Positions 1 through 64,000 of a stretch of DNA of 64,000 bases are shown here, one piece after another; the stretch's first letter is position 1, and each line of letters opens with the position of its first letter. The translations under genes and the position numbers were made by a program. The DNA lies in contig CAWHCF010000020.1 in the NCBI GenBank assembly GCA_963827655.1, positions 96,001 through 160,000 on the forward strand. The letters are read 5' to 3'. The stretch is from an uncultured Acidobacteriota bacterium. Lineage in GTDB: Bacteria > Acidobacteriota > UBA6911. The notes under the pieces are model-generated. The model was not told where the DNA came from. It made no database searches and worked only from the letters and a program-made list of their open reading frames with translations.

Positions 1-111
1 GAGCAATACGAAAAAGCGGATGGAATGTTTGTGTTCCGCCCGCGCGTGGTTTTCGCCTGGAAGCAATTCCCCAAGGATGCCACGCGCTGGCGTTTCCAGA
101 ACGAACGCTGA
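1..111 (+). CDS. 3' end of a CDS, possibly pyridoxamine 5'-phosphate oxidase-like FMN-binding protein (partial)
   Basis: Frame 1 reads [36 protein letters not shown]; the 'P..vfaW..F...ATRW.F' tail resembles that family. Confidence 0.4.
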
Positions 112-208
112 GTCGGCGGTCCATAATCACGGTAAGTAACGTATTGGGCAGAGCTCCAGGATGGCAAGTCGAATCCCTGGCCGTCGCAAAACCTCCCGAT
201 ACATAGTG

Positions 209-232
209 CGGACGGGCTATCAAGCCCGTCCG
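209..232. repeat. perfect 10-bp hairpin (REP-like or terminator)
   Basis: CGGACGGGCT-ATCA-AGCCCGTCCG between convergent genes. Confidence 0.45.
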
Positions 233-546
233 ACCTACCCAGTGGCACAAATGAGCTTTTCACGGTCATCGCTCATTGCGTCATGATTGTCGAGTCTGTC
301 ATTGCAATAGCGCGTCTGCGGGCCGGGATTGCACGCTCAGTCCGACTCCGACGGACCGGCTACTCCCATGAATGACACATGGCGCTCGTCAAACCTGACC
401 AATGGCTTATGACCGGCCAACGACCTTGAAGGCTAGATCCTGCCCATCGCGGTACTTGCGACGGGTCTGATGACCGTCGCCACATAAGGCTTGGGAAGTG
501 TCTGAGCCGCATTCCACTCACCCCATTTTTCGATCGAATCGGAAAC

Positions 547-1227
547 TCAAACTTCGGGAGTGAGCCCCAGAACGATGTCGAATCGAGCGGCAAGCTCGCC
601 GATGCGCGACCCTTTAATCGGGGCGAAATCCACGATAATGGCGTCGCGCTCCTTCGGGTCTTTGACTCCCTTCAGGACACCGTCGCGGTCGTTAAACGGC
701 TCCCCCTTGACGTAGCACTGAGTCGTCCACTTCTCGCGGCCCTTCATCTTGAGGGCGAAATGGATGTGCCGTGTGCGGTTCTGATAAAGCACGGGCTTGA
801 TCGTGCGGAAATAGTATTCGCCCGACGAGGCGGTCATAAAGCGGCCGAACCCCTGAAAGCACTTGTCGCGTGCGGCAGGATTGTTGGTGCCACTGTGCAG
901 GTAGACGCCGTTGTTGTCCACCTGCCAGATCTCGACCATCACATTGCGGATCGGGTGGCCCTTCGCGTCAAGGACGCGTCCGGTCAGGTGGGTGATTTCA
1001 CCGACCGCGGGGGTGATGCCGTCATTGATAACGAGCAGATCATTGTCCGTGTCGAGCGGGAGGTGGTCGGGATAGAACGGCCCCTCCGTCTGCCGTGGCG
1101 TCAGGACGAGTTGTTCGGCAAACAGGCCGGGTACGCCGAAAAGGCTGTCTACTGAGATGGCCGCGGCTCCGAAAGTCGCGCCCCGAAGAAATCGGCGGCG
1201 GCTCTGCAGCAGGATTGATTCATTCAT
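547..1227 (-). CDS. intradiol ring-cleavage dioxygenase (protocatechuate 3,4-dioxygenase-like), Tat signal
   Basis: SRRRFL Tat motif; TEGPFYP, VEIWQ.D..G.Y, GFGR, Y.FRTIKP.LY, HIHF (Tyr/Tyr/His/His iron ligands). Confidence 0.85.
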   Translation of the reverse strand: MNESILLQSRRRFLRGATFGAAAISVDSLFGVPGLFAEQLVLTPRQTEGPFYPDHLPLDTDNDLLVINDGITPAVGEITHLTGRVLDAKGHPIRNVMVEIWQVDNNGVYLHSGTNNPAARDKCFQGFGRFMTASSGEYYFRTIKPVLYQNRTRHIHFALKMKGREKWTTQCYVKGEPFNDRDGVLKGVKDPKERDAIIVDFAPIKGSRIGELAARFDIVLGLTPEV

Positions 1228-1392
1228 GACCGTTCTCCTTCGTAAAAAGTTGCCTTATAGTGCCGGCCTGCTCAATGAATTCCGCTAAGATATCACACTC
1301 ACGGACCCACTACCACAAGACGCGAAGACTCGAAGAAACGCCCAGAGCGCTTTTGACACTGCAAACAGCTTAACCGGCCGCAAATCTCAGCG

Positions 1393-2940
1393 CTACGGGC
1401 GCGCAGGGGGTTGGCCGGCCTGAACTCGACTATGCTTTGATCCGTACGCGAAGTACACGACGAAACCGATCACCAGCCAGACTATAAGGCGGAGCCACGT
1501 GTCGCCGGGCAGCCCCAGCATCATCAGCAAGGAGATGACGATTCCCAGGATCGGCACCAATGGCACCATAGGCGTCTTGAATGGGCGGTGGAGATCGGGG
1601 TTTGTCCTGCGCAGCGCCCAGATGCCGCCGCACACGATCACGAATGCCAGCAGCGTGCCGATGCTGACGAGCTCACCCAGAATAGCGATCGGGACGATCG
1701 AAGCGAAAAACGCCACGAAGAAACCGACAACCAGCGACGAGATCCAGGGTGTCCGGAAACGCGGATGCACCTTGCTCGCCCATGTCGGCAACAGGCCGTC
1801 GCGCGACATCGAGAAGAAGACGCGCGATTGTCCCAGCAACATCACCACCATCGTGCTGCTCAGACCGGCTATCGCTCCCAGTTTCACGAGAAAACTACCC
1901 CAGCGCACACCGGTCTTGTCGATGCCGATCGCGATTGGATCCGGCACGTTGAGCTGACGGAAGTTGATCAGACCGGTAAGAACCACGGCAACCAGGATGT
2001 AGACGACCGTGCAGATCGCCAGGGACCCCAGGATTCCGATGGGCATGTCTTTTTGAGGCTGCCTGGCTTCTTGAGCCGCCGTGGACACTGCATCGAATCC
2101 GATATAGGCAAAGAAAATCACGCCCGCGGCGCGAACGATACCGCTCAGTCCGTATGACCCGAAACTCCCTTCGTTAGGCGGAATGAACGGCGTCCAATTG
2201 GTGGAAGCGAGGTCGGTGTTCTTTAACAGGTAATTCGTACCGAGTCCGATAAAGATTATCAGGACTGCAACCTTCACGATCACGATCAAGGTATTGAAGT
2301 TGGCCGATTCCTTGATTCCGATGATCAGAATCGCGGTCACGATCATGATCCCGATGAAAGCAACCAGGTTGAAGATGCCAGTGACATGCGGGAGGCTCGA
2401 AATATCGACGCCGGCCGCATCGAGCGTCGGCTTGATGCGCGTAAGGTGCTCCCAGCGGTCTGCGTAGAGCACAAACTCTGTGCCGGGTGTGCCCGTAAGC
2501 TGGGGAGGTATCTTTATGCCGAAATCCTGCAGGAAGCTCAGGACGTAACCGCTCCATCCCGAAGCCACCGTGGCGGCGCCGAACGCGTATTCCAGGATCA
2601 GGTCCCAGCCGATGATCCAGGCGATGAACTCGCCGAGCGTGGCGTAGCCGTAGGTGTATGCCGATCCGGCCACCGGAATCATGGAGGCAAACTCGGCATA
2701 ACACAGGCCGGCGAAGATGCACCCGACCGCCGCCAGGACGAACGACAGCACGATGGCAGGCCCGGCATATTGGGCCGCGGCCGCACCCGTCAGAACGAAG
2801 ATGCCGGTCCCGATGATTGCGCCGATGCCGAGGGACATCAGGTTCCATGGGCCGAGGGCGCGCCTGAGGCTGTGTTCGCCGGTTTCCTCAGCCTCCGACA
2901 GGATCAGGTTGAGCGGTTTCTTTGCCATTAAGTTGGGCAT
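1393..2940 (-). CDS. APC-family amino acid permease
   Basis: GIGAIIGTGIFV, CYAEFASMIPVAGSAYTY, FFAYIGFD motifs; many TM segments. Confidence 0.92.
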   Translation of the reverse strand: MPNLMAKKPLNLILSEAEETGEHSLRRALGPWNLMSLGIGAIIGTGIFVLTGAAAAQYAGPAIVLSFVLAAVGCIFAGLCYAEFASMIPVAGSAYTYGYATLGEFIAWIIGWDLILEYAFGAATVASGWSGYVLSFLQDFGIKIPPQLTGTPGTEFVLYADRWEHLTRIKPTLDAAGVDISSLPHVTGIFNLVAFIGIMIVTAILIIGIKESANFNTLIVIVKVAVLIIFIGLGTNYLLKNTDLASTNWTPFIPPNEGSFGSYGLSGIVRAAGVIFFAYIGFDAVSTAAQEARQPQKDMPIGILGSLAICTVVYILVAVVLTGLINFRQLNVPDPIAIGIDKTGVRWGSFLVKLGAIAGLSSTMVVMLLGQSRVFFSMSRDGLLPTWASKVHPRFRTPWISSLVVGFFVAFFASIVPIAILGELVSIGTLLAFVIVCGGIWALRRTNPDLHRPFKTPMVPLVPILGIVISLLMMLGLPGDTWLRLIVWLVIGFVVYFAYGSKHSRVQAGQPPARP

Positions 2941-3018
2941 TCAGTTTCTTCCCTCCTGGAAGATCGACGCTTCAAGGCCGCCAAGTGTGGGTTCTTGGGT
3001 GTGGCTGGTGGCTGCAGC

Positions 3019-3047
3019 CGAATGTGAAACTATTTCTGCGCGAATCC
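3019..3047. mobile_element. solo, degenerate end of the MITE family seen at 52320 and 60226
   Basis: CGAATGTGAAACTATTTCTGCGCGAATCC followed by TAA matches the right TIR plus target. Confidence 0.55.
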
Positions 3048-3193
3048 TAAGCTTAACACTTCGACGTCGCAAGGAAGTACACCTGAATCGCTCGACAGAC
3101 AATCCTTTATTTCGGCTGGGGTTCCTGAACCTGCCTGAATCTGCTACCACCGCTTGGGTGGATCCAGGATTCAGGCGGCTACCCGCCCGGATC

Positions 3194-4795
<1,602 letters not shown>

Positions 4796-5022
4796 TTTGC
4801 CACCTCCGTGAAGACCCGGACCACCGCTCGACCTGACGGTTACGAACGGCGTTTACTCGCGATGGAATCATTGGCTTCGGACCGTGAGTGTCCCAATACA
4901 CCCGTCGAGCGTGCAAAGTCAAGCACTCTGGGACCAACAGACTCTGGAACCGGTTCTTCCCCGGCTATACACCTGAAGTGGAGAAACAAAGGCATCTCGT
5001 GATTGTGTCGAAGCGGGGCGGT

Positions 5023-5334
5023 TTATCCGCCTTGTTTGGAAGGAGGCAGGCGATCGGTCCAGTAATTGGGGCGGCGGCTCTGATGTGCTATGGCAAGAAC
5101 GATCAGTTCGCCTTGCTGAATCATGTACAAAATACTGTATGGGAAGCGCGCAAGCACTTTCCGTCGCACGCTGTGTTCACCGGCCGCCGCAATTTCTGGA
5201 AACTCCTCGATGTATTCAACGGCCGAGAGGACTTCGGCGAGCAATCGGTCTCCTAGCCCTTCGGTCGCTGAATCGTAATACTCTACCGCCTCGGTAAGTT
5301 CCACCTCAGCGGCTTCGTGAAAGCGCGACTTCAT
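5023..5334 (-). CDS. type II TA toxin, RelE/ParE family
   Basis: MKSRFHEAAEVELTEAVEYY...RFPYSILY...LAIAHQSRRPNYW; ATG overlaps the antitoxin TGA (ATGA). Confidence 0.85.
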   Translation of the reverse strand: MKSRFHEAAEVELTEAVEYYDSATEGLGDRLLAEVLSAVEYIEEFPEIAAAGEHSVRRKVLARFPYSILYMIQQGELIVLAIAHQSRRPNYWTDRLPPSKQGG

Positions 5335-5564
5335 CGCCGACGGCGCGCTTTCAACTTGGAAAATACCTCTTCCGAAGGAATCGACCTGGCCGTCCGCGCC
5401 CTGAGCTGCTGATAACGCCTGGCCGCTTCCTGCTCCCACAAGCGCTCGTTCTCCTCAGGACTGATTCCATCTAGACTCTCAAGCAGTCGTTTGGCGAGGG
5501 CGGCGCGCGACTCGACCGTGAGTTGGAGCGCTTCGGCAGCGATGTCTTCGAGTTTTCTGTTCAT
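5331..5564 (-). CDS. addiction module antitoxin (TIGR02574/Unstab_antitox-like)
   Basis: EALQLTVESRAALAKRLLESLD...WEQEAARRY...IPSEEVF; directly upstream of the ParE-like toxin. Confidence 0.8.
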   Translation of the reverse strand: MNRKLEDIAAEALQLTVESRAALAKRLLESLDGISPEENERLWEQEAARRYQQLRARTARSIPSEEVFSKLKARRRR

Positions 5565-5621
5565 TGCTGTTGAAGTCCTTGGTGTTTCTTCGTGTCTTTG
5601 TGTCCTCGTGGTATTTGTTTC

Positions 5622-8600
5622 TCAACGCAACCGGCTCGCGTCCCGCGCCCAGCGTTTGAGAATCTCGTGTCCGCGGTCGCCGGGTTTGTAGCGCATGCCT
5701 CCCTGGTGGCCGTCCTCCTGTCCGGTTTGAATATTCAGGGGCTTCCGCAGCACCTTGCTCTGCTCGACGTCATCGAGGTTGATCCGGTCGAGAAGCGTGC
5801 GGTAGTTCTTCCAGGCGTCTTGAGCCGACAGGAAGGCAGTCCGGCGGGCCGGCGACGACGAGCTCCATCGAGGGCACACGGCCTGCGCCGTGGCACGAGA
5901 AACACGACTGGCCGTCGTCGCGGTTCTCCCGGTTCAGCTCCGGGATGACGTGATCGAAGAAGTAAGTGAAATTGCGCACCCGCTCCGGCGTCAGAGCCAG
6001 CTTCGGCTGGACGGGATCCCGCTCGACGGCCTCGCGCAACTCGCTGTCGAACGCCGGCGCAAGCATTCGTTTTGCTTCGCCGGCGTTGACACGGCTCGAG
6101 GCGGTGATCACCTCCGGCTGCGAGCGCAACTCGGGCTGGGTCAGCATGCGAACCGCGAGATCGCGCAGCCGGCGGTCCACGTCCGGCGAGAGATTCCTGA
6201 GGTAAAGGTCCAACGCGAAGCGGCGCAGTTCGGCGCGGCCCTCAGGCAAGGGCTTCTGGCCGACCTCGGGAACCGGCGTATCGAAGGTCAGCATCCAGCC
6301 GGCGCTCGCCAGCCAGAAATATTCCTCCAGCGGGTTCGGGAAGGTCTTGGGAACCATCGACAGCAGCGTGTCGGTCCGCATGTCGGGATTGGCTGCAAGC
6401 ACGCCCCCAAGCTGCTCGGCAAGAAACCACTGGGCGTCGTCCTTCGGGTCGTCGAGCCTGGGAATCAGCAGGCTGAAGAACGCGCGCCGGCGATCTTCCG
6501 ACGACGGTATGTCCCAGCGCGCTTGAGTAAGCTGGCGGATCACGGTGCGCGCGGTCTGCTGCCGGGTTTTCTCGTCTGCGGCGCCGCGATACACGCGCTC
6601 CATCAGCGGCTCGACGAACTCCGGCGCTGTGGGAAAAAGCACCGCGCGCGGATCGGAAATCGAAGTCGAGGCGATGGACCGAAACTTTTCCGGACCCTTG
6701 ACGGCGTAGTGCAGAAGCTTCTTCTGAACTCCTTCCTGCACCACGTTGGCCGAGGCTTCGATCGCCAGCTGAACCGCTCTTGGATCATCCGCTCGTTCCG
6801 CCCGTTCCCAGTAATCGAGGACCGCCTTGCCGACCATGGCGGAGGCGTGCGGCGTCGCGTATCCCATCGGACCGGTGCCGTTGCTGCCGAAGGCGGCGTT
6901 GTAATAGGTCGCCGCCACGCCGACCACCCGCTCGCCGATCCGGCTGCCGGCATCGGCCGCGAGCCGGGCCGCGACCGCCTGGAACAGATCCGCGAGCTCC
7001 GGATAGGGATGGTCGTAGTTGGCGCTGGCCCGGTTTCCGTTCACGATGAACAGTGCCTGCAGCTGATACCGCTTTGCGTTCTCGGCCAGAACCGAAGGCT
7101 CGGGGGTTTCCAGCATGGTCAGGAAAGCCTGATTGAGCCGCGGGCGAATGGGCGGATTCCACAGCCACCAGTTCCACGCCGCCCGGGCGGCCCACGCCCT
7201 CACGGCAGGGTTCGGATCCGCGCTCATCATGCGGTCCAGCATGCCGGCCAGCCGCTCGAAATCCACGACCGGAGCGCGGCATCACGGCGCCGGCACGCAT
7301 CACCAGCGCGGCCGCCATTTGCTCGCGCGCCAGGTCGCCGCCGCGTCCGTAGGCGGCCAGGATCTGCTCCCAGCCCTTATCGTCGAGCAGGGTCTGGCGC
7401 ATCCCCCAGCGCGCCGCCTCGCGTACCATCTTGACCGGATCGCCCAGCCCCTTGACGAGCGCGGGGACGGCCTTTTCACTGTGGCGCGCGCCCAGGGCCA
7501 CCATCGCCCAGTAACGGACGGCCGGGCTGGCATGGGTCGCGCCCGCCAGCATGAGATCGAGATGCTTCTCCGCCGGCTCCGTGCTCGACACAGCGCTCCA
7601 GGGTTCCAGGTGCGCCAGCATGCGCATGCGCGCGACGGTGTCCTGCAGCGACTCGCCGCTCCTGGGCTCGAAATCATCCGCCGGCGTTAATTCCGGCTCG
7701 TCCGGAACCAGGCGCCCGAGCGTGTTGAGGACGTAAGCGGTCGTGACGAAGCCGGTCTTGGCCGACCGATTCCAGCGGCCGTACGGGTCCTGCAGGCGCA
7801 GCAGCGCCTGAACGCCTCGGGCGATCACGGGATCCTTCTGGTCTACGCCGAGCGACACCAGCGCATCCAGCGCCAGCGCGGTCGGGGCCGGGTCGGGCGA
7901 CGCATCGACGGTCCCGGGAGCGAATCCCCAGGCGCCGTCTTCCCGCTGCGAGGCGCAGAGCGCGCGCTTGTCCTCCTCGAGCTGGCGCTGCGCGCGCTCC
8001 ACCAGCGCTTGAGCCGCGGCGGCGCCGCCTTTCAGCTTGACGAAGTCGGCCGGAAACACCCGGCGGAAAAACAGGACGCGGTGCGCGATGTCGTCGGTAA
8101 ACTTCGGCTTCACGCCCAGAATTTTCTCCGCCCGTTCCTCGATCCCGGCGAGATAGCGGGGATCAGCGGTCCGGTCCCACGCGGTTCGCAGAATCTCGGC
8201 CGCATAATGAATCACCACCGCCTGTCCGACGTTCGAGCCTTTCCCGGCGGCGTTGATGCCGCCCGGGTCGGACGTCTGGAGCACGTAGTTAGCCGTGCGA
8301 ATCTGCTGCGCCGAATGCAGCTTGCGCGGCGCGATTACGGCTTCCACCGTCCTCACGTTGTGTCCTGCCACGCGCGTGCCCGCCGGACCGTCGCCCAGGT
8401 CGTGAGGCGGCAGACTGGTATTGTTCGCGGCGTCCTTGAGCACGTTGGTCGGCCGCAAGGATTCGTACATCAGGTTCATCAGGTGGCGATAGTTGCCGAC
8501 GTTCTCGACCCGGTAACCGAAGGCAATCGGCACCGCCGGCCCCCAGGCGCCGGATTGCGTGTGGCAGCTGACGCAATTACTGCCGTACATGCTGCCCGTA

Positions 8601-9646
8601 TCACGCAGGCGCCGGTCCAGGCTGTTGCCGCGCGGCCGGTTCAACAGCCACGCATCAACCTGGGAGATATGGTCGTACATCCCCTGCCGCACCGCTTCGC
8701 GGACATTCGTGTAAGGGGCCGGCCGCCGGATGCGCAGTTCCAGATCGTATCCGGGGGAGTTGGCCTCCACGCGCAGGAAATAGGAGCCCCCGGGTTTGAG
8801 CAGCCGGACGATCGCGGTCCGGTGCTCTTCCGTCTGCTCGTGCACGGTTTCGTTGGCGTTTTTTCCTTCCGTGTATTCCTTGGAGTCCGCGGTGTAGAAG
8901 CGCAGGCGCGCGGTCACGAAGGGATCCGTAGGCACCATGTTGCAGGTCAGCAAGCGGGGCTCGGAACCACTGAAGTCGATCCGGTACCAGTCGTCACCCG
9001 ACTCGCCGTAGCGTCCGTTGTCGAAATACTCGATGTCATCGGAGCTTCCCGTGACGCGAATCGCCTGATCGCCATCTCCCGGCTGGAACGGGACCGGCTG
9101 CGCCTGCCGGATTGAGTTGTTCGGCTCCGTCTCGAGGATCAAGCCGCGGGTCGCCTGGCCCAAGGTTATCGGCCGGACCAGAATGCGCAGAGGGACTCGG
9201 GCGCCGGCCGTCCAGGGCGTGTGCTTCGGGAACGGCTTCATCTCCGCGACGATCCCGTTCTCGCGCCAGCGGGGCGTATTGAACAGGGGCTCTTCGTTCT
9301 CGACGGCGTGAAACGAGATCGTGTATTTGCCCGTCTCCGGCGCCCGGTAGAGGGTGTGCACATCAGGGTCAAGCGCGTGCAGCACTTTGCGGAATCCGGC
9401 GTCCGGACCCGGAGCGCCCCATTCGATCGCGATCCGGCCGTTGTCCGGAAGCTGCGAAGGGGACTCGATCCCGGCGGAGATTTCAACCGTGTCTCCGGCG
9501 TTGAGTTGAAGCGTCCGGGAGAGCGAACCGGAGAACTGAAGCCGCTGATCGATTCCGCGGGGTGCGGCGCCACGGCCTCCGACCGGCAGCCAGGAGAGAA
9601 GCAGCGCCACGGCACAGGAAAGCAGAAACACACGAGGCTTGCGCAT
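5622..9646 (-). CDS. large secreted multidomain protein (PPC-like domain, two CxxCH hemes, prenyltransferase/squalene-cyclase-like repeats, HEAT repeats); two frameshifts (~7270, ~5850)
   Basis: Signal peptide MRKPRVFLL with RBS GAGGGG; ETEPNN; CVSCH; QREDGAW/QDPYGRW; HEAT motif LVKGLGDP..MVREAA; C-terminal CFSCH...HQGG; joins ORFs 6785-9703, 5770-7266 and 5622-5879. Confidence 0.7.
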
Positions 9647-9650
9647 GACG

Positions 9651-10805
9651 TTATCCCCTCCCTGTTCCGAGGAAATATTCGAAGAAGAGACAGATCTGCT
9701 CACTCGCTTCCGGGGAAATCCTGTGCTCCGGGCGATTCGACATCCCGACGCGATTCTCGTATCCGAGCAGACGGTTCACCGCCACGGTGTGGTTCAGCGC
9801 CTTCCAGCGCTCCGGTTGGTCCTCGGAGCCGCCGGATACGAAGAACGGCCGGGGCGCGATCAGCGCATGGAGTTCATGGAGATCATAACCTTTCTCCATC
9901 ATGGTCTTGTACGGACCGATTCGCGGATGCTTCTCGGTCAGGACGCCGCGGGGCCGGAACTCACGAGCCGGCGCATAACCGAGGTACCAGGGCTCCCAGT
10001 AATTCACGTTGGGACGCGTCTCGTCAAAAACGATGCCGGGGTCGGAGACGCAGACGGCCGCGAACTTCTCGGACAGCGCGCCGGCAAACAACGCCCACTT
10101 CCCTCCATAGGAGTGCCCCACCACGCCGATTCGCTTCGGATCCACCTCCGGGCGCTGAGCCAGCCAGGTGGCGGCGTTGGCCGCAACGTACGCCAGGTAA
10201 GAAAGCGGTTGAAGCTGCGCCTTATCCCATGCCGGATAGTAGAGGTCGGCGTCGGGGCGGGGCGCCGTGGGGTTCTGTCCCAGGCACAGGGCGGCGAACC
10301 CGCGCTTGACCATCTGGTAACCGAAGTCGTTCTGCTGACGGCGGTCGGGCTTGATTCCCGCGCCGTCCTCGGGATAGTAGAAGACGTCGAGCACGGCAGG
10401 GAACGGGCCCGTTCCTTCCGGAGTCAACAGGTACGCCGCGGTCTTCCGTCCCGGAGCGATCTCGAGATCGATCCGGCGCCGGACGAAGCCTTCGGTGGTG
10501 TCGCGCCACTGTTCCTGGCCGTGGGGCTTCTCGAGGAGGGGCGGCCACTGCCCGAGGAGCCCGTGCCATTTTTTGAGGAGCTCCTTGCGCCGTTCCTGCC
10601 AGTCTTCCTTCGTCTGAACCCGGCGTCCTTCTTCAAACTGGAGTACCGGACGGAAGGTCCCGAGGTCATCCTTGAACTTTGCCGGCGCGCTAAAGAGAAA
10701 CTCGATCTTCTGCCAGACTTCCTTTGCCGGCGGCGTGTGCTGGACGGGTCCCCAGGCAGCTGCAAGCGTGGAGAAGAGAATTACGATGGGCAGACAGCGG
10801 ATCAT
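9651..10805 (-). CDS. secreted alpha/beta hydrolase (dienelactone hydrolase / acetylxylan-esterase-like)
   Basis: Signal peptide; RIGVVGHSYGGK nucleophile elbow; LHALIAPRPF; start placed at MIRCLP. Confidence 0.8.
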   Translation of the reverse strand: MIRCLPIVILFSTLAAAWGPVQHTPPAKEVWQKIEFLFSAPAKFKDDLGTFRPVLQFEEGRRVQTKEDWQERRKELLKKWHGLLGQWPPLLEKPHGQEQWRDTTEGFVRRRIDLEIAPGRKTAAYLLTPEGTGPFPAVLDVFYYPEDGAGIKPDRRQQNDFGYQMVKRGFAALCLGQNPTAPRPDADLYYPAWDKAQLQPLSYLAYVAANAATWLAQRPEVDPKRIGVVGHSYGGKWALFAGALSEKFAAVCVSDPGIVFDETRPNVNYWEPWYLGYAPAREFRPRGVLTEKHPRIGPYKTMMEKGYDLHELHALIAPRPFFVSGGSEDQPERWKALNHTVAVNRLLGYENRVGMSNRPEHRISPEASEQICLFFEYFLGTGRG

Positions 10806-11062
10806 GGGTCCATCATAACGCAACTTCGTCAGACCCGATCTTTCAAGGAGTGTTTGATCGGTGCTTGCTCTGGACGTTAAACGCATCTTGTATTGGTCCA
10901 GTTCGAACGGTGACGCCAGCTCGCGCCTGAAGCGCGAAGGAGATTAGCCGGAGGCAAGCGAAGCGCTGCTCCCGGTCAAGATTCCAGGCGAAGAGACGCG
11001 CCAGCAAGGGCGCTGGACGCGGCCCATTACACGAGGCTTCAGCGGCGCACAACTTTAAACTC

Positions 11063-11546
11063 CTAAACGGGCTGCGCTAATCCTTGCGCGGGGTATTTCC
11101 GTCGCCCGCTCCGGGGCGAAATGCCGCTGATCTTGCGTGGTGGGTTTAGTGCAGTTTTAAGCCCTTTGGCCTTCGTCAGCTTGAAATCTCCGTTCCGACC
11201 GGAACGGTTCCAGCTTCCGGTCATCGTGTCCTTGTCCACCTTTCCTTCCACAGTGTAGTGTCGGTTTTTCGCCTTGTAGTCAACTTCGAACTTCACCGTC
11301 ATGGTCTTGGGATCATACGAGGCTTTATCGAGAGCGATTCCTTCCGGGCCCGGATTCACGGTCCCGGTCAGAGTCTTTCCGTCCCACTTGAGCTCCAACG
11401 TGGCCGGGTTACGATCGCTTGCGCTGGGTCCCCAATCCCCCTTCCAGGTTCCGGTCAGGGGGTCGGATCCCTGGAAAGCCGAGGAGCGGAATGCCCAGAC
11501 TGATAACGAGTGCAACGCCGATAGTGAGAACCATTCTTCCCTTCAT
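11063..11546 (-). CDS. small secreted hypothetical protein; frameshift in the signal peptide (~11485)
   Basis: AGGAGG RBS then MKGRMVLTIGVALVISLGIPLL, continuing in another frame as AFQGSDPLTGTWKGDWGP...GDFKLTK. Confidence 0.6.
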
Positions 11547-11684
11547 GGTTTCCTCCTGTTGTGCGTTTTCTCATTGCAGGTAATTACCATCAGGGTCAAA
11601 TCGTATTCCCCAAGACGAACAACCGCAACCTGTAAAGCAGCAGGCAGTACGCTGTAAGCAGCCAGGCGGTGTTTCCATCCGCGC

Positions 11685-12839
11685 CTACTGTTTACTGCTT
11701 ACTGTTGTGGTGAACAGAAGCGCGGCGAACTCGGCGAGGTTCCGGCGCCAGACCATCCAGGTGTGCGCGCCCGGGGTCTCGATCCCGTTATGCCGGATCT
11801 CTTTCGACTTGAGCCAGTCACGGAACTTCCGGCTTCCTTCGATGAGGCGATCCTCCGTGCCGCACGAAATCCAGAGGAGGCGCAGCTGCGGATTGGCTTT
11901 CGAATCGAGCGCCGGGAAGACCGCGTTGAAGTCCTCACCTATCCCGCCGGAGCTGAAAGCGCCGATCCAGGCGAAGCGCGGGAGCGCGTTCAGGCCGACA
12001 TAAAGAGATTCGGCGCCGCCCATGGACAGCCCGGCGATGGCGCGCGATTCACGGTCCTGCGAGACGCGATAAGCCTTCTCGACTTCCGGCATGACTTCGG
12101 TGAGCAGCGCGTCACGGAATTTTTCGAAACTCCGCTGGCGGAGCTTCGGGTCGCGCGTGGAGGGGCCACCGCGTGAGACATACTCCGGCACGCCATACCC
12201 CAGCGGCATCACGATGAGCATGGGCTTTGCCTTCCCGCGCGCGATGAGATTGTCCAGAATGACGTGAGCGCGCCCCACTGCGGTCCATCCGCTCGCGTCA
12301 TCGCTGAAGCCGTGCAGGAGGTAAAGGACAGGGTAAGGCTGGCCGGCTTTGGGATCGTACTTTGGAGGGGTGTAAACGTAATAGTCCCGTTCATCGCCCA
12401 CCACCCCCGATTTGTAGAAGTGCCGGTGGATCGTGCCGCGGGGAACGTCGTTGACCTCCCAGGGCAGGGACGGCGGGCCGGGCACATGGACGACGCTCTG
12501 GGTGTTGAGCAGGTTGGGCTTCATCATCCAATTGGAGGGATCGATCAGGTTAACGCCGTCGGCTACGAACGCGTACCCGTAAAAATCGGGCTCCAGCCTG
12601 TCGGTTGTGACACTCCAGACCCCCTGTTCGTCTTTCTGCATGGGCACGCGCTGAGCGCCCTCTCGGGCTAAAAGTACCTCCTTGGCCTGCGGAGCGCGGA
12701 AGCGGAACGTGACGCGTTGGTCCGAGTGCACCTCGGGAGACAGAAGCGCCGGAGGCTGCTGAGCCAGACCGGGAACGATTGCGGCCGCAAGACAGAGCAT
12801 ATTGAAAACTGTGGTGCCTCTTCGGAGATTTGGATTCAT
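11685..12839 (-). CDS. esterase (N-terminal Ig/CBM48-like domain plus enterochelin/feruloyl esterase domain)
   Basis: SPEVHSD.RVTFR, YPVLYLLHG, AIAGLSMGG, GAHTWMVWR; the ORF-track 5' extension runs through a repeat and was trimmed. Confidence 0.88.
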   Translation of the reverse strand: MNPNLRRGTTVFNMLCLAAAIVPGLAQQPPALLSPEVHSDQRVTFRFRAPQAKEVLLAREGAQRVPMQKDEQGVWSVTTDRLEPDFYGYAFVADGVNLIDPSNWMMKPNLLNTQSVVHVPGPPSLPWEVNDVPRGTIHRHFYKSGVVGDERDYYVYTPPKYDPKAGQPYPVLYLLHGFSDDASGWTAVGRAHVILDNLIARGKAKPMLIVMPLGYGVPEYVSRGGPSTRDPKLRQRSFEKFRDALLTEVMPEVEKAYRVSQDRESRAIAGLSMGGAESLYVGLNALPRFAWIGAFSSGGIGEDFNAVFPALDSKANPQLRLLWISCGTEDRLIEGSRKFRDWLKSKEIRHNGIETPGAHTWMVWRRNLAEFAALLFTTTVSSKQ

Positions 12840-12860
12840 AAGAGAGGAAATTCCATTCTT

Positions 12861-13221
12861 GAAGTTTCCGGAAGTTCGTGGCCATCGCTCGACCTTGCTC
12901 GTTCGATCGATTCGAGGAATTCGCGCATACGTTCCAGTCGCTCGGTCGGGCTCAAACGGAGGCATTCGTCGATCTGGGCCACGTCGACGCCGCGATGGCA
13001 GCTTTTCGATTATGTCATCCTGCCAGCCGCTCGACATGGGCCAAGGAATCAAGAAGTTTCCGGAAGTTCGTGGCCATCGCTCGACCTTGCTCGTTCGATC
13101 GATTCGAGGAATTCGCTCATACGTTCCAGTCGCTCGGTCGGGCTCAAACGGAGGCATTCATCGATCTGGGCCAGGTCGACACCTGATGGCAATTTTTCGA
13201 TTATGTCATCCTGCCAGCCGC
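12861..13221. repeat. tandem duplication, two ~169-bp copies (12861-13030 and 13053-13221)
   Basis: Near-identical copies that differ by a few substitutions and a 1-bp indel. Confidence 0.9.
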
Positions 13222-13231
13222 GTCGCACCAT
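13049..13231 (-). CDS. small antitoxin-like protein (GVD..I...L.LSP.ERL family)
   Basis: MVRRGWQDDIIEKLPSGVDLAQIDECLRLSPTERLERMSEFLESIERARSSDGHELPETS*; overlaps a MATNFRKLLDSL stub. Confidence 0.5.
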   Translation of the reverse strand: MVRRGWQDDIIEKLPSGVDLAQIDECLRLSPTERLERMSEFLESIERARSSDGHELPETS

Positions 13232-13300
13232 GAACACAAGGATATCACAGGAGGTTTGTTTCGCACCGCCAACCACAAAGACACGAAGAACGACACCAGG

Positions 13301-16300
13301 TCACGGAACCTGCGGAGCCTTGGAGGGAATCACCGGGATTACGGTGATCAACCCCTGAACCTGCACCAGTGCCACGACCGCGAAAGTCTTCCCGCCCTGT
13401 CCGACCAGAACCATCGAACCTTTGAATCTCAGCTTGGTCGGGACATACTCGTGCAGGAACTTGGCCGTCTGCTTCAGGGGCCCGAGCGGATTGAGTTCCG
13501 GCGGGCTGAGCAGATCGGTGATCCCTCCGTTCTCGTCGAGCACGTAAAGTGTGACGTTGATGTTTTCGTTCGAAGGATTCGCGACCGCGAAGCCGGTGAA
13601 GCGGTTCTCCCGGTCGTCATTGTCGACCGGCATCGTGGCTATATTGATGGGATAGCCGCCGAATACTCCCGCCGTGCTCTGCAGGATCGACTGCTGGAGG
13701 TAATCGAACGAGGCGACTCCGCCCACGTGAGCAATCGACGGTACCAGACGACCCCAGCCGATCTTGACCGGATCCGAAGGATTGACCGGGGCGGCCCGGA
13801 AAATACTGGTTCCGGCGGAAGCAATGGACAACCGGAAAGGACGAACCCATCGCCAGGGTTGCGCCGGTGGAAGGATCTATCAGAAGAACCGGAAAGGGAT
13901 TGCCTGCCTGGTCGGTAAGGATGAGCTCGGTTGTGGCGCCGGACGGTCCGGTGTTTGAGATGAGAAAATCGGTCGTATAGCCTCCTCCCACCGGCACGTG
14001 GGCAAAGGTGTACGGGCCCCCGGACTCGATCGTCGTGACGTCACTGGTCGTGTCGCTGCTGTCGTCCCCGCCGCCCGAGACCGTTGCCGTATTGGTGACC
14101 GACGGCGTGCGGCATCCGGCGCAACCGTCACCGCCAGTGTGATCGGCGGATAGCTGCCGCCCGGCGCCAGAGCGTCGCTCCGGGTGCAGATGACCGTCTG
14201 CCGCTGAGATCGTGCAGGTCCAGCCGGAGCCGGATGCAGAGGTTGGTGACAGGCCCGTCGGGAGACGGTCCTGGACCCTGACCTCGCCGCTGGTCGGATA
14301 CTGTCCGGCATTGGAGACCGTGATGGTGTAGGTCGCGCCGGTTTGTCCCTGGGTGAAGTTGCCCGGGTGCGTCTTGCTGATACTGAAGGTCCGGACGCAG
14401 TCCAAGAACTTCAGAGTCTTCGGCCGTGTTGTTGCCCGGGTTGACGTCTCCGCCGCGCGAAACCGTCGCCCTGTTGGTTAACACGTGACCCGATGGCCTG
14501 AGGATGGCGGCGACGTCCGCGGTGAGCGTGATCGCGGGATAGCTCGCTCCCGGCGCCAGAGCGTCGGTCCGCGTGCATGCCACCGTGTCGACCGTGACTT
14601 CGCAGGTCCAGCCGCCTCCGCTCGCCGCTTTCGCGGTCAGCCCGACGGGCAGGTCGTCGACCACATCGACCCGGCCTTGCGTCGGCGCGCCGCCCCGGTT
14701 CGTCACCGTGAGGATAAAAATTACCCCGGTCTGACCCGGCCCGAAGCTATTGGGGTGGGTCTTCGTGATCGTCAGATCCGGGCCCCGCGTGACAGCCGTG
14801 ACGTCGTCCGCCACATTGTTGATTGCAAGGACATCGCCGCCGCCGGCAACGATCGCCCTGTTGGTTACCGATGCCGGGGCGTCATCGGCCACATCCACCG
14901 TGACGGTCACAGGCGGGTAGCTCGCTCCCCCGGCCAGCGGATCTCCTCGGGTGCAATTGACCGTCTGGCCGGAGACCGTGCAGGTCCAGCCCGTACCGCT
15001 GGCGGCAGTGGGAAAAAGTCCGGTCGGGACCGTGTCGATCAGGGTTACGGTGCCGAGCGTCGGCACGGCGCCGATGTTGGACACGGTTATGGTGTAGGTG
15101 GCCCCGCTCTGCCCTTGTGTGAAATTACCTGTGTGGCTCTTTGAGATCGTCAGGTTCTGGCCGCGGTTGATCTGGGTCAAATCAGTTGCCGTGTTATTCG
15201 ACGTATTGACGTCTCCCCCCCCGGAAATCGTCGCGGTGTTGGTTACCGATTCGGGAGCGTCGGACTCAACGTCTACCGTGAGTGTCACCGGCGGATAACT
15301 GGCTGCCGCGGCCAGTGCGTCAGCCTCGAGTGCAGGTAACGGACTGTACCGCGATGCTGCACGTCCAGCCCGTGCCGGTGGCCGTCACTGGTATGAGTCC
15401 CGGCGGGACACTGTCGATCAGGGTAACGGTGCCCGTGGTCGGGGACGCCCCGATATTGCGTACGGTCAGGGTGTAATCCAGGGCGGGGGTGGCTCCTCTC
15501 TGTCCCTGGGTGACGACTGGCGGTATGGGTCTTTGTGACCGTCAAGTCCGGTCCCGGCGCTATGGTGGTCGGTCGCTGGCCGTGTTGTTGCCGGTGTTGA
15601 CGTCGCCGCCGCCGAGGACTGAGGCAGTATTGGTCGCCGAGGCCGGGGCCGTAGCTGCAATGTTTACCGTGATCGTAATGGGCGGGTAACTCGCTCCCGC
15701 CGCCAGGGCATCACTCCTCTGGCATTGGACCGAGTCAGCCAGAACCTGGCATGTCCAGCCGGTCCCGCTGGCTGCTGTCGGCAGGAATGGCAGCGTCATG
15801 GCGTCAGTTACAGTGACGGGCCGCTGGTCGGGGCCGCCCCCTGGTTACTCACCGTGAGGGTGTAAGTCGCGCCTGTCTGCCCCTGGGTGAAATTGCCCGT
15901 GTGGGTCTTGGTGATGGTCAGGTCGGGACCAGGGGTGATCGTAGTGATATCGTTTACTTCGTTGTTGCCCGGATTGGTATCGCCGCCGCCAGTAGCCCTG
16001 ACCGAGTTGGTGAGCGATGCCGGGGCATTGGGGGCCACATCCACCGTCACAGTGATCGGCGGGTAGCTGCCTCCAGGGCTCAGAGGGTCGCTCCTCACAC
16101 AGGTGACCGCCTGCCCGATGATATCGCACGTCCAGCCCGTGCCGCTCGCGGCAGACGGAACCAGGCCTGTGGGAACGATATCGATCGCGGTGACCGTACC
16201 GCTGGTCGGGACGCCGCCGCTGTTCCCCACCGTGATGGTGTAGGCGGCTCCCTTTTGACCCTGGGTGAAGTTGCCGGTGTGGGTCTTGGTCACCGTCAAG

Positions 16301-19300
16301 TCCGCGCCGGCCATGATCGTCGTCGCGTCACTTGCGGTATTGTTGGCTGAATTGTTGTCGCCTCCTCCGGAGACCCCGGCAACATTGGTGACCGTCGCCG
16401 CAGCGTTGGATGCAACGGTCAACGTGATCGTAATCGGCGGATAACTCGCTCCTGCCGCCAGAACATCGCTTCTGCTACATCCGACTGCCAGGGCGCCGGC
16501 TGTGCAACTCCAGCCGTCGCCCACGGCGGACGTAGGGGTAAGTCCCAGGGGAAAAGTATCCGTCACCGTAACCGGGGCCGTCGTCGGCCCGACACCGGAG
16601 TTCCTTACCGTCACGGTGTAGGTCGCCCCCGTCTGTCCCTGGGTGAAGTTTCCGGTATGGCTCTTGGTGATGGTCAGGTCGGCCCCCGGGACAATGGCCG
16701 TGACATCGGTATCCGAATTGTTCGTCGGATTGACGTCTTCGCCGCCCGAAACCGATACTGCGTTGGTCACGGACCCGGGAGCACCGGGCTGAACGCTGAC
16801 CGTCAGGGTGATCGGGTAACTCTGTCCCGCCGCCAGAGGATCGCTCCGGGTGCAGGTCACAATCTGCCCCGAAATAGTACAAGGCAGCCAGCCGGCACCC
16901 GACGCGGATGTCGGCGTCAGTCCGGCCGGAACATTGTCGGTGACCGTCACGACCCCGGTGGTCGGCCCAGAGCCGGAGTTGGTTACCGTGATGGTGTAGA
17001 TTGCCCCGGTCTGTCCCTGGAGGAAGTTGCCCGTAGTGGCTCTTGCTGATGGTCAGGTCGGGGCCGGGCCCGATCGTGGTGATATCGCTGGCCGTGTTGT
17101 TGGCCGTATTGATCTCGCCCCCACTCCGGGGATCGTAGCCGTGTTCGTCACCGATGGCGGGGCTGCCGGCGCCACGTTCACCGTGAGGGTAATGGGCGGA
17201 TAACTGGCTCCCAGGATTGAGAGCGTCGCTGCGCGAGCAACTCATAGCCGGGGCCGTGATGTTGACATACCCAACCGGCGCCGGCTGCTGCCGTCGGCGT
17301 CAGGCCCGCCGGAAGGGGGTCATGGACCGTCCACAAAGCCGGTGGTCGGCCCGCCGCCTATGTTCGTCACGGTCAGGGTGTAGGTCGCTCCAACCTGCCC
17401 CTGCAGGAAGCTCCCCGTGTGCGTCTTGGTAAGGGTCAGGTCCGGCACCGCGATGATCGTGGTTGGATCGCTGGCCGAGTTATTGCTCGAATCCACATCG
17501 CCGCCTCCACCAACCGTCGCCGTGTTGGTCACCGATGCAGGGGCATTGACCGCGACCTGCACCGTGAGGGTAATCGTTGAGCTGGCCCCCGCAGCCAGCG
17601 GCGTCGCTGCGCGTACAAGTGACACTCTGGCCGCCCGCCGTGCACGTCCAGCCCGTGCCGGTGGCCGCAGTCGATGTCAGTCCGGCAGGAAGGCTGTCGG
17701 TCACAACGATCGGGCCACTGGTCGGGGCGCCCCCGGTGTTGCTCACGGTCAAGGTGTAGGTGCCGGTTTGACCTTGCGTGAAGTTACCCGTGTGACTCTT
17801 GGTGATGCTCAGGTTGGGGCCGGCAGTAATGGTGGTTGGATCTTGTGCCTGGTTGTTCGTTTGATTAACGTCCCCGCCACCGAAAACGCTGTGCCGTATT
17901 CGTCACCGACGCAGGAGCGTTGGGCTGAACGTTCACCGTAATGGTGATCACCGGGTAGCTCTGCCCGGTCAGCAGAGGGTCGCTGCGGGTGCAGCTCACG
18001 CCCTGGCCGGAGAGGAGGGCAGGTCCATCCTGTGCCGCTCACCGCCGTGGGAACCAGCCCGCAGGCAATGTGTCAATGACCGTAACCAAGCCGCTGGTCT
18101 CCGAGCCACCCCCGTTGCTCACCGTAATGGTATAGGTTCCCGGCTGTCCCTGGGTAAAGTTGCCCGTATGGCTTTTGGTGATCCTAAGGTCCGCGGCCGG
18201 CATAACCGTCGCCGTGTCGCTGGCGCTATTGTTGGCGGCATTGCCGTCCCCGCCGCCACTCACCGTCGCCATGTTCGTCACCGAGGCGGCGCATTGCCCG
18301 CGACGTTGCCGTCAACGTGATCGGCGGATAGCTCGCTCCCGGCAGCCAGAGGGTGCTCGTCTAGTACACGTGACCGTGTTCCCGAAATGCCGCAGCTCCA
18401 GCCTGGACCGCCGATGCCGGCATCACGGGTGACAGCCCGGTGGGCAAGTTGTCAATGACGTAACCGTGCCGCTGGTCGGGACCGCGCCGTTGTTCGTGAC
18501 CGTGATGGTGTACGTAGCGGTCTGGCCCTGCATGAAGTTGCCCGTATGGGTCTTCGTGATGGTCAAGTCAGGAGCGAGGGCAATGGGCGTCATCACCGTT
18601 GCGGTGTTATTGGCGGCGTTGAGGTCCCCGCCGCCTCCGACTGTGGCCACGTTCGTCACCGACGGCGGCGCATTGCTCGCCACGTTGACCGTCAACGTGA
18701 TCGGCGGATAACTCGCTCCCGGAGCCAGAGGGTCGCTGCGCGTACAGGTGACGGTGTTGCCCGAAATGCCGCAGCTCCAACCTGGACCGCTGACGGCCGC
18801 TGGGTGACAGCCCGGTGGGCAAGTTATCAGTGACCGTAACGGTGCCGCTGGTCGCGACTCCACCGGCGTTGGTCACGGTCAGCGTGTAGCCGGCGCCGCT
18901 CTGTCCCTGGGTGAAAGTGCCGTTGGCCGTCTTGGTGATGGCAGGGTCCGGGCCGCCAGATAATGGTCGTGGGATCGAGCGACTGTATTGTTGGCCGAAT
19001 TGCCGTCATTGCCGCCGGTAACGATACGCTGAATTGATTTCCAGCGGCAGAAGCGCTGGAGGCCACATTGACCGTGAGGGTGATCGGCGGGTAGCTGGCT
19101 GCTGGAGCCAGGGCGTCGCTGCGCGTGCAGGTAACCGAGTTGGTGGAGATGGTACACATCCAGCCTGTACCGGCGGCCGCCGTCGGGATCAGGTCGGGAG
19201 GAAAATTGTCCACGACCGTGACCGTGCCGGTCGTCGGCGCGGCACCGATATTGCGCGCGGTGATGGTGTAAGTCGCCCCGACCTGGCCCTGGGTAAAATT

Positions 19301-19996
19301 GCCCGAGTGAGTCTTCGTCAAGGTCAGGTCAGAGAATGGCTGAGTGCGATCGAAAAGAGGAACGAAGTTTACGACCGGATTCTCATCAGAGCCCCCCAAT
19401 TGGGCGTCGACAACAAGGTTGCCGGTAAGGGTGAATCCCGAAGCATAAGCATTTGGAATATTGCTGATCAGCGCCCAAAGCGTTCCCGCCTGCGGGGGCA
19501 CGACGTTCCCCAGGGTGTTGTGGGGGTCCGCCGGTAATCGTCAGAACCAGATCTGTAATTACGATTTGAGGATTGCCTGCCGGTGATTTTAGCTCAATTA
19601 ATAAATCGCTGAAGGATTGGTTGGCCTGAGTTTGAAGGTCATAGAACTGGTCCCGCGCTCGTCGATCCTGACGCGATCATCGTGATACGCGCCAGCGCAG
19701 GGGGGAGCGCAGGGGTGTAGGTCAGAGTGAAGTTGTTCAGGGCCGGAGGGGTGTTCCAGACCAGGTCGGCTACCTTCCGGTTGCCGGCAAAACTCAGGTT
19801 GCCCGAGCCGACGTAGATTTCGCTGCCCGATTCGGGAGACTCTGAAATTACGCAGCCGCGCTCCCCACTCTCGTTCGGTGATATCCGGGTCTTGCCGCGG
19901 ATCATGAGTGGTGAACGTGATGGTGGCGGTCTGAGCGAATAGATGGGTTTCGGTCCACAGACCTGCGACGGCGAGGAAAAGCAAAGCACGTTTCAT
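13301..19996 (-). CDS. giant secreted DUF11-repeat (Ig-like) surface protein/adhesin, 14 repeats, many frameshifts
   Basis: Signal peptide MKRALLFLAVAGLW; ~125-aa repeats DLTITKTHTGNFTQGQ.GATYTITV.N...GWTC...VTC.R.D.L..G.SYPPIT.TV.V...N.A.V.GGGD.N..NN.A.D at ~380-nt spacing. Confidence 0.8.
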
Positions 19997-20139
19997 AGCA
20001 ACGTCCCTCAGGGAAACGATCGCGCTTCTAACTAACTTACTGGTTCGGAGTGCAAAGGCGAGCTCGGGGGGAGCAAGTCGATCGGCAGTTCTATCGCGAG
20101 TCACCCGCCGAAAGCAAGCGAATTTCTTGATACCAAGGG

Positions 20140-20225
20140 CTTGGTGTTTCTTCGTGTCTTCGTGGTTAGTGGTCTGCGAAACAAATACCACCAAGACACG
20201 AAGACACGAAGAAACACCAGGAACC
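20140..20225. repeat. inverted pair of 9-mer (AAGACACG/AAG) arrays
   Basis: CTTGGTGTTTCTTCGTGTCTTCGTGGT ... ACCACCAAGACACGAAGACACGAAGAAACACCAGG; the family recurs across the window. Confidence 0.8.
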
Positions 20226-20301
20226 CGAGGTATAATCCCGCGCATCGGAGCCACAGTCTGAAAACCGCGAGTCGGTTTGCATCCATGGAAAGAGGGGAAC
20301 C

Positions 20302-23300
20302 ATGAGAATTTTTTCTGGCGTATCCATACTGCTTCCGGCGCTCGCTGGAACGCTGGTACTTGCCGTTGACGTCAGCGATACCAGGTTGCTGAGCCAGCCC
20401 GCACTCAGTAAATCTCATATCGCTTTCATCTATGCGGGCGACCTCTGGGTCGCCGACAGCGAGGGCAAGGGGGTGCGCCGCCTCACCACGGACGACGGCG
20501 TGGAATCGAATCCGGCATTTTCTCCGGACGGAAGCTTGATAGCGTTCAGCGCTCAGTACGAAGGCAACACGGACGTTTATGTCGTTCCGGTTGCCGGGGG
20601 CGTCCCCACGCGGCTGACGTGGCACCCGGGGCCGGACGTGGTCCAGGATTTCACGCCCGATGGTTCGGCTGTTCTGTTCACGTCGCCTCGCGCGGTCCAT
20701 ACCGGCCGCTATACCCAGCTCTTCACGGTATCGGCCAAAGGGGGCGCGCCGGAGGAGCAGCTGAAGATCCCGCATGCCTCCAAAGCTACCTACTCTCCCG
20801 ACGGCGGCAGGATCGCTTACAACCCGCTGTACGAAGCCTTCACCCAGTGGAAGAACTATCGCGGCGGAACCGTTTCCACCATCTCGCTCTTCCGCCTGAG
20901 CGACAACTCGGTCGAGAAAATACCGCAACCCGAAGGGCGCGCGAACGACGCCGATCCGATGTGGATAGGGGATATGGTTTATTTCCGGTCGGATCGCAAC
21001 GGCGAGTTCAACCTGTTTTCGTACGATCCGAAATCGAAAGCTGTCCGCTCGCTCACCTCGCTCACCGATTTTCCGATCGTGAGCGCTTCGGCGGGGGGCG
21101 GGCGCATCATCTACGAGCAAGCAGGCTATCTGCACATCTTCGATCCGGCACGCGGACGAAGCCAGCGACTCGTAATTGGAGTAGCCGCGGATCTCGTCGA
21201 GACGCGGCCGCGCTACGCGAAGGGAGCGCGTTACATCCGCAGCGCCTCGATCTCGCCCTCGGGCGCGCGCGCGGCGTTCGATTTTCGCGGCGAAATCGTG
21301 ACGGTCCCGGCCGAGAAAGGCGACCCGCGCAACCTGACCAACACCGTCGGAGTCCACGAGCGCTCTCCAGTCTGGTCGCCCGACGGCAAGCACATAGCCT
21401 ACTTCTCGGACGAATCAGGAGAGTACGGGCTCCACATTCAAAGCCAGGACGGCAAGGGAGACGTCCGCAAGTTCAAGCTATCCGGGGCCGGCTTCTACGA
21501 CACTCTGGTGTGGTCTCCCGACAGCCAGAAGATCTCCTATGCGGACAACTCCTGGAGTCTTTACTGGCTCGACACGAGCACGGGCATTTCAAAGAAAATC
21601 GGCTCCGAATACCTATATGGACCGGGCCGCTCGCGCACGATACCTCACGTCTGGTCCCCCGACTCGAAGTGGATCGCCTACACCTTGAATACCAAGACCT
21701 ACATCCAGACCGTCTACGCCTACTCGATCGAGACAGACAAGTCCTTCCCGATTACCGACGGTCTGAGCGAGGTGAGCGAGCCGGTCTTCGATCCCAGCGG
21801 AAAGTATCTCTACTTCTTCGGGTCGACCGATGCCGGGCCGGTGAAACAGTGGTTCGACATGTCGAATGCGGACATGCGGCTCACCCGCTCGCTCTACCTG
21901 GCGGTGCTGCGAAAAGAGCTCCCCAACCCGCTGGCCAGGGAAAGCGACGAGGAGAAAGGGGTCACTAAAGAGGAGAAGCCCAAGGAACCGGCCCCGGCGC
22001 AAAAGGAGCCTTTCTCGATCGATTTCGACGGGTTCAACAACAGAATCGTTGCCTTCCCTCTGCCCACCGGGGAGTATTCCAACCTTCAGGTGGGAACGAC
22101 TGGTCAAATCTACTATCTTCAGCTCCTCCCGGCGGTCGACGATCCTTCAACGCCCGGTCCGGGCTTCGGCGGCCAGCGATACAATCTGCACCGGTACGAT
22201 CTCGCGAAGCGCAAGGATGAAGTTCTGATCCCGGAACTGGGCAACTACCTGCTTTCCGCTGACGGAAAGAAAGTGCTCTACTCGCTCCGCGACACCTCGG
22301 CTATCGTGCCGGCAACCGAGAAAGCTCTACCCGGCCATCCCAAGCTGAACCTCGAGAGCATCGAGGTTCGCATCGATCCCCGCGCAGAGTGGAACCAGAT
22401 ATTCCATGAGGCCTGGCGCATCAACCGCGACTACTTCTACGCTCCGAACATGCACGGGGCCGACTGGAACGCGATGCGCCGGAAATACGAAGGCTTCCTG
22501 CCCCATGTCGCGGGACGCAGCGATCTGAACCGGATCATTCAATGGATGTGCAGCGAACTCGCGGTGGGCCACCATCGCGTCGGAGGGGGAGACTTCCTCA
22601 ATCAGCCCAAGAACGTTCCCGGAGGCCTGCTCGGCGCAGACTACGTCATCGAGAACGGTCGATACCGCTTCAAGAAGGTTTATGGGGGGCTGAACTGGAC
22701 GCCGGACCTGCGCGCCCCGCTCGCGGCACCCGGCGTCGATGTGAAGGCGGGGGAGTATCTCCTTGCGGTTCGCGGCCAGGAATTGCGACCGCCTGCGAAT
22801 CTCTACAGCCTGTTCGAGAATACGGCAGGCAAGCTCATCGAGATCACGGTGGGGCCGAATCCCGACGGCTCCGCAGCCCGCACGCTTTCGGTGGTTCCAA
22901 TCCCCAACGAGGGAGCGCTGCGCAACCGCGACTGGGTGGAGGGCAATCTGAAGAAAGTAGACGAGGCCACGGGTGGAAGGGTCGCGTACGTCTATGTCCC
23001 GAACACGACCCGTCAGGGGCACACCTATTTCAAGCGTTACTTTTTCCCGCAGGCGCACAAGGAGGCGATCATCATCGACGAACGCTTCAATGGCGGCGGC
23101 CAGGTGGCCGACTACTACATCGACCAGCTGCGGAAACCGTTCACCAGCTACTGGGCCATGCGGTACGGGGCCGACCTGAAGACCCCCGGAGCTTCAATCC
23201 AGGGTCCGAAAGTAATGCTTATCGACGAGACCGCAGGTTCCGGCGGCGATCTGCTCCCCTGGATGTTCCGCAAGTTCAAGCTCGGAAAGCTGGTGGGCAA

Positions 23301-23610
23301 GCGGACGTGGGGCGGACTGGTAGGGACCCTGGGATTCCCCGTCCTGATGGATGGAGCCGTCGTGACCGCGCCGAACCTTGCAATCTGGACCGAGGACGGC
23401 TGGATCGTGGAAAACGTCGGGGTTCCACCCGACATCGAAATCGAACAGACTCCGGCTGAAGTGATCGCCGGGCGCGATCCTCAGCTCGAAAAAGCTATCC
23501 AGGTCGTAATGGAGGAGTTGAAAAAGAATCCACCGCCGCAGCACAAGCGGCCCCCATATCCGGTCAGGGTCACGCCTGCCAAACCGGTGCCGACCGCAGG
23601 CCGCGACTGA
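20302..23610 (+). CDS. tricorn protease (peptidase S41 with beta-propellers and PDZ)
   Basis: PD40-type SPDG repeats; IIIDERFNGGG; ETAGSGGD catalytic Ser; GKRTWGG; ENVGVPPD. Confidence 0.93.
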   Translation: MRIFSGVSILLPALAGTLVLAVDVSDTRLLSQPALSKSHIAFIYAGDLWVADSEGKGVRRLTTDDGVESNPAFSPDGSLIAFSAQYEGNTDVYVVPVAGGVPTRLTWHPGPDVVQDFTPDGSAVLFTSPRAVHTGRYTQLFTVSAKGGAPEEQLKIPHASKATYSPDGGRIAYNPLYEAFTQWKNYRGGTVSTISLFRLSDNSVEKIPQPEGRANDADPMWIGDMVYFRSDRNGEFNLFSYDPKSKAVRSLTSLTDFPIVSASAGGGRIIYEQAGYLHIFDPARGRSQRLVIGVAADLVETRPRYAKGARYIRSASISPSGARAAFDFRGEIVTVPAEKGDPRNLTNTVGVHERSPVWSPDGKHIAYFSDESGEYGLHIQSQDGKGDVRKFKLSGAGFYDTLVWSPDSQKISYADNSWSLYWLDTSTGISKKIGSEYLYGPGRSRTIPHVWSPDSKWIAYTLNTKTYIQTVYAYSIETDKSFPITDGLSEVSEPVFDPSGKYLYFFGSTDAGPVKQWFDMSNADMRLTRSLYLAVLRKELPNPLARESDEEKGVTKEEKPKEPAPAQKEPFSIDFDGFNNRIVAFPLPTGEYSNLQVGTTGQIYYLQLLPAVDDPSTPGPGFGGQRYNLHRYDLAKRKDEVLIPELGNYLLSADGKKVLYSLRDTSAIVPATEKALPGHPKLNLESIEVRIDPRAEWNQIFHEAWRINRDYFYAPNMHGADWNAMRRKYEGFLPHVAGRSDLNRIIQWMCSELAVGHHRVGGGDFLNQPKNVPGGLLGADYVIENGRYRFKKVYGGLNWTPDLRAPLAAPGVDVKAGEYLLAVRGQELRPPANLYSLFENTAGKLIEITVGPNPDGSAARTLSVVPIPNEGALRNRDWVEGNLKKVDEATGGRVAYVYVPNTTRQGHTYFKRYFFPQAHKEAIIIDERFNGGGQVADYYIDQLRKPFTSYWAMRYGADLKTPGASIQGPKVMLIDETAGSGGDLLPWMFRKFKLGKLVGKRTWGGLVGTLGFPVLMDGAVVTAPNLAIWTEDGWIVENVGVPPDIEIEQTPAEVIAGRDPQLEKAIQVVMEELKKNPPPQHKRPPYPVRVTPAKPVPTAGRD

Positions 23611-23615
23611 GACAA

Positions 23616-23725
23616 TCAGCGGTCAGCAGTCAGCGGTCAGCAATCAGCATAAGATCAGCAATCAGCCGTCAGCTATCAGCTTCGAGCGACATAAGCTGAC
23701 TGCTGACTGCTGAAGCTGACTGAGC
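23616..23725. repeat. heptamer (TCAGCNN) tandem array with inverted counter-array
   Basis: TCAGCGG-TCAGCAG-TCAGCGG-TCAGCAA... then GCTGACT-GCTGACT-GCTGA. Confidence 0.8.
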
Positions 23726-23733
23726 GTGATAGA

Positions 23734-26700
23734 ATGACCGCCCATTTGCACCTGGTTGATATGCCCCGTTCTCTAACCCGCATGATTGCGTTGCTCGTCG
23801 TCGTCGCCGCCGCCGGCGATCGCGCTTCGGCACAGAGCGACGGAGCGGAGTTCTTCGAGAAGAATATCCGGCCGCTGCTGGCGCAAAACTGCTTGATCTG
23901 CCACTCCGCCGCAAGCCGTCCGGTCATGGGTGGTCTCCGTCTGGACAGCCGGGAGGGGATCGAGAAAGGAGGCTCTCGAGGCCCGGCGATCGTCGACGGA
24001 AATTCCGAAAAGAGCCTGCTGATTCGCGCCGTTCGGCACGTGGACGACAAGCTGCAGATGCCGCCTCGGGGCAAACTCAAGGACGCGGACATCGCGCTCC
24101 TGGCGCAGTGGGTGGACAGGGGGGCTCCCTGGGGTGTCGAGCGGTTGCAATCGGACGCAAAGCAGGATTTCTGGGCCTTCCTCGCGCCGAAGGAACCTTC
24201 TATCCCGGATGTAAAAAACCAGGCTTGGGTCAAGTCTCCGATCGATGCCTTTGTCCTGGCCGGGCTTGAAGCCAAGGGCCTGATGCCTGCGCCTCCAGCG
24301 GACAAGCGCACACTGATCCGCCGCGCCACGTTCGATTTGACCGGTCTTCCGCCTAAGCCCGAGGAGGTGCGCGCCTTTCTCGAAGACAAGACGCCGGAGG
24401 CCTTCGCCCGTGTCGTGGATCGACTCCTGGCCTCACCGCGCTACGGCGAGCGATGGGGCCGCCACTGGCTGGATGTCGCCCGTTACGCCGACTCGAACGG
24501 ACTGGACGAAAACCTGGTGTACAAGAACGCGTTCCGCTACCGCGACTATGTGATCCAGGCGTTCAACCAGGACAAGCCCTACGATCGATTCATCCATGAA
24601 CAGCTGGCCGGCGATTTGCTCCCCGATTCGGGAGATCTCAAGACCACCTTCGAGCGCTGGACCGCGACCGGCTTCCTCTCGCTCGGCGCCAAAATGCTGG
24701 CCGAAGATGATCCAGTGAAGATGGAAATGGACATTGTGGATGAGCAGCTCGATACGACCAGCCGCGTGTTCATGGGTCTGACGGTCGGGATGCGCCCGCT
24801 GCCATGACCATAAGTTCGATCCCATCCCGCAGGCCGACTACTATTCGCTGGCAGGGATCTTCAAGAGCTCGAAGACGATGGAGAACTTCAAGGTCGTCGC
24901 CAAATGGCACGAATATGTGCTCGCGCCCAAGGCAGACCGGGACCGGCTCCAGGCTCACGAAGAAAAGATCGAGGCAAAGCGCCGGGAAATTGGCCGCATC
25001 CGGAAAGCAGAGAACTCGAAACTGGTGGCCGAAGGAAGGCAAAAGGTCGGCGCTTACCTCCTGGCGGCGGCCGCGGTGGAGCGCTCTGAACAGATTCGTC
25101 TCCGACCCGTGCTCCGCGACGCAGGGATGTCTCCTGCGGATGGGACGGTCGTGCGCGAGTCGGGTAGCTTTGAGCGTGGCAATGTCTCGCGCAAGCCCGC
25201 AAAGGGACAGAAGAACATCGCCGAGGATGAGAAAGGACCGTTCTTCGCGGAGTACGATCTCGCGATTGCCGCTCCGGGCGAATACCAGATCGATTTCCTT
25301 GAGGAAGAGAAGGGAGCCGGCACCGCCGATCTTTGGATCAATGGGCAGATGGTAAAACGCGGCGCCGAGCCCATCCAGAATCGCGCCGCGTCGCCGGATG
25401 CCGGCGGATGGGCTGCTGCGGGCATCTTCCCGCTGGTGGCGGGAAAGAACACGCTGCGGTTAGAACACAAGAGCCGATTCCCGTACTTCGAAAAGCTTCT
25501 GGTGGCGCCGAGTTCTCTGGCGAAGGGCGTGCCGGTGCCGAGGACGCCGGTGCAGGTGGCGCGCCAGTACGGCATCAATCCCGGATTCCTGGATCAATGG
25601 GTCGATCATTTGCGCCGGTCGAAGGGTGCGCCTCACTCGGTGCTCTACGGCTGGGACGTCTATGGCACCCGGCGGCCGCTGGACGAGTGGACCTCGCCCG
25701 CTGCCAAGCTGTTCCGGGACTTCCACCCCGCGAACCGTGAGGAGCTCGCCGCGCCGCTACCAGGAGTTGTTCAGTGAGTCGGTGCGCCAGTGGCAGGCGC
25801 TGCATCCCGGCGGTGAGGTCGACAACGAAAAGGCGGATGACAAGAAGGAAGAAGCCGGCTTGACCGATGCCGGGTTGGAAGCTCTGCGACAGCTGCTGTA
25901 CGAGAAATTCGGACCGTTTCGTCCGCCGGCGGATTCCAGCCAGTACTTTCCGGCTGAGGCCCAGCGGGAGCTGGCGCGGCTGGAGGGTGAGGAGAAGGAG
26001 CTGGTAGAGGCAACTCCGGAGTTCCCTCACGCGATGGGAATCCGTGAAGGCGAGATCGCCGATCTACCCATTCATATCCGGGGCAGCCACTGGACCCTGG
26101 GCCCGGTGGCGCCGCGCCGGTTTCTGCGCGTGATAGCCGGCGACAATCAGAGTCGCTATCGGCGCCAAGGAAAGCGGTCGCCTCCAACTGGCGCAATGGC
26201 TGACGCAGAAGGACCATCCGCTGACGAGCCGCGTCATGGCGAATCGCATCTGGCGCTGGCACTTTGGCCGCGGGATCGTGCCTTCCACCGACAACTTCGG
26301 GCGTCTGGGCGAGCCGCCCACCAATCAACCGCTGCTCGACTGGCTTGCGCTTCGGTTCATCGAGGGCGGCTGGTCGATCAAGGCGATGCACCGGCTCATC
26401 ATGCTCTCGACCACCTACCAGATGAGCAGCCGGTATGACGCGCGAGCGGCCGAAACCGATCCCGAAAACACGCTGTTGTGGCGCATGAACCGGCGCCGCC
26501 TGGAAGCCGAAAGCATCCGCGACGCGATCATGGCCGTTTCCGGAGACCTGGACTTCACGGAGGGCGGGTCCATTCTGGCGTACAAGGACCGCCAGTATGT
26601 GCAATACCGGCGGGTGGCATTGACTACGATCGTAACATTCGCGCGGTCTATCTACCTGTGATCCGCAGCTCGATGTACGACGTCTTCCAGGCATTCGATT

Positions 26701-27048
26701 TGCCCGACCCTTCCATGTCGAACGGAGACCGGGACTCGACCGTGGTGGCCCCACAGGCGCTGTTCATGATGAACGGGTCCGTGCCGCTCGCAGCACAGCC
26801 GCAAGATGGCCGAGAGATTACTGGGACGGGCCGATCTCGACGATGCCGGAAGGATCCGCGACGCCTATGAGCGCGCGCTCGGCAGACCGGCGGCTGCGCA
26901 GGAAATCGACCGGGCGCTGGCGTTCATCGCTCGAGTGGAACGGGCGATGGAAAAGCGGAAGGAAAATGCGGGCGAACGCCGCGTGTTCGCATGGCAGAGC
27001 TTCTGCAAGTCGCTGATCGCATCGAATGAGTTTATCTATCTGAACTGA
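23734..27048 (+). CDS. PSD1 and planctomycete cytochrome c domain protein (PSCyt1-DUF1549-DUF1553), frameshifted ~5 times
   Basis: [16 protein letters not shown]; [20 protein letters not shown]; [14 protein letters not shown]; [10 protein letters not shown]; C..L..SNEF.Y. Confidence 0.85.
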
Positions 27049-27057
27049 GGATCGCCG

Positions 27058-28499
<1,442 letters not shown>

Positions 28500-28513
<14 letters not shown>

Positions 28514-28770
28514 GTCCTGCTGTCGCAATTACGGAAACGTATTTTGGCAGTTGAGGCCTGAAAGGCCGACAGAGATAGACCCGCCGTAGGGCCGGGAATG
28601 CGTACATTAAGAAGGAGCGCCGAAGGTGCGCAAGCCGGAGTTGGTCCTTCGAACTCGTGGCAGGGGCGTCTCGAAACCCCGCCCTGACGGGCGGGGCTAC
28701 TCACTGCCGGGCCTTCGGCCCTAGGCGACGACAGCGCCGACTCCTGCCACTCTGGCCAATACGTTAGCGT
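28500..28770. repeat. REP-like palindromic cluster or degenerate MITE
   Basis: CGCTAAC...GTTAGCG ends enclosing hairpins GGCCTGAAAGGCC, CCCGCCCTGACGGGCGGG and GGGCCTTCGGCCC. Confidence 0.5.
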
Positions 28771-28792
28771 ATTTACAAACCAACCGACTAAG

Positions 28793-30439
28793 CTAGAGCA
28801 AGGGTTTCAGCCGGCCATATCCGGACCGGCTCACCGGCAGCTTCGTCCCGTCGGCAAGGATGGCGACCCGGCTGTCCTTGGCGTACAGTTCAAGCCGCAC
28901 CATGCGCTCGACATTCAAGATATACGACCGGTGAATGCGGATAAAACGGTCGCTGTCGAGCAGCGCTTCCAGCTCGTTTAGCGTTTGCTGCTTGAGGTAA
29001 TCCTTGCCTCCGGCCTTGATACAGACGTAGTCATCCTGGGCTTCGACGTAGTCGATCTTTCCCACAGCAATGACGTGGACCCGGGAGCCATCCCTGACCA
29101 GGACCCGCTCTGATTTTCTTTCGGGAATGCGCGCGCTGGCCGCCAGGCCGGCCGCGGGCAGAGTCTCTCTGCGGCGGAACTTCTCGCGGGCATGGCCGAT
29201 GGCCTCCGCGAGCCGCTCCGGGCTGAAGGGCTTCAGCAGATAGTCCACGGCGTGGACCTCGAAGGCCTTCAGGGCATACTCGTCATAAGCGGTTATGAAG
29301 ATCACGGCCAGGTTTCGCTCGATCAGCTCAAGAACCTCGAAGCCGTTGAGTTTCGGCATCTGAATATCGAGGAACAGGATATCGGGCTTGAGCTCGGTAA
29401 CCGTCTTCACCGCCTCAAAGCCATTGGAGCATTCGGCCAGGATTTCGATTTCGGGGAAGGCGGAGAGATACTCTCTTAGAACTTCGCGAGCCGGTTGCTC
29501 ATCGTCTACGATCACGCAGCCGAGCTTTTCGCGTCCCGAGAAATCGGAGGGGCTCTCCGGGAATCGCCGGCGCGCTTCCAGGCTGAAGTCCGTTTCTTGC
29601 TTGAGTTGACGCAGATCGGCCAGCAGTTCACCGGCTGACTGGTAGCGCGCCCGGAGATTCTTCTCGAGCGTTTTCTTGATGATGGCTTCCAATTCTGCGG
29701 GCAGGTCCGGGTTGATGCCGGCAGGAGGAACCGAAGTCTTGTTCAGGATCGAGTCGAAGACGAGCGCGGGAGTATTCCCCGCAAAGGCTTGCTTGCCCGT
29801 GCTCATCTCGTAAAGCACCGACCCGAAGGAGAAAAGGTCGCTGCGGGCGTCGATCGGCTCTCCGCGAGCTTGTTCAGGAGACATGTAAGCCACGGTTCCC
29901 ATCAATGCATTCGTGCGCGTCAAAGGGGGATCCGATTCCAGGGTGGTATCGCGTCCTTCGGTCCCTTGCGCCGAAAACTTCGCCACGCCGAAGTCCAGCA
30001 CCTTGGCCTGTCCGCGCTCGGTCAGCAAGATATTGGCCGGCTTGACGTCCCGATGCACAATTCCCTTGGAATGCGCGGCGTCCAGGGCATCGACGATCTG
30101 AATCGACAGTTCGAGAATCTCTCCGATCTTAAGGGGCCTGCCGGCGCAGTGCTGGTTGAGCGTATCTCCTTCCAGAAACTCCATCACGATAAAGGGCTGT
30201 TTTTGATGCTCGGCCACATCGTAGATGGTGCAGATGTGAGGGTGATTCAGCGCCGAGGCGACACGCGCTTCCCGCTGGAAGCGTTCCAGAGCGCGGCGAT
30301 CTTTTGACAACTCTTCCGGCAGAAATTTCAGCGCCACGAGCCGATTGAGCCGCGTGTCCTGCGCTTTGTAGACCACGCCCATGCCGCCGGCTCCCAGCTC
30401 CTCGAGAATCCTGTAATGAGCTACGGTTTTGCCGGTCAT
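28793..30439 (-). CDS. Ser/Thr protein kinase - REC - LytTR fusion response regulator
   Basis: GAGGMGVVY, VALK, HRDVKPANI, DFG, GTVAYMSPE; then VIVDDE...LFLDIQMP...FITAYD...YLLKP; then RIHRSYILN...VSRS (LytTR); one continuous frame. Confidence 0.88.
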   Translation of the reverse strand: MTGKTVAHYRILEELGAGGMGVVYKAQDTRLNRLVALKFLPEELSKDRRALERFQREARVASALNHPHICTIYDVAEHQKQPFIVMEFLEGDTLNQHCAGRPLKIGEILELSIQIVDALDAAHSKGIVHRDVKPANILLTERGQAKVLDFGVAKFSAQGTEGRDTTLESDPPLTRTNALMGTVAYMSPEQARGEPIDARSDLFSFGSVLYEMSTGKQAFAGNTPALVFDSILNKTSVPPAGINPDLPAELEAIIKKTLEKNLRARYQSAGELLADLRQLKQETDFSLEARRRFPESPSDFSGREKLGCVIVDDEQPAREVLREYLSAFPEIEILAECSNGFEAVKTVTELKPDILFLDIQMPKLNGFEVLELIERNLAVIFITAYDEYALKAFEVHAVDYLLKPFSPERLAEAIGHAREKFRRRETLPAAGLAASARIPERKSERVLVRDGSRVHVIAVGKIDYVEAQDDYVCIKAGGKDYLKQQTLNELEALLDSDRFIRIHRSYILNVERMVRLELYAKDSRVAILADGTKLPVSRSGYGRLKPLL

Positions 30440-31569
30440 GGCCGTGAACGTCTGGTGGCAAGAGGCTCCCGGTCGCGACCGGTAGTGTTTTGCGGATCCA
30501 GTGGAGGCTTATTCTCGAAAACCGCGGGAAGCGTGAGTTCCACACGGAAGTGGCCATCCTTCTCCTGCACGTCCACGCGAGACTCCGATCCATGAAGCGT
30601 CGCCAGGCGGCTGCGCACATTCTGAAGGCCGAGTCCTTGTCGCGTTGCTTGTGGCCGCTCACGATCGCAGGGGTTATCGATCGCGATTCTGAGCCGATCT
30701 CCCCTTCTTTCGGTCTTGATGCGGATGGTTCCTCCCTCGATCAGCTGGGCGATACCGTGGTTGACGGCGTTTTCAACCAGGGGTTGAAGAAGAAGCGGAG
30801 GCACCAGGCAGTCCTTGCTGGCTTCGTCGATTTCCTGTTCTACTCTCAGGCGCGAGCCGAAACGAACCCGCTCGATGGAGAGAAAATTCGACGCCAGCGC
30901 AATCTCTTCGACCAGGGGAATATTCTGCTGCGCTCCCAGGCTGATGCTCTTGCGGAGGAAATCCGCCAGCAGCAGGCACATCCTTCGCGCGCCCGCACTA
31001 TCGGTGGCGATGAGAGAGCTGACGGAGTTGAGGCTATTGAAGAGGAAATGCGGATCGATCTGGGCTCTCAGCGCCTTGAGCTCAGCCTCGCGAGCCAGAA
31101 TCTCGTGCTCCAGCGCAAGCCGCTCCGATTCCCGGGCGACCTCAAAGCTTCCTATTACGTAGTTCACGGCGATCGCAAGATAGAAAAGGAGGATTCCCAC
31201 GCCGAGCAGCAGCGGGACTTCAGCGTTATAGCGCTCACTGAGCGTGGCAAACTTCGGGATGAACGAGAGCAGGGATACGTAGAGTTTACCCGTGAGGATC
31301 CACCAGGTGCTGGAGAGAAAAGCCGCGATCGTATGGACACTGAAGAGCCGGACAAAGCCTGTGCGCCGAAGCGGGAGCGCGCGGCACAAGTACCAGCTGG
31401 GAAGACAGATGAACGCATACTCGGATGCCAGCGGGAACGCAACGACGACGGACTCCGTCCAGGAGAGGCGTCCCGAGAGTGCCAGCAGAGTAGCGAGAAG
31501 GCAGGCTACGGGGAACCAGGCAGCGAGATAAATTCGAAGAATTCCTTTTTGCGTGGCAATGGGGTGCAT
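30436..31569 (-). CDS. LytS/YehU-family sensor histidine kinase
   Basis: N-terminal TM helices; ALRAQIDPHFLFNSLN; LLLQPLVENAVNHG; GLGLQNV; stop overlaps the kinase ATG. Confidence 0.92.
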   Translation of the reverse strand: MHPIATQKGILRIYLAAWFPVACLLATLLALSGRLSWTESVVVAFPLASEYAFICLPSWYLCRALPLRRTGFVRLFSVHTIAAFLSSTWWILTGKLYVSLLSFIPKFATLSERYNAEVPLLLGVGILLFYLAIAVNYVIGSFEVARESERLALEHEILAREAELKALRAQIDPHFLFNSLNSVSSLIATDSAGARRMCLLLADFLRKSISLGAQQNIPLVEEIALASNFLSIERVRFGSRLRVEQEIDEASKDCLVPPLLLQPLVENAVNHGIAQLIEGGTIRIKTERRGDRLRIAIDNPCDRERPQATRQGLGLQNVRSRLATLHGSESRVDVQEKDGHFRVELTLPAVFENKPPLDPQNTTGRDREPLATRRSRP

Positions 31570-31571
31570 GC

Positions 31572-32285
31572 TCAGTTCTTGGTTTCGACCCCGCCCATGA
31601 TGGCAAATCCTTTGACTACGAGCCGCTTCTTCGGTTCTCCCTGAGGCGGTCGCGTCGTATCCTCGAATCCGCCCATAAGAGGGAAGCCCTGGGAGACCAC
31701 AGTCCAGTCTTCGGGCACCTTGATCTCGATTCCTCCCCACCAGGCGAAGGTGTGAATGACAGCTTCCTCGCGCTGAATGTCGCACTCGCGCAAATCAATC
31801 TCGCATCCACCCATGATCGCGGTGAACTCTCCACTCCGGAAGTCTTTTGAATTGCAGCTTCGTACGACACCCCCCATTACGGCGATTGCGCTGATTGTGG
31901 AGTCTGGGTCGACGGGTATGTTGGGCTTGTCTGCGATCGCGATCTTTGAACTGCGAGCAAAAGCCTGCCATACCATGCTTCCGCCGATGGCGACCAGGAT
32001 CAGGGGCCAGTAGTCCCAGATTGAAAAACGAATGAGACGCAGATTGCTGAGCAGCCACAGAGTACCAACCAGCGAGAACACTATTCCGGCCGCGCGTCCC
32101 GGCGTGCTCGTCGACTGGATCAGCTTGGTCAGGCCCACCGCAATGATACCCGCGGGCCAGAGGCGAAAATATTCCTCGGCTTCCAGGACGTCAAGATTGT
32201 CCAGAGTGAAGAGAACTCCGAACACGATTGCCAGGAGACCGAGTACCAGCTGCGGCGTCACTCGGAAGGAAGGGCTATCTTCCAT
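31572..32285 (-). CDS. LiaF-like membrane protein (DUF5668 plus DUF2154-like C-terminus)
   Basis: Four TM segments with LWP/YWP motifs; AIMGG.EIDLR, GGIEIKVPEDW. Confidence 0.8.
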   Translation of the reverse strand: MEDSPSFRVTPQLVLGLLAIVFGVLFTLDNLDVLEAEEYFRLWPAGIIAVGLTKLIQSTSTPGRAAGIVFSLVGTLWLLSNLRLIRFSIWDYWPLILVAIGGSMVWQAFARSSKIAIADKPNIPVDPDSTISAIAVMGGVVRSCNSKDFRSGEFTAIMGGCEIDLRECDIQREEAVIHTFAWWGGIEIKVPEDWTVVSQGFPLMGGFEDTTRPPQGEPKKRLVVKGFAIMGGVETKN

Positions 32286-32673
32286 TTTGCTCCTCCGCGG
32301 GCGTGTTCGCCGGTGATTCAGGCCTGAGAGCACTCCAGACTATGGAGATTCCGATCGCCAGAATCAAGAGAGGCCAGGACTTGCTAAAACCAAGGCCGAA
32401 GAGTTTGAGATTCGAGATCAGCAACCATGCGCCGACCGTGCAGAGCCAGACCCCCTCGTCCGTGTTTTTCTTGTCTCCCGGTCGAACGAGTTTGTTGACA
32501 CCAACGCCGATCAATACCAGAGGCCAGTAGCGCCATACCCCTCTCAGCTCAAGCAGATCCAGATTGGCCAGAAACAAGGCGACCCCCGCCAGGACCAGCG
32601 TTGCGCCCGTAACCAGCTGGGCGATCGTGCGGGGAGAAGAATCAGTGTTCGTTTTACTCTCCGGGTCTGTCAT
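32275..32673 (-). CDS. LiaI/LiaF-like TM protein (DUF5668)
   Basis: GATLVLAGVALFLANL, WRYWPLVLIGVG, SWPLLILAIG; AAGGAGG RBS. Confidence 0.75.
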   Translation of the reverse strand: MTDPESKTNTDSSPRTIAQLVTGATLVLAGVALFLANLDLLELRGVWRYWPLVLIGVGVNKLVRPGDKKNTDEGVWLCTVGAWLLISNLKLFGLGFSKSWPLLILAIGISIVWSALRPESPANTPAEEQNGR

Positions 32674-32731
32674 CGCTTCCTCCTTGTGCTCGGCTGCAAA
32701 ATACGATGAGTTTCTGGAGGACGCATCCTTC

Positions 32732-32762
32732 TTTCGGCCAGCAGAGGTTATGAGTCGGTAGA
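32732..32762 (-). promoter_or_regulatory. putative LytTR binding direct repeat
   Basis: TCGG cores at 32734 and 32755 (21-bp period) upstream of the LiaF-LytS-LytTR operon. Confidence 0.3.
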
Positions 32763-32829
32763 TGGCGCAGGGAGGCCTGCCGGCGCCGGAAGGTCCAGGC
32801 GTTGTTTTCGTCTTTGCGGTTGATTCTAG

Positions 32830-33711
32830 TTGCGTGATTCAACTAAAAAAGAGACGCGAGGATGCCAGGAAACGGCCCTGGCAAGTTACAGCTTGCCCTT
32901 CATCACGCTTACGCACTCTCCTCTCGTCCAAGGACCGGTTCCGGTCAAGATCTACTATCGAGAATCGGGTCATGGCGTGCCGCTGGTTTTTCTGCACGGC
33001 GGCTGGGGCTATGAAATCTATCCTTTCAATCGGCAGATCCAGGCATTTGGCGATCGATTCAGCATTTTGATCCCCGATCGCTCGGGTTACGGCCGCTCCA
33101 CTAAACTGGAAGAATTGCCCTCGGATTTCCACGCGCGTGCTGCCGTGGAAACGATGCGGTTTCTGGAGGCTCTCGACCTTCGGCGCCCTGTCCTGTGGGG
33201 GCACAGCGATGGGGCGGTCATCGCGGCGCATATCGGACTCGCCGCGCCCGAGCGGATTCGAGCGCTGGTACTCGAGGCCTTCCACTTTTATCGAGTCAAG
33301 CCCGGCTCGCGCGAATTTTTCCAGACCATGGCTTCAGACCCGGAACGGATGGGAAGGCGAGTATGCGAAACCCTGGCCTCGGAGCATGGCGAGCGTTACT
33401 GGCAGCAATTGATGCGAAACGGCGGCCAGGCATGGTTGAACATTGCCTGCGAAAGCGTGCAGGCCAATCAGGATCTATATGGAGGCAGGCTTTCGGAACT
33501 GCGGGTTCCTGCGCTCTTCATCCATGGGGGAGATGATCCACGCACGGAACCCGGCGAATTAGCGGCCGTGCGAGAAGCGCTCCCTTCGGCCACGGTTCAC
33601 GTTCTTCAAGGCGCGGGCCACAGTCCGCATAGCGAGAGCTCCGCGGCTGGCGAGTGTAATGCCAGGGCGGGTGAGTTCTTTGAGAATCTTGGAATCTGGA
33701 GCAGGACTTAG
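32830..33711 (+). CDS. alpha/beta fold hydrolase
   Basis: LVFLHGGWG, DRSGYGRS, WGHSDG, GAGHSPH; exact start uncertain. Confidence 0.85.
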   Translation: MRDSTKKETRGCQETALASYSLPFITLTHSPLVQGPVPVKIYYRESGHGVPLVFLHGGWGYEIYPFNRQIQAFGDRFSILIPDRSGYGRSTKLEELPSDFHARAAVETMRFLEALDLRRPVLWGHSDGAVIAAHIGLAAPERIRALVLEAFHFYRVKPGSREFFQTMASDPERMGRRVCETLASEHGERYWQQLMRNGGQAWLNIACESVQANQDLYGGRLSELRVPALFIHGGDDPRTEPGELAAVREALPSATVHVLQGAGHSPHSESSAAGECNARAGEFFENLGIWSRT

Positions 33712-33877
33712 CATTCAGTGTTGGCGAAGCTTGCTTCGCCAAATAAGGCGGTAGCAAGCTCCGAAACCTCACCGCAAGTAGGGCGGCGCCTTGCGCCCGG
33801 GTCGCACTGGAGGTTTGTTAGGACCATTCGGTCAAGTGGAGAGCTCGCGGGCAAGCTGATTGTCCCTGATCTGATCA

Positions 33878-33903
33878 GGGAGGCCCGGATTTCCGGACCT
33901 CCC
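33878..33903 (-). terminator. terminator-like hairpin after the Cys-rich peptide gene
   Basis: GGGAGGTCCGG-AAAT-CCGGGCCTCCC on the minus strand, 11 nt after the stop; no poly-U tail. Confidence 0.5.
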
Positions 33904-33914
33904 CGTGTCCTTCC

Positions 33915-34031
33915 TTACAGGCAACAACCCAAGCCGCAGCAGGAACTTCCGCAGCAGGATTGGGCGCTGACAAAGGCGCTGGCCGCAAAGAAGGTCAGAA
34001 CCAGAGCTAGGCCTAAGAAAGCTCTTCTCAT
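33915..34031 (-). CDS. 38-aa secreted Cys-rich peptide (absent from the ORF track)
   Basis: AAGGAG RBS; MRRAFLGLALVLTFFAASAFVSA|QSCCGSSCCGLGCCL*; classic signal peptide; downstream hairpin. Confidence 0.75.
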   Translation of the reverse strand: MRRAFLGLALVLTFFAASAFVSAQSCCGSSCCGLGCCL

Positions 34032-34032
34032 G

Positions 34033-34112
34033 GCACTCTCCTTAAGAAAGAAATTGGATTTTGAAAAAGAGACAGCTGGGCGCGTCCGTTTCTTTCTAAA
34101 TCCGGAGAACGC
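34033..34112 (-). promoter_or_regulatory. SD-sequestering mRNA hairpin joining the leader 3' end to the peptide RBS
   Basis: 5' arm GCGTTCTCC-GGA-TTT-AGAAAGAAA pairs with 3' arm TTTCTTTCT-TAA-GGAGAGTGC. Confidence 0.6.
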
Positions 34113-34443
34113 GGTTTTTGATGAAGAGGGGAACCTCGATTACTCGAAGTGAAGGCGATTCGAACCAGGTCGCGGACGCGGTCAGGCAGACTCCGCTTAC
34201 TAAGTCCGAGAGCGCTGGCTGAAAAACTTTCAGAGACCGCTCGCCGGCAATGAAACTGCTATCCACACAGCTGGAACAGGAGGGGCTTTCGTCGTGCGGT
34301 CCGCAGCAGTCTCGCTGTTCGTCCGTGCACTGTTTGGCGTCAGCCGTCCGAGCCGTCTGCGGCAATACTTCTGGACAAGCGAGCGCGCATGTAACAGCGA
34401 GGAAAAAGAGAATCATGTAAGAGAGCAAGAAAAACCGTCTCAT
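34096..34443 (-). CDS. Cys-rich secreted leader-type protein (DUF2946/HYC_CC_PP-like)
   Basis: Signal peptide, C...CC...CSSC, C-terminus PLFIKNRVLRI*; TATAAT 5 nt upstream of ATG. Confidence 0.65.
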   Translation of the reverse strand: MRRFFLLSYMILFFLAVTCALACPEVLPQTARTADAKQCTDEQRDCCGPHDESPSCSSCVDSSFIAGERSLKVFQPALSDLVSGVCLTASATWFESPSLRVIEVPLFIKNRVLRI

Positions 34444-34448
34444 AACTC

Positions 34449-34478
34449 ATTATAACGATCAAGTGTCCGCATGGTTCC
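34449..34478 (-). promoter_or_regulatory. promoter for a leaderless transcript
   Basis: Minus strand GGAAC-N17-GTTATAAT-GAGTT-ATG: perfect -10 hexamer, no SD, ECF-like -35. Confidence 0.5.
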
Positions 34479-34685
34479 CCCATTTTGCGCGCACCGGGTA
34501 ATTCGGGGCAATCATTTTCTGCTGCGGGACGAGTCGGCGCCTGATCGTCGACACGCGCAAGTTCCCTGCCAAGCGACCCGGGCCATGCCAGGCCGTTTCT
34601 CTATTTGAATTGGGGCGAACGGGAGAACGAAGGGATGAACCAGTCCTGCACTGCGATGAAGAATCTGCTCACCGATGGCGCATAT

Positions 34686-34782
34686 GTCATTGGTCATCAG
34701 TCATTGGTCATTTTTCATTGATGAACCGGTATTGCGCAAAGGATCCAGAAATGACAAATGACCAATGACCAATGACCGATGG
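34686..34782. repeat. heptamer (TCATTGG / CCAATGA) inverted arrays
   Basis: GTCATTGGTCATCAGTCATTGGTCAT ... ATGACAAATGACCAATGACCAATGAC. Confidence 0.75.
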
Positions 34783-35241
34783 TCAAGAGGGTTTGAAGCG
34801 CAGGACCAGGGCGACGCCCGCGGCGGCCAGCACCAGCCCCACATAGAACCAGATCTCAGGAGCTGACTTCGGCCGATGCCAGGCCATGCTGACGAAGGTG
34901 CTGACGATCGGAGCTCCGGCAAAGACCAGCGGAGGAACATAATTGGGCGTTCCGCCGAACTTCAGCGCGAGAATGATACAGAGCGCGCCCGCCGCCCCCA
35001 GCGTTCCACCGGCTATGGCGAAAACGGTCCCCCGGGTGTTGAATTCCATCGGCTCCATTCTAGCGGCCAGCAAAGCCAGCGGGACCAGGACCGCGGTCAG
35101 GAAATAGGCGATTCCGACGCAGAGGAAGGCGCGAATCGATCCCTTGTTCAGCGAATTCTGTCCTTCGTGCAGCACGGGGACATATGCTCCCCAGGACAGC
35201 ACGGCTCCGACGACAAAGACCAGCCACAAGTCCGACTTCAT
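34783..35241 (-). CDS. small DMT/EamA-like membrane protein
   Basis: Five TM segments; SWGAYVP.LH.G; GG.P.YVPPLVFAGAPIV. Confidence 0.65.
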   Translation of the reverse strand: MKSDLWLVFVVGAVLSWGAYVPVLHEGQNSLNKGSIRAFLCVGIAYFLTAVLVPLALLAARMEPMEFNTRGTVFAIAGGTLGAAGALCIILALKFGGTPNYVPPLVFAGAPIVSTFVSMAWHRPKSAPEIWFYVGLVLAAAGVALVLRFKPS

Positions 35242-35331
35242 GAGTTTTCTCCTTCAGCAAGGTTTTTCGAACCTCGTTCCGCCCTGGTGGTGAGTGCGTG
35301 AAAATTAAATCCACTCGCCGAGGCTCGAGGT

Positions 35332-37475
35332 CTACTGCACTTCGTACAGGTCGATGGATTTCCCCTGGAGGTACTTGTCGAACCAGTTCAGAATGTGCTG
35401 CAGTCTCTCGACCCGGTGCCACGGCTTTCCGGATCGTGAGAGTTCATGCGTCTCGTCCGGAAAGCGCACGAGGGCCGTTGGTTTTCTAAGATACTTGAGT
35501 GCGCGAAACATCACCTCGCCCCCTTCAGAGGGAGGCGTACGATAGTCGGTTTCCCCCTCGATAAACATGAGCGGCGTCGTCACCTTTGAGACGTGAGTGA
35601 TGGGCGACCGCGCCGCGAAATCTGCCGCATCCTGCCAGGGGGCGCCCCTGAACCAGGTTGGCGTGAAGAGCGTAAAATCGGCGGTGTACCAGAAACCGGC
35701 CCAGTCGGCGATCGAGCGTTGCGCTACCGCCGCTCGAAACCGGCTGGTCTGGGTGACGACCCAGTTGGTCAGCAGCCCGCCTCCACTGCCTCCCGTAACG
35801 CCCAGGCGCTCCGGATCGACATAACCTCGCTTGAGCACATCATCGACTCCGGCCATCAAGTCTTTAAAATCATCGCCCGGATAGCGGTATTGGATGATGT
35901 TTCCAAAGTCCTGCCCGTACGCCGAACTGCCGCGCGGATTTGTGTAGAGCACGACATATCCCTTGGCGGCCATCCAGTGAAACTCGTGGGTGAACGTGTG
36001 GCCGTAGGCCGCGTGAGGTCCTCCGTGAATCTCCAGGATCATGGGATATTTCTTGGCAGGGTTGAAATCCGGCGGCTTCTGAATCCACCCATGAATTTTC
36101 TTTCCATCGAAGCTGGTATACCAGATCTCCTCGGGTGCGCTCAGCTCCAGCTCGGAGAACAGGGAGTCGTTGAAGCGGGTGACCTGGGTCATTCTTCCCG
36201 TGGTGCCGTCCAGGAGGAAAAGATCGCCAATGCTGGTTGCGCTGGAAACCAGGACCGCCAGCTTGGAAGCGTTGGAACTCGCAGCGTAGGATACGATCTC
36301 ATGATCGCCCGTGGTAAAAGGATCGACCTTGCCCGAGATCGCATCGATACGGATAAGGTTAGCCCGGCCTTGCTCCGCGACAACTACGATCAACGTCGCC
36401 CATCTTTGTCCCAAATAACTCCACCGGACTGGTTGGCTCGCGGCGGATGCTGGTCGGCAGTCAGGCCGGAGCCGACATCGAAGTCGTACGTTGCAGTAAG
36501 ATTCCTCGGCGTTGCTCCTGCAATCGCATCTGCGACGAACAAATCGGGCTGGCTGTACGAGCGTGCCGGACGCCCGTTCGCAGTCCCCCGGAACGCAATG
36601 AGCTTCCCATCGGGGCTGAACGAGAAGTCGCCGATAGTGCCGTCGATGCTCAAGACCTTTTTCATCTCGCCGCCGCCCGATGGGATGGCGTAAATGTCAG
36701 TATCCGGCGGTTCGTAGTAAGACTCCTTCACTCGATTGGACGTGAAATAGATGTCTTTACCGTCCGGCGACCATGTGGGATTCGTCTCGTCGAAAGAGCC
36801 TGAAGTGAGTTGCTTCGGTTCGCCGCCTCCCGGAACCGCGACCCTCCAGATGTGCCTGCGGCGCTTCGGATCCAGATATCCGGCGTCGTTGAACCTGTAT
36901 ACGGCCTGAGTGATCACGCGGACGTCGCTCTGGCGTTCGGCGGAGGCTTCGCTCGCTGGGGCTTTTTTCTGGGCCAGGTCTTCCGCTGACGCGGAGCTGG
37001 TAAAGGCAATCGACTTTCCGTCGGGAGACCACCGATGAGATCCTGCGCCTCTCGGTATCTCGGTTAGAGATTGTGCCTCGCCGCCGCTGGCCGGTATCAA
37101 GTAGAGCTGCGCCGGCTGGATCTTCCCTTCCTTTTCGACCGCGCGAAGAAAGGCGATCTGTTTCCCGTCGGGAGACCAGCGCGGCGAAAGGTCATGGGGT
37201 CCGGCCGTGAACTGGCGTGCCTCACCTCCCTCAACCGGGACGGTCCACAATGCAGTCTCGTAGCGGTCTCGCTTCGGGTTGACCGATACCCGTACGAAGG
37301 CAATGCGGGAGCCGTCCGGAGAGAGCTGCGGGTCCGCAATCCACACAAAGCGGAACAAATCCTTTTCGGTTATCGAACGCTTTGCGCCGCTGAAGGCGCG
37401 CGGCTCGAATATTCCGCCAGTCGAGGCAATTGCCGCAATGATCCAGAATAAAGTGCCATACCGTATGCGATTCAT
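35332..37475 (-). CDS. S9 family peptidase (acylaminoacyl/dipeptidyl), frameshift ~36395
   Basis: WSPDG repeats; EIHGGPH; GVTGGSGGG catalytic Ser; ETDYR; ETHELSRSG. Confidence 0.9.
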
Positions 37476-37624
37476 CCGGCGCTCCTTGGTTTTGACATAT
37501 ACTATCAACGACCAGGACGCGGCGACACATAGTTTTGGGTCTAACCGCCAGGACGCGAAGACGCAAAGAGTACTTCTTCGCGTCTTTGTGTCTTGGGCGG
37601 TGGTGTTACACGAAGGATTACAAA

Positions 37625-38612
37625 ATGAATTTGCGCGATCTTGTAATTGTCGGGGGAGGACCGGCGGGCCTGGCCGCAGCTATTGCTGCGCAAAAAGCGG
37701 GACTGGACTACCAGGTGCTTGAAAAAGGAGTACTGGTGAATTCGATCTTTCATTTTCCCAGGGACATGGTTTTTTTCACCACGCCGGAGTTGCTGGAAAT
37801 CGGTGCCCTCCCGTTCACCACCCCTTACCAGAAGCCCACGCGCGCCGAGGCTTTGCGCTACTACCGGCGCGTCACCGACGCTTACCAGTTGCGCGTCTCT
37901 CTGGGCGAGCAGGTGATCACCATCGAACGCCAGGAATAAGGACGTATTCGCTATCGAGACGCGTTCCAGCAATGGGAGCCGGGGGGTTCACTACGCGCGC
38001 ACCGTCGTGATGGCAATCGGATACTACGATCATCCCAACCGGCTCGAAATCCCGGGGGAAGACTTGCCTCATGTGCGCCACTACTACAGCGAGCCGCATC
38101 CCTTCTATCGGAAGCAAGTCGTGATTGTCGGAGGCAAGAATTCGGCGGCGGAAGCCGCCCTGGAGCTGTTTCGTGCCGGCGCCCAGGTTACACTGGTGCA
38201 CCGCGGCAGCCAGCTGGGAGAGTCGATCAAGTATTGGGTTCGCCCTGATATCGAGAACCGTATCAAGGAAGGATCAATCCGGGGCCGTTTCGGTACCAGA
38301 GTCCGCGAGATCCGTCCCGAGTGCGTCATCGTTGAATCCAACGGGAACCGCGATGAGCTGCCGGCGCAGGGGGTCTTTCTGCTGACGGGTTACCACCCCG
38401 ATGGCGAACTGCTGAGGCGGGCCGGCGTCGAAGTGAATGAGGAGACGTTTGTGCCCACGCACAATCCTGAGACGCTGGAAACAAACGTTCCCGGTTTGTA
38501 CCTGGCAGGCGCGGTCGTGACGGGAAAGGAAACCAATCGAGTTTTCATAGAAAATGGCCGGTTTCACGGTGATTCCGTCGTTGCAGTCATACGCGCGCGG
38601 TTGGGTCGATAG
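37625..38612 (+). CDS. ypdA: YpdA-family putative bacillithiol disulfide reductase, frameshift ~37940
   Basis: IVGGGPAGL, LVNSI..FP..M.FFTTPELLEIG, KPTR.EAL.YYR, IVGGKNSA, IKYWVRPDIENRI, FIENGRFHG. Confidence 0.85.
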
Positions 38613-38701
38613 TCTGCTTATCGCAAAGACGCGGAACTACGGAAACGATGAAACGATATGGATTCTTTTGTCAGTAATAGGCAGTAATAAGGAGCGACAA
38701 G

Positions 38702-41102
38702 ATGGCTCAACTCCGCGTAAGATTTCCAGCGAAGCTGGTCGTTGTGGTCCTGTTACCTTTCATTCTCCCCGGCACCTTTTCTGCGCAGCGTGACCGCGAG
38801 ATCGAGCTGTTCGTCGAGTCCTTGAACAGCCAGGGCGTCGCTGCAACAACGGGGGATCCCAGGCTGCTTCGCACCCGATTCGTCGATGTAAATCTTGATC
38901 TGCTCGCGTCACAGGTCGAGCGTGTGCCGGGAAGATCCGTGGAAGTTCAAAACATCCGCCTCAATCTGTTTGATGATACCTCCTTCACCGCGGTACCCGA
39001 TCGCATCGAAGCCACGGGGACGGACAGCTTCGCCTGGACCGGCCACCTGCAGGGCGTTGAACCGAGTGGCGTCTCTCTTGTGGTTAGAGATGGAGTTCTG
39101 GCGGGCAACGTCTCCATCCCTGGAACATCCTACGAGGTGCGTTACGAGGAAAGCGGAGTCTACTCCATTAACCAGATTGACCCGGCCGCCTTTCCGCCGG
39201 AAGCTCCGCCGATTCCCGTTCATACGCCGTCCACCCTCCCCACGATCGCGGGAGACGACGGCTCCATCGTCGATGTAATGGTGGTCTACACCACGACCGC
39301 GCGGCTGGCCGCGGGGGGAACCGGCGCGATGAACGCGCTCATCGCTCTGGCGGTGAGCGAGTCGAATACCGGTTATGCCAACAGCAACGTCACCCAGCGG
39401 CTGCGTCTGGTCCACACGGCGGAGGTCGAATACAGCGAAGCTGGATTCAATTGGACTACAACGCTGAATCGACTGACCAACACCGCCGACGGCTTCATGG
39501 ATGAGGTTCACTCCCTCCGCGACACTCATGGTGCGGATGCCGTTGTGCTGATTGTCAACGACACGGCCTTCTGTGGACAGGCCTGGTTGATGACCACCGT
39601 TTCCGATGGCTTCAAGACTTTTGCTTTTTCTCTGGTATCCCGCATATGCGCGGCGGGGAATTACAGCTTTGCCCACGAACTGGGCCACAACATGGGCTCA
39701 CACCATGACCGCGCCAATGCCTCCGGACCGGCGGCTTTTCCTTATTCCTATGGGTACCAGGCGCCGGACAACGCCTTTCGGACCATCATGGCGTACAACT
39801 GTGGAGGGACGGGTTGCCCGCGCGTCAACTACTGGTCCAATCCGGAGGTGCTGTTCAACGGCCAGCCAATGGGGGTCGATCAGACCCTCCCTAATTCGGC
39901 CGACAATCGCCGCTCCCTGAATAGCACAGCCTTCACGGTTGCCAACTGGAGGGACAGCGCCCCCACCACGGCCAAGGCACAAATCACAAGTCCGCAGCAG
40001 GGTTCGACGCTGATCTCGTCAACCGTGGCGTTTTCGTGGAACACAGGGAGCGGGGTCGCACAGTACTGGTTAGACGTGGGAACAACACTGGGCGGTATCC
40101 AGATCTATACCCAGTCGCGGGGGACCAACCTGTCGGCGACCGTTGCCGGGCTCCCGACAAATGCGAGCACCGTGTACGTCCGGCTCTGGTCGCTGATCGG
40201 CGACGCATGGCAGTTCAATGACTATACCTACACGGCCTCGGGCGGCGCGGGTGTCAAGGCTCAGATAACCAGTCCGGCGCCTGGCACGACTTTGCCGTTC
40301 GTCAACCGTGACGTTCGTCTGGAACACTGGAAGCGGAGTAGCCGAGTACTGGTTGGACATCGGGACGAGCGCTGGCGGCAGCGCAGATCTACACCCAGTC
40401 GCAGGGGACCAACCTGTCGGCGACGGTTTCCGGGCTGCCGGCAAACGGGAGCACGGTGTACGTCCGGCTCTGGTCGCTGATCAGCGGCGCATGGCAATTC
40501 AATGACTATACCTACACTGCGCCCTCAGGAGGAGCCGGCGTCCGGGCGCAGATCACAAGTCCGGCGCCGGGCTCAACCCTGGGGTTGTCGACCGTGACGT
40601 TCGTGTGGAACACCGGCAGCGGAGTAGCGGAGTATTGGTTGGACATCGGGACGACCGCCGGCGGCGCTCAGATCTACACCCAGCCGCAGGGGACCAACCT
40701 GTCGGCAACGGTTGCCGGGCTGCCAGCCGACGGGAGCACGGTTTACGTCCGCCTGTGGTCGCGGATCAGCGGTGCATGGCAGTTCAATGACTATACCTAT
40801 ACGGCGACATCCGGAGGGGCTAGCGTCAATGCGGCCATCACGAGTCCCGTTCCCGGATCGACATTGACGTCGTCAACCGTGACGTTCGTCTGGAATACGG
40901 GCTCCGGAGTATCGGAGTATTGGTTGGACATCGGGACGACTTTGCCGGCTACCAGATCTACACCCAGTCGCAGGGAACAAATCTCTCGGTGACGGTTTCC
41001 CCGCTGCCTGTGAACGGGAGCACGCTATACGTGCGGATGTGGTCAAAGATCAGCGGCGTCTGGCAATTCAACGACTACGTCTACATCGCCGCCACACAAT
41101 GA
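38702..41102 (+). CDS. secreted reprolysin-like (M12B) zinc metallopeptidase with four C-terminal ~93-aa repeats; three frameshifts
   Basis: HELGHNMGSHH zinc motif; FRTIMAY Met-turn; repeats AQITSP.PG.TL...VTF.WNTGSGV.EYWLDIGT...YVRLWS.ISGAWQFNDYTY. Confidence 0.85.
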
Positions 41103-41111
41103 AAGAAGCTT

Positions 41112-43106
41112 GTGTTTCTTCGTGTCTTCGTGGTAGGGCTGCGGACCCAATACCATAAGACGCGAAGCACGAAGCAACACCAAGAATCTTTGCCAAGAAG
41201 CAGGAATGGAAATCGTAAATCGTCAATCGTAAATCGTCAATCGAATGATTGTCCTCTGCCGCTAGACCGAGTCTATCTTGCTCACACCCTTGCCGAGCCC
41301 GCCTTTGGAGACTCGCCTGATGACCTTTTCTACGTCAAGACGGCCGATGGCAGGCGAAGCATTGTCCGCCAATCAGCCGCCACAGGTCTGGCAAGCGTGA
41401 TCACGACGGAGCCGATGCCCAAGGGAGGAATCGGCTACGGCGGAGGGATTTTCCATGTAAGAGGCAGTTGCCTGGTCTATGCCGCCGAAGACGGAAGATT
41501 ACATCAAGTCGACTTGCAGACCGGCCGTCAACAGGCCATCACGCCCCCTGCTGAGGGAGTAGCCGCGCCCGTGATTTCGCCTTGCGGGAAATTTGTCGCT
41601 TTTCTCTGCGAGGAAGAAGACAGGTGCAACGTCTTGTTGGCCGAGCTGGGCGGCAAGGCCCTGCCAGTCAAGCTTTCGGATGACCCCTGGTACGCGTTTA
41701 ACCCGGCATTCTCAACCGACGGCCGTTGGATCGCGTGGCAAGAGTGGAACGAAATGGACATGCCCTGGGACGAATCAAGGTTGCAAATTGTTCGTCTTGC
41801 CCGGCCGGTGCACGACTGCATCGCGGCGCACCAGGTGTTTCCGCTGAACGCGACCACAATTTCCAAGCCGGGAGTCAGCTTTTCCTCGCCGCAGTTCAGT
41901 CCTGACGGAAAATTCCTCGCCTTCACGAGTGACGAAACCGGCTGGCGGTCACTCTGGGTGGCCGGCGCGGACGGATCCAATGCTGTGCGGCTGGAGACCG
42001 GGGAGGGAGAAATCGGCCGGCCGGATTGGATCCCGGGTTTGATATCCATGCGGTGGAGCGGAGACAGCCGGTCGATCTACACCGTCAGACGTCATGAAAG
42101 CCGGGACGCGATCCTGCGGGTGACGTGGCCGGACAGGAAAGTGACGGTGCTTGACACACAATGGACCGAGGTGTCCGGACTGAACGTCCTCCAGGATGCA
42201 TTAGGTTTCATAGGAGCGAGAGGCACGACTCCGCCCGCTCTCGTGACCCTTGACGGAAAGGGGAGCACCGAATGCGTCAGGGCCACCGGCGGTGTGGGCA
42301 TAATCGATGGGTCGTCTCTTTCCGAACCCAAGGTCATTTCATGGAAGACCGTTGGAGGCACAACCACCTGGGGCATTCTCTACCCCGCCCGAACAGCGGG
42401 GCCTGCCGGCGAGCCGCGCCCGTTGATTGTCTTCGTTCACGGCGGCCCGACTTCCGATAAAGCGATGACGTGGGACCCGCAAGCGCAGTATTTTGCTACT
42501 CGCGGCTGGCACTACCTCGTCGTCAATTATCGGGGTAGCAGCGGCTTTGGACGGAAATATCAAGACTCGCTCAACGGAGAGTGGGGCGTGCTGGATGTGC
42601 AGGATGCGCGATCGGGCGCCATCAACCTGGTTGATTCGGGACACGTGGACCCGGCGCGCGCCGTCATAATGGGCGGGAGTGCCGGAGGCTATACCACCCT
42701 CATGGCGCTGACGCTCGATCCGGACTTCTGGGCTGCCGGAGTCTCATTTTACGGCATCGGGAACATGTATGAGGTCAAGCAAGGTTCCCACCGTTTCGAG
42801 GTGAACTACGAGGAAAGACTCATCGGCAGACTTCCGGAGGCCGGCGCGCTGTGGAAGGAGCGTTCGCCTCTGACCCACGTCAAGAACGTGCGCGCGCCGG
42901 TGCTGTTATTTCACGGCACGGAAGACAAAGCCGTGCCCTACCAGCAATCCGTGGAGTTTGCCGAGGCTGTCCGGCGCAATGGAGGTATCGCCGACCTGGT
43001 CTCTTACCAGGGTGAAGGACACGGCTTCGTCAAGGAAGCAAACCGCCGGGATTTGATCGAGCAGATCGAAAAATTCTTGAACAAGTACGTGATCTGCCAG
43101 CAATGA
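41112..43106 (+). CDS. S9 family peptidase (true start probably ~41250)
   Basis: VHGGPT, NYRGSSGFGR, IMGGSAGGY, GTEDKAV, GEGHGF; the 5' part of the ORF runs through repeats. Confidence 0.88.
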   Translation: MFLRVFVVGLRTQYHKTRSTKQHQESLPRSRNGNRKSSIVNRQSNDCPLPLDRVYLAHTLAEPAFGDSPDDLFYVKTADGRRSIVRQSAATGLASVITTEPMPKGGIGYGGGIFHVRGSCLVYAAEDGRLHQVDLQTGRQQAITPPAEGVAAPVISPCGKFVAFLCEEEDRCNVLLAELGGKALPVKLSDDPWYAFNPAFSTDGRWIAWQEWNEMDMPWDESRLQIVRLARPVHDCIAAHQVFPLNATTISKPGVSFSSPQFSPDGKFLAFTSDETGWRSLWVAGADGSNAVRLETGEGEIGRPDWIPGLISMRWSGDSRSIYTVRRHESRDAILRVTWPDRKVTVLDTQWTEVSGLNVLQDALGFIGARGTTPPALVTLDGKGSTECVRATGGVGIIDGSSLSEPKVISWKTVGGTTTWGILYPARTAGPAGEPRPLIVFVHGGPTSDKAMTWDPQAQYFATRGWHYLVVNYRGSSGFGRKYQDSLNGEWGVLDVQDARSGAINLVDSGHVDPARAVIMGGSAGGYTTLMALTLDPDFWAAGVSFYGIGNMYEVKQGSHRFEVNYEERLIGRLPEAGALWKERSPLTHVKNVRAPVLLFHGTEDKAVPYQQSVEFAEAVRRNGGIADLVSYQGEGHGFVKEANRRDLIEQIEKFLNKYVICQQ

Positions 43107-43245
43107 TCGTAGCTACTTCCTGTCAGCGAAAAGCCGGTGACGGGCACCAGATTACGGACACAGCGGGTGAAGGAAAAAGCCGATCCACGAAATTCGACGA
43201 CAGGGTTCAGAGTATATCTAGCACCGTGCAGGGGGACGAAGAGTG

Positions 43246-43734
43246 TCACGCCGCCTTGAATGCCCCGTGCAGCCGGTAGGTGCCCCAGGCAATCAGAAGA
43301 GAGGCGTCGCTTCCGGACTTCTCGAGAGTAATCTTGAGAGTGTCGATCGGCTTGTTTTCCTTCATGAAATGCAGAGGCGTCTCGACCACGACCGAAGCCG
43401 GATCCGGCTTGGCGCCGGTCGAAACCAGCAAGTTCCAATTCTTCTTTTCATCGGGTCGGGCGAAGAGAATGTACTTCCCGGGAGCCAATTTCTTGCCTGC
43501 GAAATCCAATGCCACGGACGTTTCGAGCGTCGTGGGATCGTCCATCCCCAGCCGCCACGTACTCCCGGGCTTGATCATTTCGTCTATATTGCGTCCCTTC
43601 AGCTTCGGGGTGCCATATTCAATTTTGACCTTGCCCTTGCCCAGCTCAACGGAGGCCGAGTCTCTGGTATGCTCATGCGCCATCAGGCCCGCGGTGATGA
43701 AACAGATCGAGACAATTACGAATGCGCGTTTCAT
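43246..43734 (-). CDS. DUF2911 domain protein
   Basis: Signal peptide; IEYG.P.LKGR, WRLG.D.PT, LAPGKY.LF. Confidence 0.82.
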   Translation of the reverse strand: MKRAFVIVSICFITAGLMAHEHTRDSASVELGKGKVKIEYGTPKLKGRNIDEMIKPGSTWRLGMDDPTTLETSVALDFAGKKLAPGKYILFARPDEKKNWNLLVSTGAKPDPASVVVETPLHFMKENKPIDTLKITLEKSGSDASLLIAWGTYRLHGAFKAA

Positions 43735-43793
43735 TTTTATCCCTCCTGGATTCTTGGTGTTTCTTCGTGTCTTCGTGCCTTGGTGGTATTTGT

Positions 43794-44576
43794 TTACTTC
43801 TTCGCGGACTGCACCCATTGAATGAATGGGAGGATCGCGGCGAGTTCCTCATCACTGTAACTGCGCGCGACCGCCTCGTGCCGCCAGTTGCTTCCCTCGG
43901 CCAGAGACCGAATTTCCGGTCTCGAGAGCGTGCGCAACACGGGCAGCTCGGTCGTAAGATCGTACAGCTGTATGAATTCATCCTTCTGTCCCGCTCTCAA
44001 CGCCGGAAAGGTATCGCCGTCGCTTAGCCGGGCAGTCAGCACGTGCTTCGGAGACTTGCTGCGCGCGGCGGCGATGAAATCCGGCGCTTTCCCGGACGCC
44101 AGGGTCAACAAGTCGGGACCGATTGCAGCTCCCCGGCCGCCGAGAGCGTGACAGCTGCCGCAGCGCGGGGTGCGCGTGGCTTCGAAAAACAGATCCTGGC
44201 CGCGCCTGGCTGCCGGCGGTCCGGCAAATTCGGCCAGGGTTGCCGGACCTTCGCCGGGAGGCATCGGGTTTGAAGGCGGGACCAAATCAGAAGCTGAGGC
44301 CAGACCCATGATGTAGTCCACGACCGCCGCGATCTCCTGGTCGGAAAGGCGTCCCTTCCATCCGGGCATGGCCGAATCGGGAATGCCGTCGCGCGTTACC
44401 TTTTCGACGTAGCTGCGCTCGAGCTTGCGTCCACGCAGACGGGGACCGCGCCCGGCAGATCCGGCGACTCCATGGCAATATCCCACCGAGCAGCTCTGGG
44501 CGAAGATTCGTTCGCCGTTCGGATTCACTTCTTGTCCCACGCTGCTCCCGAAGATGAACAGAAGGAGCCACATCAC
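43794..44576 (-). CDS. diheme c-type cytochrome
   Basis: CSVGYCH (CX4CH) with GPRL...MP; second heme CGSCH...GPDL; overlaps the upstream stop. Confidence 0.78.
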   Translation of the reverse strand: MMWLLLFIFGSSVGQEVNPNGERIFAQSCSVGYCHGVAGSAGRGPRLRGRKLERSYVEKVTRDGIPDSAMPGWKGRLSDQEIAAVVDYIMGLASASDLVPPSNPMPPGEGPATLAEFAGPPAARRGQDLFFEATRTPRCGSCHALGGRGAAIGPDLLTLASGKAPDFIAAARSKSPKHVLTARLSDGDTFPALRAGQKDEFIQLYDLTTELPVLRTLSRPEIRSLAEGSNWRHEAVARSYSDEELAAILPFIQWVQSAKK

Positions 44577-46240
44577 TGACCACCTTCAGGAACGGCAAAG
44601 ACGAACATCGTCGAGCCGGTACGAAACTTTTCCGTCTCCGGCCAGAGCTGGGGTAGAAGCCCGGCTAATGCGGAACCCCAGCCGGAAGGAACGGCTATGT
44701 ACTGCTTTCCCTTGACCGAATACGAAATCGGGGCGCCGCGAAGCCCGGAGCCCGTCTGAAAGCTCCAGAGCTTCTCACCCGTGCGCGCGTCGAGGGCAAA
44801 GAAATAACCTTCGGGATCTCCGGTAAAGACCAGGTCGCCGGCTGTCGCTAGAATCGACGCGAGCAGCGGATATTTCGAGCGGTAAGTCCAGAATTTCTTT
44901 CCGGTGACGGGGTCATATGCATCCAGGTGGCCATAGGCCTTGCCCGACGGGGGATGTTTCAGCTGGAAGATGCCGCCAAAAAAATTCATGCCTTCCTTGG
45001 GTTGCTCTTTTTGAACGGTAACCTCCTGGCACCATTCGATCCCGTGCGTGAAATACCGGCCAAGCTTGGCAGAGTAAGCCCCCTGGTTCCACTGCCGCCC
45101 TCCTCCGATGCTCGGACAGATCAAACTGGGAACGCCGATCGCCGGCTCATTGCGTCCTACGAGCTCGCCCTTTTCATTTACTCCCTTGATCCAGTTGATC
45201 GTTTCTGCGACCGGCCAGGCGGAAACGAATTCTCCATTGGTGCGATCTACGACGAAGGTGTACCCCCCCTTGTTGGTATTCAGGAGCAGCTTGCGAGGCT
45301 TTCCCTTCACCGGAAGGTCGAGCAGGACGCATTCGTAAGCCGAATCCCAGTCCCAGACATCGTGCGGTACCTGCTGGAAGTACCAAGCGAGCTTTCCGGT
45401 ATCCGGATCCAGCGCGACCACGCTGTCAGTGTACAGGTTGGCTCCCCGGCGTGAATCGCCGTAGAAGTCGGCGGCTGGATTGCCGATCCCCCAATAGATC
45501 AGATTGAGCTCGGGGTCGTAGGAGCCGGTCATCCAGCTCGAGCCGCCGCCGTATTTCCAGCTATCTCCGCTCCAGGTCTCGTGTCCTTTCTCTCCCGGTC
45601 CCGGGATGGTCCAGAATCGCCACGCGAGCCGGCCGGTCCGGACATCGAAGGCCGTAATGTAGCCTCGGTGAGCGGAGTCGCCGGCGGTGACGCCGACGAT
45701 GACTTTGTCCTTTACCACCAGAGGGGCTCCCGTGATGTTGCAGCCGCACTGGCGCATGTCTTCGACGTTCACCTTCCACAGCTCGCGGCCGGTCTTCTGA
45801 TCCAGGGCGACCAGGGAATTGTCGAGTGTTCCCGTGAAGACGCGGCCGCCGGCGACCGCCACGCCCCGGTTCCAGGGGCTATAGATGATCCCGACCTGGC
45901 GCGGGTTCTCGTAGTAGTAGTGCCAGAGCTCGGCGCCGGTTGCGGCATCCAGCGCAAAGACGCGGTTCCACGAGGACGTGAGATACATCACCCCATCGAG
46001 CACGATCGGGGTGCCCTGCAGCCCTCCGTCCACGACGCCCGTCTGAAACGCCCAGACCGGGGCGAGTTGCTTTACATTGCCTCGGCTGATCTGATCGAGC
46101 GTGCTGTAACGCCAGAACCGGTAGCTGCCGCCGTATTGCGGCCAGTTGGCGCCGGTGCCGCCGTCTTGAGCCGCGCCTCCGGCGCTCGACAGAAGCACCA
46201 GAAGGATCGGCATCACCTTGTTGCTTTTGAAGGTTCTCAT
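44573..46240 (-). CDS. PQQ-dependent dehydrogenase (methanol/ethanol family)
   Basis: WPQYGG, TPIV.DGVMY, ALD..TG..LW repeats, YDPELNLIYWG.GNP, PHDVWDWD, G.QYIAV. Confidence 0.92.
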   Translation of the reverse strand: MRTFKSNKVMPILLVLLSSAGGAAQDGGTGANWPQYGGSYRFWRYSTLDQISRGNVKQLAPVWAFQTGVVDGGLQGTPIVLDGVMYLTSSWNRVFALDAATGAELWHYYYENPRQVGIIYSPWNRGVAVAGGRVFTGTLDNSLVALDQKTGRELWKVNVEDMRQCGCNITGAPLVVKDKVIVGVTAGDSAHRGYITAFDVRTGRLAWRFWTIPGPGEKGHETWSGDSWKYGGGSSWMTGSYDPELNLIYWGIGNPAADFYGDSRRGANLYTDSVVALDPDTGKLAWYFQQVPHDVWDWDSAYECVLLDLPVKGKPRKLLLNTNKGGYTFVVDRTNGEFVSAWPVAETINWIKGVNEKGELVGRNEPAIGVPSLICPSIGGGRQWNQGAYSAKLGRYFTHGIEWCQEVTVQKEQPKEGMNFFGGIFQLKHPPSGKAYGHLDAYDPVTGKKFWTYRSKYPLLASILATAGDLVFTGDPEGYFFALDARTGEKLWSFQTGSGLRGAPISYSVKGKQYIAVPSGWGSALAGLLPQLWPETEKFRTGSTMFVFAVPEGGQ

Positions 46241-46267
46241 AGTTGATTGCTGTGGCTCCCCCTCCGG

Positions 46268-47065
46268 CTATGGCCGCGGTTCTTCGCCCAGCTCACGGAT
46301 CCAGATGTTCCGGAACCGAACGGGATTGGCGTGATCCTGGAGAGCCAATGGCAGCTTGTCCGGATGCGCCTTGTACGCGGGCCGATCTTTGTGTGCGGTC
46401 GGGCCCGTGAGCTCGACGTTCTCCTGGACCAGCACGCCGTTGTGCAGCAGCGTGACGCGGGCGGGCCGCAGCAGCTTGCCCGATGAGTCAAAGCGGGGTC
46501 CGCGGAAGATCGCGTCATAAGTCTGCCATTCACCGGGCTTGCGCGAAGCGTTAACCAAAGGCGGGAACTGGCCGTAGACTGCGCCCGCCTGCCCGTCCGG
46601 GTACGTCTTGTTGTCGTAAGAGTCGAGCACCTGGATCTCGTACGTTCCCATCAGGTAGACGCCGCTGTTTCCCCGTCCCTGACTCTCGCCCACGGCCGGC
46701 GTCGGCGTTCTCCACTCGATGTGCAGCTGGCAGTCGCCGAATGGCTGCCGGCTCCAGATCATACCGGTTCCTTTGACGGTTTCCATGTAGTTATTCTCGA
46801 CCTTCCATTTTGCGGCCTCGTTGTCTTTACCGCGCCACTGGGAAAGGTCCTTGCCGTCAAACAAGACGATTGCGTCCGATGGGGGCCGGCCGGGCTGCTC
46901 CTGCGTGCTTGCCGTGGCGGGTTCGATGACACGCGGCTGGGGCCGGTCCATATCATGGACCTTCCATTGAGTCTGGCCGAAAAGCAGGAAACATCCGAAC
47001 GCCGCGACACAGGGCGTGGCAACGGCTGTCATGAAACGGCTGAGTGCTCGAGAGGGCCTAGTCAT
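46268..47065 (-). CDS. DUF1080 (3-keto-disaccharide hydrolase) protein
   Basis: PPSDAIVLFDG, FGDCQLHIEW, GNSGVYL, LQDH.NPVRFRNIWI. Confidence 0.9.
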   Translation of the reverse strand: MTRPSRALSRFMTAVATPCVAAFGCFLLFGQTQWKVHDMDRPQPRVIEPATASTQEQPGRPPSDAIVLFDGKDLSQWRGKDNEAAKWKVENNYMETVKGTGMIWSRQPFGDCQLHIEWRTPTPAVGESQGRGNSGVYLMGTYEIQVLDSYDNKTYPDGQAGAVYGQFPPLVNASRKPGEWQTYDAIFRGPRFDSSGKLLRPARVTLLHNGVLVQENVELTGPTAHKDRPAYKAHPDKLPLALQDHANPVRFRNIWIRELGEEPRP

Positions 47066-47110
47066 GTTCTCTCCTTTTTTGACACCATCGATCTTAGAGA
47101 AATGAAGTAT

Positions 47111-48112
47111 TCAAGGACTTGCACGCCGAATACCGAAAGCTACCTGCAAAACAAACCCGTGGGTTCCTGATGCGAAAACGAGGTTCGCGGGATCTTCGTC
47201 TATATGGTTGAGCGAGGCTCTGTATCCGGCTGCGAACGAGAGGCCGCTCCTGGGGTACAGGCGCAGGCCGAGGATGAGATCCACCGGATTCTGTGGATTG
47301 AGGCCTACGTCGCGGTCGCCGGCGTAAACCTTCACGTCCAGCTCCACTATAAAATGGAAAATCCCCCGCACTGGAAACGCAGCGCCTGCGCGGTAAATAA
47401 ACTCATGGCCGATGTCGACGTGGAATTCCTCGGGCCGGTCTCTCGGGCTTCGCACCAGGTTCACCAGAAAATTCGCATGAAATTGAGCGCGTCTCTGCAC
47501 CCGCTTCGAGACCAGGGCGCCGAATCCCCCCTTGAGTAGGCTCGAGGATAGTCCTCGATTCTGCCCGGTCGCCGAATTATTGGTTTCCATGGTTCCCATA
47601 AACACTCCGGCGAGCCCGAATGGCCGTCCGGCTTCCTCCGACAGAAAAGCATACTTGGCACCGCCGAGGAGATTGCCGCGCCCGGTGGCTTCGGGTACAT
47701 CGATGAACAACGCTTCGCTGGTAAAGTGCACCACCCCCAGTCTTGTGGTTGCAGGCAGGGGAAGCTGACCGGGAAGCACCCGGTAGGTCTGGATGCCTGG
47801 CGCCTCGATATGTTTCTGAACATCCCAGCTCGCAAAAACCTCGAAGTTTCGGAAAATTCCGATGGCGGTCGACACGGGATAAGTGATAATGCTGAGCTCA
47901 CCAGGATCGCGGTGAAAATGGTTCGCCCCGATGCTGAAGTTCGCCTCGCCCGGATAGAGAGGCTCGGCGTCCCAGACCTTGAAGAGTCCGGTAGGACCGT
48001 CAAGGCTGCCCGATCGCTTGGTCTCGTCGGATTGCTGCGACAATGCAGGCTCGCAGCCGAGGATACTGAACAACATCACAAGGAAAGCTCCCAGCTGTTT
48101 CACGGTCGTCAT
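47111..48112 (-). CDS. putative outer-membrane beta-barrel protein
   Basis: Signal peptide; GPTGLFKVWDAE.L, RDPG.L.I; alternating amphipathic strands. Confidence 0.55.
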   Translation of the reverse strand: MTTVKQLGAFLVMLFSILGCEPALSQQSDETKRSGSLDGPTGLFKVWDAEPLYPGEANFSIGANHFHRDPGELSIITYPVSTAIGIFRNFEVFASWDVQKHIEAPGIQTYRVLPGQLPLPATTRLGVVHFTSEALFIDVPEATGRGNLLGGAKYAFLSEEAGRPFGLAGVFMGTMETNNSATGQNRGLSSSLLKGGFGALVSKRVQRRAQFHANFLVNLVRSPRDRPEEFHVDIGHEFIYRAGAAFPVRGIFHFIVELDVKVYAGDRDVGLNPQNPVDLILGLRLYPRSGLSFAAGYRASLNHIDEDPANLVFASGTHGFVLQVAFGIRRASP

Positions 48113-48394
48113 CGCGTATCTCGATTGTTGGTGGGTTTTGGATGTCAACGGACAAAATGCACCTTAAATTGAAAGCGGTTGCGAACCGCAAGATCCGCGA
48201 CCGGTTTTCAACCCAACATCGGGGGAAGCCTATCGCTTCATCGGGAAGAGAAAGACGGGCCGGATCTCCTCCCCGCACTCAACCAAGACTCGAAACGGCG
48301 CGAAGCCAACCCAATATTCGCCGACTTGACGAGAAAGTCAATATGATGGTGTAGCGCGTCTTAGCCGCAAACCACATTGCGCGCGAGGTGTTCA

Positions 48395-50005
48395 ATGCAA
48401 GAAAACGTCATCAGCGATCTTCACCGGAAAAAGGTTGTGAGCGGGGCCGGCAAGGTCCTTCTGTGGCTGGCCGGTTTTCCGCTGTTTGCCTTCGGGGCGC
48501 AGTCTCGAGGCGCGGAGACTTCGCCTCGTCCCAACATCGTGTTCATTCTTTCTGACGACCAGGCGCACAATACCCTGAGCCTCGCGGGCCATCCCTATAT
48601 CAAGACGCCGAATCTCGATCGTCTGGCTCGAGAGGGAGCATGGTTCCGGCAGGCGTCGGTTGCAACTCCCCTCTGTGCGCCCAGCCGCGCCGCATTTCTG
48701 ACCGGACTGTACGGACACACCTCCGGCTTTCGCACCAACGTTGGGCCATGGCCGGAGCGTTTCCCTCCCAGTTTCCTCAGCGTGGCCCGCGATGCCGGCT
48801 ATCGGACGGCCTTCGTCGGCAAGAAGCACATTTACAACACCGATGAGCCGCTGCCAGGGATTGACCGCTGGGTGAGCTTTGTGAATCAGGGATTGTTCGT
48901 CGACCCCGACGTGAATATCGACGGCGAGAAGCGGAAACTCAAGGGAGCCAATGGCGACCTGCTGACCGATTTCGCCGTCGAGTTCATCCGCCAGAATCGC
49001 GACCGGCCGTTCGCCATGATGGTGGCTTACAAGGAAGCGCACAGCCAGCAAACCGCGCCTCCTCGATTCGACTCTATGTTCGAGCAGGACAAGATCTCGC
49101 TTCCGCCGACGTTCAATGAAGACAAGGCGACCAAGCCGGCCTTCTTTCATGCGGTCACGAACGTCCCTGACAGCGGCTTCGCCCAGCCGAACCCGGCCGC
49201 TCCCCCGACCGGTTTAACCCGCGAGCAGCTTGCGGTGAAAAAGATCAAGAACTACTATCGCTGCATCGCCGCGCTCGACGATTACGTCGGACGCATTCGA
49301 AAAGCGCTGGAGGAAGCCGGCCAACTGGATCGAACGATTCTGGCGTATGCGGGGGATAATGGGTATTTCCTGGGCGATCACGGGCGCTTCGAAAAGATGA
49401 CGCCGCACGAAGAGTCCGTTCGGGTTCCATATTTGATGCGCTATCCTCCTGTGATTCGCGCCGGCACGGTGAGCGACGAACTGGTTCTCAATGTCGATCT
49501 GGCCCCTACCCTGTATGATCTTGCCGGACTCAAGGGCCCGGATCGAATGGACGGCCGCAGCCTGCGGCCGATATTCGCCGGCCGCGGCCGCGCTTCAGGA
49601 TGGCGGCAGGAGGTCTATCATACGTGGCAGGGTATCGAGGGCGTTATTCCCCGAGATACCCCGGGGTACGTCATGCCTCCCGGCGCGCCCGCTCCGGCCG
49701 CCGCCCAGCCCCGTCCCGGCGCCGGCCAGCCTCGTCCGGCGGCGCCTCTAGCCCCGGTTCCGACATGGCGCGCTCTCCGAAGCCGCACATATAAGTATGC
49801 GGTCTACGTGAACGGAGATCTTTCGGAGCTTTACGATCTGAAAGCCGACCCCACGGAGACGCGCAATTTGATTCACGACCCGTCGCAGAAATCTCGTATC
49901 CAGGAGTTGCATCGCCGTCTGCTCAAGGTGGCCGATGAGGTCGCGGATCCGTTGCGCAATTTGTTGCCCAAGGGTCCATCACTCACTCGCAGCGAGAGCA
50001 ATTAG
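48395..50005 (+). CDS. arylsulfatase/sulfatase
   Basis: RPNIVFILSDD, TPNLDRLA, CAPSRAAFLTG (FGly motif), GDNG, ELYDL..DP.E..NL. Confidence 0.92.
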   Translation: MQENVISDLHRKKVVSGAGKVLLWLAGFPLFAFGAQSRGAETSPRPNIVFILSDDQAHNTLSLAGHPYIKTPNLDRLAREGAWFRQASVATPLCAPSRAAFLTGLYGHTSGFRTNVGPWPERFPPSFLSVARDAGYRTAFVGKKHIYNTDEPLPGIDRWVSFVNQGLFVDPDVNIDGEKRKLKGANGDLLTDFAVEFIRQNRDRPFAMMVAYKEAHSQQTAPPRFDSMFEQDKISLPPTFNEDKATKPAFFHAVTNVPDSGFAQPNPAAPPTGLTREQLAVKKIKNYYRCIAALDDYVGRIRKALEEAGQLDRTILAYAGDNGYFLGDHGRFEKMTPHEESVRVPYLMRYPPVIRAGTVSDELVLNVDLAPTLYDLAGLKGPDRMDGRSLRPIFAGRGRASGWRQEVYHTWQGIEGVIPRDTPGYVMPPGAPAPAAAQPRPGAGQPRPAAPLAPVPTWRALRSRTYKYAVYVNGDLSELYDLKADPTETRNLIHDPSQKSRIQELHRRLLKVADEVADPLRNLLPKGPSLTRSESN

Positions 50006-51216
50006 TGCTGTTGGTGTTTCTTGGTGTCTTGGTGTCTTCGTGGTTAGCCTCCCTCAAGAAGGCCAGGGAGGTGGCCTCCTCTTTCTCCAGTCCATTCGAG
50101 GACGAATGATTTGACATGATTTCCAGTTTCTCCAGCAGCGAACCACTGGTATACGATTCGATAATTAGCGGATGCACATAACACTTTCGGCAAATCGCAG
50201 GGGTGTTGCCGAGCTGTTCTGCGACGATTTTGATCGCCTGAACGATGTGCTTCTTTGCCTGTCTCGCCGGGTTCGAACGTCCCGCTTCCTTGAGCGCCGA
50301 AACGGCCAGTACTGTCCCCGCCCAGGTCCGGAAATCTTTGGCGGTAAAGTCATGACCGCTTATGCCGCGAAGATACTCGTTCACATCTGAAGAGTCGATC
50401 TTCCGGCGTTCACCGTTTTCATCGATGTACTGAAACAGCTCGTACCCCGGTATGTCTTGACACCGCTTGACGATTCGGGCCAGGCGAGGGTCGCTGACTT
50501 CGACGGTATGTTCTTTTCCCCCTTTTCCACGAAATTGAAACTGAAGCCGCGAACCGGACACTTCAACGTGGCGGTCCCGAAGCGTGGTCAGGCCGAAAGA
50601 ATTGTTGGTCCGGGCATATTCCGGGTTGCCCACTCGAATGAACGTTACCGCCATCAGCTTGACGACGCTCGCGAGTACTCTTCTCGCGAGGAAGGCCGGG
50701 CAGTGAAAGATCGCGTTCGACACGCTTTCGAAGGCGCGGGAGGGCCTCTCCAAAGGCGACCATCCGTTCGAACTTCGTCTCGTCGCGCGTTTCGCGCCAG
50801 CGGCGATGATAGCGATACTGCTTGCGACCGCGCGCATCGCGACCTGTCGCTTGCAGGTGACCCTCAGGAATGGGACAGATCCAGACGTCAGTCCAGGCTG
50901 GCGGAATAGCAAGGGCTCGGATTCTTCGCAGTTCCGCTCGATCGCGGATCGGCTTTCCGTTGGTTCCCAGGTAGTAAAATCCCTTCCCGGCGCGTTTACG
51001 CCGGATCCCGGGGCTATTGTCGGTCGTGTATCGGAGCCGGGCGGCTTTGGCCGATTCGACCGGATCGACAGGCGGCGCAGTTTGGACTGCGCGAGTCCGG
51101 GTTTCCCTCGTCACACGAACATGGTGGAAGTAAACTGTGCGCCGACGTGTATTTCGAGACTTCGCGATCATGAATCTCCATGAAAGGCGGAACAACTCGA
51201 CGACCATTGATTCCAC
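49983..51216 (-). CDS. DNA topoisomerase IB (bacterial, poxvirus-like), frameshift ~50680; start uncertain
   Basis: IPPAWTDVWIC, GRKQYRYH, IRVGN..Y, FRGK.GK, KDFRTW, LGNTPAICRKCYVHP. Confidence 0.88.
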
Positions 51217-51362
51217 CCACAGGGTCTGCTCCTAGCAATTGGCATGCCAGAGGCTCTCGACAAAAACCGCCGCCAAGACAGCGAGGACTCAAAGAAACGT
51301 CAGGGCGCTGGTGTATAGTGAGGTTAGTCAACGTACCCGATTGTTTCAGGAGGATACCCGTC

Positions 51363-52319
51363 ATGAGCAAAACCATAACCCGCCGGGCGTTTCTGAAAAC
51401 CTCCTCTCTTGTAACCCTGGGGACACAGATCCCGGCGCTTCGGGCTTTGCCGCGAGAGGCGGAGTTCAGAATCGGAATAACAACCAACACCCGTGGTGGC
51501 TGGGAGAAGGACTTGATCAAGTCTTTCCGCGAAGCTTCCGAGGTAGGGTATCGAGCAGTTGAGACCTTCTACTCTTTCGTTCAACCCTATTGGGAAAAAC
51601 CGGACGAGATGAAAAAAATTCTCGCCGATCTCAATCTTCGGTTCGTTACCGTCTCCAATGGCGGTCCCATGGTGATGCAGTTTGAAGACCCGTCCAAGGA
51701 AAAGCAGATTATCGAGGAGCATGTCAAGTTAGTTCGCTGGATCAAGGGATTCGGCTGCACACATCTCAAGATCAATACCGGCAGGCGCCGTCCGGAAGGC
51801 ACGACGGAAGAAGACTTGAAACAGATGGCCAAGACCATGAACGAGCTGGGGAAGCGCATCAGTGACGAAGGTCTGAAATTCGGGGTTCATGCCCATCTCT
51901 GGACCCAGCTGCAGGATCGTGCCGAGATCGATCGCCTCATGGCGCTTACCGATCCAAAGCACGTCTATATGGTGCTCGACACCGGTCACATCACGATGGC
52001 TGGAATCGATCCCGTAGACCTGACGAAGTCTTACGTCCAACGCATCGTCGAATATCATATGAAAGACTGCAAACCTGAAGATCGGGGTGGCCACAAGGGC
52101 GGGACTCCCCAGCGCGAGGGTTATACCGATAAGGGGAAGCGTATTTTCTACGAGCTCGGCAAAGGCGGGGTCGATTTCCCGGCAATTCTGGCGATACTGA
52201 AGAAGAACCAGTGGAATGGCTGGCTGACTGTCGAGTTGGACTCCACCGATACGACGCCGAAAGAAAGCGCCGCTCAGAGCAAGCGCTACCTGGAAGAAGC
52301 GCTGAAGCTCAAGCTTTAA
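51363..52319 (+). CDS. sugar phosphate isomerase/epimerase (TIM barrel), Tat signal
   Basis: TRRAFLK; HAH, DTGH, H.KD, ELG.G.VDF, VELD. Confidence 0.85.
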   Translation: MSKTITRRAFLKTSSLVTLGTQIPALRALPREAEFRIGITTNTRGGWEKDLIKSFREASEVGYRAVETFYSFVQPYWEKPDEMKKILADLNLRFVTVSNGGPMVMQFEDPSKEKQIIEEHVKLVRWIKGFGCTHLKINTGRRRPEGTTEEDLKQMAKTMNELGKRISDEGLKFGVHAHLWTQLQDRAEIDRLMALTDPKHVYMVLDTGHITMAGIDPVDLTKSYVQRIVEYHMKDCKPEDRGGHKGGTPQREGYTDKGKRIFYELGKGGVDFPAILAILKKNQWNGWLTVELDSTDTTPKESAAQSKRYLEEALKLKL

Positions 52320-52552
52320 GGGCTCGCGCAGAAATAACTTCACATTCTGGCGCGAGAGTCGGTGTCAATCATGAACCGGTTACTGTTAGCTAAGCAAGCT
52401 GAGGATCGCGCGCCCTTCGGGCTGCGGCCCGCAGGCCCGCTGGCTTTGTTGCTCGCTCCTCACGTACCGCCGCGGGTACGCATCGTCGCTTGCGCCTCGC
52501 CAGCGGGCCTGGGGGCCTGCAGCAGAATGCGAACTTATTTCTGCGCGAACCC
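52320..52552. mobile_element. MITE with ~30-bp TIRs and TAA target duplication
   Basis: TAA|GGGCTCGCGCAGAAATAACTTCACATTCTG ... CAGAATGCGAACTTATTTCTGCGCGAACCC|TAA. Confidence 0.8.
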
Positions 52553-52610
52553 TAAGTGTTTCTTCCTGTCTTCGCGTCCTGGTGGTATTTGTTGCGCAGT
52601 TCCTGCAAAA

Positions 52611-53507
52611 ATGCCTGAGAAACTGACACGCCGGAAAGTGCTCGCTGCGATGGGTGGGGCGAGCGCGCTTGCGGCTCTTCAACCAGACTATCGAATCATC
52701 GATTCTCACGTCCATGTCTGGAAGAACGATCCCAGGTATCCGTGGGCCAAGGAGACCACAAGAATACCGGATAAAGATGCCACTCCGGAGATGCTCCTTG
52801 CCTTGATGAAAGCGAGCGGCGTGGCGAAGACCGTCATTATCCAGGTGATTCATTACCGCTGGGACAACAGCTACGTTGCCGATGTCCTTAAGCAATATCC
52901 AGCCCATTTCCAGGGCGTGGCCCGAGTGAACCCGGAAGATCCGGAAGCGCCGGACCATCTGTCACGACTGGTCGAGGTACAGGGCTTTCGCGGAGTACGC
53001 CTCAGTCCGGCAGCCGATAGCGCGGGAGATTGGATCCTGGGTCCAGCGATGCCGCCGCTCTGGAAACGGTGCCAGGCTCTGAAAGTTCCCATGACAATAC
53101 TGGCGCCGGTGGTCAGGATGCCCGACGTCGGGCGGCTTATCGAGAAATTCCCGGATCTGACTGTTGTGATCGATCACATGGCCGACTCCCCGCTGGACAA
53201 ACCACACGAGCTTGAAAAACTGATCGCGTTGAAGCGATACCCCAGAGTGTTCGTCAAGATCTCGCATACCTGGTCATTGTCCAAACAACCCTACCCCTAT
53301 TACGATTCGCAGGAGCAGGTCAAACGGCTCTACGGATCATTCGGGCCGAAACGATTGATGTGGGGAACGGATTGGCCGCTGGTGGAGAATCACTGTGGCT
53401 ACGCCAGGGCGCTGGCCGTTGTTCGTGACGAGATGAAATTCTTGAACGAAGACGACCGAAGCTGGATTCTCAGCAAGACGGTTGAACAGGTGTGGCCTTT
53501 CTCATAG
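52611..53507 (+). CDS. amidohydrolase family protein (Amidohydro_2), Tat-like signal
   Basis: TRRKVL; IDSHVHVW; VIDHM; VKIS; WGTDWP. Confidence 0.87.
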   Translation: MPEKLTRRKVLAAMGGASALAALQPDYRIIDSHVHVWKNDPRYPWAKETTRIPDKDATPEMLLALMKASGVAKTVIIQVIHYRWDNSYVADVLKQYPAHFQGVARVNPEDPEAPDHLSRLVEVQGFRGVRLSPAADSAGDWILGPAMPPLWKRCQALKVPMTILAPVVRMPDVGRLIEKFPDLTVVIDHMADSPLDKPHELEKLIALKRYPRVFVKISHTWSLSKQPYPYYDSQEQVKRLYGSFGPKRLMWGTDWPLVENHCGYARALAVVRDEMKFLNEDDRSWILSKTVEQVWPFS

Positions 53508-53588
53508 TAAATTACCGTGAGTTGGAAGGGCACTGATAATAATCGGTCCGGTTGAAGGACCGGAGCGCTTGAACACGGGAGTAATACA

Positions 53589-54970
53589 ATGACCGAATTG
53601 AATGTAGCGGAATTGTTGCAACAAGATCGACAGCACCTGCTTCACCCACTCCATCATCCTGACGACCACGCCAAGCCCTTGGTCCTGGTCAAAGGCGAAG
53701 GCGCTGTGATTTGGGATGCACAGGGGGGAGAATACCTGGATGGATTGGCCGGCCTCTGGAACACCAACGTGGGGCATGGGCGCAGAGAACTGGCGGAAGC
53801 CGCCGCCGACCAGATGAGCAGGCTCGCCTTTTCATCGGGTTACACTCGGCTCTGCCAATATTCCCGCCATTCAGTTGAGCGCGCGGCTCAGCCAGCTGTC
53901 ATACCCGAGTCTGAATTCAGTCTTCTTCACCAGCGGCGGGGCCGAATCGAACGAGAGCGCATTCAAGACGGCGCGCTTCTACTGGAAGGCCAAAGGCAAA
54001 CCGGAAAAGGTCAAGATAATTTCTCGCTGGCATGCCTACCATGGCGTCACCATGGCGGCGATGAGCGCGACCGGGATTCAGCCCTTCTGGAAAATGTTTG
54101 AGCCGCGCGTGCCGGGCTTCGTGCACGTCCAATCTCCGTATCCCTACAGGTTCGAGGGCGCAAAACCAGGCGAAACCATCGGCGCCGCCGCGGCGCGAGC
54201 GTTGGAGGAAGCCATCATCGAGCAGAATCCGGACACGGTAGCCGCCTTCATAGCCGAACCCGTACAGGGGGCCGGAGGCGTCATCGTTCCACCCGACGAT
54301 TATTTTCCTCGCGTGCGAGAGATCTGTTCCAGATACAAGATCCTCTTTATCGCCGACGAGGTGATCACCGGATTCGGCCGCACGGGGCAATGGTTTGCCA
54401 TGGGCCGATGGGACGTCGAACCCGATATCATGTCTTTCGCCAAGGGGGTGACGAGTGGATATCATGCCGCTCGGCGGGATCATGGTATCGGATGAGATTG
54501 CGGGAACGATCAGGAGTGTCGCTCCGGAAAATCGCTGGATGCATGCGTTCACTTATTCCGGGCATCCGGCGTGCTGTGCGGTAGCGCTCAAGAATCTCGA
54601 GATCATCGAACGCGAGGGACTGGTGGAGCGAGCCGCGAAAATGGGCCGCCGCCTGCTCGACGAGCTCGGCAAACTGAAGAATCTGGATATCGTCGGTGAT
54701 GTCCGTGGACTGGGATTGATGGCCGGCGTCGAACTGGTTGCCGATCGCGCGACCAAAGCTCCCTTCGACCCCAAGCTGAGGGTGGGGGAATCGGTGCGAC
54801 GGGTCATGCAGGAACAGGGCGTATTCACGCGGGTACGGAACGACGTGATTCTGCTGGCCCCGCCCCTGGTGATTCGAGAGGACCAGATAGATCGAATGGC
54901 CGGCGTCGTCCGGTCTTCTATTCAGACCGTGCAGGAACGGGTGGGACAGACGGCTGGTCAACGAGGCTGA
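53589..54970 (+). CDS. class III aminotransferase, frameshifts ~53850 and ~54460
   Basis: YLDG.AGLW..NVGHG, SGGAESNE, YHG.T, FIAEPVQG, ADEVITGFGRTG, FAKG (PLP Lys). Confidence 0.9.
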
Positions 54971-55026
54971 TCGTTCACAAAACTCACCACTAAAGCAAGA
55001 AATTACGACCTTGTAATACGAAGGGC

Positions 55027-56010
55027 CTACGGGGCCGGCGCCAGCAGTTCCTTCAGCGCGACCTGCGCGCCGTTGCGTGACTTGCTCAAATCGGCAGCTT
55101 CCATGAAGGCCATCATCTCCAGGGTCTCCTCCGGCGCCACCGGCGGAGCGCCGGTTTCGAAGAACTTCACGATCGACGTCATGAGCGCGCCGTAGTCGGA
55201 TCCCTGGGGCGGGCCGGCGCTGCCTATCGACTTGCTGCCGAAGGCGACCGCGCCGTAACTGGTCGCGCCGTCCCGGATGCCGCGCACGACACCGGTACGA
55301 CCATCTTTCCAGCGTCCCACCACAACATCCGCGCCCTTGGTGTGAACCCGGCTCACGCTCTCGCAGCCCGGGCCCATCAATGTGTACAGGATCTCGACGG
55401 CATGGATGCCATACCAGTAGAGGTCGGGATGGTGCGGTTCGGTCGGCGCAGGACCGTAGGTGAATGCCCCCAGGATCTCTCCGAGACCGGTGTTCTTCTT
55501 GAGCCCTTGAGCGATGGACGAGAATCGCAGCCCGGAGGTGCTGAAAAACGGAGTTCCCGATTCGCGCGCCAGCCGGACGATTTCAAGGGCGTCTTTGGTG
55601 TTTCCGGCGAAGGGCTTGTCGATGAAGACGCGCTTCTTGGCGGCGAAAACCGGCCGCACCTGCTTCAGATGCGTGCGGCCGTCGACGCTGGTGATAATCA
55701 CGGCGTCGACTTTGCGGGTCAATTCCTCGATCGAGTCTACGATCTCTATCTTCCACTTGTCTCGAATCTCCGCGGTAAATTTTTCGATCCGGGTTGCGCT
55801 CGATTCGACGTCGGGGCTTCCTCCTTTGAACGCTGCAACGATTCGCGCGCCCCGAACGTGGTCGGGGCGGGAAGGATCGTTGAGCAGTTGCGCAAATTGG
55901 ATCACGTGTGACGTATCCAGACCAATGAGTCCGACCTTGATCTCGGTCTGCGCCGCCGCCGGTTGAACCAGCAGAACGCCAAAGCAGAACAACGCAAGCA
56001 GGTTTTTCAT
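55027..56010 (-). CDS. Gfo/Idh/MocA family oxidoreductase, secreted
   Basis: Signal peptide; [26 protein letters not shown]. Confidence 0.87.
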
Positions 56011-56057
56011 GGTTGAGCCTCGCATCTTTGTGTCTTCGCGTCTTGGCGGTGGTTTTT

Positions 56058-56270
56058 CTAAGCCTCGGAGCGCGATAGAATCGCCACGCCGGCGCCGAAG
56101 CAGATGACACCGACCGAGAGCAGAATCGCGCAGGGGATAAACATCTCACCCAGGGTGAACCCGCGCCAGATCGCGCCCTCGAGAGCGAGGATACCCCATT
56201 TGACAGGACTCAGGTGACTGATTCTTTGCATCCACCCCGGCATCATCATGAGCGGCACCATTCCCCCGCC
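56058..56270 (-). pseudogene. orphan 3' fragment of an ABC-2 type permease
   Basis: GGMVPL..MP.WMQ.ISH.SPVKWGILALEGAIWRG; no 5' portion before the divergent gene. Confidence 0.6.
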
Positions 56271-56469
56271 GACTCGCTCAAGAGCATTCGTGCTTCCTCC
56301 GCCGCATGGCCGAGGAGATTACAGAAAGGTGATGGCGCGGATGTTAATAGATTTCGGTCAGTGGCAGATTCAGACCGCGAACAAAGGCTAACCACAAAGA
56401 CACGAAGACGCCAAGTAAACCTCGGACGGGTTCTGGACGTCTAACGACTCGTGACTGCAAGGAGGATCC

Positions 56470-58869
56470 ATGCCCGCATACCGGGACCTTAAATTCGCGT
56501 TGCGCATTCTGGCCCGGCAGCCTGGCTTCAGCCTGATGGTGGTCGGGATGCTGGGGCTGGGGATCGCCGGAGCCAGTGCCATCTTCAGTCTCTACAATGG
56601 CCTGTTCCTCGCGCCGCTGCCGTTTCCGGAGGCGGAACGTCTGGTAGACCTGGATGAGGTTGCGCCCAAGTGGAATCTGGAATTCGTGGGCATTGCCTAC
56701 CAGGACTTCCACGTCTGGAGGACCCAGAACCGGACCTTTGAAGGAATGGCGGTCTGGGATGACGAGAGCTTCAACCTCTCCGGACTCGAGCGGCCCGAGC
56801 GGGTCGAGGGGGCGCGCGTGACCCACGATCTGCTGGCCGTGCTCCGGGTTCGACTCATGCTGGGGAGAGGCTTCCTGGCCGACGAGGATCGGCCCGGCGG
56901 GGCCAGGGTGGCGCTCATCGGCTACGGACTCTGGCAGCGGATATTCGGCGGCAAGGAGGACGTGCTGGGACAGAAGTTACAGCTCAACAGCGAGTCCTAC
57001 ACGATCGTGGGCGTTCTACCTCCGGAAGCGGTGCTGCCGGCTCGCGCGGAGTTGTGGATTCCGCTCGCAACCAGCACGGAGGAATACCGAGGCTGGTATC
57101 TCAGCGGTGTCGGCCGCCTGAAGGCGGACGCATCCATAGGACAGGCGCGCGACGATCTGACTCGGATTCACAGGGGAATGATCGAGACGCGCCAGGTGAA
57201 CGAGATCACATCGCCCAAGCTCCTGCCCCTGCGGGAGCGCTACCTTGGGAACCTGCGTCTGGTCACGATGGTCCTGCTGGCGGCGGTCGCAGCGATACTG
57301 CTGATCGCGTGTGTGAACATCGCCGGGCTGATGCTGGCCCGGGGAGCCGTGCGAACCCGGGAGCTTGGGATTCGGGCGGCGCTGGGCGCGTCGCGCGGAC
57401 GAATCGTGCGGCAGCTGTTGACCGAGAGCCTGGTCCTGTCGGCGGCCGGCGGAGTCCTGGGGGTTGCGCTGGGATCGGCAGCCTTGAAGTCTCTCGTCAC
57501 AATCATGCCCGACCAGCTGCCACGCTGGGTGCGCTTCAGCCTCGACACGCGGTTCCTGGTATTCTCGATCGGAGTCTCGGTGGCGGCCGCCGTGCTGTTC
57601 GGGCTATGGCCGGCGCTCGTGGCGTCCAGGGTCGATGTGCGAGGGGCGCTCCACGACGCCTCCGCAAGAGCATCCGCCTCGGCCGGGAGACGCCGGAGCT
57701 TGAATGCTCTGGTCGTGGGAGAAGTGGCGCTCGCCGTGGTCCTGCTGGTAGGCGCCGGGTTGCTGATCCAGGCGTTTATCAGGCTTCAGAAGGTAGATCC
57801 GGGTTTTCGGCCTCAGGGTGTGCTGATGTACCGGGTTTCGTTGCCCGAGGCAAAATACGGCAAGCCGGAACAGCGGCGCGCCTTCTTTCAACATCTGGTG
57901 GCGCGTCACCGGGCGATGCCCGGAGTGGAAGCGGCCGCGGCGATCAGCGCGCCGCCGCTCGGCGGTCACTGGGGGAATTTCTTCGACATCGAGAACGCGC
58001 CGCCGAGCAGGCCCAACGAGCAGGATCCGGTGGTGCTTGTGCGGATAGCCACACCGGGCTACTTCCGTGCTATGGGTGTGACGCTGCTGGGCGGGCGCGA
58101 CTTCACCGATGCCGACGGCCGGACGGAGGGATCGCAGGGGGCGATCGTGAATGAAAGCTTCGCGAAGCGGTTTTTCCCCGATACGGACCCGGTGGGGAAG
58201 CGGATTCGCTTTCGCGGCTCCCGGAATCCGTGGATGACGGTGCTCGGCCTGGCGAAGGACGTGAAACACTATGGAGTCGACCAGGAGATGCGCCCGGGCG
58301 TTTACCTGCCGCATACGCAAAATGCGTCGTCCGGCATGGCGATCGTCGCCCGGACCTCGGTCGAGCCTCTCAGCCTGGTGCCGGCTGCGCGCGATATCTT
58401 GCGCGCGATGGATCCTGAGATTCCCATGTTCCAGATCACGACCATGGCGCGGCGGCTCGAGGAGTCGTTGTGGATCCGGCGAGCCTATTCGTGGCTGCTG
58501 GCGGTATTTGCCGGTGTCGCGCTCCTGCTGGCGATCGCTGGCACTTATGGTGTGATTTCCTATACCGTGAGCAGCAGGACCAACGAGATCGGCATCCGCA
58601 TGGCCCTGGGGGCGCAGCCTGGCCAGTTGCTGCGCGAGGTCCTGGGGCAGGGAATGCTGCTTGCAGTTCTCGGTCTCGTGCTGGGCCTGGCTGGGGCATT
58701 CTGGTCGGCGCGGCTGATGGAGTCGCTGTTGGTCGGCTCGAGCGCAAAAGATCCGCTGACCTACGGCGCGGTGAGTCTGATACTGTTTCTGGCGGCGCTG
58801 GCGGCGAACTTCCTGCCGGCCCGGAGGGCTGCCGCCATCGATCCCATGACCGCCCTGCGATTTGAGTAG
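56470..58869 (+). CDS. ADOP-family duplicated ABC permease (MacB/FtsX-like)
   Basis: LLIACVNIAGL.LAR...RELGIRAALGASRGRIVRQLLTES; second FtsX half EIGIRMALGA; PARRA..IDPM.ALR.E. Confidence 0.93.
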   Translation: MPAYRDLKFALRILARQPGFSLMVVGMLGLGIAGASAIFSLYNGLFLAPLPFPEAERLVDLDEVAPKWNLEFVGIAYQDFHVWRTQNRTFEGMAVWDDESFNLSGLERPERVEGARVTHDLLAVLRVRLMLGRGFLADEDRPGGARVALIGYGLWQRIFGGKEDVLGQKLQLNSESYTIVGVLPPEAVLPARAELWIPLATSTEEYRGWYLSGVGRLKADASIGQARDDLTRIHRGMIETRQVNEITSPKLLPLRERYLGNLRLVTMVLLAAVAAILLIACVNIAGLMLARGAVRTRELGIRAALGASRGRIVRQLLTESLVLSAAGGVLGVALGSAALKSLVTIMPDQLPRWVRFSLDTRFLVFSIGVSVAAAVLFGLWPALVASRVDVRGALHDASARASASAGRRRSLNALVVGEVALAVVLLVGAGLLIQAFIRLQKVDPGFRPQGVLMYRVSLPEAKYGKPEQRRAFFQHLVARHRAMPGVEAAAAISAPPLGGHWGNFFDIENAPPSRPNEQDPVVLVRIATPGYFRAMGVTLLGGRDFTDADGRTEGSQGAIVNESFAKRFFPDTDPVGKRIRFRGSRNPWMTVLGLAKDVKHYGVDQEMRPGVYLPHTQNASSGMAIVARTSVEPLSLVPAARDILRAMDPEIPMFQITTMARRLEESLWIRRAYSWLLAVFAGVALLLAIAGTYGVISYTVSSRTNEIGIRMALGAQPGQLLREVLGQGMLLAVLGLVLGLAGAFWSARLMESLLVGSSAKDPLTYGAVSLILFLAALAANFLPARRAAAIDPMTALRFE

Positions 58870-58911
58870 GCGGCAACGTTACCAGCCGGCTGTTTGCGCG
58901 ACCATGCTGGG

Positions 58912-60207
58912 TCAGAACCCAAACTTATCCAGCAGGTCGATCACATGAGGTTCATTGTCACCGACAATACTGACCTTGCTGGCAAAGTCAGGGTTCGCAG
59001 CGAATAAGGCCGCCAGGCTGTGTTTCTTGGGAGACCAATCTTCTCTCACTTTTTTTGCCCGGTTCTTTTGTTTCTTCTTCTTCTCTTTATTCTGCTCTTT
59101 CTCCCAGTCTTGTTTGCGTCCCACGTCGATCTCTTCTACCGGATAGGTGAGATGGATGGTGTAGTCCTCGTCGCCACGAGCATTCAGCAACATTTCCAGC
59201 GACTCGCGCTCGGGATTGCCATGCTCGCCGTTACCTGAAAAGACATAGTGGCGGGCGATAATGCGTTCAAAAAAATCGTCGTCCAGGTTGTTTGAGCTGC
59301 CGTGGTGGGGGACCTTGAGCACGTCTACTTCCAGCGTGCCACCCTCTTCAACGAGACCTGTGAGCTCCAATCCTTGGAGAATCCTGTCGCCGCGCGCATC
59401 GCCGGTTAACAGTATGCGCTTGCCGCCAGCTTCCGCGAGCACGACGACGCTCGCCAGGTTGGGTACGGACTCATCCACGTAATCAGAAAGCACGTCCTCG
59501 GGTGTCTTGCCTGCTTTCTTAAGCTCCTTGAGCCAGGCCTGGTGCTTCTCATGGAGCTTCTTCAACTCGCGAAGCATCGGTCCAACTACCGTGAGACTCA
59601 GCCCATTCTCCATATCAATGGCTTCGGCCTTTGCTTGGGCAAGAATTAGTTCGCCACCAAATTCAGGATTTAAAGGGAATTTCAGCGTATTGACGTCGCT
59701 GCGCAACTGAGCGCCCTGAGCAATGCTCGCCAGAACTTTCATGGTGGAAACAACCGTCTCTTCGTCCTCATCCTCCACGTCCAGCGTAAGGTCCGGCGGA
59801 TCACCATCCATCGAGGCGGCACCGAATTGGCTCTTGAAAGACGCCGTCAACTCGTCAGGCGTATGGTCGATGAGATTCTCGAAGCTGTTGTGCCAGAAGC
59901 TGAACACTTGCACGAGCTGTGGCTTCTTGGCCTTCTGTGCAGTGACAAGTTCTTTCGTCAAATCAAGAATGCCCTGGATGTGATCATCATCGACATGGCT
60001 CACCATCAGCACATCAACCGGCAGCGGCTTGTTGTCCTCCAGCTTACGCGCCTTTCTGATTTGCCTGATTCGCGGTTTCAGGAACGGGTTATACACGCCC
60101 CGCGGCCCTCCATCGATCATCACAACGTGCGGATCGTCGGGAGAACCGTAGTGCAACATCAGGCAATCACCCTTGCGAGCCTTCATGACATCCAGACTGA
60201 ATAACAT
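58912..60207 (-). CDS. ComEC/Rec2-like MBL-fold metallohydrolase
   Basis: GDC...IDGGP; VSHVDDDHI.G; LLTGDA; KVPHHGS; SGNG.HGNP. Confidence 0.85.
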   Translation of the reverse strand: MLFSLDVMKARKGDCLMLHYGSPDDPHVVMIDGGPRGVYNPFLKPRIRQIRKARKLEDNKPLPVDVLMVSHVDDDHIQGILDLTKELVTAQKAKKPQLVQVFSFWHNSFENLIDHTPDELTASFKSQFGAASMDGDPPDLTLDVEDEDEETVVSTMKVLASIAQGAQLRSDVNTLKFPLNPEFGGELILAQAKAEAIDMENGLSLTVVGPMLRELKKLHEKHQAWLKELKKAGKTPEDVLSDYVDESVPNLASVVVLAEAGGKRILLTGDARGDRILQGLELTGLVEEGGTLEVDVLKVPHHGSSNNLDDDFFERIIARHYVFSGNGEHGNPERESLEMLLNARGDEDYTIHLTYPVEEIDVGRKQDWEKEQNKEKKKKQKNRAKKVREDWSPKKHSLAALFAANPDFASKVSIVGDNEPHVIDLLDKFGF

Positions 60208-60225
60208 GGTCGCTCTCCGTTCTTA

Positions 60226-60378
60226 GGGCTCGCGCAGAAATAGGTTTGCATTCTGCTGAGCTAGCAGAAACCGGTGGTCAATGATTGACCACGGATTCGT
60301 TCGCGCAGCTTAATAGAGCCCCCGGAGCTGAGGCACTAAGGGTAAGAGCAGAATGTGAAGTTATTTCTGCGCGAACCC
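60226..60378. mobile_element. MITE (same family) with TTA target duplication
   Basis: TTA|GGGCTCGCGCAGAAATAGG ... CAGAATGTGAAGTTATTTCTGCGCGAACCC|TTA. Confidence 0.8.
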
Positions 60379-62346
60379 TTAGATAGATTGAAAGGAACGC
60401 AGCACGTCGAGCATGCCATGCCCCTGGAAGCTGCGCTCCCTTCCGAGGTCGGTGGCGCTTTCACACAGGATGCGTTTTATGCGCCGCGGCTGGCCGATCA
60501 ACTCCGAATAACGAGCCATCAGCATCGCCGCTGCGCCACTGACATGCGGCGCCGCCATGCTGGTACCGTCGAGATCACCCCAGGCGCCGCCCAGATTGTG
60601 ATCGCCGGGAAATGGCGCCCGGATACGCTCACCTGGAGCAACGAGGTCCGGTTTAAGACGACCGTCGCCCGTTGGTCCGCGACTCGAGAAAAAGCTCACG
60701 CCGTATGTGTGCGGCCAGAATCGATGAGTGGCACCGACGGTGATAACGCCATCAGCGTTACCGGGATCGGTGATGCTGAAGGCGGCATAGCTGTCGTAGG
60801 CGCCCTCCTTCGTTTCAAAACTCTTGTAGCCGTGGTTGCCCGCGGCAGCCACAACAAAGACACCACTGGCTACGAGACGCTCGCATTCTTCGCAGATAGG
60901 CGTGCGACCGCAGGCAAAATTGCGTACGTCATGCGGGATCGACAGGCTCAGATTGGCTCCGTGTATGGTCAGGAAATTGTCCCGGTCATTCAGGTAACGG
61001 ATGAACTGCAGCGCAGCGATGATCGCAAACTCGGTTTCAGTGAGATCTGCCGCCAATACCCGGAAATCGTAGAGCATGATGTCCGGACACATCCCGTCGG
61101 CAAAGTCATCGTTATCGGCTCCCGCTCGGTCTTTCAGCGAGGCAACCACAGCGTTCTTGTTAGCGCCGATAATTCCTGCCACGTGTGTGCCGTGGTTGGT
61201 CCTGGTTTCGGTCTCAGGCTTGATTTCGACGAACCTTGCCACCAACTCCCAGTGAACGTCTCCGCGGGTGCGTGAGTCATCTGCCAATCGTTTCAGATCG
61301 GCATCAGGATTCTCAGGCGGCTTCAACAACTTCTTGCCGTTCTCGCCTGTAGTGAGGAACTCGACGTTCTGTTTCCCTGATCGCCTCTTTCGAATTGCTG
61401 AGACTGACGATCCGGCGAAAATTCTTGAAATCGAAACTGCGCTTGACGCGACTGACTGGGACGGCATCGGTGGTTCTGAAAGCCGGGTGATTTCCGTCGA
61501 TTCCTGAATCCAGCACCGCCCACCCAATTTCGCTGCAATTGACCTTGAAAAGCGTTGTGGCCGCATCCGCCTTGACCGCCGGAATCGAACGAGACAAGGC
61601 CGGCATCGCGCGCCGGTTGAGTGAAACCTGCCATACCAGCGGCTTGCGTGCCGGATCTGACAACATTTTTTCTGATAGATCGGAGAGCAGTCGCACCATC
61701 TCGTGTGGACTGGCGTTCTTCAGGATATAACGGATCAGGATCGTATGTCGTGGTTAAAGGATCTGCGGGAGGCGTGGGTTTTACCGGCCCAGAGAATCAG
61801 CCCCGTCAACGCGAGGAAGCGGGTCAGTGGCGGCATTTCCGGTAATCGCTCGTATCCGGTTTTCGAGTGCCAGCCCGATGCGGATTTTAGAATGCTCGTA
61901 AGGGCATCTTTTACGGCATCAGCATTGTAATCCTGGACCGCGTGTGTTTCCTTGGTACTGGTTCCCGCAACTGAGTTCGAGCCCTTCACCTTCTTCTTTG
62001 GCTTGGGCAGTTCGGATTTCCGCCATCTGGAAATCCACCAATTGGTCTTCGGAGCCACGACTCTCAACACCTCTTCGAAGGTAAGACGGGCTACGACAAT
62101 TCCCTGCAGGTAAGCAATGTTCGCGCGATCGTCATCACCCGTAACTCCTTCATCGATAATCGCGGCTACGGCGCCGGCATACTGGCCACGATAGGGCGCA
62201 ATCAGCAGATCCAAGCGCTCGTTTGGTGCCTGGCCAAACGCGACCCAGACATCTCCCAGGATCGGGGAGTCCTGAAGTTGTCGCCGGTCATCCAACGGGC
62301 CCAGGAGAACGAACTCAATCAGGGGGCTCGGGATTGGAATTGCCAT
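60379..62346 (-). CDS. S8 (subtilase) serine protease with N-terminal extension; frameshifts ~61760 and ~61375
   Basis: Triad VLDSGID, NHGTHVAGII, GTSMAAPHVSG; AAAGN oxyanion; no signal peptide; GGAGG RBS. Confidence 0.85.
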
Positions 62347-62451
62347 TTCTTACCTCCGCTACGTGAAGCCAATTCTAGTTAGAGGCTGGTACGAAGTTGC
62401 TGCGCCGAAAGTGCTCATTTCAGGATGTCCTCTGTTTTCTTGAGTTCTCTC

Positions 62452-62574
62452 AGGGTCACTTTACGCGCAGAAATAATTCGCACTACCAGGCCTCCAGGGC
62501 TTAGCTAACAGAAACCGGTTCATGATTGACCACCACTCTCGCGCCAGAATGTGAAGTCATTTCTGCGCGAGCCC
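62452..62574. mobile_element. degenerate MITE copy (reverse orientation relative to 52320)
   Basis: CGCGCAGAAATAA ... CAGAATGTGAAGTCATTTCTGCGCGAGCCC|TTA; shares internal AACCGGTTCATGATTGAC. Confidence 0.7.
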
Positions 62575-62718
62575 TTAGCTCGCGTTCGGAAGGCGGTACT
62601 TCAGGAGCTTTAGGCCGGGAATTATGTCCTAGAACGCAAGTTTCGACCAGACTTAGTTCGGGTCCCGATGCGTTCTTCGGGCAGCGTCGTCGCTACACCC
62701 GACGGTTCCATCGGTAGC

Positions 62719-62988
62719 TTACCGATACGCTTGCCTGCGATGGTCGGCGGCTGTCAAGGAGACGATCCGCCTCCGGTTGTCTATCTCATAGAAGAACCGC
62801 CATTGACCGACGCGGTAACGCCAGGTCGGCGGCTCCCAGTTCTTGAGGCGCTTTATGTTCGGTCTTTTTAGAGAATTGGGTAGTTGTGATCGCGAAGCTT
62901 GGACTCGATTCGCTTCTGCGCGACCGAGCCGAGTCCCGCTAGATCGGCCAGAAAGCGACGGGTCTCGAATATGCTAAACGATTCGGAC
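62719..62988 (-). pseudogene. RelE-family toxin, disrupted
   Basis: SESFSIFETRRFLADL...KLRDHNYPIL* then, in another frame, PNIKRLKNWEPPTWRYRVGQWRFFYEID...DHRRQAYR*. Confidence 0.75.
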
Positions 62989-63222
62989 GAACCGCCCCTT
63001 CCGCTTTCGGGCATCGCGGGACCCGGTCTTCAACCGTTTAATTAGCTCAGGCCGCGAGAGGATCTCGGCCATCTCGACGTCGTCGACGAAGCTGCTCTCC
63101 TCGATGTGCCGGAGCGCGGCAGTCTCTACCAGATTGGCAAGAGATCGGCGTTCGGCCTTTGCGGCTCGAACGAAAGTCTCGTACGTTTTGTCATCCAGTC
63201 GCATGGTTAGCGTCTTTGCCAT
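62974..63222 (-). CDS. CopG/RHH-type antitoxin
   Basis: MAKTLTMRLDD...AERRSLANLVETAAL...FVDDVEMAEI; GAGGGG RBS; precedes the RelE remnant. Confidence 0.78.
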   Translation of the reverse strand: MAKTLTMRLDDKTYETFVRAAKAERRSLANLVETAALRHIEESSFVDDVEMAEILSRPELIKRLKTGSRDARKRKGRFVRIV

Positions 63223-63488
63223 AGCCCTCAGCTGTCGTTTGTCTTCACTCTGAATATGAACGAATGCACTCCCCGGGGTCAAGGGGCGTCCTGCTCGAGC
63301 CAAGAACAGAGCCTTATGCTCGGCTCCCACGCGTTGAACCTCTCGATAACGCGGTGATATAGTCAGGCTGGACCACGCATCCCAGGTTTGAATCCCCCCG
63401 AACGAATTGACCTCTTGGGGTCTTGCTAGTCACAAAACACGCAAAGACGCCCGCTGTGGAACGTTTCTAAAGCCAGGAGGATCCTATC

Positions 63489-64000
63489 ATGCTTGCAAGC
63501 CGGTTCGCCTTCGGGTCAGTGGCAACCTGTATCCTGGGTTGCGCGCTGACATTTGGACAGATCAAGTCGGGCACCATCACCGGATCGGTCGAGGACACGA
63601 GCGGTGCGCGCATCCCGGGCGCGGAGGTTTCCGTTGTTGACCAGGGGACAAACCTCCTGATTCAGGTCGTGACCAACGACCGAGGAGAGTATGCGGTACC
63701 CTATCTCTCGCAGGGCGTCTATGCCGTCACCGTTTCCCTCTCGGGTTTTTCAACGTCGAAGCGTACGGACATTCGAGTCGACACCGCCCAGACTGTCCGC
63801 GTCGACGTGGTGCTTCAAGTCGGTGAAATAGGCACGACGGTCGAAGTCCGCTCCGAAACGGTTCAACTCCAGACCGAGGCCGCGACGGTCCAGAACGCGG
63901 TGGACGAGCGCCTGATTCAGGCGGTGCCGAACATCAATCGCAATCCTTTTTACTACGCCAGCCTGCAGGCAGGGGTTGTCCCCCGCTCCGGTTTCAACGA
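63489..64000 (+). CDS. TonB-dependent receptor, CarboxypepD_reg N-terminus (partial)
   Basis: AGGAGG RBS; MLASRF...GTITGSVED.SGA.IPGA.V...TNDRGEY.VPYL..G.Y...LQVG...VPNINRNPF. Confidence 0.85.
   Translation, partial: MLASRFAFGSVATCILGCALTFGQIKSGTITGSVEDTSGARIPGAEVSVVDQGTNLLIQVVTNDRGEYAVPYLSQGVYAVTVSLSGFSTSKRTDIRVDTAQTVRVDVVLQVGEIGTTVEVRSETVQLQTEAATVQNAVDERLIQAVPNINRNPFYYASLQAGVVPRSGFN

Follow-up and report, generated by a model that had tools for sequence, protein, structure and literature searches.

The question raised by this locus of a soil bacterium is whether a small cysteine-rich open reading frame, ORF-A, acts in cis, as a leader whose translation controls the gene behind it, or in trans, as an exported product. 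ORF-A (34096..34443, minus strand, 115 amino acids) belongs to a self-contained two-gene unit of the window, by which is meant the whole 64,000-nucleotide stretch of DNA that was analysed; it is followed by a 64-nt spacer (34032..34095, minus strand) and by ORF-B (33915..34031, minus strand, 38 amino acids). With a probability of about 0.45, in our estimate, ORF-A is a cis-acting nascent-chain sensor similar to the leaders of the DUF2946 family and ending in a new stop-codon arrest motif. ORF-A is present as a single copy in its own genome, and the neighbours of the unit in the window encode a hydrolase, an EamA-like protein and an S9 peptidase. The unit also adjoins a palindromic element that is highly repeated; Rfam returned solely microRNA-like matches to an upstream palindrome, none of them at the gathering score. 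Contigs from RNA libraries join the 3' end of ORF-A, the spacer and ORF-B, one of them (33970-34180) with no difference from the window and another (33921-34068) with a single, synonymous difference.

The transcript of ORF-A is probably leaderless, to judge from the DNA around its start. A -10-like hexamer, TATAAT (34449..34454, minus strand), ends 5 nt upstream of the ATG of ORF-A, which has no Shine-Dalgarno (SD) sequence, and transcription would start near it. A -10-like hexamer 5-9 nt upstream of the ATG, again without an SD, is found at all nine loci for which DNA is available (only about six independent lineages), against a background of 0.8% in the same genome, where 64 out of 8163 long ORFs have such a hexamer in this position; it is this combination of a TATAAT-like box so close to the start with a missing SD that makes a leaderless mRNA probable. 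A generic scan of the locus for promoters and terminators gave no match (the sigma-70 scan requires both hexamers). At the other end of the unit, a G+C-rich hairpin of 13 bp without a U-tract (33876..33905, minus strand) begins 9 nt past the ORF-B stop; it folds with -32.9 kcal/mol (z-score -2.47), is absent from the terminator-scan calls, and is the probable 3' end or stabiliser of the transcript.

The ORF-A product is as the initial annotation described it, with 115 residues, a hydrophobic N-terminus, CC and CSSC motifs, and the C-terminus PLFIKNRVLRI directly before the stop. A basic N-terminus precedes a 20-residue hydrophobic helix ending in A-L-A, as in a Sec signal that may be cleaved; the helix (residues 2-22; 34378..34440, minus strand), a predicted signal peptide or signal anchor, contains C19, which together with C23 just past A-L-A makes up a CxxxC motif. 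The Cys-rich, sensor-like region delimited by alignment and motif counts (residues 19-64; 34252..34389, minus strand) comprises this CxxxC, C39, CC46-47, H50 and C56-S-S-C59-V-D-S-S-F. AlphaFold2 is confident for helix 2-22 only (block-mean pLDDT of 94-95 for residues 1-20), with pLDDT of about 43-65 elsewhere, where the protein is predicted to be disordered, and the model supports a resemblance of ORF-A to a leader-type gene more than to a folded protein. A spacer of about 84 residues separates the helix from a conserved tail that begins at about residue 107, the architecture sought in arrest peptides (spacer longer than 30 residues); the tail, FIKNRVLRI with its TAG stop (34096..34125, minus strand), is a candidate termination-arrest motif.

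The ORF-A family has 24 divergent members (17-59% identity), in the alignment of which C19, C59 and the Ile at the C-terminus show no variation and C23 shows almost none. The N-terminal CxxxC and the CC pair each occur in 21 of the 24, and a CVDTxF motif is shared across the family; the CxxC at the invariant Cys, noted earlier for the DUF2946 leaders, turned out to be inconstant (13 of 24 members by script, and L011 by eye). From the Cys of CVDT to the C-terminus there are 55-63 residues (median 57, sd 2.3), a linker of fixed length and unconserved sequence that is predicted to be disordered in the window member. All tails end in Ile (LRI in 18 members; LLI, FRI and FLI in two each), a C-terminal residue of 2.6% of the long ORFs in the window's genome, and the stop is TAG at six of eight loci versus 25.7% of 2861 long ORFs. 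Between loci the tail codons differ synonymously (CTC, CTG or CTT; CGG or CGA; ATT or ATC), so that it is the peptide on which selection acts. Two adjacent prolines are found within the last 15 residues of six of the 24 members, ORF-A of the window having a single Pro; since a published survey of CutF-like proteins required PP in the last 15 residues, most members of the family would have been filtered out of it.

As far as database comparison goes, the family is undescribed, and its known members come from metagenomes and from a single class within the phylum of the window. Close homologues of ORF-A number only two in 5.8 billion clusters, representatives at E ≤ 1e-3 number 19 among 1.84 billion proteins, and the closest clusters in the ESM Atlas are unnamed hypothetical proteins. 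Pfam gave no match at E ≤ 10 for four family members and none at E ≤ 0.1 for ORF-A, and a weak match to NCBIfam NF041047 in one of four members (E 0.0048) was judged to be chance. Genuine carriers make up nine of 137 genomes of the class, after removal of three hits (G027, G036 and G105, E 0.003-0.007) that on inspection were without the family motifs; homologues with the invariant motifs span several taxonomic families. Searches of genome contigs with the queries A1 and A6 found no further loci, and a search of metagenome contigs with A1 found one, which ends before the tail. ORF-A units often adjoin transposases.

ORF-B consists of MRRAFLGLALVLTFFAASAFVSA followed by QSCCGSSCCGLGCCL and the stop, that is, a signal peptide plus SCCGSSCCGLGCCL; the predicted mature peptide, QSCCGSSCCGLGCCL, has 15 residues of which six are Cys, and AAGGAGAG, 6 nt upstream of the ORF-B ATG, is the SD. 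The earlier proposal that the target is a tiny peptide would apply to the window and to G040, a genome from another taxonomic family within the class, in which ORF-A recurs with a CCx3CCx3CC mini-peptide: an ORF-A homologue, a spacer of 63 nt, and a counterpart of ORF-B carrying ECCSLGCCSSGCC. Five other genomes carry a fusion of HMA and thioredoxin domains instead. The CCx3CCx3CC pattern was matched by DNA in 30 of the 137 class genomes, almost always by out-of-frame CAG/CTG-type repeats, and upon inspection of these 30 only the window and G040 encode it behind a signal peptide. ORF-B has no family match in Pfam or NCBIfam, and a protein search with its G040 counterpart found no homologue among shorter or similar-length proteins. 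It is like the metallothioneins in its very high Cys content, with CC clusters supplying six of the 15 residues predicted for the mature peptide, but unlike them it has a signal peptide for secretion, is far shorter, and matches no family; its metal binding is putative.

In three of the five other genomes (G074, G071 and G091), an HMA-thioredoxin protein with a signal peptide is encoded directly 3' of the ORF-A homologue, and in G092 and G094 the copies in this position are IS-disrupted. The HMA domain is CopZ/MerP-like, and the fusion is a constant partner in all five. In these genomes a conserved three-gene cassette was recognized, in which ORF-A and the HMA-thioredoxin gene are followed by a gene for an outer-membrane beta-barrel of 12-14 strands. 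Among structural matches of the barrel, the FapF polypeptide transporter and a COG4313 channel rank best, with TM of 0.58-0.67 and E values as low as 1e-9; with a FapF-like third gene, a role of ORF-A as cargo fits equally well. The window's own genome contains neither an HMA-thioredoxin fusion nor a homologue of the barrel detectable with the queries used. Members of the ORF-A family are found heading operons of apparent metal homeostasis (HMA-thioredoxin 3' in five genomes, the Cys6 peptide in two), and the gene next to them encodes, by sequence comparison, a secreted thiol-rich or metal-binding protein; the putative metal link of the window unit derives from these neighbours of its homologues. 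A complex prediction for ORF-A of G074 with the neighbouring HMA-thioredoxin protein (score 0.02, mark 0.32) was used neither for nor against any reading.

The initial annotation had the SD of ORF-B sequestered by the last codons of ORF-A in a hairpin of two 9-bp helices. Both pairs of complementary 9-mers that it quoted are present in their places, and the outer helix, between the anti-SD strand GCGUUCUCC in the last four sense codons of ORF-A (34104..34112, minus strand; the site of the 9-mer GCGTTCTCC) and the SD strand GGAGAGUGC of ORF-B (34033..34041, minus strand; the site of the 9-mer GGAGAGTGC), is favoured in a 116-nt RNA with pair probabilities of 0.86-1.0. The inner helix (AGAAAGAAA, 34089-34097, with TTTCTTTCT, 34045-34053) has a probability of only about 0.02: the structure that holds it reaches -29.4 kcal/mol versus -32.1 kcal/mol for the minimum-free-energy structure, which pairs GGAUUU:AAAUCC and AGAAAG:CUUUUU in its place. 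The hairpin signal in the window is modestly above chance, with a z-score of -2.65 and two of 200 shuffles folding equally well, and of 5000 mononucleotide shuffles, 209 contain a 9-bp complement to the SD strand (G-U allowed) in the upstream 119 nt. The probability that the SD is unpaired is equal or lower in 29 of 100 shuffles of the upstream sequence of the window, and at none of six loci does SD occlusion exceed that of the shuffles (fractions of 0.29, 0.11, 0.10, 0.59, 0.30 and 0.76, those for L009 and L012 being weak on account of a doubtful automatic choice of SD).

Nor is the geometry of the hairpin kept in homologues, as the switch would have led one to expect: the partner of the SD is 15 nt or less from the stop at three of six loci; in the window, G040 and G094 it is inside the last codons or at most 8 nt past them. 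The fold of G040 is not significant (z -1.13). In the DNA run X2 the hairpin differs at a single position, 34033 of the terminal pair, which carries no covariation information. When the site of a ribosome on the ORF-A stop codon is masked, the SD of the window is not freed; its probability of being unpaired drops from 0.15 to 0.04, and it pairs instead with a pyrimidine-rich part of the spacer, in which two further stretches of this kind are able to pair with it. The logic of a leader gene is supported by the conserved export helix, Cys motifs, linker length and C-terminus, and not by occlusion of the SD.

Among known systems, the closest in layout is CutF of Rhodobacter capsulatus, a DUF2946 protein of the cutFOG operon. 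Within the account cited, CutF and ORF-A are both small operon-heading ORFs with a Sec-type N-terminal signal, a CxxxC motif, a conserved C-terminal motif beside the stop, and terminal anti-SD pairing with the SD of the next gene, and the target of CutF is a periplasmic metal-detoxifying protein, a likeness that is putative for ORF-A (PMC9973294). The two have no sequence relationship, and the tail of the ORF-A family is [LF][RL]I-stop, whereas that of CutF, as described, is proline-rich; the family is also set apart by a Cys-to-tail spacing of 55-63 residues, by a probably leaderless start, and by its targets, the 38-residue Cys6 peptide or HMA-thioredoxin rather than the multicopper oxidase described for CutF. 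Membership in DUF2946 (PF11162) was rejected: no profile match was obtained, a comparison by hhalign of the family alignment with three of the phylum's DUF2946 proteins yielded a probability of 0.33%, and the tail is non-RAPP as previously noted, RAPP being present in 0 of 24 members, whereas true DUF2946 proteins of the window's phylum have R[AG]PP tails.

A further DUF2946 protein, CruR (Bp2923) of Bordetella pertussis, is in the published text consulted an exported upstream ORF that heads a metal-related operon and in which a constant distance separates the CxxC from a conserved C-terminal motif (PMC9426467). ORF-A resembles it in export, position and conserved tail and carries a CxxC of its own, and its fixed linker length is analogous rather than the same. 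CruR, unlike ORF-A, has RAPP three residues from its C-terminus and a spacing of 45 residues (45 +/- 1-2 in DUF2946); its intergenic region measures 162 nt, and its target is a TonB-dependent transporter (PMC9426467). Three loci of the HMA-thioredoxin type have a C-rich, G-poor tract right after the stop (C/G 2.0-2.6), which recalls the Rho-dependent mode described for CruR (PMC9426467); a Rho-type reading was rejected for the window, where the 64-nt spacer is not C-rich (C/G 1.3).

Arrest with a stop codon in the A site has been demonstrated for NSP-stop, NAP-stop and DGMK-stop, one of these motifs being proline-free, and ORF-A has three of the four attributes that the cited part of Fujiwara et al. 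2024 gives for candidate arrest peptides (PMC10987492). The arrest peptides described there precede secA, secDF or yidC and serve to monitor export (PMC10987492), whereas members of the ORF-A family have another motif and are located upstream of metal or thiol proteins. The authors of the CutF report also point, in the portion cited, to CzcI and CzcI2 of Cupriavidus metallidurans as small metal-linked proteins in leader position with no C-terminal proline motif (PMC9973294). Downstream of CzcI and CzcI2 is an RND efflux system, and the two are likened to ORF-A by description only.

In TnaC and SpeFL, a small molecule, tryptophan or ornithine, is sensed inside the exit tunnel, where it keeps the release factor from acting at the leader's stop codon and in this way controls the downstream genes. 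These leaders are cytoplasmic and non-exported, unlike ORF-A, which is predicted to be exported. To our knowledge, DUF2946 proteins are so far the only exported leaders for which sensing of a metal by the nascent chain has been demonstrated, and LRI-stop, which has no proline, is not among the known arrest motifs. In the mechanism that we propose, ORF-A would be a cis-acting leader gene and ORF-B its regulated product. The hydrophobic helix would direct the nascent chain to SecYEG during translation. Once translation has arrived at the stop, usually a UAG for RF1 to read, about 57 residues would lie between the peptidyl-transferase centre and the last conserved Cys, which would be placed at or beyond the exit of the translocon. 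The tail in the exit tunnel would slow termination, and the fate of the Cys-rich part, possibly the binding of a thiophilic metal (Cu(I), Hg, Cd) or the formation of disulfides, would set the dwell time of the ribosome. In the window, a ribosome on the last codons would cover GCGUUCUCC, which would otherwise be paired with the SD of ORF-B, so that a pause would raise the translation of ORF-B, possibly a periplasmic Cys6 metal sponge. The logic would be that of CutF and CruR, carried out by a family that is not related to them and has a stop-codon motif free of proline.

It is quite conceivable, if on balance not what we expect, that ORF-A is instead a stable exported product acting in trans, as a single-pass or secreted, disordered and thiol-rich metal protein, a metallophore-like peptide or an export cargo that works with HMA-thioredoxin and passes the FapF-like barrel or, in the window, works alongside ORF-B. 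LRI-COOH would then be a recognition tag for the channel, for a PDZ domain or for a C-terminal protease, and the hairpin would bring about ordinary translational coupling only, or have no role. The conserved cassette with a barrel resembling the FapF transporter speaks for such a product, as does the invariant first Cys of CxxxC inside the helix, which would be unusual for a signal peptide that is cleaved and discarded; disorder suits a secreted peptide as well as a leader, and the SD occlusion not above chance and the unconserved geometry of the hairpin speak for it as well. Against this, the window and G040 units are without barrel and HMA-thioredoxin, neither of which the queries used brought to light in the window's own genome; a linker of free sequence and fixed length before an invariant last residue is a hallmark by which arrest peptides have been found; and the enrichment of TAG would have no meaning for a protein tag.

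The export signals and many Cys of both ORFs could also be those of precursors of secreted peptides unrelated to metals, bacteriocin-like or signalling, the tail then being a feature of processing or immunity, and the patchy occurrence of the unit (nine of 137 class genomes), the transposases that often adjoin it and the repeated palindromic element beside it in the window would be in keeping with this. We consider it quite improbable, given that in the window the unit has neither a modifying enzyme nor an ABC exporter nor an immunity gene beside it, that a CopZ/MerP-like HMA domain with thioredoxin is the constant partner in five genomes, and that an unconserved linker would be odd in an active peptide. 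Chance features in non-coding DNA might account for ORFs that match neither Pfam nor NCBIfam, one of which (ORF-B) finds no homologue by protein search, or for the hairpin, but this is very unlikely, to the point of being barely credible, when ORF-A homologues keep invariant motifs across several taxonomic families and a -10 box at a fixed distance from the start, and ORF-B has a strong SD, a counterpart in G040 and coverage by RNA-library contigs.

The cis-acting sensor in its most complete form would be of a new class, a leaderless, Cys-rich ORF exported during translation, the invariant proline-free [LF][RL]I tail of which blocks RF1 termination at UAG for as long as the Cys cluster in the periplasm has not signalled the state of metals or of thiol redox. 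Secreted thiol proteins would be switched on in this way, among them a periplasmic Cys6 mini-metallothionein of 15 residues uncalled by annotation pipelines; we regard the whole of this conjunction as plausible but less likely than not. If ORF-A were instead the trans-acting product, it would represent an undescribed family of exported thiol proteins tied to HMA-thioredoxin and a FapF-like channel. If the cis-acting reading is true, the nascent-leader strategy would have evolved more than once with the same layout, here with a proline-free stop-codon motif; studies of the ribosome and of release factors would gain a new arrest sequence; leaderless initiation would be linked to control by leader peptides; and unannotated secreted Cys6 peptides would be periplasmic buffers of metals or thiols in abundant soil bacteria.

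The unit lies on the minus strand and consists of ORF-A (34096-34443), a Cys-rich candidate leader of 115 aa with a hydrophobic N-terminus, CC46-47, C56-S-S-C59 and a C-terminal FIKNRVLRI before the TAG stop; a spacer of 64 nt; ORF-B (33915-34031), a Cys6 peptide gene of 38 aa (MRRAFLGLALVLTFFAASAFVSA then QSCCGSSCCGLGCCL) with the Shine-Dalgarno (SD) sequence AAGGAGAG 6 nt 5' of its ATG; and a G+C-rich hairpin of 13 bp (33876-33905). The sequence observation of the initial annotation stands, with one of its two helices. A -10-like hexamer (TATAAT in six loci; TAGAAT, CATAAT and TACAAT in one each) ends 5-9 nt before the ATG, without an SD, in all nine loci that have the 5' end, and that of the window is TATAAT at 34449-34454 (minus strand); the background for an equally placed hexamer in the same genome is 64 of 8163 long ORFs. 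The start of ORF-A is thus conserved and probably leaderless, which would make ORF-A the first element of its transcript. Contigs from two metatranscriptome libraries, in which carry-over of DNA is possible, cover 33970-34180 (211 nt, no differences; from the 3' end of ORF-A across the spacer into the 5' part of ORF-B) and 33921-34068 (one synonymous difference). Part of the stretch occurs in 20 listed runs from 17 studies, of which the labelled ones are mostly soil metagenomes.

ORF-A is present in one copy in its own genome of 8.18 Mb. Its upstream neighbours are an EamA-like gene and an S9 peptidase, and the next gene beyond the unit is a convergent alpha/beta hydrolase. About 1.3 kb past the hydrolase is a putative cell-envelope stress module, comprising a gene that resembles a sensor histidine kinase (30436-32673, minus strand, judged by eye from the translation) and, after it, two membrane proteins of the LiaF/LiaI type (Pfam). 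The S9 prolyl-oligopeptidase-type gene is split into overlapping ORFs (35332-36414 and 36390-37508, minus strand), a 372-aa N-terminal part that is beta-propeller-like by eye and a 360-aa Peptidase_S9 part, a split that might be explained by a frameshift, by pseudogene formation or by faulty assembly. A long palindromic element with TGACCAATGAC-type repeats (34681-34780), located between the EamA-like gene and the promoter of ORF-A, has microRNA-precursor-like Rfam matches, all under the gathering score; its contig depth is 1233 in soil DNA run X2, versus about 10-20 in the flanks, and contigs often end in the element, which is probably a repeat of the REP or MITE type common to many organisms.

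The ORF-A family appears to be undescribed. A search of 5.8 billion clusters returned two proteins with 55-57% identity to ORF-A among 14 candidates, and a profile run against 1.84 billion representatives returned 19 proteins at E<=1e-3. Matches at E<=0.01 occur in 12 of 137 genomes of the class to which the window belongs; three weak ones were rejected upon inspection, leaving nine carriers. In a sample spread over the phylum, the family is found in 4 of 401 genomes, each from this class. No Pfam model matches at E<=10, the single NCBIfam match is weak (NF041047, E 0.0048, in one of four members), the closest ESM Atlas clusters are unnamed, and word searches of the literature, which cannot match a motif, met no description.

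An alignment of 24 sequences (17-59% identity to the query) has as invariant residues C19 inside the N-terminal helix, C59 of CVDTxF and the C-terminal Ile, and F13, A20, C23, T62 and F64 are nearly invariant. The N-terminal CxxxC and the CC pair each occur in 21 of 24 members; a script found CxxC with the invariant Cys as its last residue in 13 of 24, and L011, a homologous locus misplaced by the pattern, aligns as C-F-K-C. The linker sequence is not conserved, and the CVDT Cys is 55-63 residues (median 57) from the C-terminus. AlphaFold2, given this alignment, is confident for helix 2-22 only, with mean pLDDT of about 43-65 in 10-residue blocks elsewhere. The protein ends with LRI in 18 members and with LLI, FRI or FLI in two each. 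In the eight loci for which DNA is available, synonymous variation is seen at the last three sense codons (CTC, CTG, CTT or, for Phe, TTC at -3; CGG, CGA or CTG at -2; ATT or ATC at -1), which indicates that selection acts on the tail as a peptide. The stop is TAG in six of these eight loci, about four of six independent lineages (p about 0.04 by a binomial estimate), against backgrounds taken from the genome of the window alone (TAG 25.7% and C-terminal Ile 2.6% of 2861 long ORFs).

The gene that follows ORF-A differs among genomes. In G074, G071 and G091 it encodes a signal peptide with HMA and thioredoxin domains (Pfam; CopZ/MerP-like by NCBIfam), and the third gene encodes a protein of about 308 aa without a Pfam match, whose predicted structure is a beta-barrel (pTM 0.63) and whose best structural matches are FapF and a COG4313 outer-membrane channel. 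This conserved cassette, from ORF-A homologue to secreted HMA-thioredoxin protein to FapF/COG4313-like barrel, spans 7534-9714 of locus L055, 7552-9860 of L056, 6877-9323 of L057, 7439-11565 of L059 and 940-1871 of L058. Transposases are inserted in it in two genomes and adjacent in a third: G092 has a DDE transposase between ORF-A and the HMA-thioredoxin and barrel genes, and the HMA-thioredoxin gene of G094 is broken by IS21-type genes. With the queries used, neither the fusion nor the barrel was found in the genome of the window. G040 belongs to another taxonomic family; there, ORF-A is followed after 63 nt by an ORF that encodes a signal peptide and ECCSLGCCSSGCC. This ORF-B counterpart (L004 1114-1434, minus strand) has no stop after the Cys cluster, remaining open for 106 aa and reading through a canonical terminator-like hairpin with a T-run (about 1240-1270), which could mean that the transcript lacks a stop, that the product is longer or that the assembly contains a frameshift; protein searches found no homologue of the 106-aa form. 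A Cys-pair pattern search of G040 also found a 64-aa ORF with CCTHECCGECCC and no obvious signal peptide (L027 1417-1611, plus strand).

The initial annotation proposed a metal-sensing switch in which the end codons of ORF-A pair, through two helices, with the SD of ORF-B. Both 9-nt complementarities are present, but only the outer helix, GCGUUCUCC (the last four sense codons) with GGAGAGUGC (the SD strand), is predicted to form (pair probabilities 0.86-1.0); the inner helix has probabilities of about 0.02, and a structure that includes it is 2.7 kcal/mol less favourable than the minimum free energy (MFE) fold. The 116-nt RNA folds at -32.1 kcal/mol (z -2.65; 2 of 200 shuffles equally stable), and a chance 9-bp complement of the SD strand turns up within the 119 nt upstream in 209 of 5000 shuffles. 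The accessibility of the SD is unremarkable (P(unpaired) 0.15, the same or lower in 29 of 100 upstream shuffles). The observation thus holds, but exceeds chance only modestly. With a ribosome masked over the ORF-A stop, a pyrimidine-rich stretch of the spacer pairs with the SD instead, and P(unpaired) drops from 0.15 to 0.04. Thermodynamically, the simple idea that a stalled ribosome opens the SD is not cleanly reproduced for the window.

The hairpin is not conserved in position. In MFE folds of six loci, the SD has its partner inside the final ORF-A codons in the window (-8 to -12) and G094 (-9 to -13), 4-8 nt past the stop in G040, and elsewhere in G091, G074 and G071, and in none of the six is the SD occluded beyond shuffled controls. 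Unlike in the window, masking at the stop raises SD accessibility in G040 (0.17 to 0.45), G094 (0.08 to 0.27) and G074 (0.33 to 0.57). An anti-SD-like UCUCUCC-like sequence occupies the first 7-8 nt past the stop codon of ORF-A in five loci (L006, L008, L009, L011 and L012). Four of these are the HMA-thioredoxin-type loci whose downstream sequence can be read; the fifth is that of G083, on a contig that stops short of the next gene. A C-rich, G-poor tract comes next in three of the five (C/G 2.0-2.6 over the 60 nt that follow the stop), which recalls the Rho-loading tract of CruR; the ratio for the window spacer is 1.3. The UCUCUCC-like element may serve in Rho loading or in pairing with the SD; its pairing with the SD is not consistent across MFE folds.

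The DUF2946 leaders CruR and CutF are exported proteins with a CxxC or CxxxC motif at a fixed spacing from a RAPP or poly-proline motif at the C-terminus; they control metal genes in cis, either through Rho termination or by opening an SD hairpin (PMC9426467, PMC9973294). ORF-A proteins share this layout, but they are not DUF2946 relatives, and in this respect the initial interpretation is wrong: there is no match to the DUF2946 profile, RAPP occurs in 0 of 24, and hhalign against DUF2946 proteins of the same phylum gives a probability of 0.33%. The DUF2946 model PF11162 was not found in the genome of the window, and occurs in 4 of 301 genomes of a phylum sample, none from this class. Only 6 of 24 members would pass the filter of a published survey of CutF-like proteins (PMC9973294), a PP in the last 15 residues. 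Arrest with a stop codon in the A site, including at a proline-free DGMK-stop, is documented in another report, whose criteria for arrest peptides include a signal at the N-terminus, conservation of the C-terminus and more than 30 residues of spacer (PMC10987492); ORF-A has all three. The main rival explanation is that ORF-A is itself a trans-acting product, either an exported thiol or metal protein or the cargo of the FapF-like channel. A role of ORF-A as a regulatory leader is plausible, and the case for it comes mainly from the architecture of the family and its gene context, not from the hairpin.

What the first reader, a model, noticed from the sequence alone, without database searches (positions are those of the whole stretch)
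33915..34031. Unannotated 38-aa secreted hexa-cysteine peptide (mature QSCCGSSCCGLGCCL)
Seen: AAGGAG RBS, a 23-aa signal peptide ending V-S-A, and a 15-residue mature part with three CC pairs, followed by a GC-rich hairpin. It is below the ORF-track cutoff and is overlapped on the opposite strand by a spurious 144-aa ORF. Inference: it could be a periplasmic mini-metallothionein or metal chelator, a disulfide-knotted peptide, or a RiPP precursor modified in trans. No modifying enzymes are adjacent.
Basis: partly seen in the sequence, partly recalled or inferred. Interest (0 to 1): 0.8.

Follow-up and report, generated by a model that had tools for sequence, protein, structure and literature searches.

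The report
Orphan secreted six-cysteine mini-peptide gene
A 38-codon reading frame in a soil Acidobacteriota genome has a strong ribosome-binding site and an export signal and would release a 15-residue peptide with six cysteines, but no relative was found anywhere, so it is a plausible yet unproven lineage-specific small gene.

Summary
The ORF is real as sequence: window 33915-34031, minus strand, 38 aa, MRRAFLGLALVLTFFAASAFVSAQSCCGSSCCGLGCCL. It has AAGGAG 6 nt before the ATG and a 13-bp GC hairpin 9 nt after the stop.

Gene-like signals are good. Of 8 AAGGAG-N5-7-ATG sites in the window, the other 7 open ORFs of 132-799 aa. The N-terminus passes a crude signal-peptide rule met by 40 of 2671 ORF starts. 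It is the only place in six frames with 6 Cys in 15 residues.

Conservation evidence is nil. There were no Pfam, NCBIfam, PADLOC or PHROGs hits. phmmer found 0 hits among 1.84 billion representatives. The word search gave no candidates. The GTDB genome scan confirmed 0 of 600 pattern matches. Nothing similar turned up in 32 Acidobacteriota loci, plasmids or phages. Codon statistics are neutral to unfavourable.

The Cys tail is a 15-nt tandem repeat, (xCCGx)3. No RiPP enzyme was seen among 75 window ORFs scanned.

New: the gene 64 nt upstream on the same strand (34096-34443, 115 aa) is a conserved, unnamed, Cys-rich exported protein with 5 homologues.

Most likely it is a translated, Sec-exported orphan thiol peptide, with metal chelation slightly favoured over a disulfide knot. 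A chance ORF remains a serious rival. Interest is moderate to low until homologues or expression are shown.

The parts
33915..34031 (-). 38-codon ORF plus TAA stop, the candidate pre-peptide
34038..34043 (-). Shine-Dalgarno AAGGAG, 6 nt before the ATG
   Evidence: Of 8 AAGGAG-N5-7-ATG sites in the window, the other 7 start ORFs of 132-799 aa.
33963..34031 (-). Codons 1-23: Sec-type signal-peptide-like segment (MRR, hydrophobic core, V-S-A). An alternative cut after A19 is possible.
   Evidence: Read from the sequence. It passes a crude rule met by 40 of 2671 ORF starts. No SignalP was available. No Tat-signal model hit.
33918..33962 (-). Codons 24-38: QSCCGSSCCGLGCCL, three x-C-C-G-x pentads encoded by a 15-nt tandem repeat
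   Evidence: D7 (identical 11-mers at 33934-33944 and 33949-33959). It is the only six-frame locus with 6 Cys in 15 residues.
33876..33905 (-). 13-bp GC-rich hairpin with a 4-nt loop, 9 nt after the stop. No U-tail. It could serve either strand.
   Evidence: Not called as a terminator.
34044..34095 (-). AT-rich spacer between the upstream gene and the SD. It holds a weak AU-rich stem-loop followed by a U-rich run, which may be a partial terminator of the upstream gene.
   Evidence: z = -1.44, not significant; I9
34096..34443 (-). Upstream same-strand gene: conserved 115-aa protein with an N-terminal hydrophobic segment. It has 4 Cys invariant in all 6 sequences (7 Cys in the 3 closest). Family unnamed.
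33718..34152 (+). Opposite-strand 144-aa ORF, judged spurious
   Evidence: No family hit. It overlaps the conserved 3' end of 34096-34443. Codon score is uninformative. Not searched for homologues.

Best explanation
This is a genuine but lineage-restricted (orphan) small gene. It lies just downstream of, and perhaps is co-transcribed with, a conserved gene for a Cys-rich exported protein.

Proposed mechanism, step by step:
1. Ribosomes start at the AAGGAG-N6-ATG site.
2. The 38-aa product is taken to the Sec translocon by its MRR + hydrophobic + V-S-A signal.
3. Signal peptidase I cuts after Ala23 (less likely after Ala19).
4. A neutral peptide of 15 (or 19) residues, made of three x-C-C-G-x pentads, is released into the periplasm or medium.
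5. Its function rests on the six thiols. I favour chelation of a soft metal in a small thiolate cluster, with Cu(I) most likely, over a purely structural set of three disulfides.

Shown here: the ORF, the SD, the hydrophobic N-terminus, the repeat structure, the hairpin, and the conserved Cys-rich neighbour.
Inferred: translation, export, the cleavage site, the metal chemistry, and any link to the neighbour.
For: - SD and start: all 7 other AAGGAG-N5-7-ATG sites in the window open long ORFs. Six of these carry Pfam hits above the gathering score and one a sub-threshold EamA hit.
- Rarity: only 7 of 2671 ORF starts combine an SD of 5 nt or more with a signal-peptide-like N-terminus. Four of those 7 lie at or inside long ORFs that are likely real: 37475, 43734 and 9646 fall in Pfam-positive ORFs and 63489 opens an unscanned 170-aa ORF. 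Another (58468) is internal to the MacB gene.
- Location: the ORF sits in the 1070-nt gap between the hydrolase stop (33711) and the EamA-like gene (34783). It overlaps no supported gene.
- A strong hairpin begins 9 nt after its stop.
- The first codons are AT-rich and use rare codons, as is common at real starts (general knowledge).
- The upstream neighbour is a conserved exported Cys-rich protein, so two thiol-rich exported products are encoded in tandem.
- The mature part is only Cys, Gly, Ser, Leu and Gln, with no charged or aromatic residue that might suggest receptor recognition. That composition resembles small copper metallothioneins (recalled, not tested).
Against: - No homologue anywhere: 0 hits at E <= 1e-3 among 1.84 billion representatives. 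No candidate shared three 5-mers among 5.8 billion clusters. 0 of 600 pattern matches were confirmed in 185,579 species genomes. No tblastn hit better than E = 0.47 and no similar small ORF in 32 Acidobacteriota loci, 397,732 nt. Nothing in plasmids or phages. Best Atlas score was 0.83, a level that shuffled proteins reach a third of the time.
- Codon log-odds is -0.276. Only 1% of in-frame 38-codon windows of real genes score that low, while 38.6% of off-frame windows score as high.
- The synonymous-only score is -0.032, between coding (0.098 +/- 0.105) and off-frame (-0.096 +/- 0.127).
- The Cys tail is a simple 15-nt tandem duplication, which can arise in non-coding DNA.
- No promoter or canonical terminator was found.
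- No metal-homeostasis gene appeared among the 75 ORFs scanned.
- Free thiols are disfavoured in an oxidising periplasm (general knowledge).
- The assembly carries several split genes, so local sequence errors are possible.
Confidence: 0.4

Rival explanations
1. Not a gene. It is a chance open frame in the 3' untranslated or intergenic DNA behind the conserved 115-aa gene. Its Cys-rich tail was created by a 15-nt tandem duplication, and its SD and hydrophobic stretch are coincidences.
For: - No homologue in any search.
- The codon score looks off-frame and the synonymous score is undecided.
- The tail is a DNA tandem repeat.
- No promoter was found.
- My rough estimate is that about one AAGGAG-N5-7-ATG site per window arises by chance.
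- The first stage scanned many windows, and the criteria are post hoc.
Against: - The SD, the ATG, at least 30 open codons and a signal-peptide-like N-terminus each occur rarely. Multiplying the and one search counts (2-3 unexplained AAGGAG starts x 1.5%) gives an estimated 0.03-0.05 such ORFs per window.
- The hairpin sits directly after this frame's stop.
- The real neighbour ORF115 scores just as poorly on codon usage (-0.053 and -0.047), so that statistic has little weight here.
Confidence: 0.3
2. A real exported peptide whose six Cys form three disulfides through DsbA-type oxidation. This would give a compact knotted 15-mer that acts as a signal or an antimicrobial. In biogenesis it would resemble heat-stable-enterotoxin-type peptides.
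For: - The same gene-likeness evidence as the best explanation.
- Six Cys in 15 residues behind a Sec signal is the arrangement of known bacterial disulfide-rich mini-peptides (recalled).
- Oxidation is the default fate of exported Cys pairs (general knowledge).
Against: - No Pfam hit to any toxin or bacteriocin family at E <= 1.
- No pro-region.
- The mature part has no charged or aromatic side chains for target recognition (sequence).
- No immunity, transporter or receptor gene is evident nearby.
- The LytTR two-component genes at 28793-32673 are separated from it by a convergent hydrolase gene.
Confidence: 0.15
3. An uncleaved single-pass small membrane protein. Residues 4-23 would be the transmembrane helix and the Cys-rich tail would face the periplasm, where it modulates a membrane partner such as the upstream 115-aa protein or a sensor kinase.
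For: - The uncharged stretch is 20 residues long, enough for a membrane helix (sequence).
- Many bacterial proteins under 50 aa are single-pass membrane proteins (general knowledge).
- The upstream protein also has an N-terminal hydrophobic helix (model helix 2-22) with an invariant CALACPE motif at its end.
Against: - Two good A-x-A cleavage sites follow the hydrophobic core (sequence).
- No homology to any known small membrane regulator.
- No complex prediction was run.
Confidence: 0.08
4. A RiPP precursor whose Cys residues are modified by enzymes encoded elsewhere in the genome, for example MNIO-type thiooxazole formation as in bufferins, or radical-SAM thioether formation.
For: - Bufferin precursors combine a Sec signal peptide with conserved Cys, and MNIO clusters occur in Acidobacteriota (PMC11626156, passages read).
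- A Cys-rich short core is typical of several RiPP classes (recalled).
Against: - No DUF692/MNIO, DUF2063, radical-SAM, YcaO or lanthipeptide-synthetase domain appeared among the 75 window ORFs scanned.
- RiPP precursors are nearly always clustered with their enzymes (general knowledge).
- The peptide has no recognisable leader apart from the signal peptide.
- No DUF2282 hit.
- The bufferin core is 61-68 residues and folded, against 15 residues here.
Confidence: 0.05
5. The opposite-strand 144-aa ORF (33718-34152, +) is the real gene and the 38-aa frame is its antisense shadow.
For: - It is the longest ORF over this DNA.
- Its codon score (0.024) is slightly higher than the peptide's.
Against: - No Pfam, PADLOC or PHROGs hit.
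- It starts inside the hydrolase's terminator palindrome at 33721-33742 (I11).
- It overlaps 57 nt of the conserved C-terminal coding region of ORF115.
- It is R/K/P/Q-rich, as antisense frames often are.
- Its synonymous codon score is -0.107, in the off-frame range.
Confidence: 0.02

Closest known systems
Bufferins (BufA1 / DUF2282 and BufA2 / BUF_6/12Cys), periplasmic copper-binding RiPPs made by MNIO enzymes (PMC11626156, passages read)
   Same: [quoted passage not shown] A role in copper buffering in the envelope. The system is reported in Acidobacteriota.
   Different: - Bufferin cores are 61-68 residues and predicted to fold, with 4 or 6/12 spaced Cys. Here the core is 15 residues with three vicinal CC pairs.
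- Bufferins sit in operons with an MNIO (DUF692) and a DUF2063 partner. None was seen among the 75 window ORFs scanned.
- No DUF2282 hit.
Heat-stable-enterotoxin-type peptides of enterobacteria (family and Cys pattern recalled; nothing fetched)
   Same: A bacterial, Sec-exported precursor that yields a mature peptide under 20 residues, with six Cys packed into about 13-15 residues including two CC pairs. The Cys are oxidised in the periplasm.
   Different: - Those precursors carry a pro-region and are about twice as long.
- Their mature part has a conserved receptor-binding motif.
- The peptide here gave no Pfam hit at E <= 1.
- It has a regular (xCCGx)3 repeat.
- It comes from a soil Acidobacteriota lineage with no animal host context.
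Small copper metallothioneins and copper storage proteins (MymT-type bacterial, small fungal Cu-MTs, Csp1); all recalled
   Same: A very small, Cys/Gly/Ser-rich sequence. Six thiols would suffice for a tetracopper-thiolate type cluster. Csp1 shows that thiolate-based Cu(I) storage can exist outside the cytoplasm.
   Different: - Known bacterial metallothioneins are cytoplasmic and lack signal peptides.
- Csp1 is a Tat-exported four-helix bundle.
- No sequence similarity was detected to any family.
- No metal-resistance genes lie nearby.

Membership tests
Bufferin / MNIO-modified RiPP precursors | Predicted Sec signal peptide on the precursor | tested here: met
   MRR + hydrophobic core + V-S-A. 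It passes the crude rule. No SignalP was available. The criterion is taken from PMC11626156.
Bufferin / MNIO-modified RiPP precursors | DUF2282 or BUF_6/12Cys core of about 60-70 residues | tested here: not met
   No Pfam hit at E <= 1. The core is 15 residues. No BUF_6/12Cys profile was available to test directly.
Bufferin / MNIO-modified RiPP precursors | Adjacent MNIO (DUF692) and DUF2063 genes | tested here: not met
   Neither domain appeared among the 75 window ORFs scanned. The rest of the genome was not available.
Heat-stable enterotoxin family (Pfam model, name recalled) | Match to the family profile, and a pre-pro-mature architecture | tested here: not met
   No Pfam family at E <= 1. 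There is no pro-region between the signal peptide and the Cys part (sequence).
Bacterial metallothionein (SmtA/BmtA type, Pfam model recalled) | Match to the family profile. Cys plus His zinc-cluster ligands. Cytoplasmic location. | tested here: not met
   No Pfam or NCBIfam hit. No His in the sequence. It carries an export signal.
SCIFF / ranthipeptide precursors (NCBIfam model recalled) | Match to the six-Cys precursor model and an adjacent radical-SAM maturase | tested here: not met
   No NCBIfam hit at E <= 1. No radical-SAM domain among the 75 window ORFs scanned.
Twin-arginine (Tat) signal peptides | An S/T-R-R-x-F-L-K motif with an extended n-region and a mildly hydrophobic h-region. 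Match to Tat-signal profiles. | tested here: inconclusive
   R-R-A-F-L is present at residues 2-6, and R-R-F-F-L in the upstream protein (sequence). But only Met precedes it, the h-region is strongly hydrophobic, and no Tat-signal model in Pfam or NCBIfam hit at E <= 1.
Bacterial lipoproteins | Lipobox [LVI][ASTVI][GAS]C at the end of the signal peptide (pattern recalled) | tested here: not met
   The first Cys is preceded by A-Q-S, and Q at position -2 does not fit (sequence).
Amino-acid attenuation leader peptides | A run of regulatory codons followed by terminator/antiterminator structures and a downstream biosynthetic operon on the same strand | tested here: not met
   The next gene downstream is the convergent hydrolase on the other strand. 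There is no same-strand gene to regulate.

The most novel reading that the evidence does not exclude
The ORF encodes the smallest known extracytoplasmic metallothionein. It would be an unmodified 15-residue (xCCGx)3 peptide, exported by Sec, or metal-loaded via Tat given its R-R-x-F-L start. It would assemble a polynuclear Cu(I)- or Cd/Zn-thiolate cluster in the envelope. It would work together with the conserved Cys-rich 115-aa protein encoded just upstream, forming a two-gene thiol-based metal-buffering module that has no enzyme-installed modification.
Probability: 0.12. Interest if true: 0.7.

Novelty: new variant of a known kind. Interest (0 to 1): 0.35.

Why it matters
If translated, this would be a ribosomal, apparently unmodified, exported hexa-thiol 15-mer with no relatives.

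- It would be an example of how a tandem 15-nt duplication behind a signal peptide can create a new secreted peptide.
- It would be a minimal natural scaffold for soft-metal binding or disulfide knotting in a poorly studied soil phylum.
- It would also show what standard gene callers and family libraries miss below 40 codons.

If it is not translated, the case is a useful caution: a strong SD plus a hydrophobic stretch plus a striking repeat can look like a gene.

The more solid by-product is the conserved, unnamed Cys-rich exported protein family next door. It has an invariant CALACPE motif and deserves its own look.

Tried and rejected
**Searches on the peptide**
- Family libraries: NCBIfam, Pfam, PADLOC and PHROGs all gave 0 families at E <= 1.
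I repeated it with a 41-aa window reference that adds 3 upstream in-frame codons, and got no candidate.
- phmmer against 1.84 billion representatives: 0 hits at E <= 1e-3.
- Power check: Cys-preserving copies are detectable in 20 of 20 cases at 70-90% identity, 17 of 20 at 60% and 0 of 20 at 50%. This used --max, so the real filtered search is somewhat weaker.
Run with a 48-aa reference that includes 10 upstream codons, 600 pattern matches gave none confirmed.
- Second scan with the adjacent hydrolase: 32 loci, all Acidobacteriota-like MAGs, best identity 65%.
  - Small ORFs with at least 2 CC pairs in the tail: only 2 in the loci (L015, L028), neither with a signal peptide.
  - tblastn of the peptide gave a best E of 0.47.
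  - The degenerate DNA pattern for two CCG units matched 0 of 32 loci.
  - ORF115 and the EamA-like gene gave no tblastn hit below my cut-offs in these loci, so synteny around the peptide is not conserved and this test has little power.
- ESM Atlas: best score 0.83, unnamed clusters.
- Plasmids and phages by tblastn: none.

**Other checks**
- Rfam over 33000-35500: only sub-threshold miRNA-family matches, all on the palindromic repeat at 34681-34780. Nothing on the ORF.
- Peptide versus ORF115 by BLASTP: no alignment, so they are not paralogues.
- ORF115 structure model: mean pLDDT 44.6. It was too poor to use, so no fold search was run.
- ORF115 against plasmids: none.
- Codon-usage tests were uninformative or unfavourable.
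- Complex prediction: no job was sent, because I do not claim binding.

**Literature**
- No paper contains the 8-residue core string.
- Two keyword searches gave nothing relevant in their listings.
- The bufferin search gave the comparator paper, which I read in passages only. Its supplements were not opened.

**Left unchecked**
The contigs encoding the ORF115 homologues (P0002-P0006) could not be inspected for a downstream peptide.
- The 144-aa antisense ORF was not searched for homologues.
- Attenuation leader, lipoprotein and Tat readings were considered and set aside (see Membership tests).
Full report
**1. What is there**

On the minus strand at 33915-34031 lies an ATG-started ORF of 38 codons ending in TAA. 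It translates to MRRAFLGLALVLTFFAASAFVSAQSCCGSSCCGLGCCL.

- AAGGAG lies at 34038-34043, 6 nt before the ATG.
- The in-frame sequence upstream is open for 20 more codons but holds no start codon.
- Nine nucleotides after the stop, a 13-bp GC-rich hairpin with a 4-nt loop (33876-33905) dominates the fold of the 81-nt stretch. MFE is -34.7 kcal/mol, z = -2.57, and 3 of 200 shuffles fold as well.
- The hairpin has no U-tail. The consensus scan found 0 terminators and 0 sigma-70-like promoters in 33600-34900.
- The Cys-rich part is a DNA tandem repeat of period 15. Identical 11-mers sit at 33934-33944 and 33949-33959 (D7), so the mature part reads as three pentads: SCCGS, SCCGL, GCCL.
- The finding's coordinates and description are correct. 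It omitted only the strand.

**2. Is it more than chance?**

For:
- AAGGAG occurs 39 times on both strands. Fifteen sites have a start codon 4-10 nt downstream. Eight of those are ATG at 5-7 nt.
- Seven of the eight open ORFs of 132-799 aa, starting at 1227, 32673, 35241, 37475, 38702, 47065 and 56470.
- Six of the seven carry Pfam domains above the gathering score: dioxygenase, LiaF-TM, PD40/DPPIV_N, reprolysin-like, 3-keto-disaccharide hydrolase, MacB/FtsX. One has a sub-threshold EamA hit. The eighth is this ORF.
- A crude n-h-c signal-peptide rule is met by 40 of 2671 ORF starts of 30 aa or more.
- Of the same 2671 starts, 57 have an SD of 5 nt or more, and 7 have both features.
- Five or more Cys in a 15-residue window occurs at 4 loci in six frames. 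Only this locus reaches 6.
- The ORF lies in the gap between the hydrolase gene (stop at 33711) and the EamA-like gene (34783-35241).

Against:
- The codon log-odds against genes of this window is -0.276. In-frame 38-codon windows average 0.279 +/- 0.18, and only 1% score as low. Off-frame windows average -0.383 +/- 0.341, and 38.6% score as high.
- Much of this comes from the amino-acid composition. The signal-peptide half scores 0.027 and the Cys tail -0.752.
- With amino-acid composition removed, the score is -0.032, between coding (0.098 +/- 0.105) and off-frame (-0.096 +/- 0.127).
- The neighbour ORF115, which is real by homology, scores no better (-0.053 and -0.047). The statistic therefore has little discriminating power here.
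- All criteria were chosen after the ORF was seen.

**3. Relatives**

None was found.

- Pfam, NCBIfam, PADLOC and PHROGs: 0 families at E <= 1.
- phmmer against 1,835,955,588 representatives: 0 hits at E <= 1e-3.
- Word-indexed search of 5.8 billion clusters, with a 41-aa reference: no candidate sharing three 5-mers among proteins of 22-72 aa.
- Scan of 185,579 species genomes, with a 48-aa reference: 600 pattern matches, 0 confirmed.
- Plasmids and phages: no tblastn match at E <= 10.
- ESM Atlas: best score 0.83, a level that shuffled sequences reach a third of the time.

Power of the phmmer search: a local check shows that, at this database size, it would report Cys-preserving relatives in 20 of 20 cases at 70-90% identity, 17 of 20 at 60% and 0 of 20 at 50% (run with filters off, so this is an upper bound).

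The source organism's own proteins are apparently not in the databases. Neither the peptide nor ORF115 found itself. The nearest relatives of neighbouring genes are 55-65% identical. Gene callers also often skip 38-codon ORFs. Absence is therefore real but only moderately informative.

**4. Synteny**

- The adjacent alpha/beta-hydrolase (32830-33711, +) retrieved 32 loci. All are Acidobacteriota-type MAGs, although two record titles say Clostridia. Blastocatellia are the closest, at up to 65% identity. The window is therefore most likely from Blastocatellia or a close class of Acidobacteriota.
- In these 397,732 nt there is no small ORF with a signal peptide and at least two CC pairs. The 2 ORFs with two CC pairs, in L015 and L028, lack a signal peptide.
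- There is no tblastn hit of the peptide better than E = 0.47, and 0 of 32 loci match the two-CCG DNA pattern.
- These loci also gave no tblastn hit below my cut-offs for ORF115 or the EamA-like gene. The neighbourhood is not conserved, so the test says little.

**5. Context**

- The immediate upstream gene on the same strand, 34096-34443 (115 aa), is real. Two full-length homologues have 57% and 55% identity (E = 2.5e-31 and 3.4e-28). Three more distant ones were found with the profile (E = 3e-4 to 7e-4).
- The six-sequence alignment shows an N-terminal hydrophobic segment ending in an invariant V-x-C-A-L-A-C-P-E. C39 and C59-V-D-x-x-F are also invariant.
- The three closest sequences share a C-terminus, V-P-[LI]-F-I-[KR]-N-R-V-L-R-I, that runs to the stop.
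- The family has no Pfam, NCBIfam, PADLOC or PHROGs match.
- Its Atlas look-alikes score 0.96 and are unnamed clusters of 109-118 aa from Acidobacteriota and Nitrospirota.
- The AlphaFold model is poor, with mean pLDDT 44.6.
- Because the C-terminus is conserved to the stop, the peptide is not a frameshifted extension of this gene. It is also in a different frame.
- The 64-nt spacer contains a weak AU-rich stem-loop followed by a U-rich run (z = -1.44; I9). Whether the two genes are co-transcribed is open.
- Two thiol-rich exported products encoded in tandem is the only contextual hint of function.

Further out, and not obviously linked:
- EamA-like half-transporter (34783-35241).
- A split S9 peptidase (35332-37508).
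- The convergent hydrolase.
- A LiaF-like / LytS-type kinase / Ser-Thr-kinase-receiver-LytTR cluster (28793-32673).

Scan coverage: of 159 ORFs of 110 aa or more, I scanned the likelier member of overlapping pairs, plus the ORFs near the finding. In total 75 window ORFs went through Pfam. None carries an MNIO/DUF692, DUF2063, radical-SAM, YcaO or lanthipeptide-synthetase domain, or a recognisable metal-resistance domain. A gene in an unscanned ORF, or elsewhere in the genome, cannot be excluded.

**6. The opposite-strand ORF**

- The 144-aa ORF (33718-34152, +) has no family hit.
- It starts inside the hydrolase's terminator palindrome (33721-33742, I11).
- It overlaps 57 nt of ORF115's conserved 3' end.
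- Its synonymous codon score is in the off-frame range, -0.107.
- I agree that it is spurious, but I did not run a homologue search on it.

**7. How it most likely works**

Shown: the ORF, the SD, the hydrophobic N-terminus with two A-x-A sites, the (xCCGx)3 tail, the hairpin, and the Cys-rich conserved neighbour.

Inferred, in order:
1. Translation.
2. Sec targeting.
3. Cleavage after A23 by signal peptidase I, giving a neutral 15-mer whose N-terminal Gln may cyclise. Cleavage after A19 would give a 19-mer.
4. A function carried by the six thiols.

Between the two chemistries I slightly favour soft-metal thiolate binding. The reasons are the Cys/Gly/Ser composition, the lack of any recognition side chains, and the thiol-rich neighbour. 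The alternative is a three-disulfide knot, which is the default fate of exported Cys. Both remain untested.

My split of belief:
- Real exported thiol peptide, metal chelation favoured: 0.40.
- Chance ORF: 0.30.
- Disulfide-knotted signal or antimicrobial: 0.15.
- Uncleaved small membrane protein: 0.08.
- RiPP made in trans: 0.05.
- Antisense ORF is the real gene: 0.02.

**8. Comparison with known systems**

- Bufferins share the Sec signal plus Cys and the copper role. They differ in core size (61-68 folded residues), in family signature, and in the obligatory adjacent MNIO and DUF2063 genes (PMC11626156, passages read). Those features were tested here and not met, so this is not a bufferin.
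- Heat-stable-enterotoxin-type peptides are the nearest analogue in biogenesis: Sec export and six Cys within about 13-15 residues (recalled). There is no profile match and no pro-region.
- Small copper metallothioneins resemble it in composition (recalled), but they are cytoplasmic and unrelated in sequence.
- The R-R-A-F-L start resembles a Tat motif. However, no Tat profile hit, and the n- and h-regions look Sec-like.
- Lipoprotein and attenuation-leader readings fail on sequence and on gene order.

**9. Novelty and verdict**

- No paper in the searched library contains the core string.
- Two keyword searches listed nothing relevant.
- If real, this is a new, family-less variant of the known kind 'small Sec-exported Cys-rich peptide'.
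- With no conservation, no expression data and no informative context, it stays a plausible orphan. Interest is 0.35.
- The most decisive missing step is to look downstream of the ORF115 homologues in their own contigs.

Noticed in passing
window 34096-34443 (-): A conserved, unnamed 115-aa protein family. It has an N-terminal hydrophobic segment ending in an invariant V-x-CALACPE, further invariant C39 and C59-V-D-x-x-F, and a conserved C-terminus in the three closest members. It has 5 homologues (2 at 55-57% identity), no Pfam or NCBIfam match, and Atlas look-alikes at 0.96 in Acidobacteriota and Nitrospirota.
   Followed up: partly
window 34681-34786: A roughly 100-nt palindromic element built from heptamer repeats (AATGACC / GTCATTG), with 33-nt arms that are 85% complementary. 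It lies between the EamA-like gene and ORF115. It gives spurious sub-threshold Rfam miRNA hits. The 14-mer appears 7 times here and once, with 2 mismatches, at 264-277.
   Followed up: partly
window 27201-28431; 35332-37508; 37535-38612; 53589-54495; 14128-19501: Several genes appear split into adjacent or overlapping ORFs that match successive parts of one Pfam model: DUF1501, PD40+S9 peptidase, Pyr_redox_3 and class-III aminotransferase. The DUF11 region is read less securely as several separate ORFs. This suggests frameshifts from indel errors or pseudogenes, and it bears on trust in any small ORF of this assembly.
   Followed up: no
window 28793-32673 (-): A cluster of two LiaF-like membrane proteins, a LytS-type histidine kinase (PF06580) and an unusual fusion of Ser/Thr protein kinase + receiver + LytTR DNA-binding domain (548 aa).
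   Followed up: no
window 11409-11546 (-): A second small ORF (45 aa) with an AGGAGG SD and a signal-peptide-like start. It overlaps the 5' part of the 150-aa ORF at 11063-11515 in another frame. It may be that gene's N-terminus displaced by a frameshift.
   Followed up: no
window 34300-34309 versus 33948-33957: The 10-mer TCCGCAGCAG (+ strand), which encodes part of the CCG unit of the peptide, recurs inside ORF115, where it encodes the D-C-C-G stretch (D2). It may be chance. The closest ORF115 homologues have CCQQ there.
   Followed up: no
window 33708-33854 (-): The frame of the peptide stays open after its single TAA for 69 more codons, up to the hydrolase gene. It runs through the hairpins. 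It is most likely a coincidence, but a substitution error at the stop cannot be excluded in this assembly.
   Followed up: no
L016, L019-L022, L024-L026, L028, L030 versus window 35332-37508: In more distant Acidobacteriota loci, a PD40+S9 peptidase (about 33-38% identical) sits directly upstream of, and divergent from, the hydrolase homologue. In the window the S9 peptidase lies downstream and convergent. This is either a rearrangement or a different paralogue.
   Followed up: no
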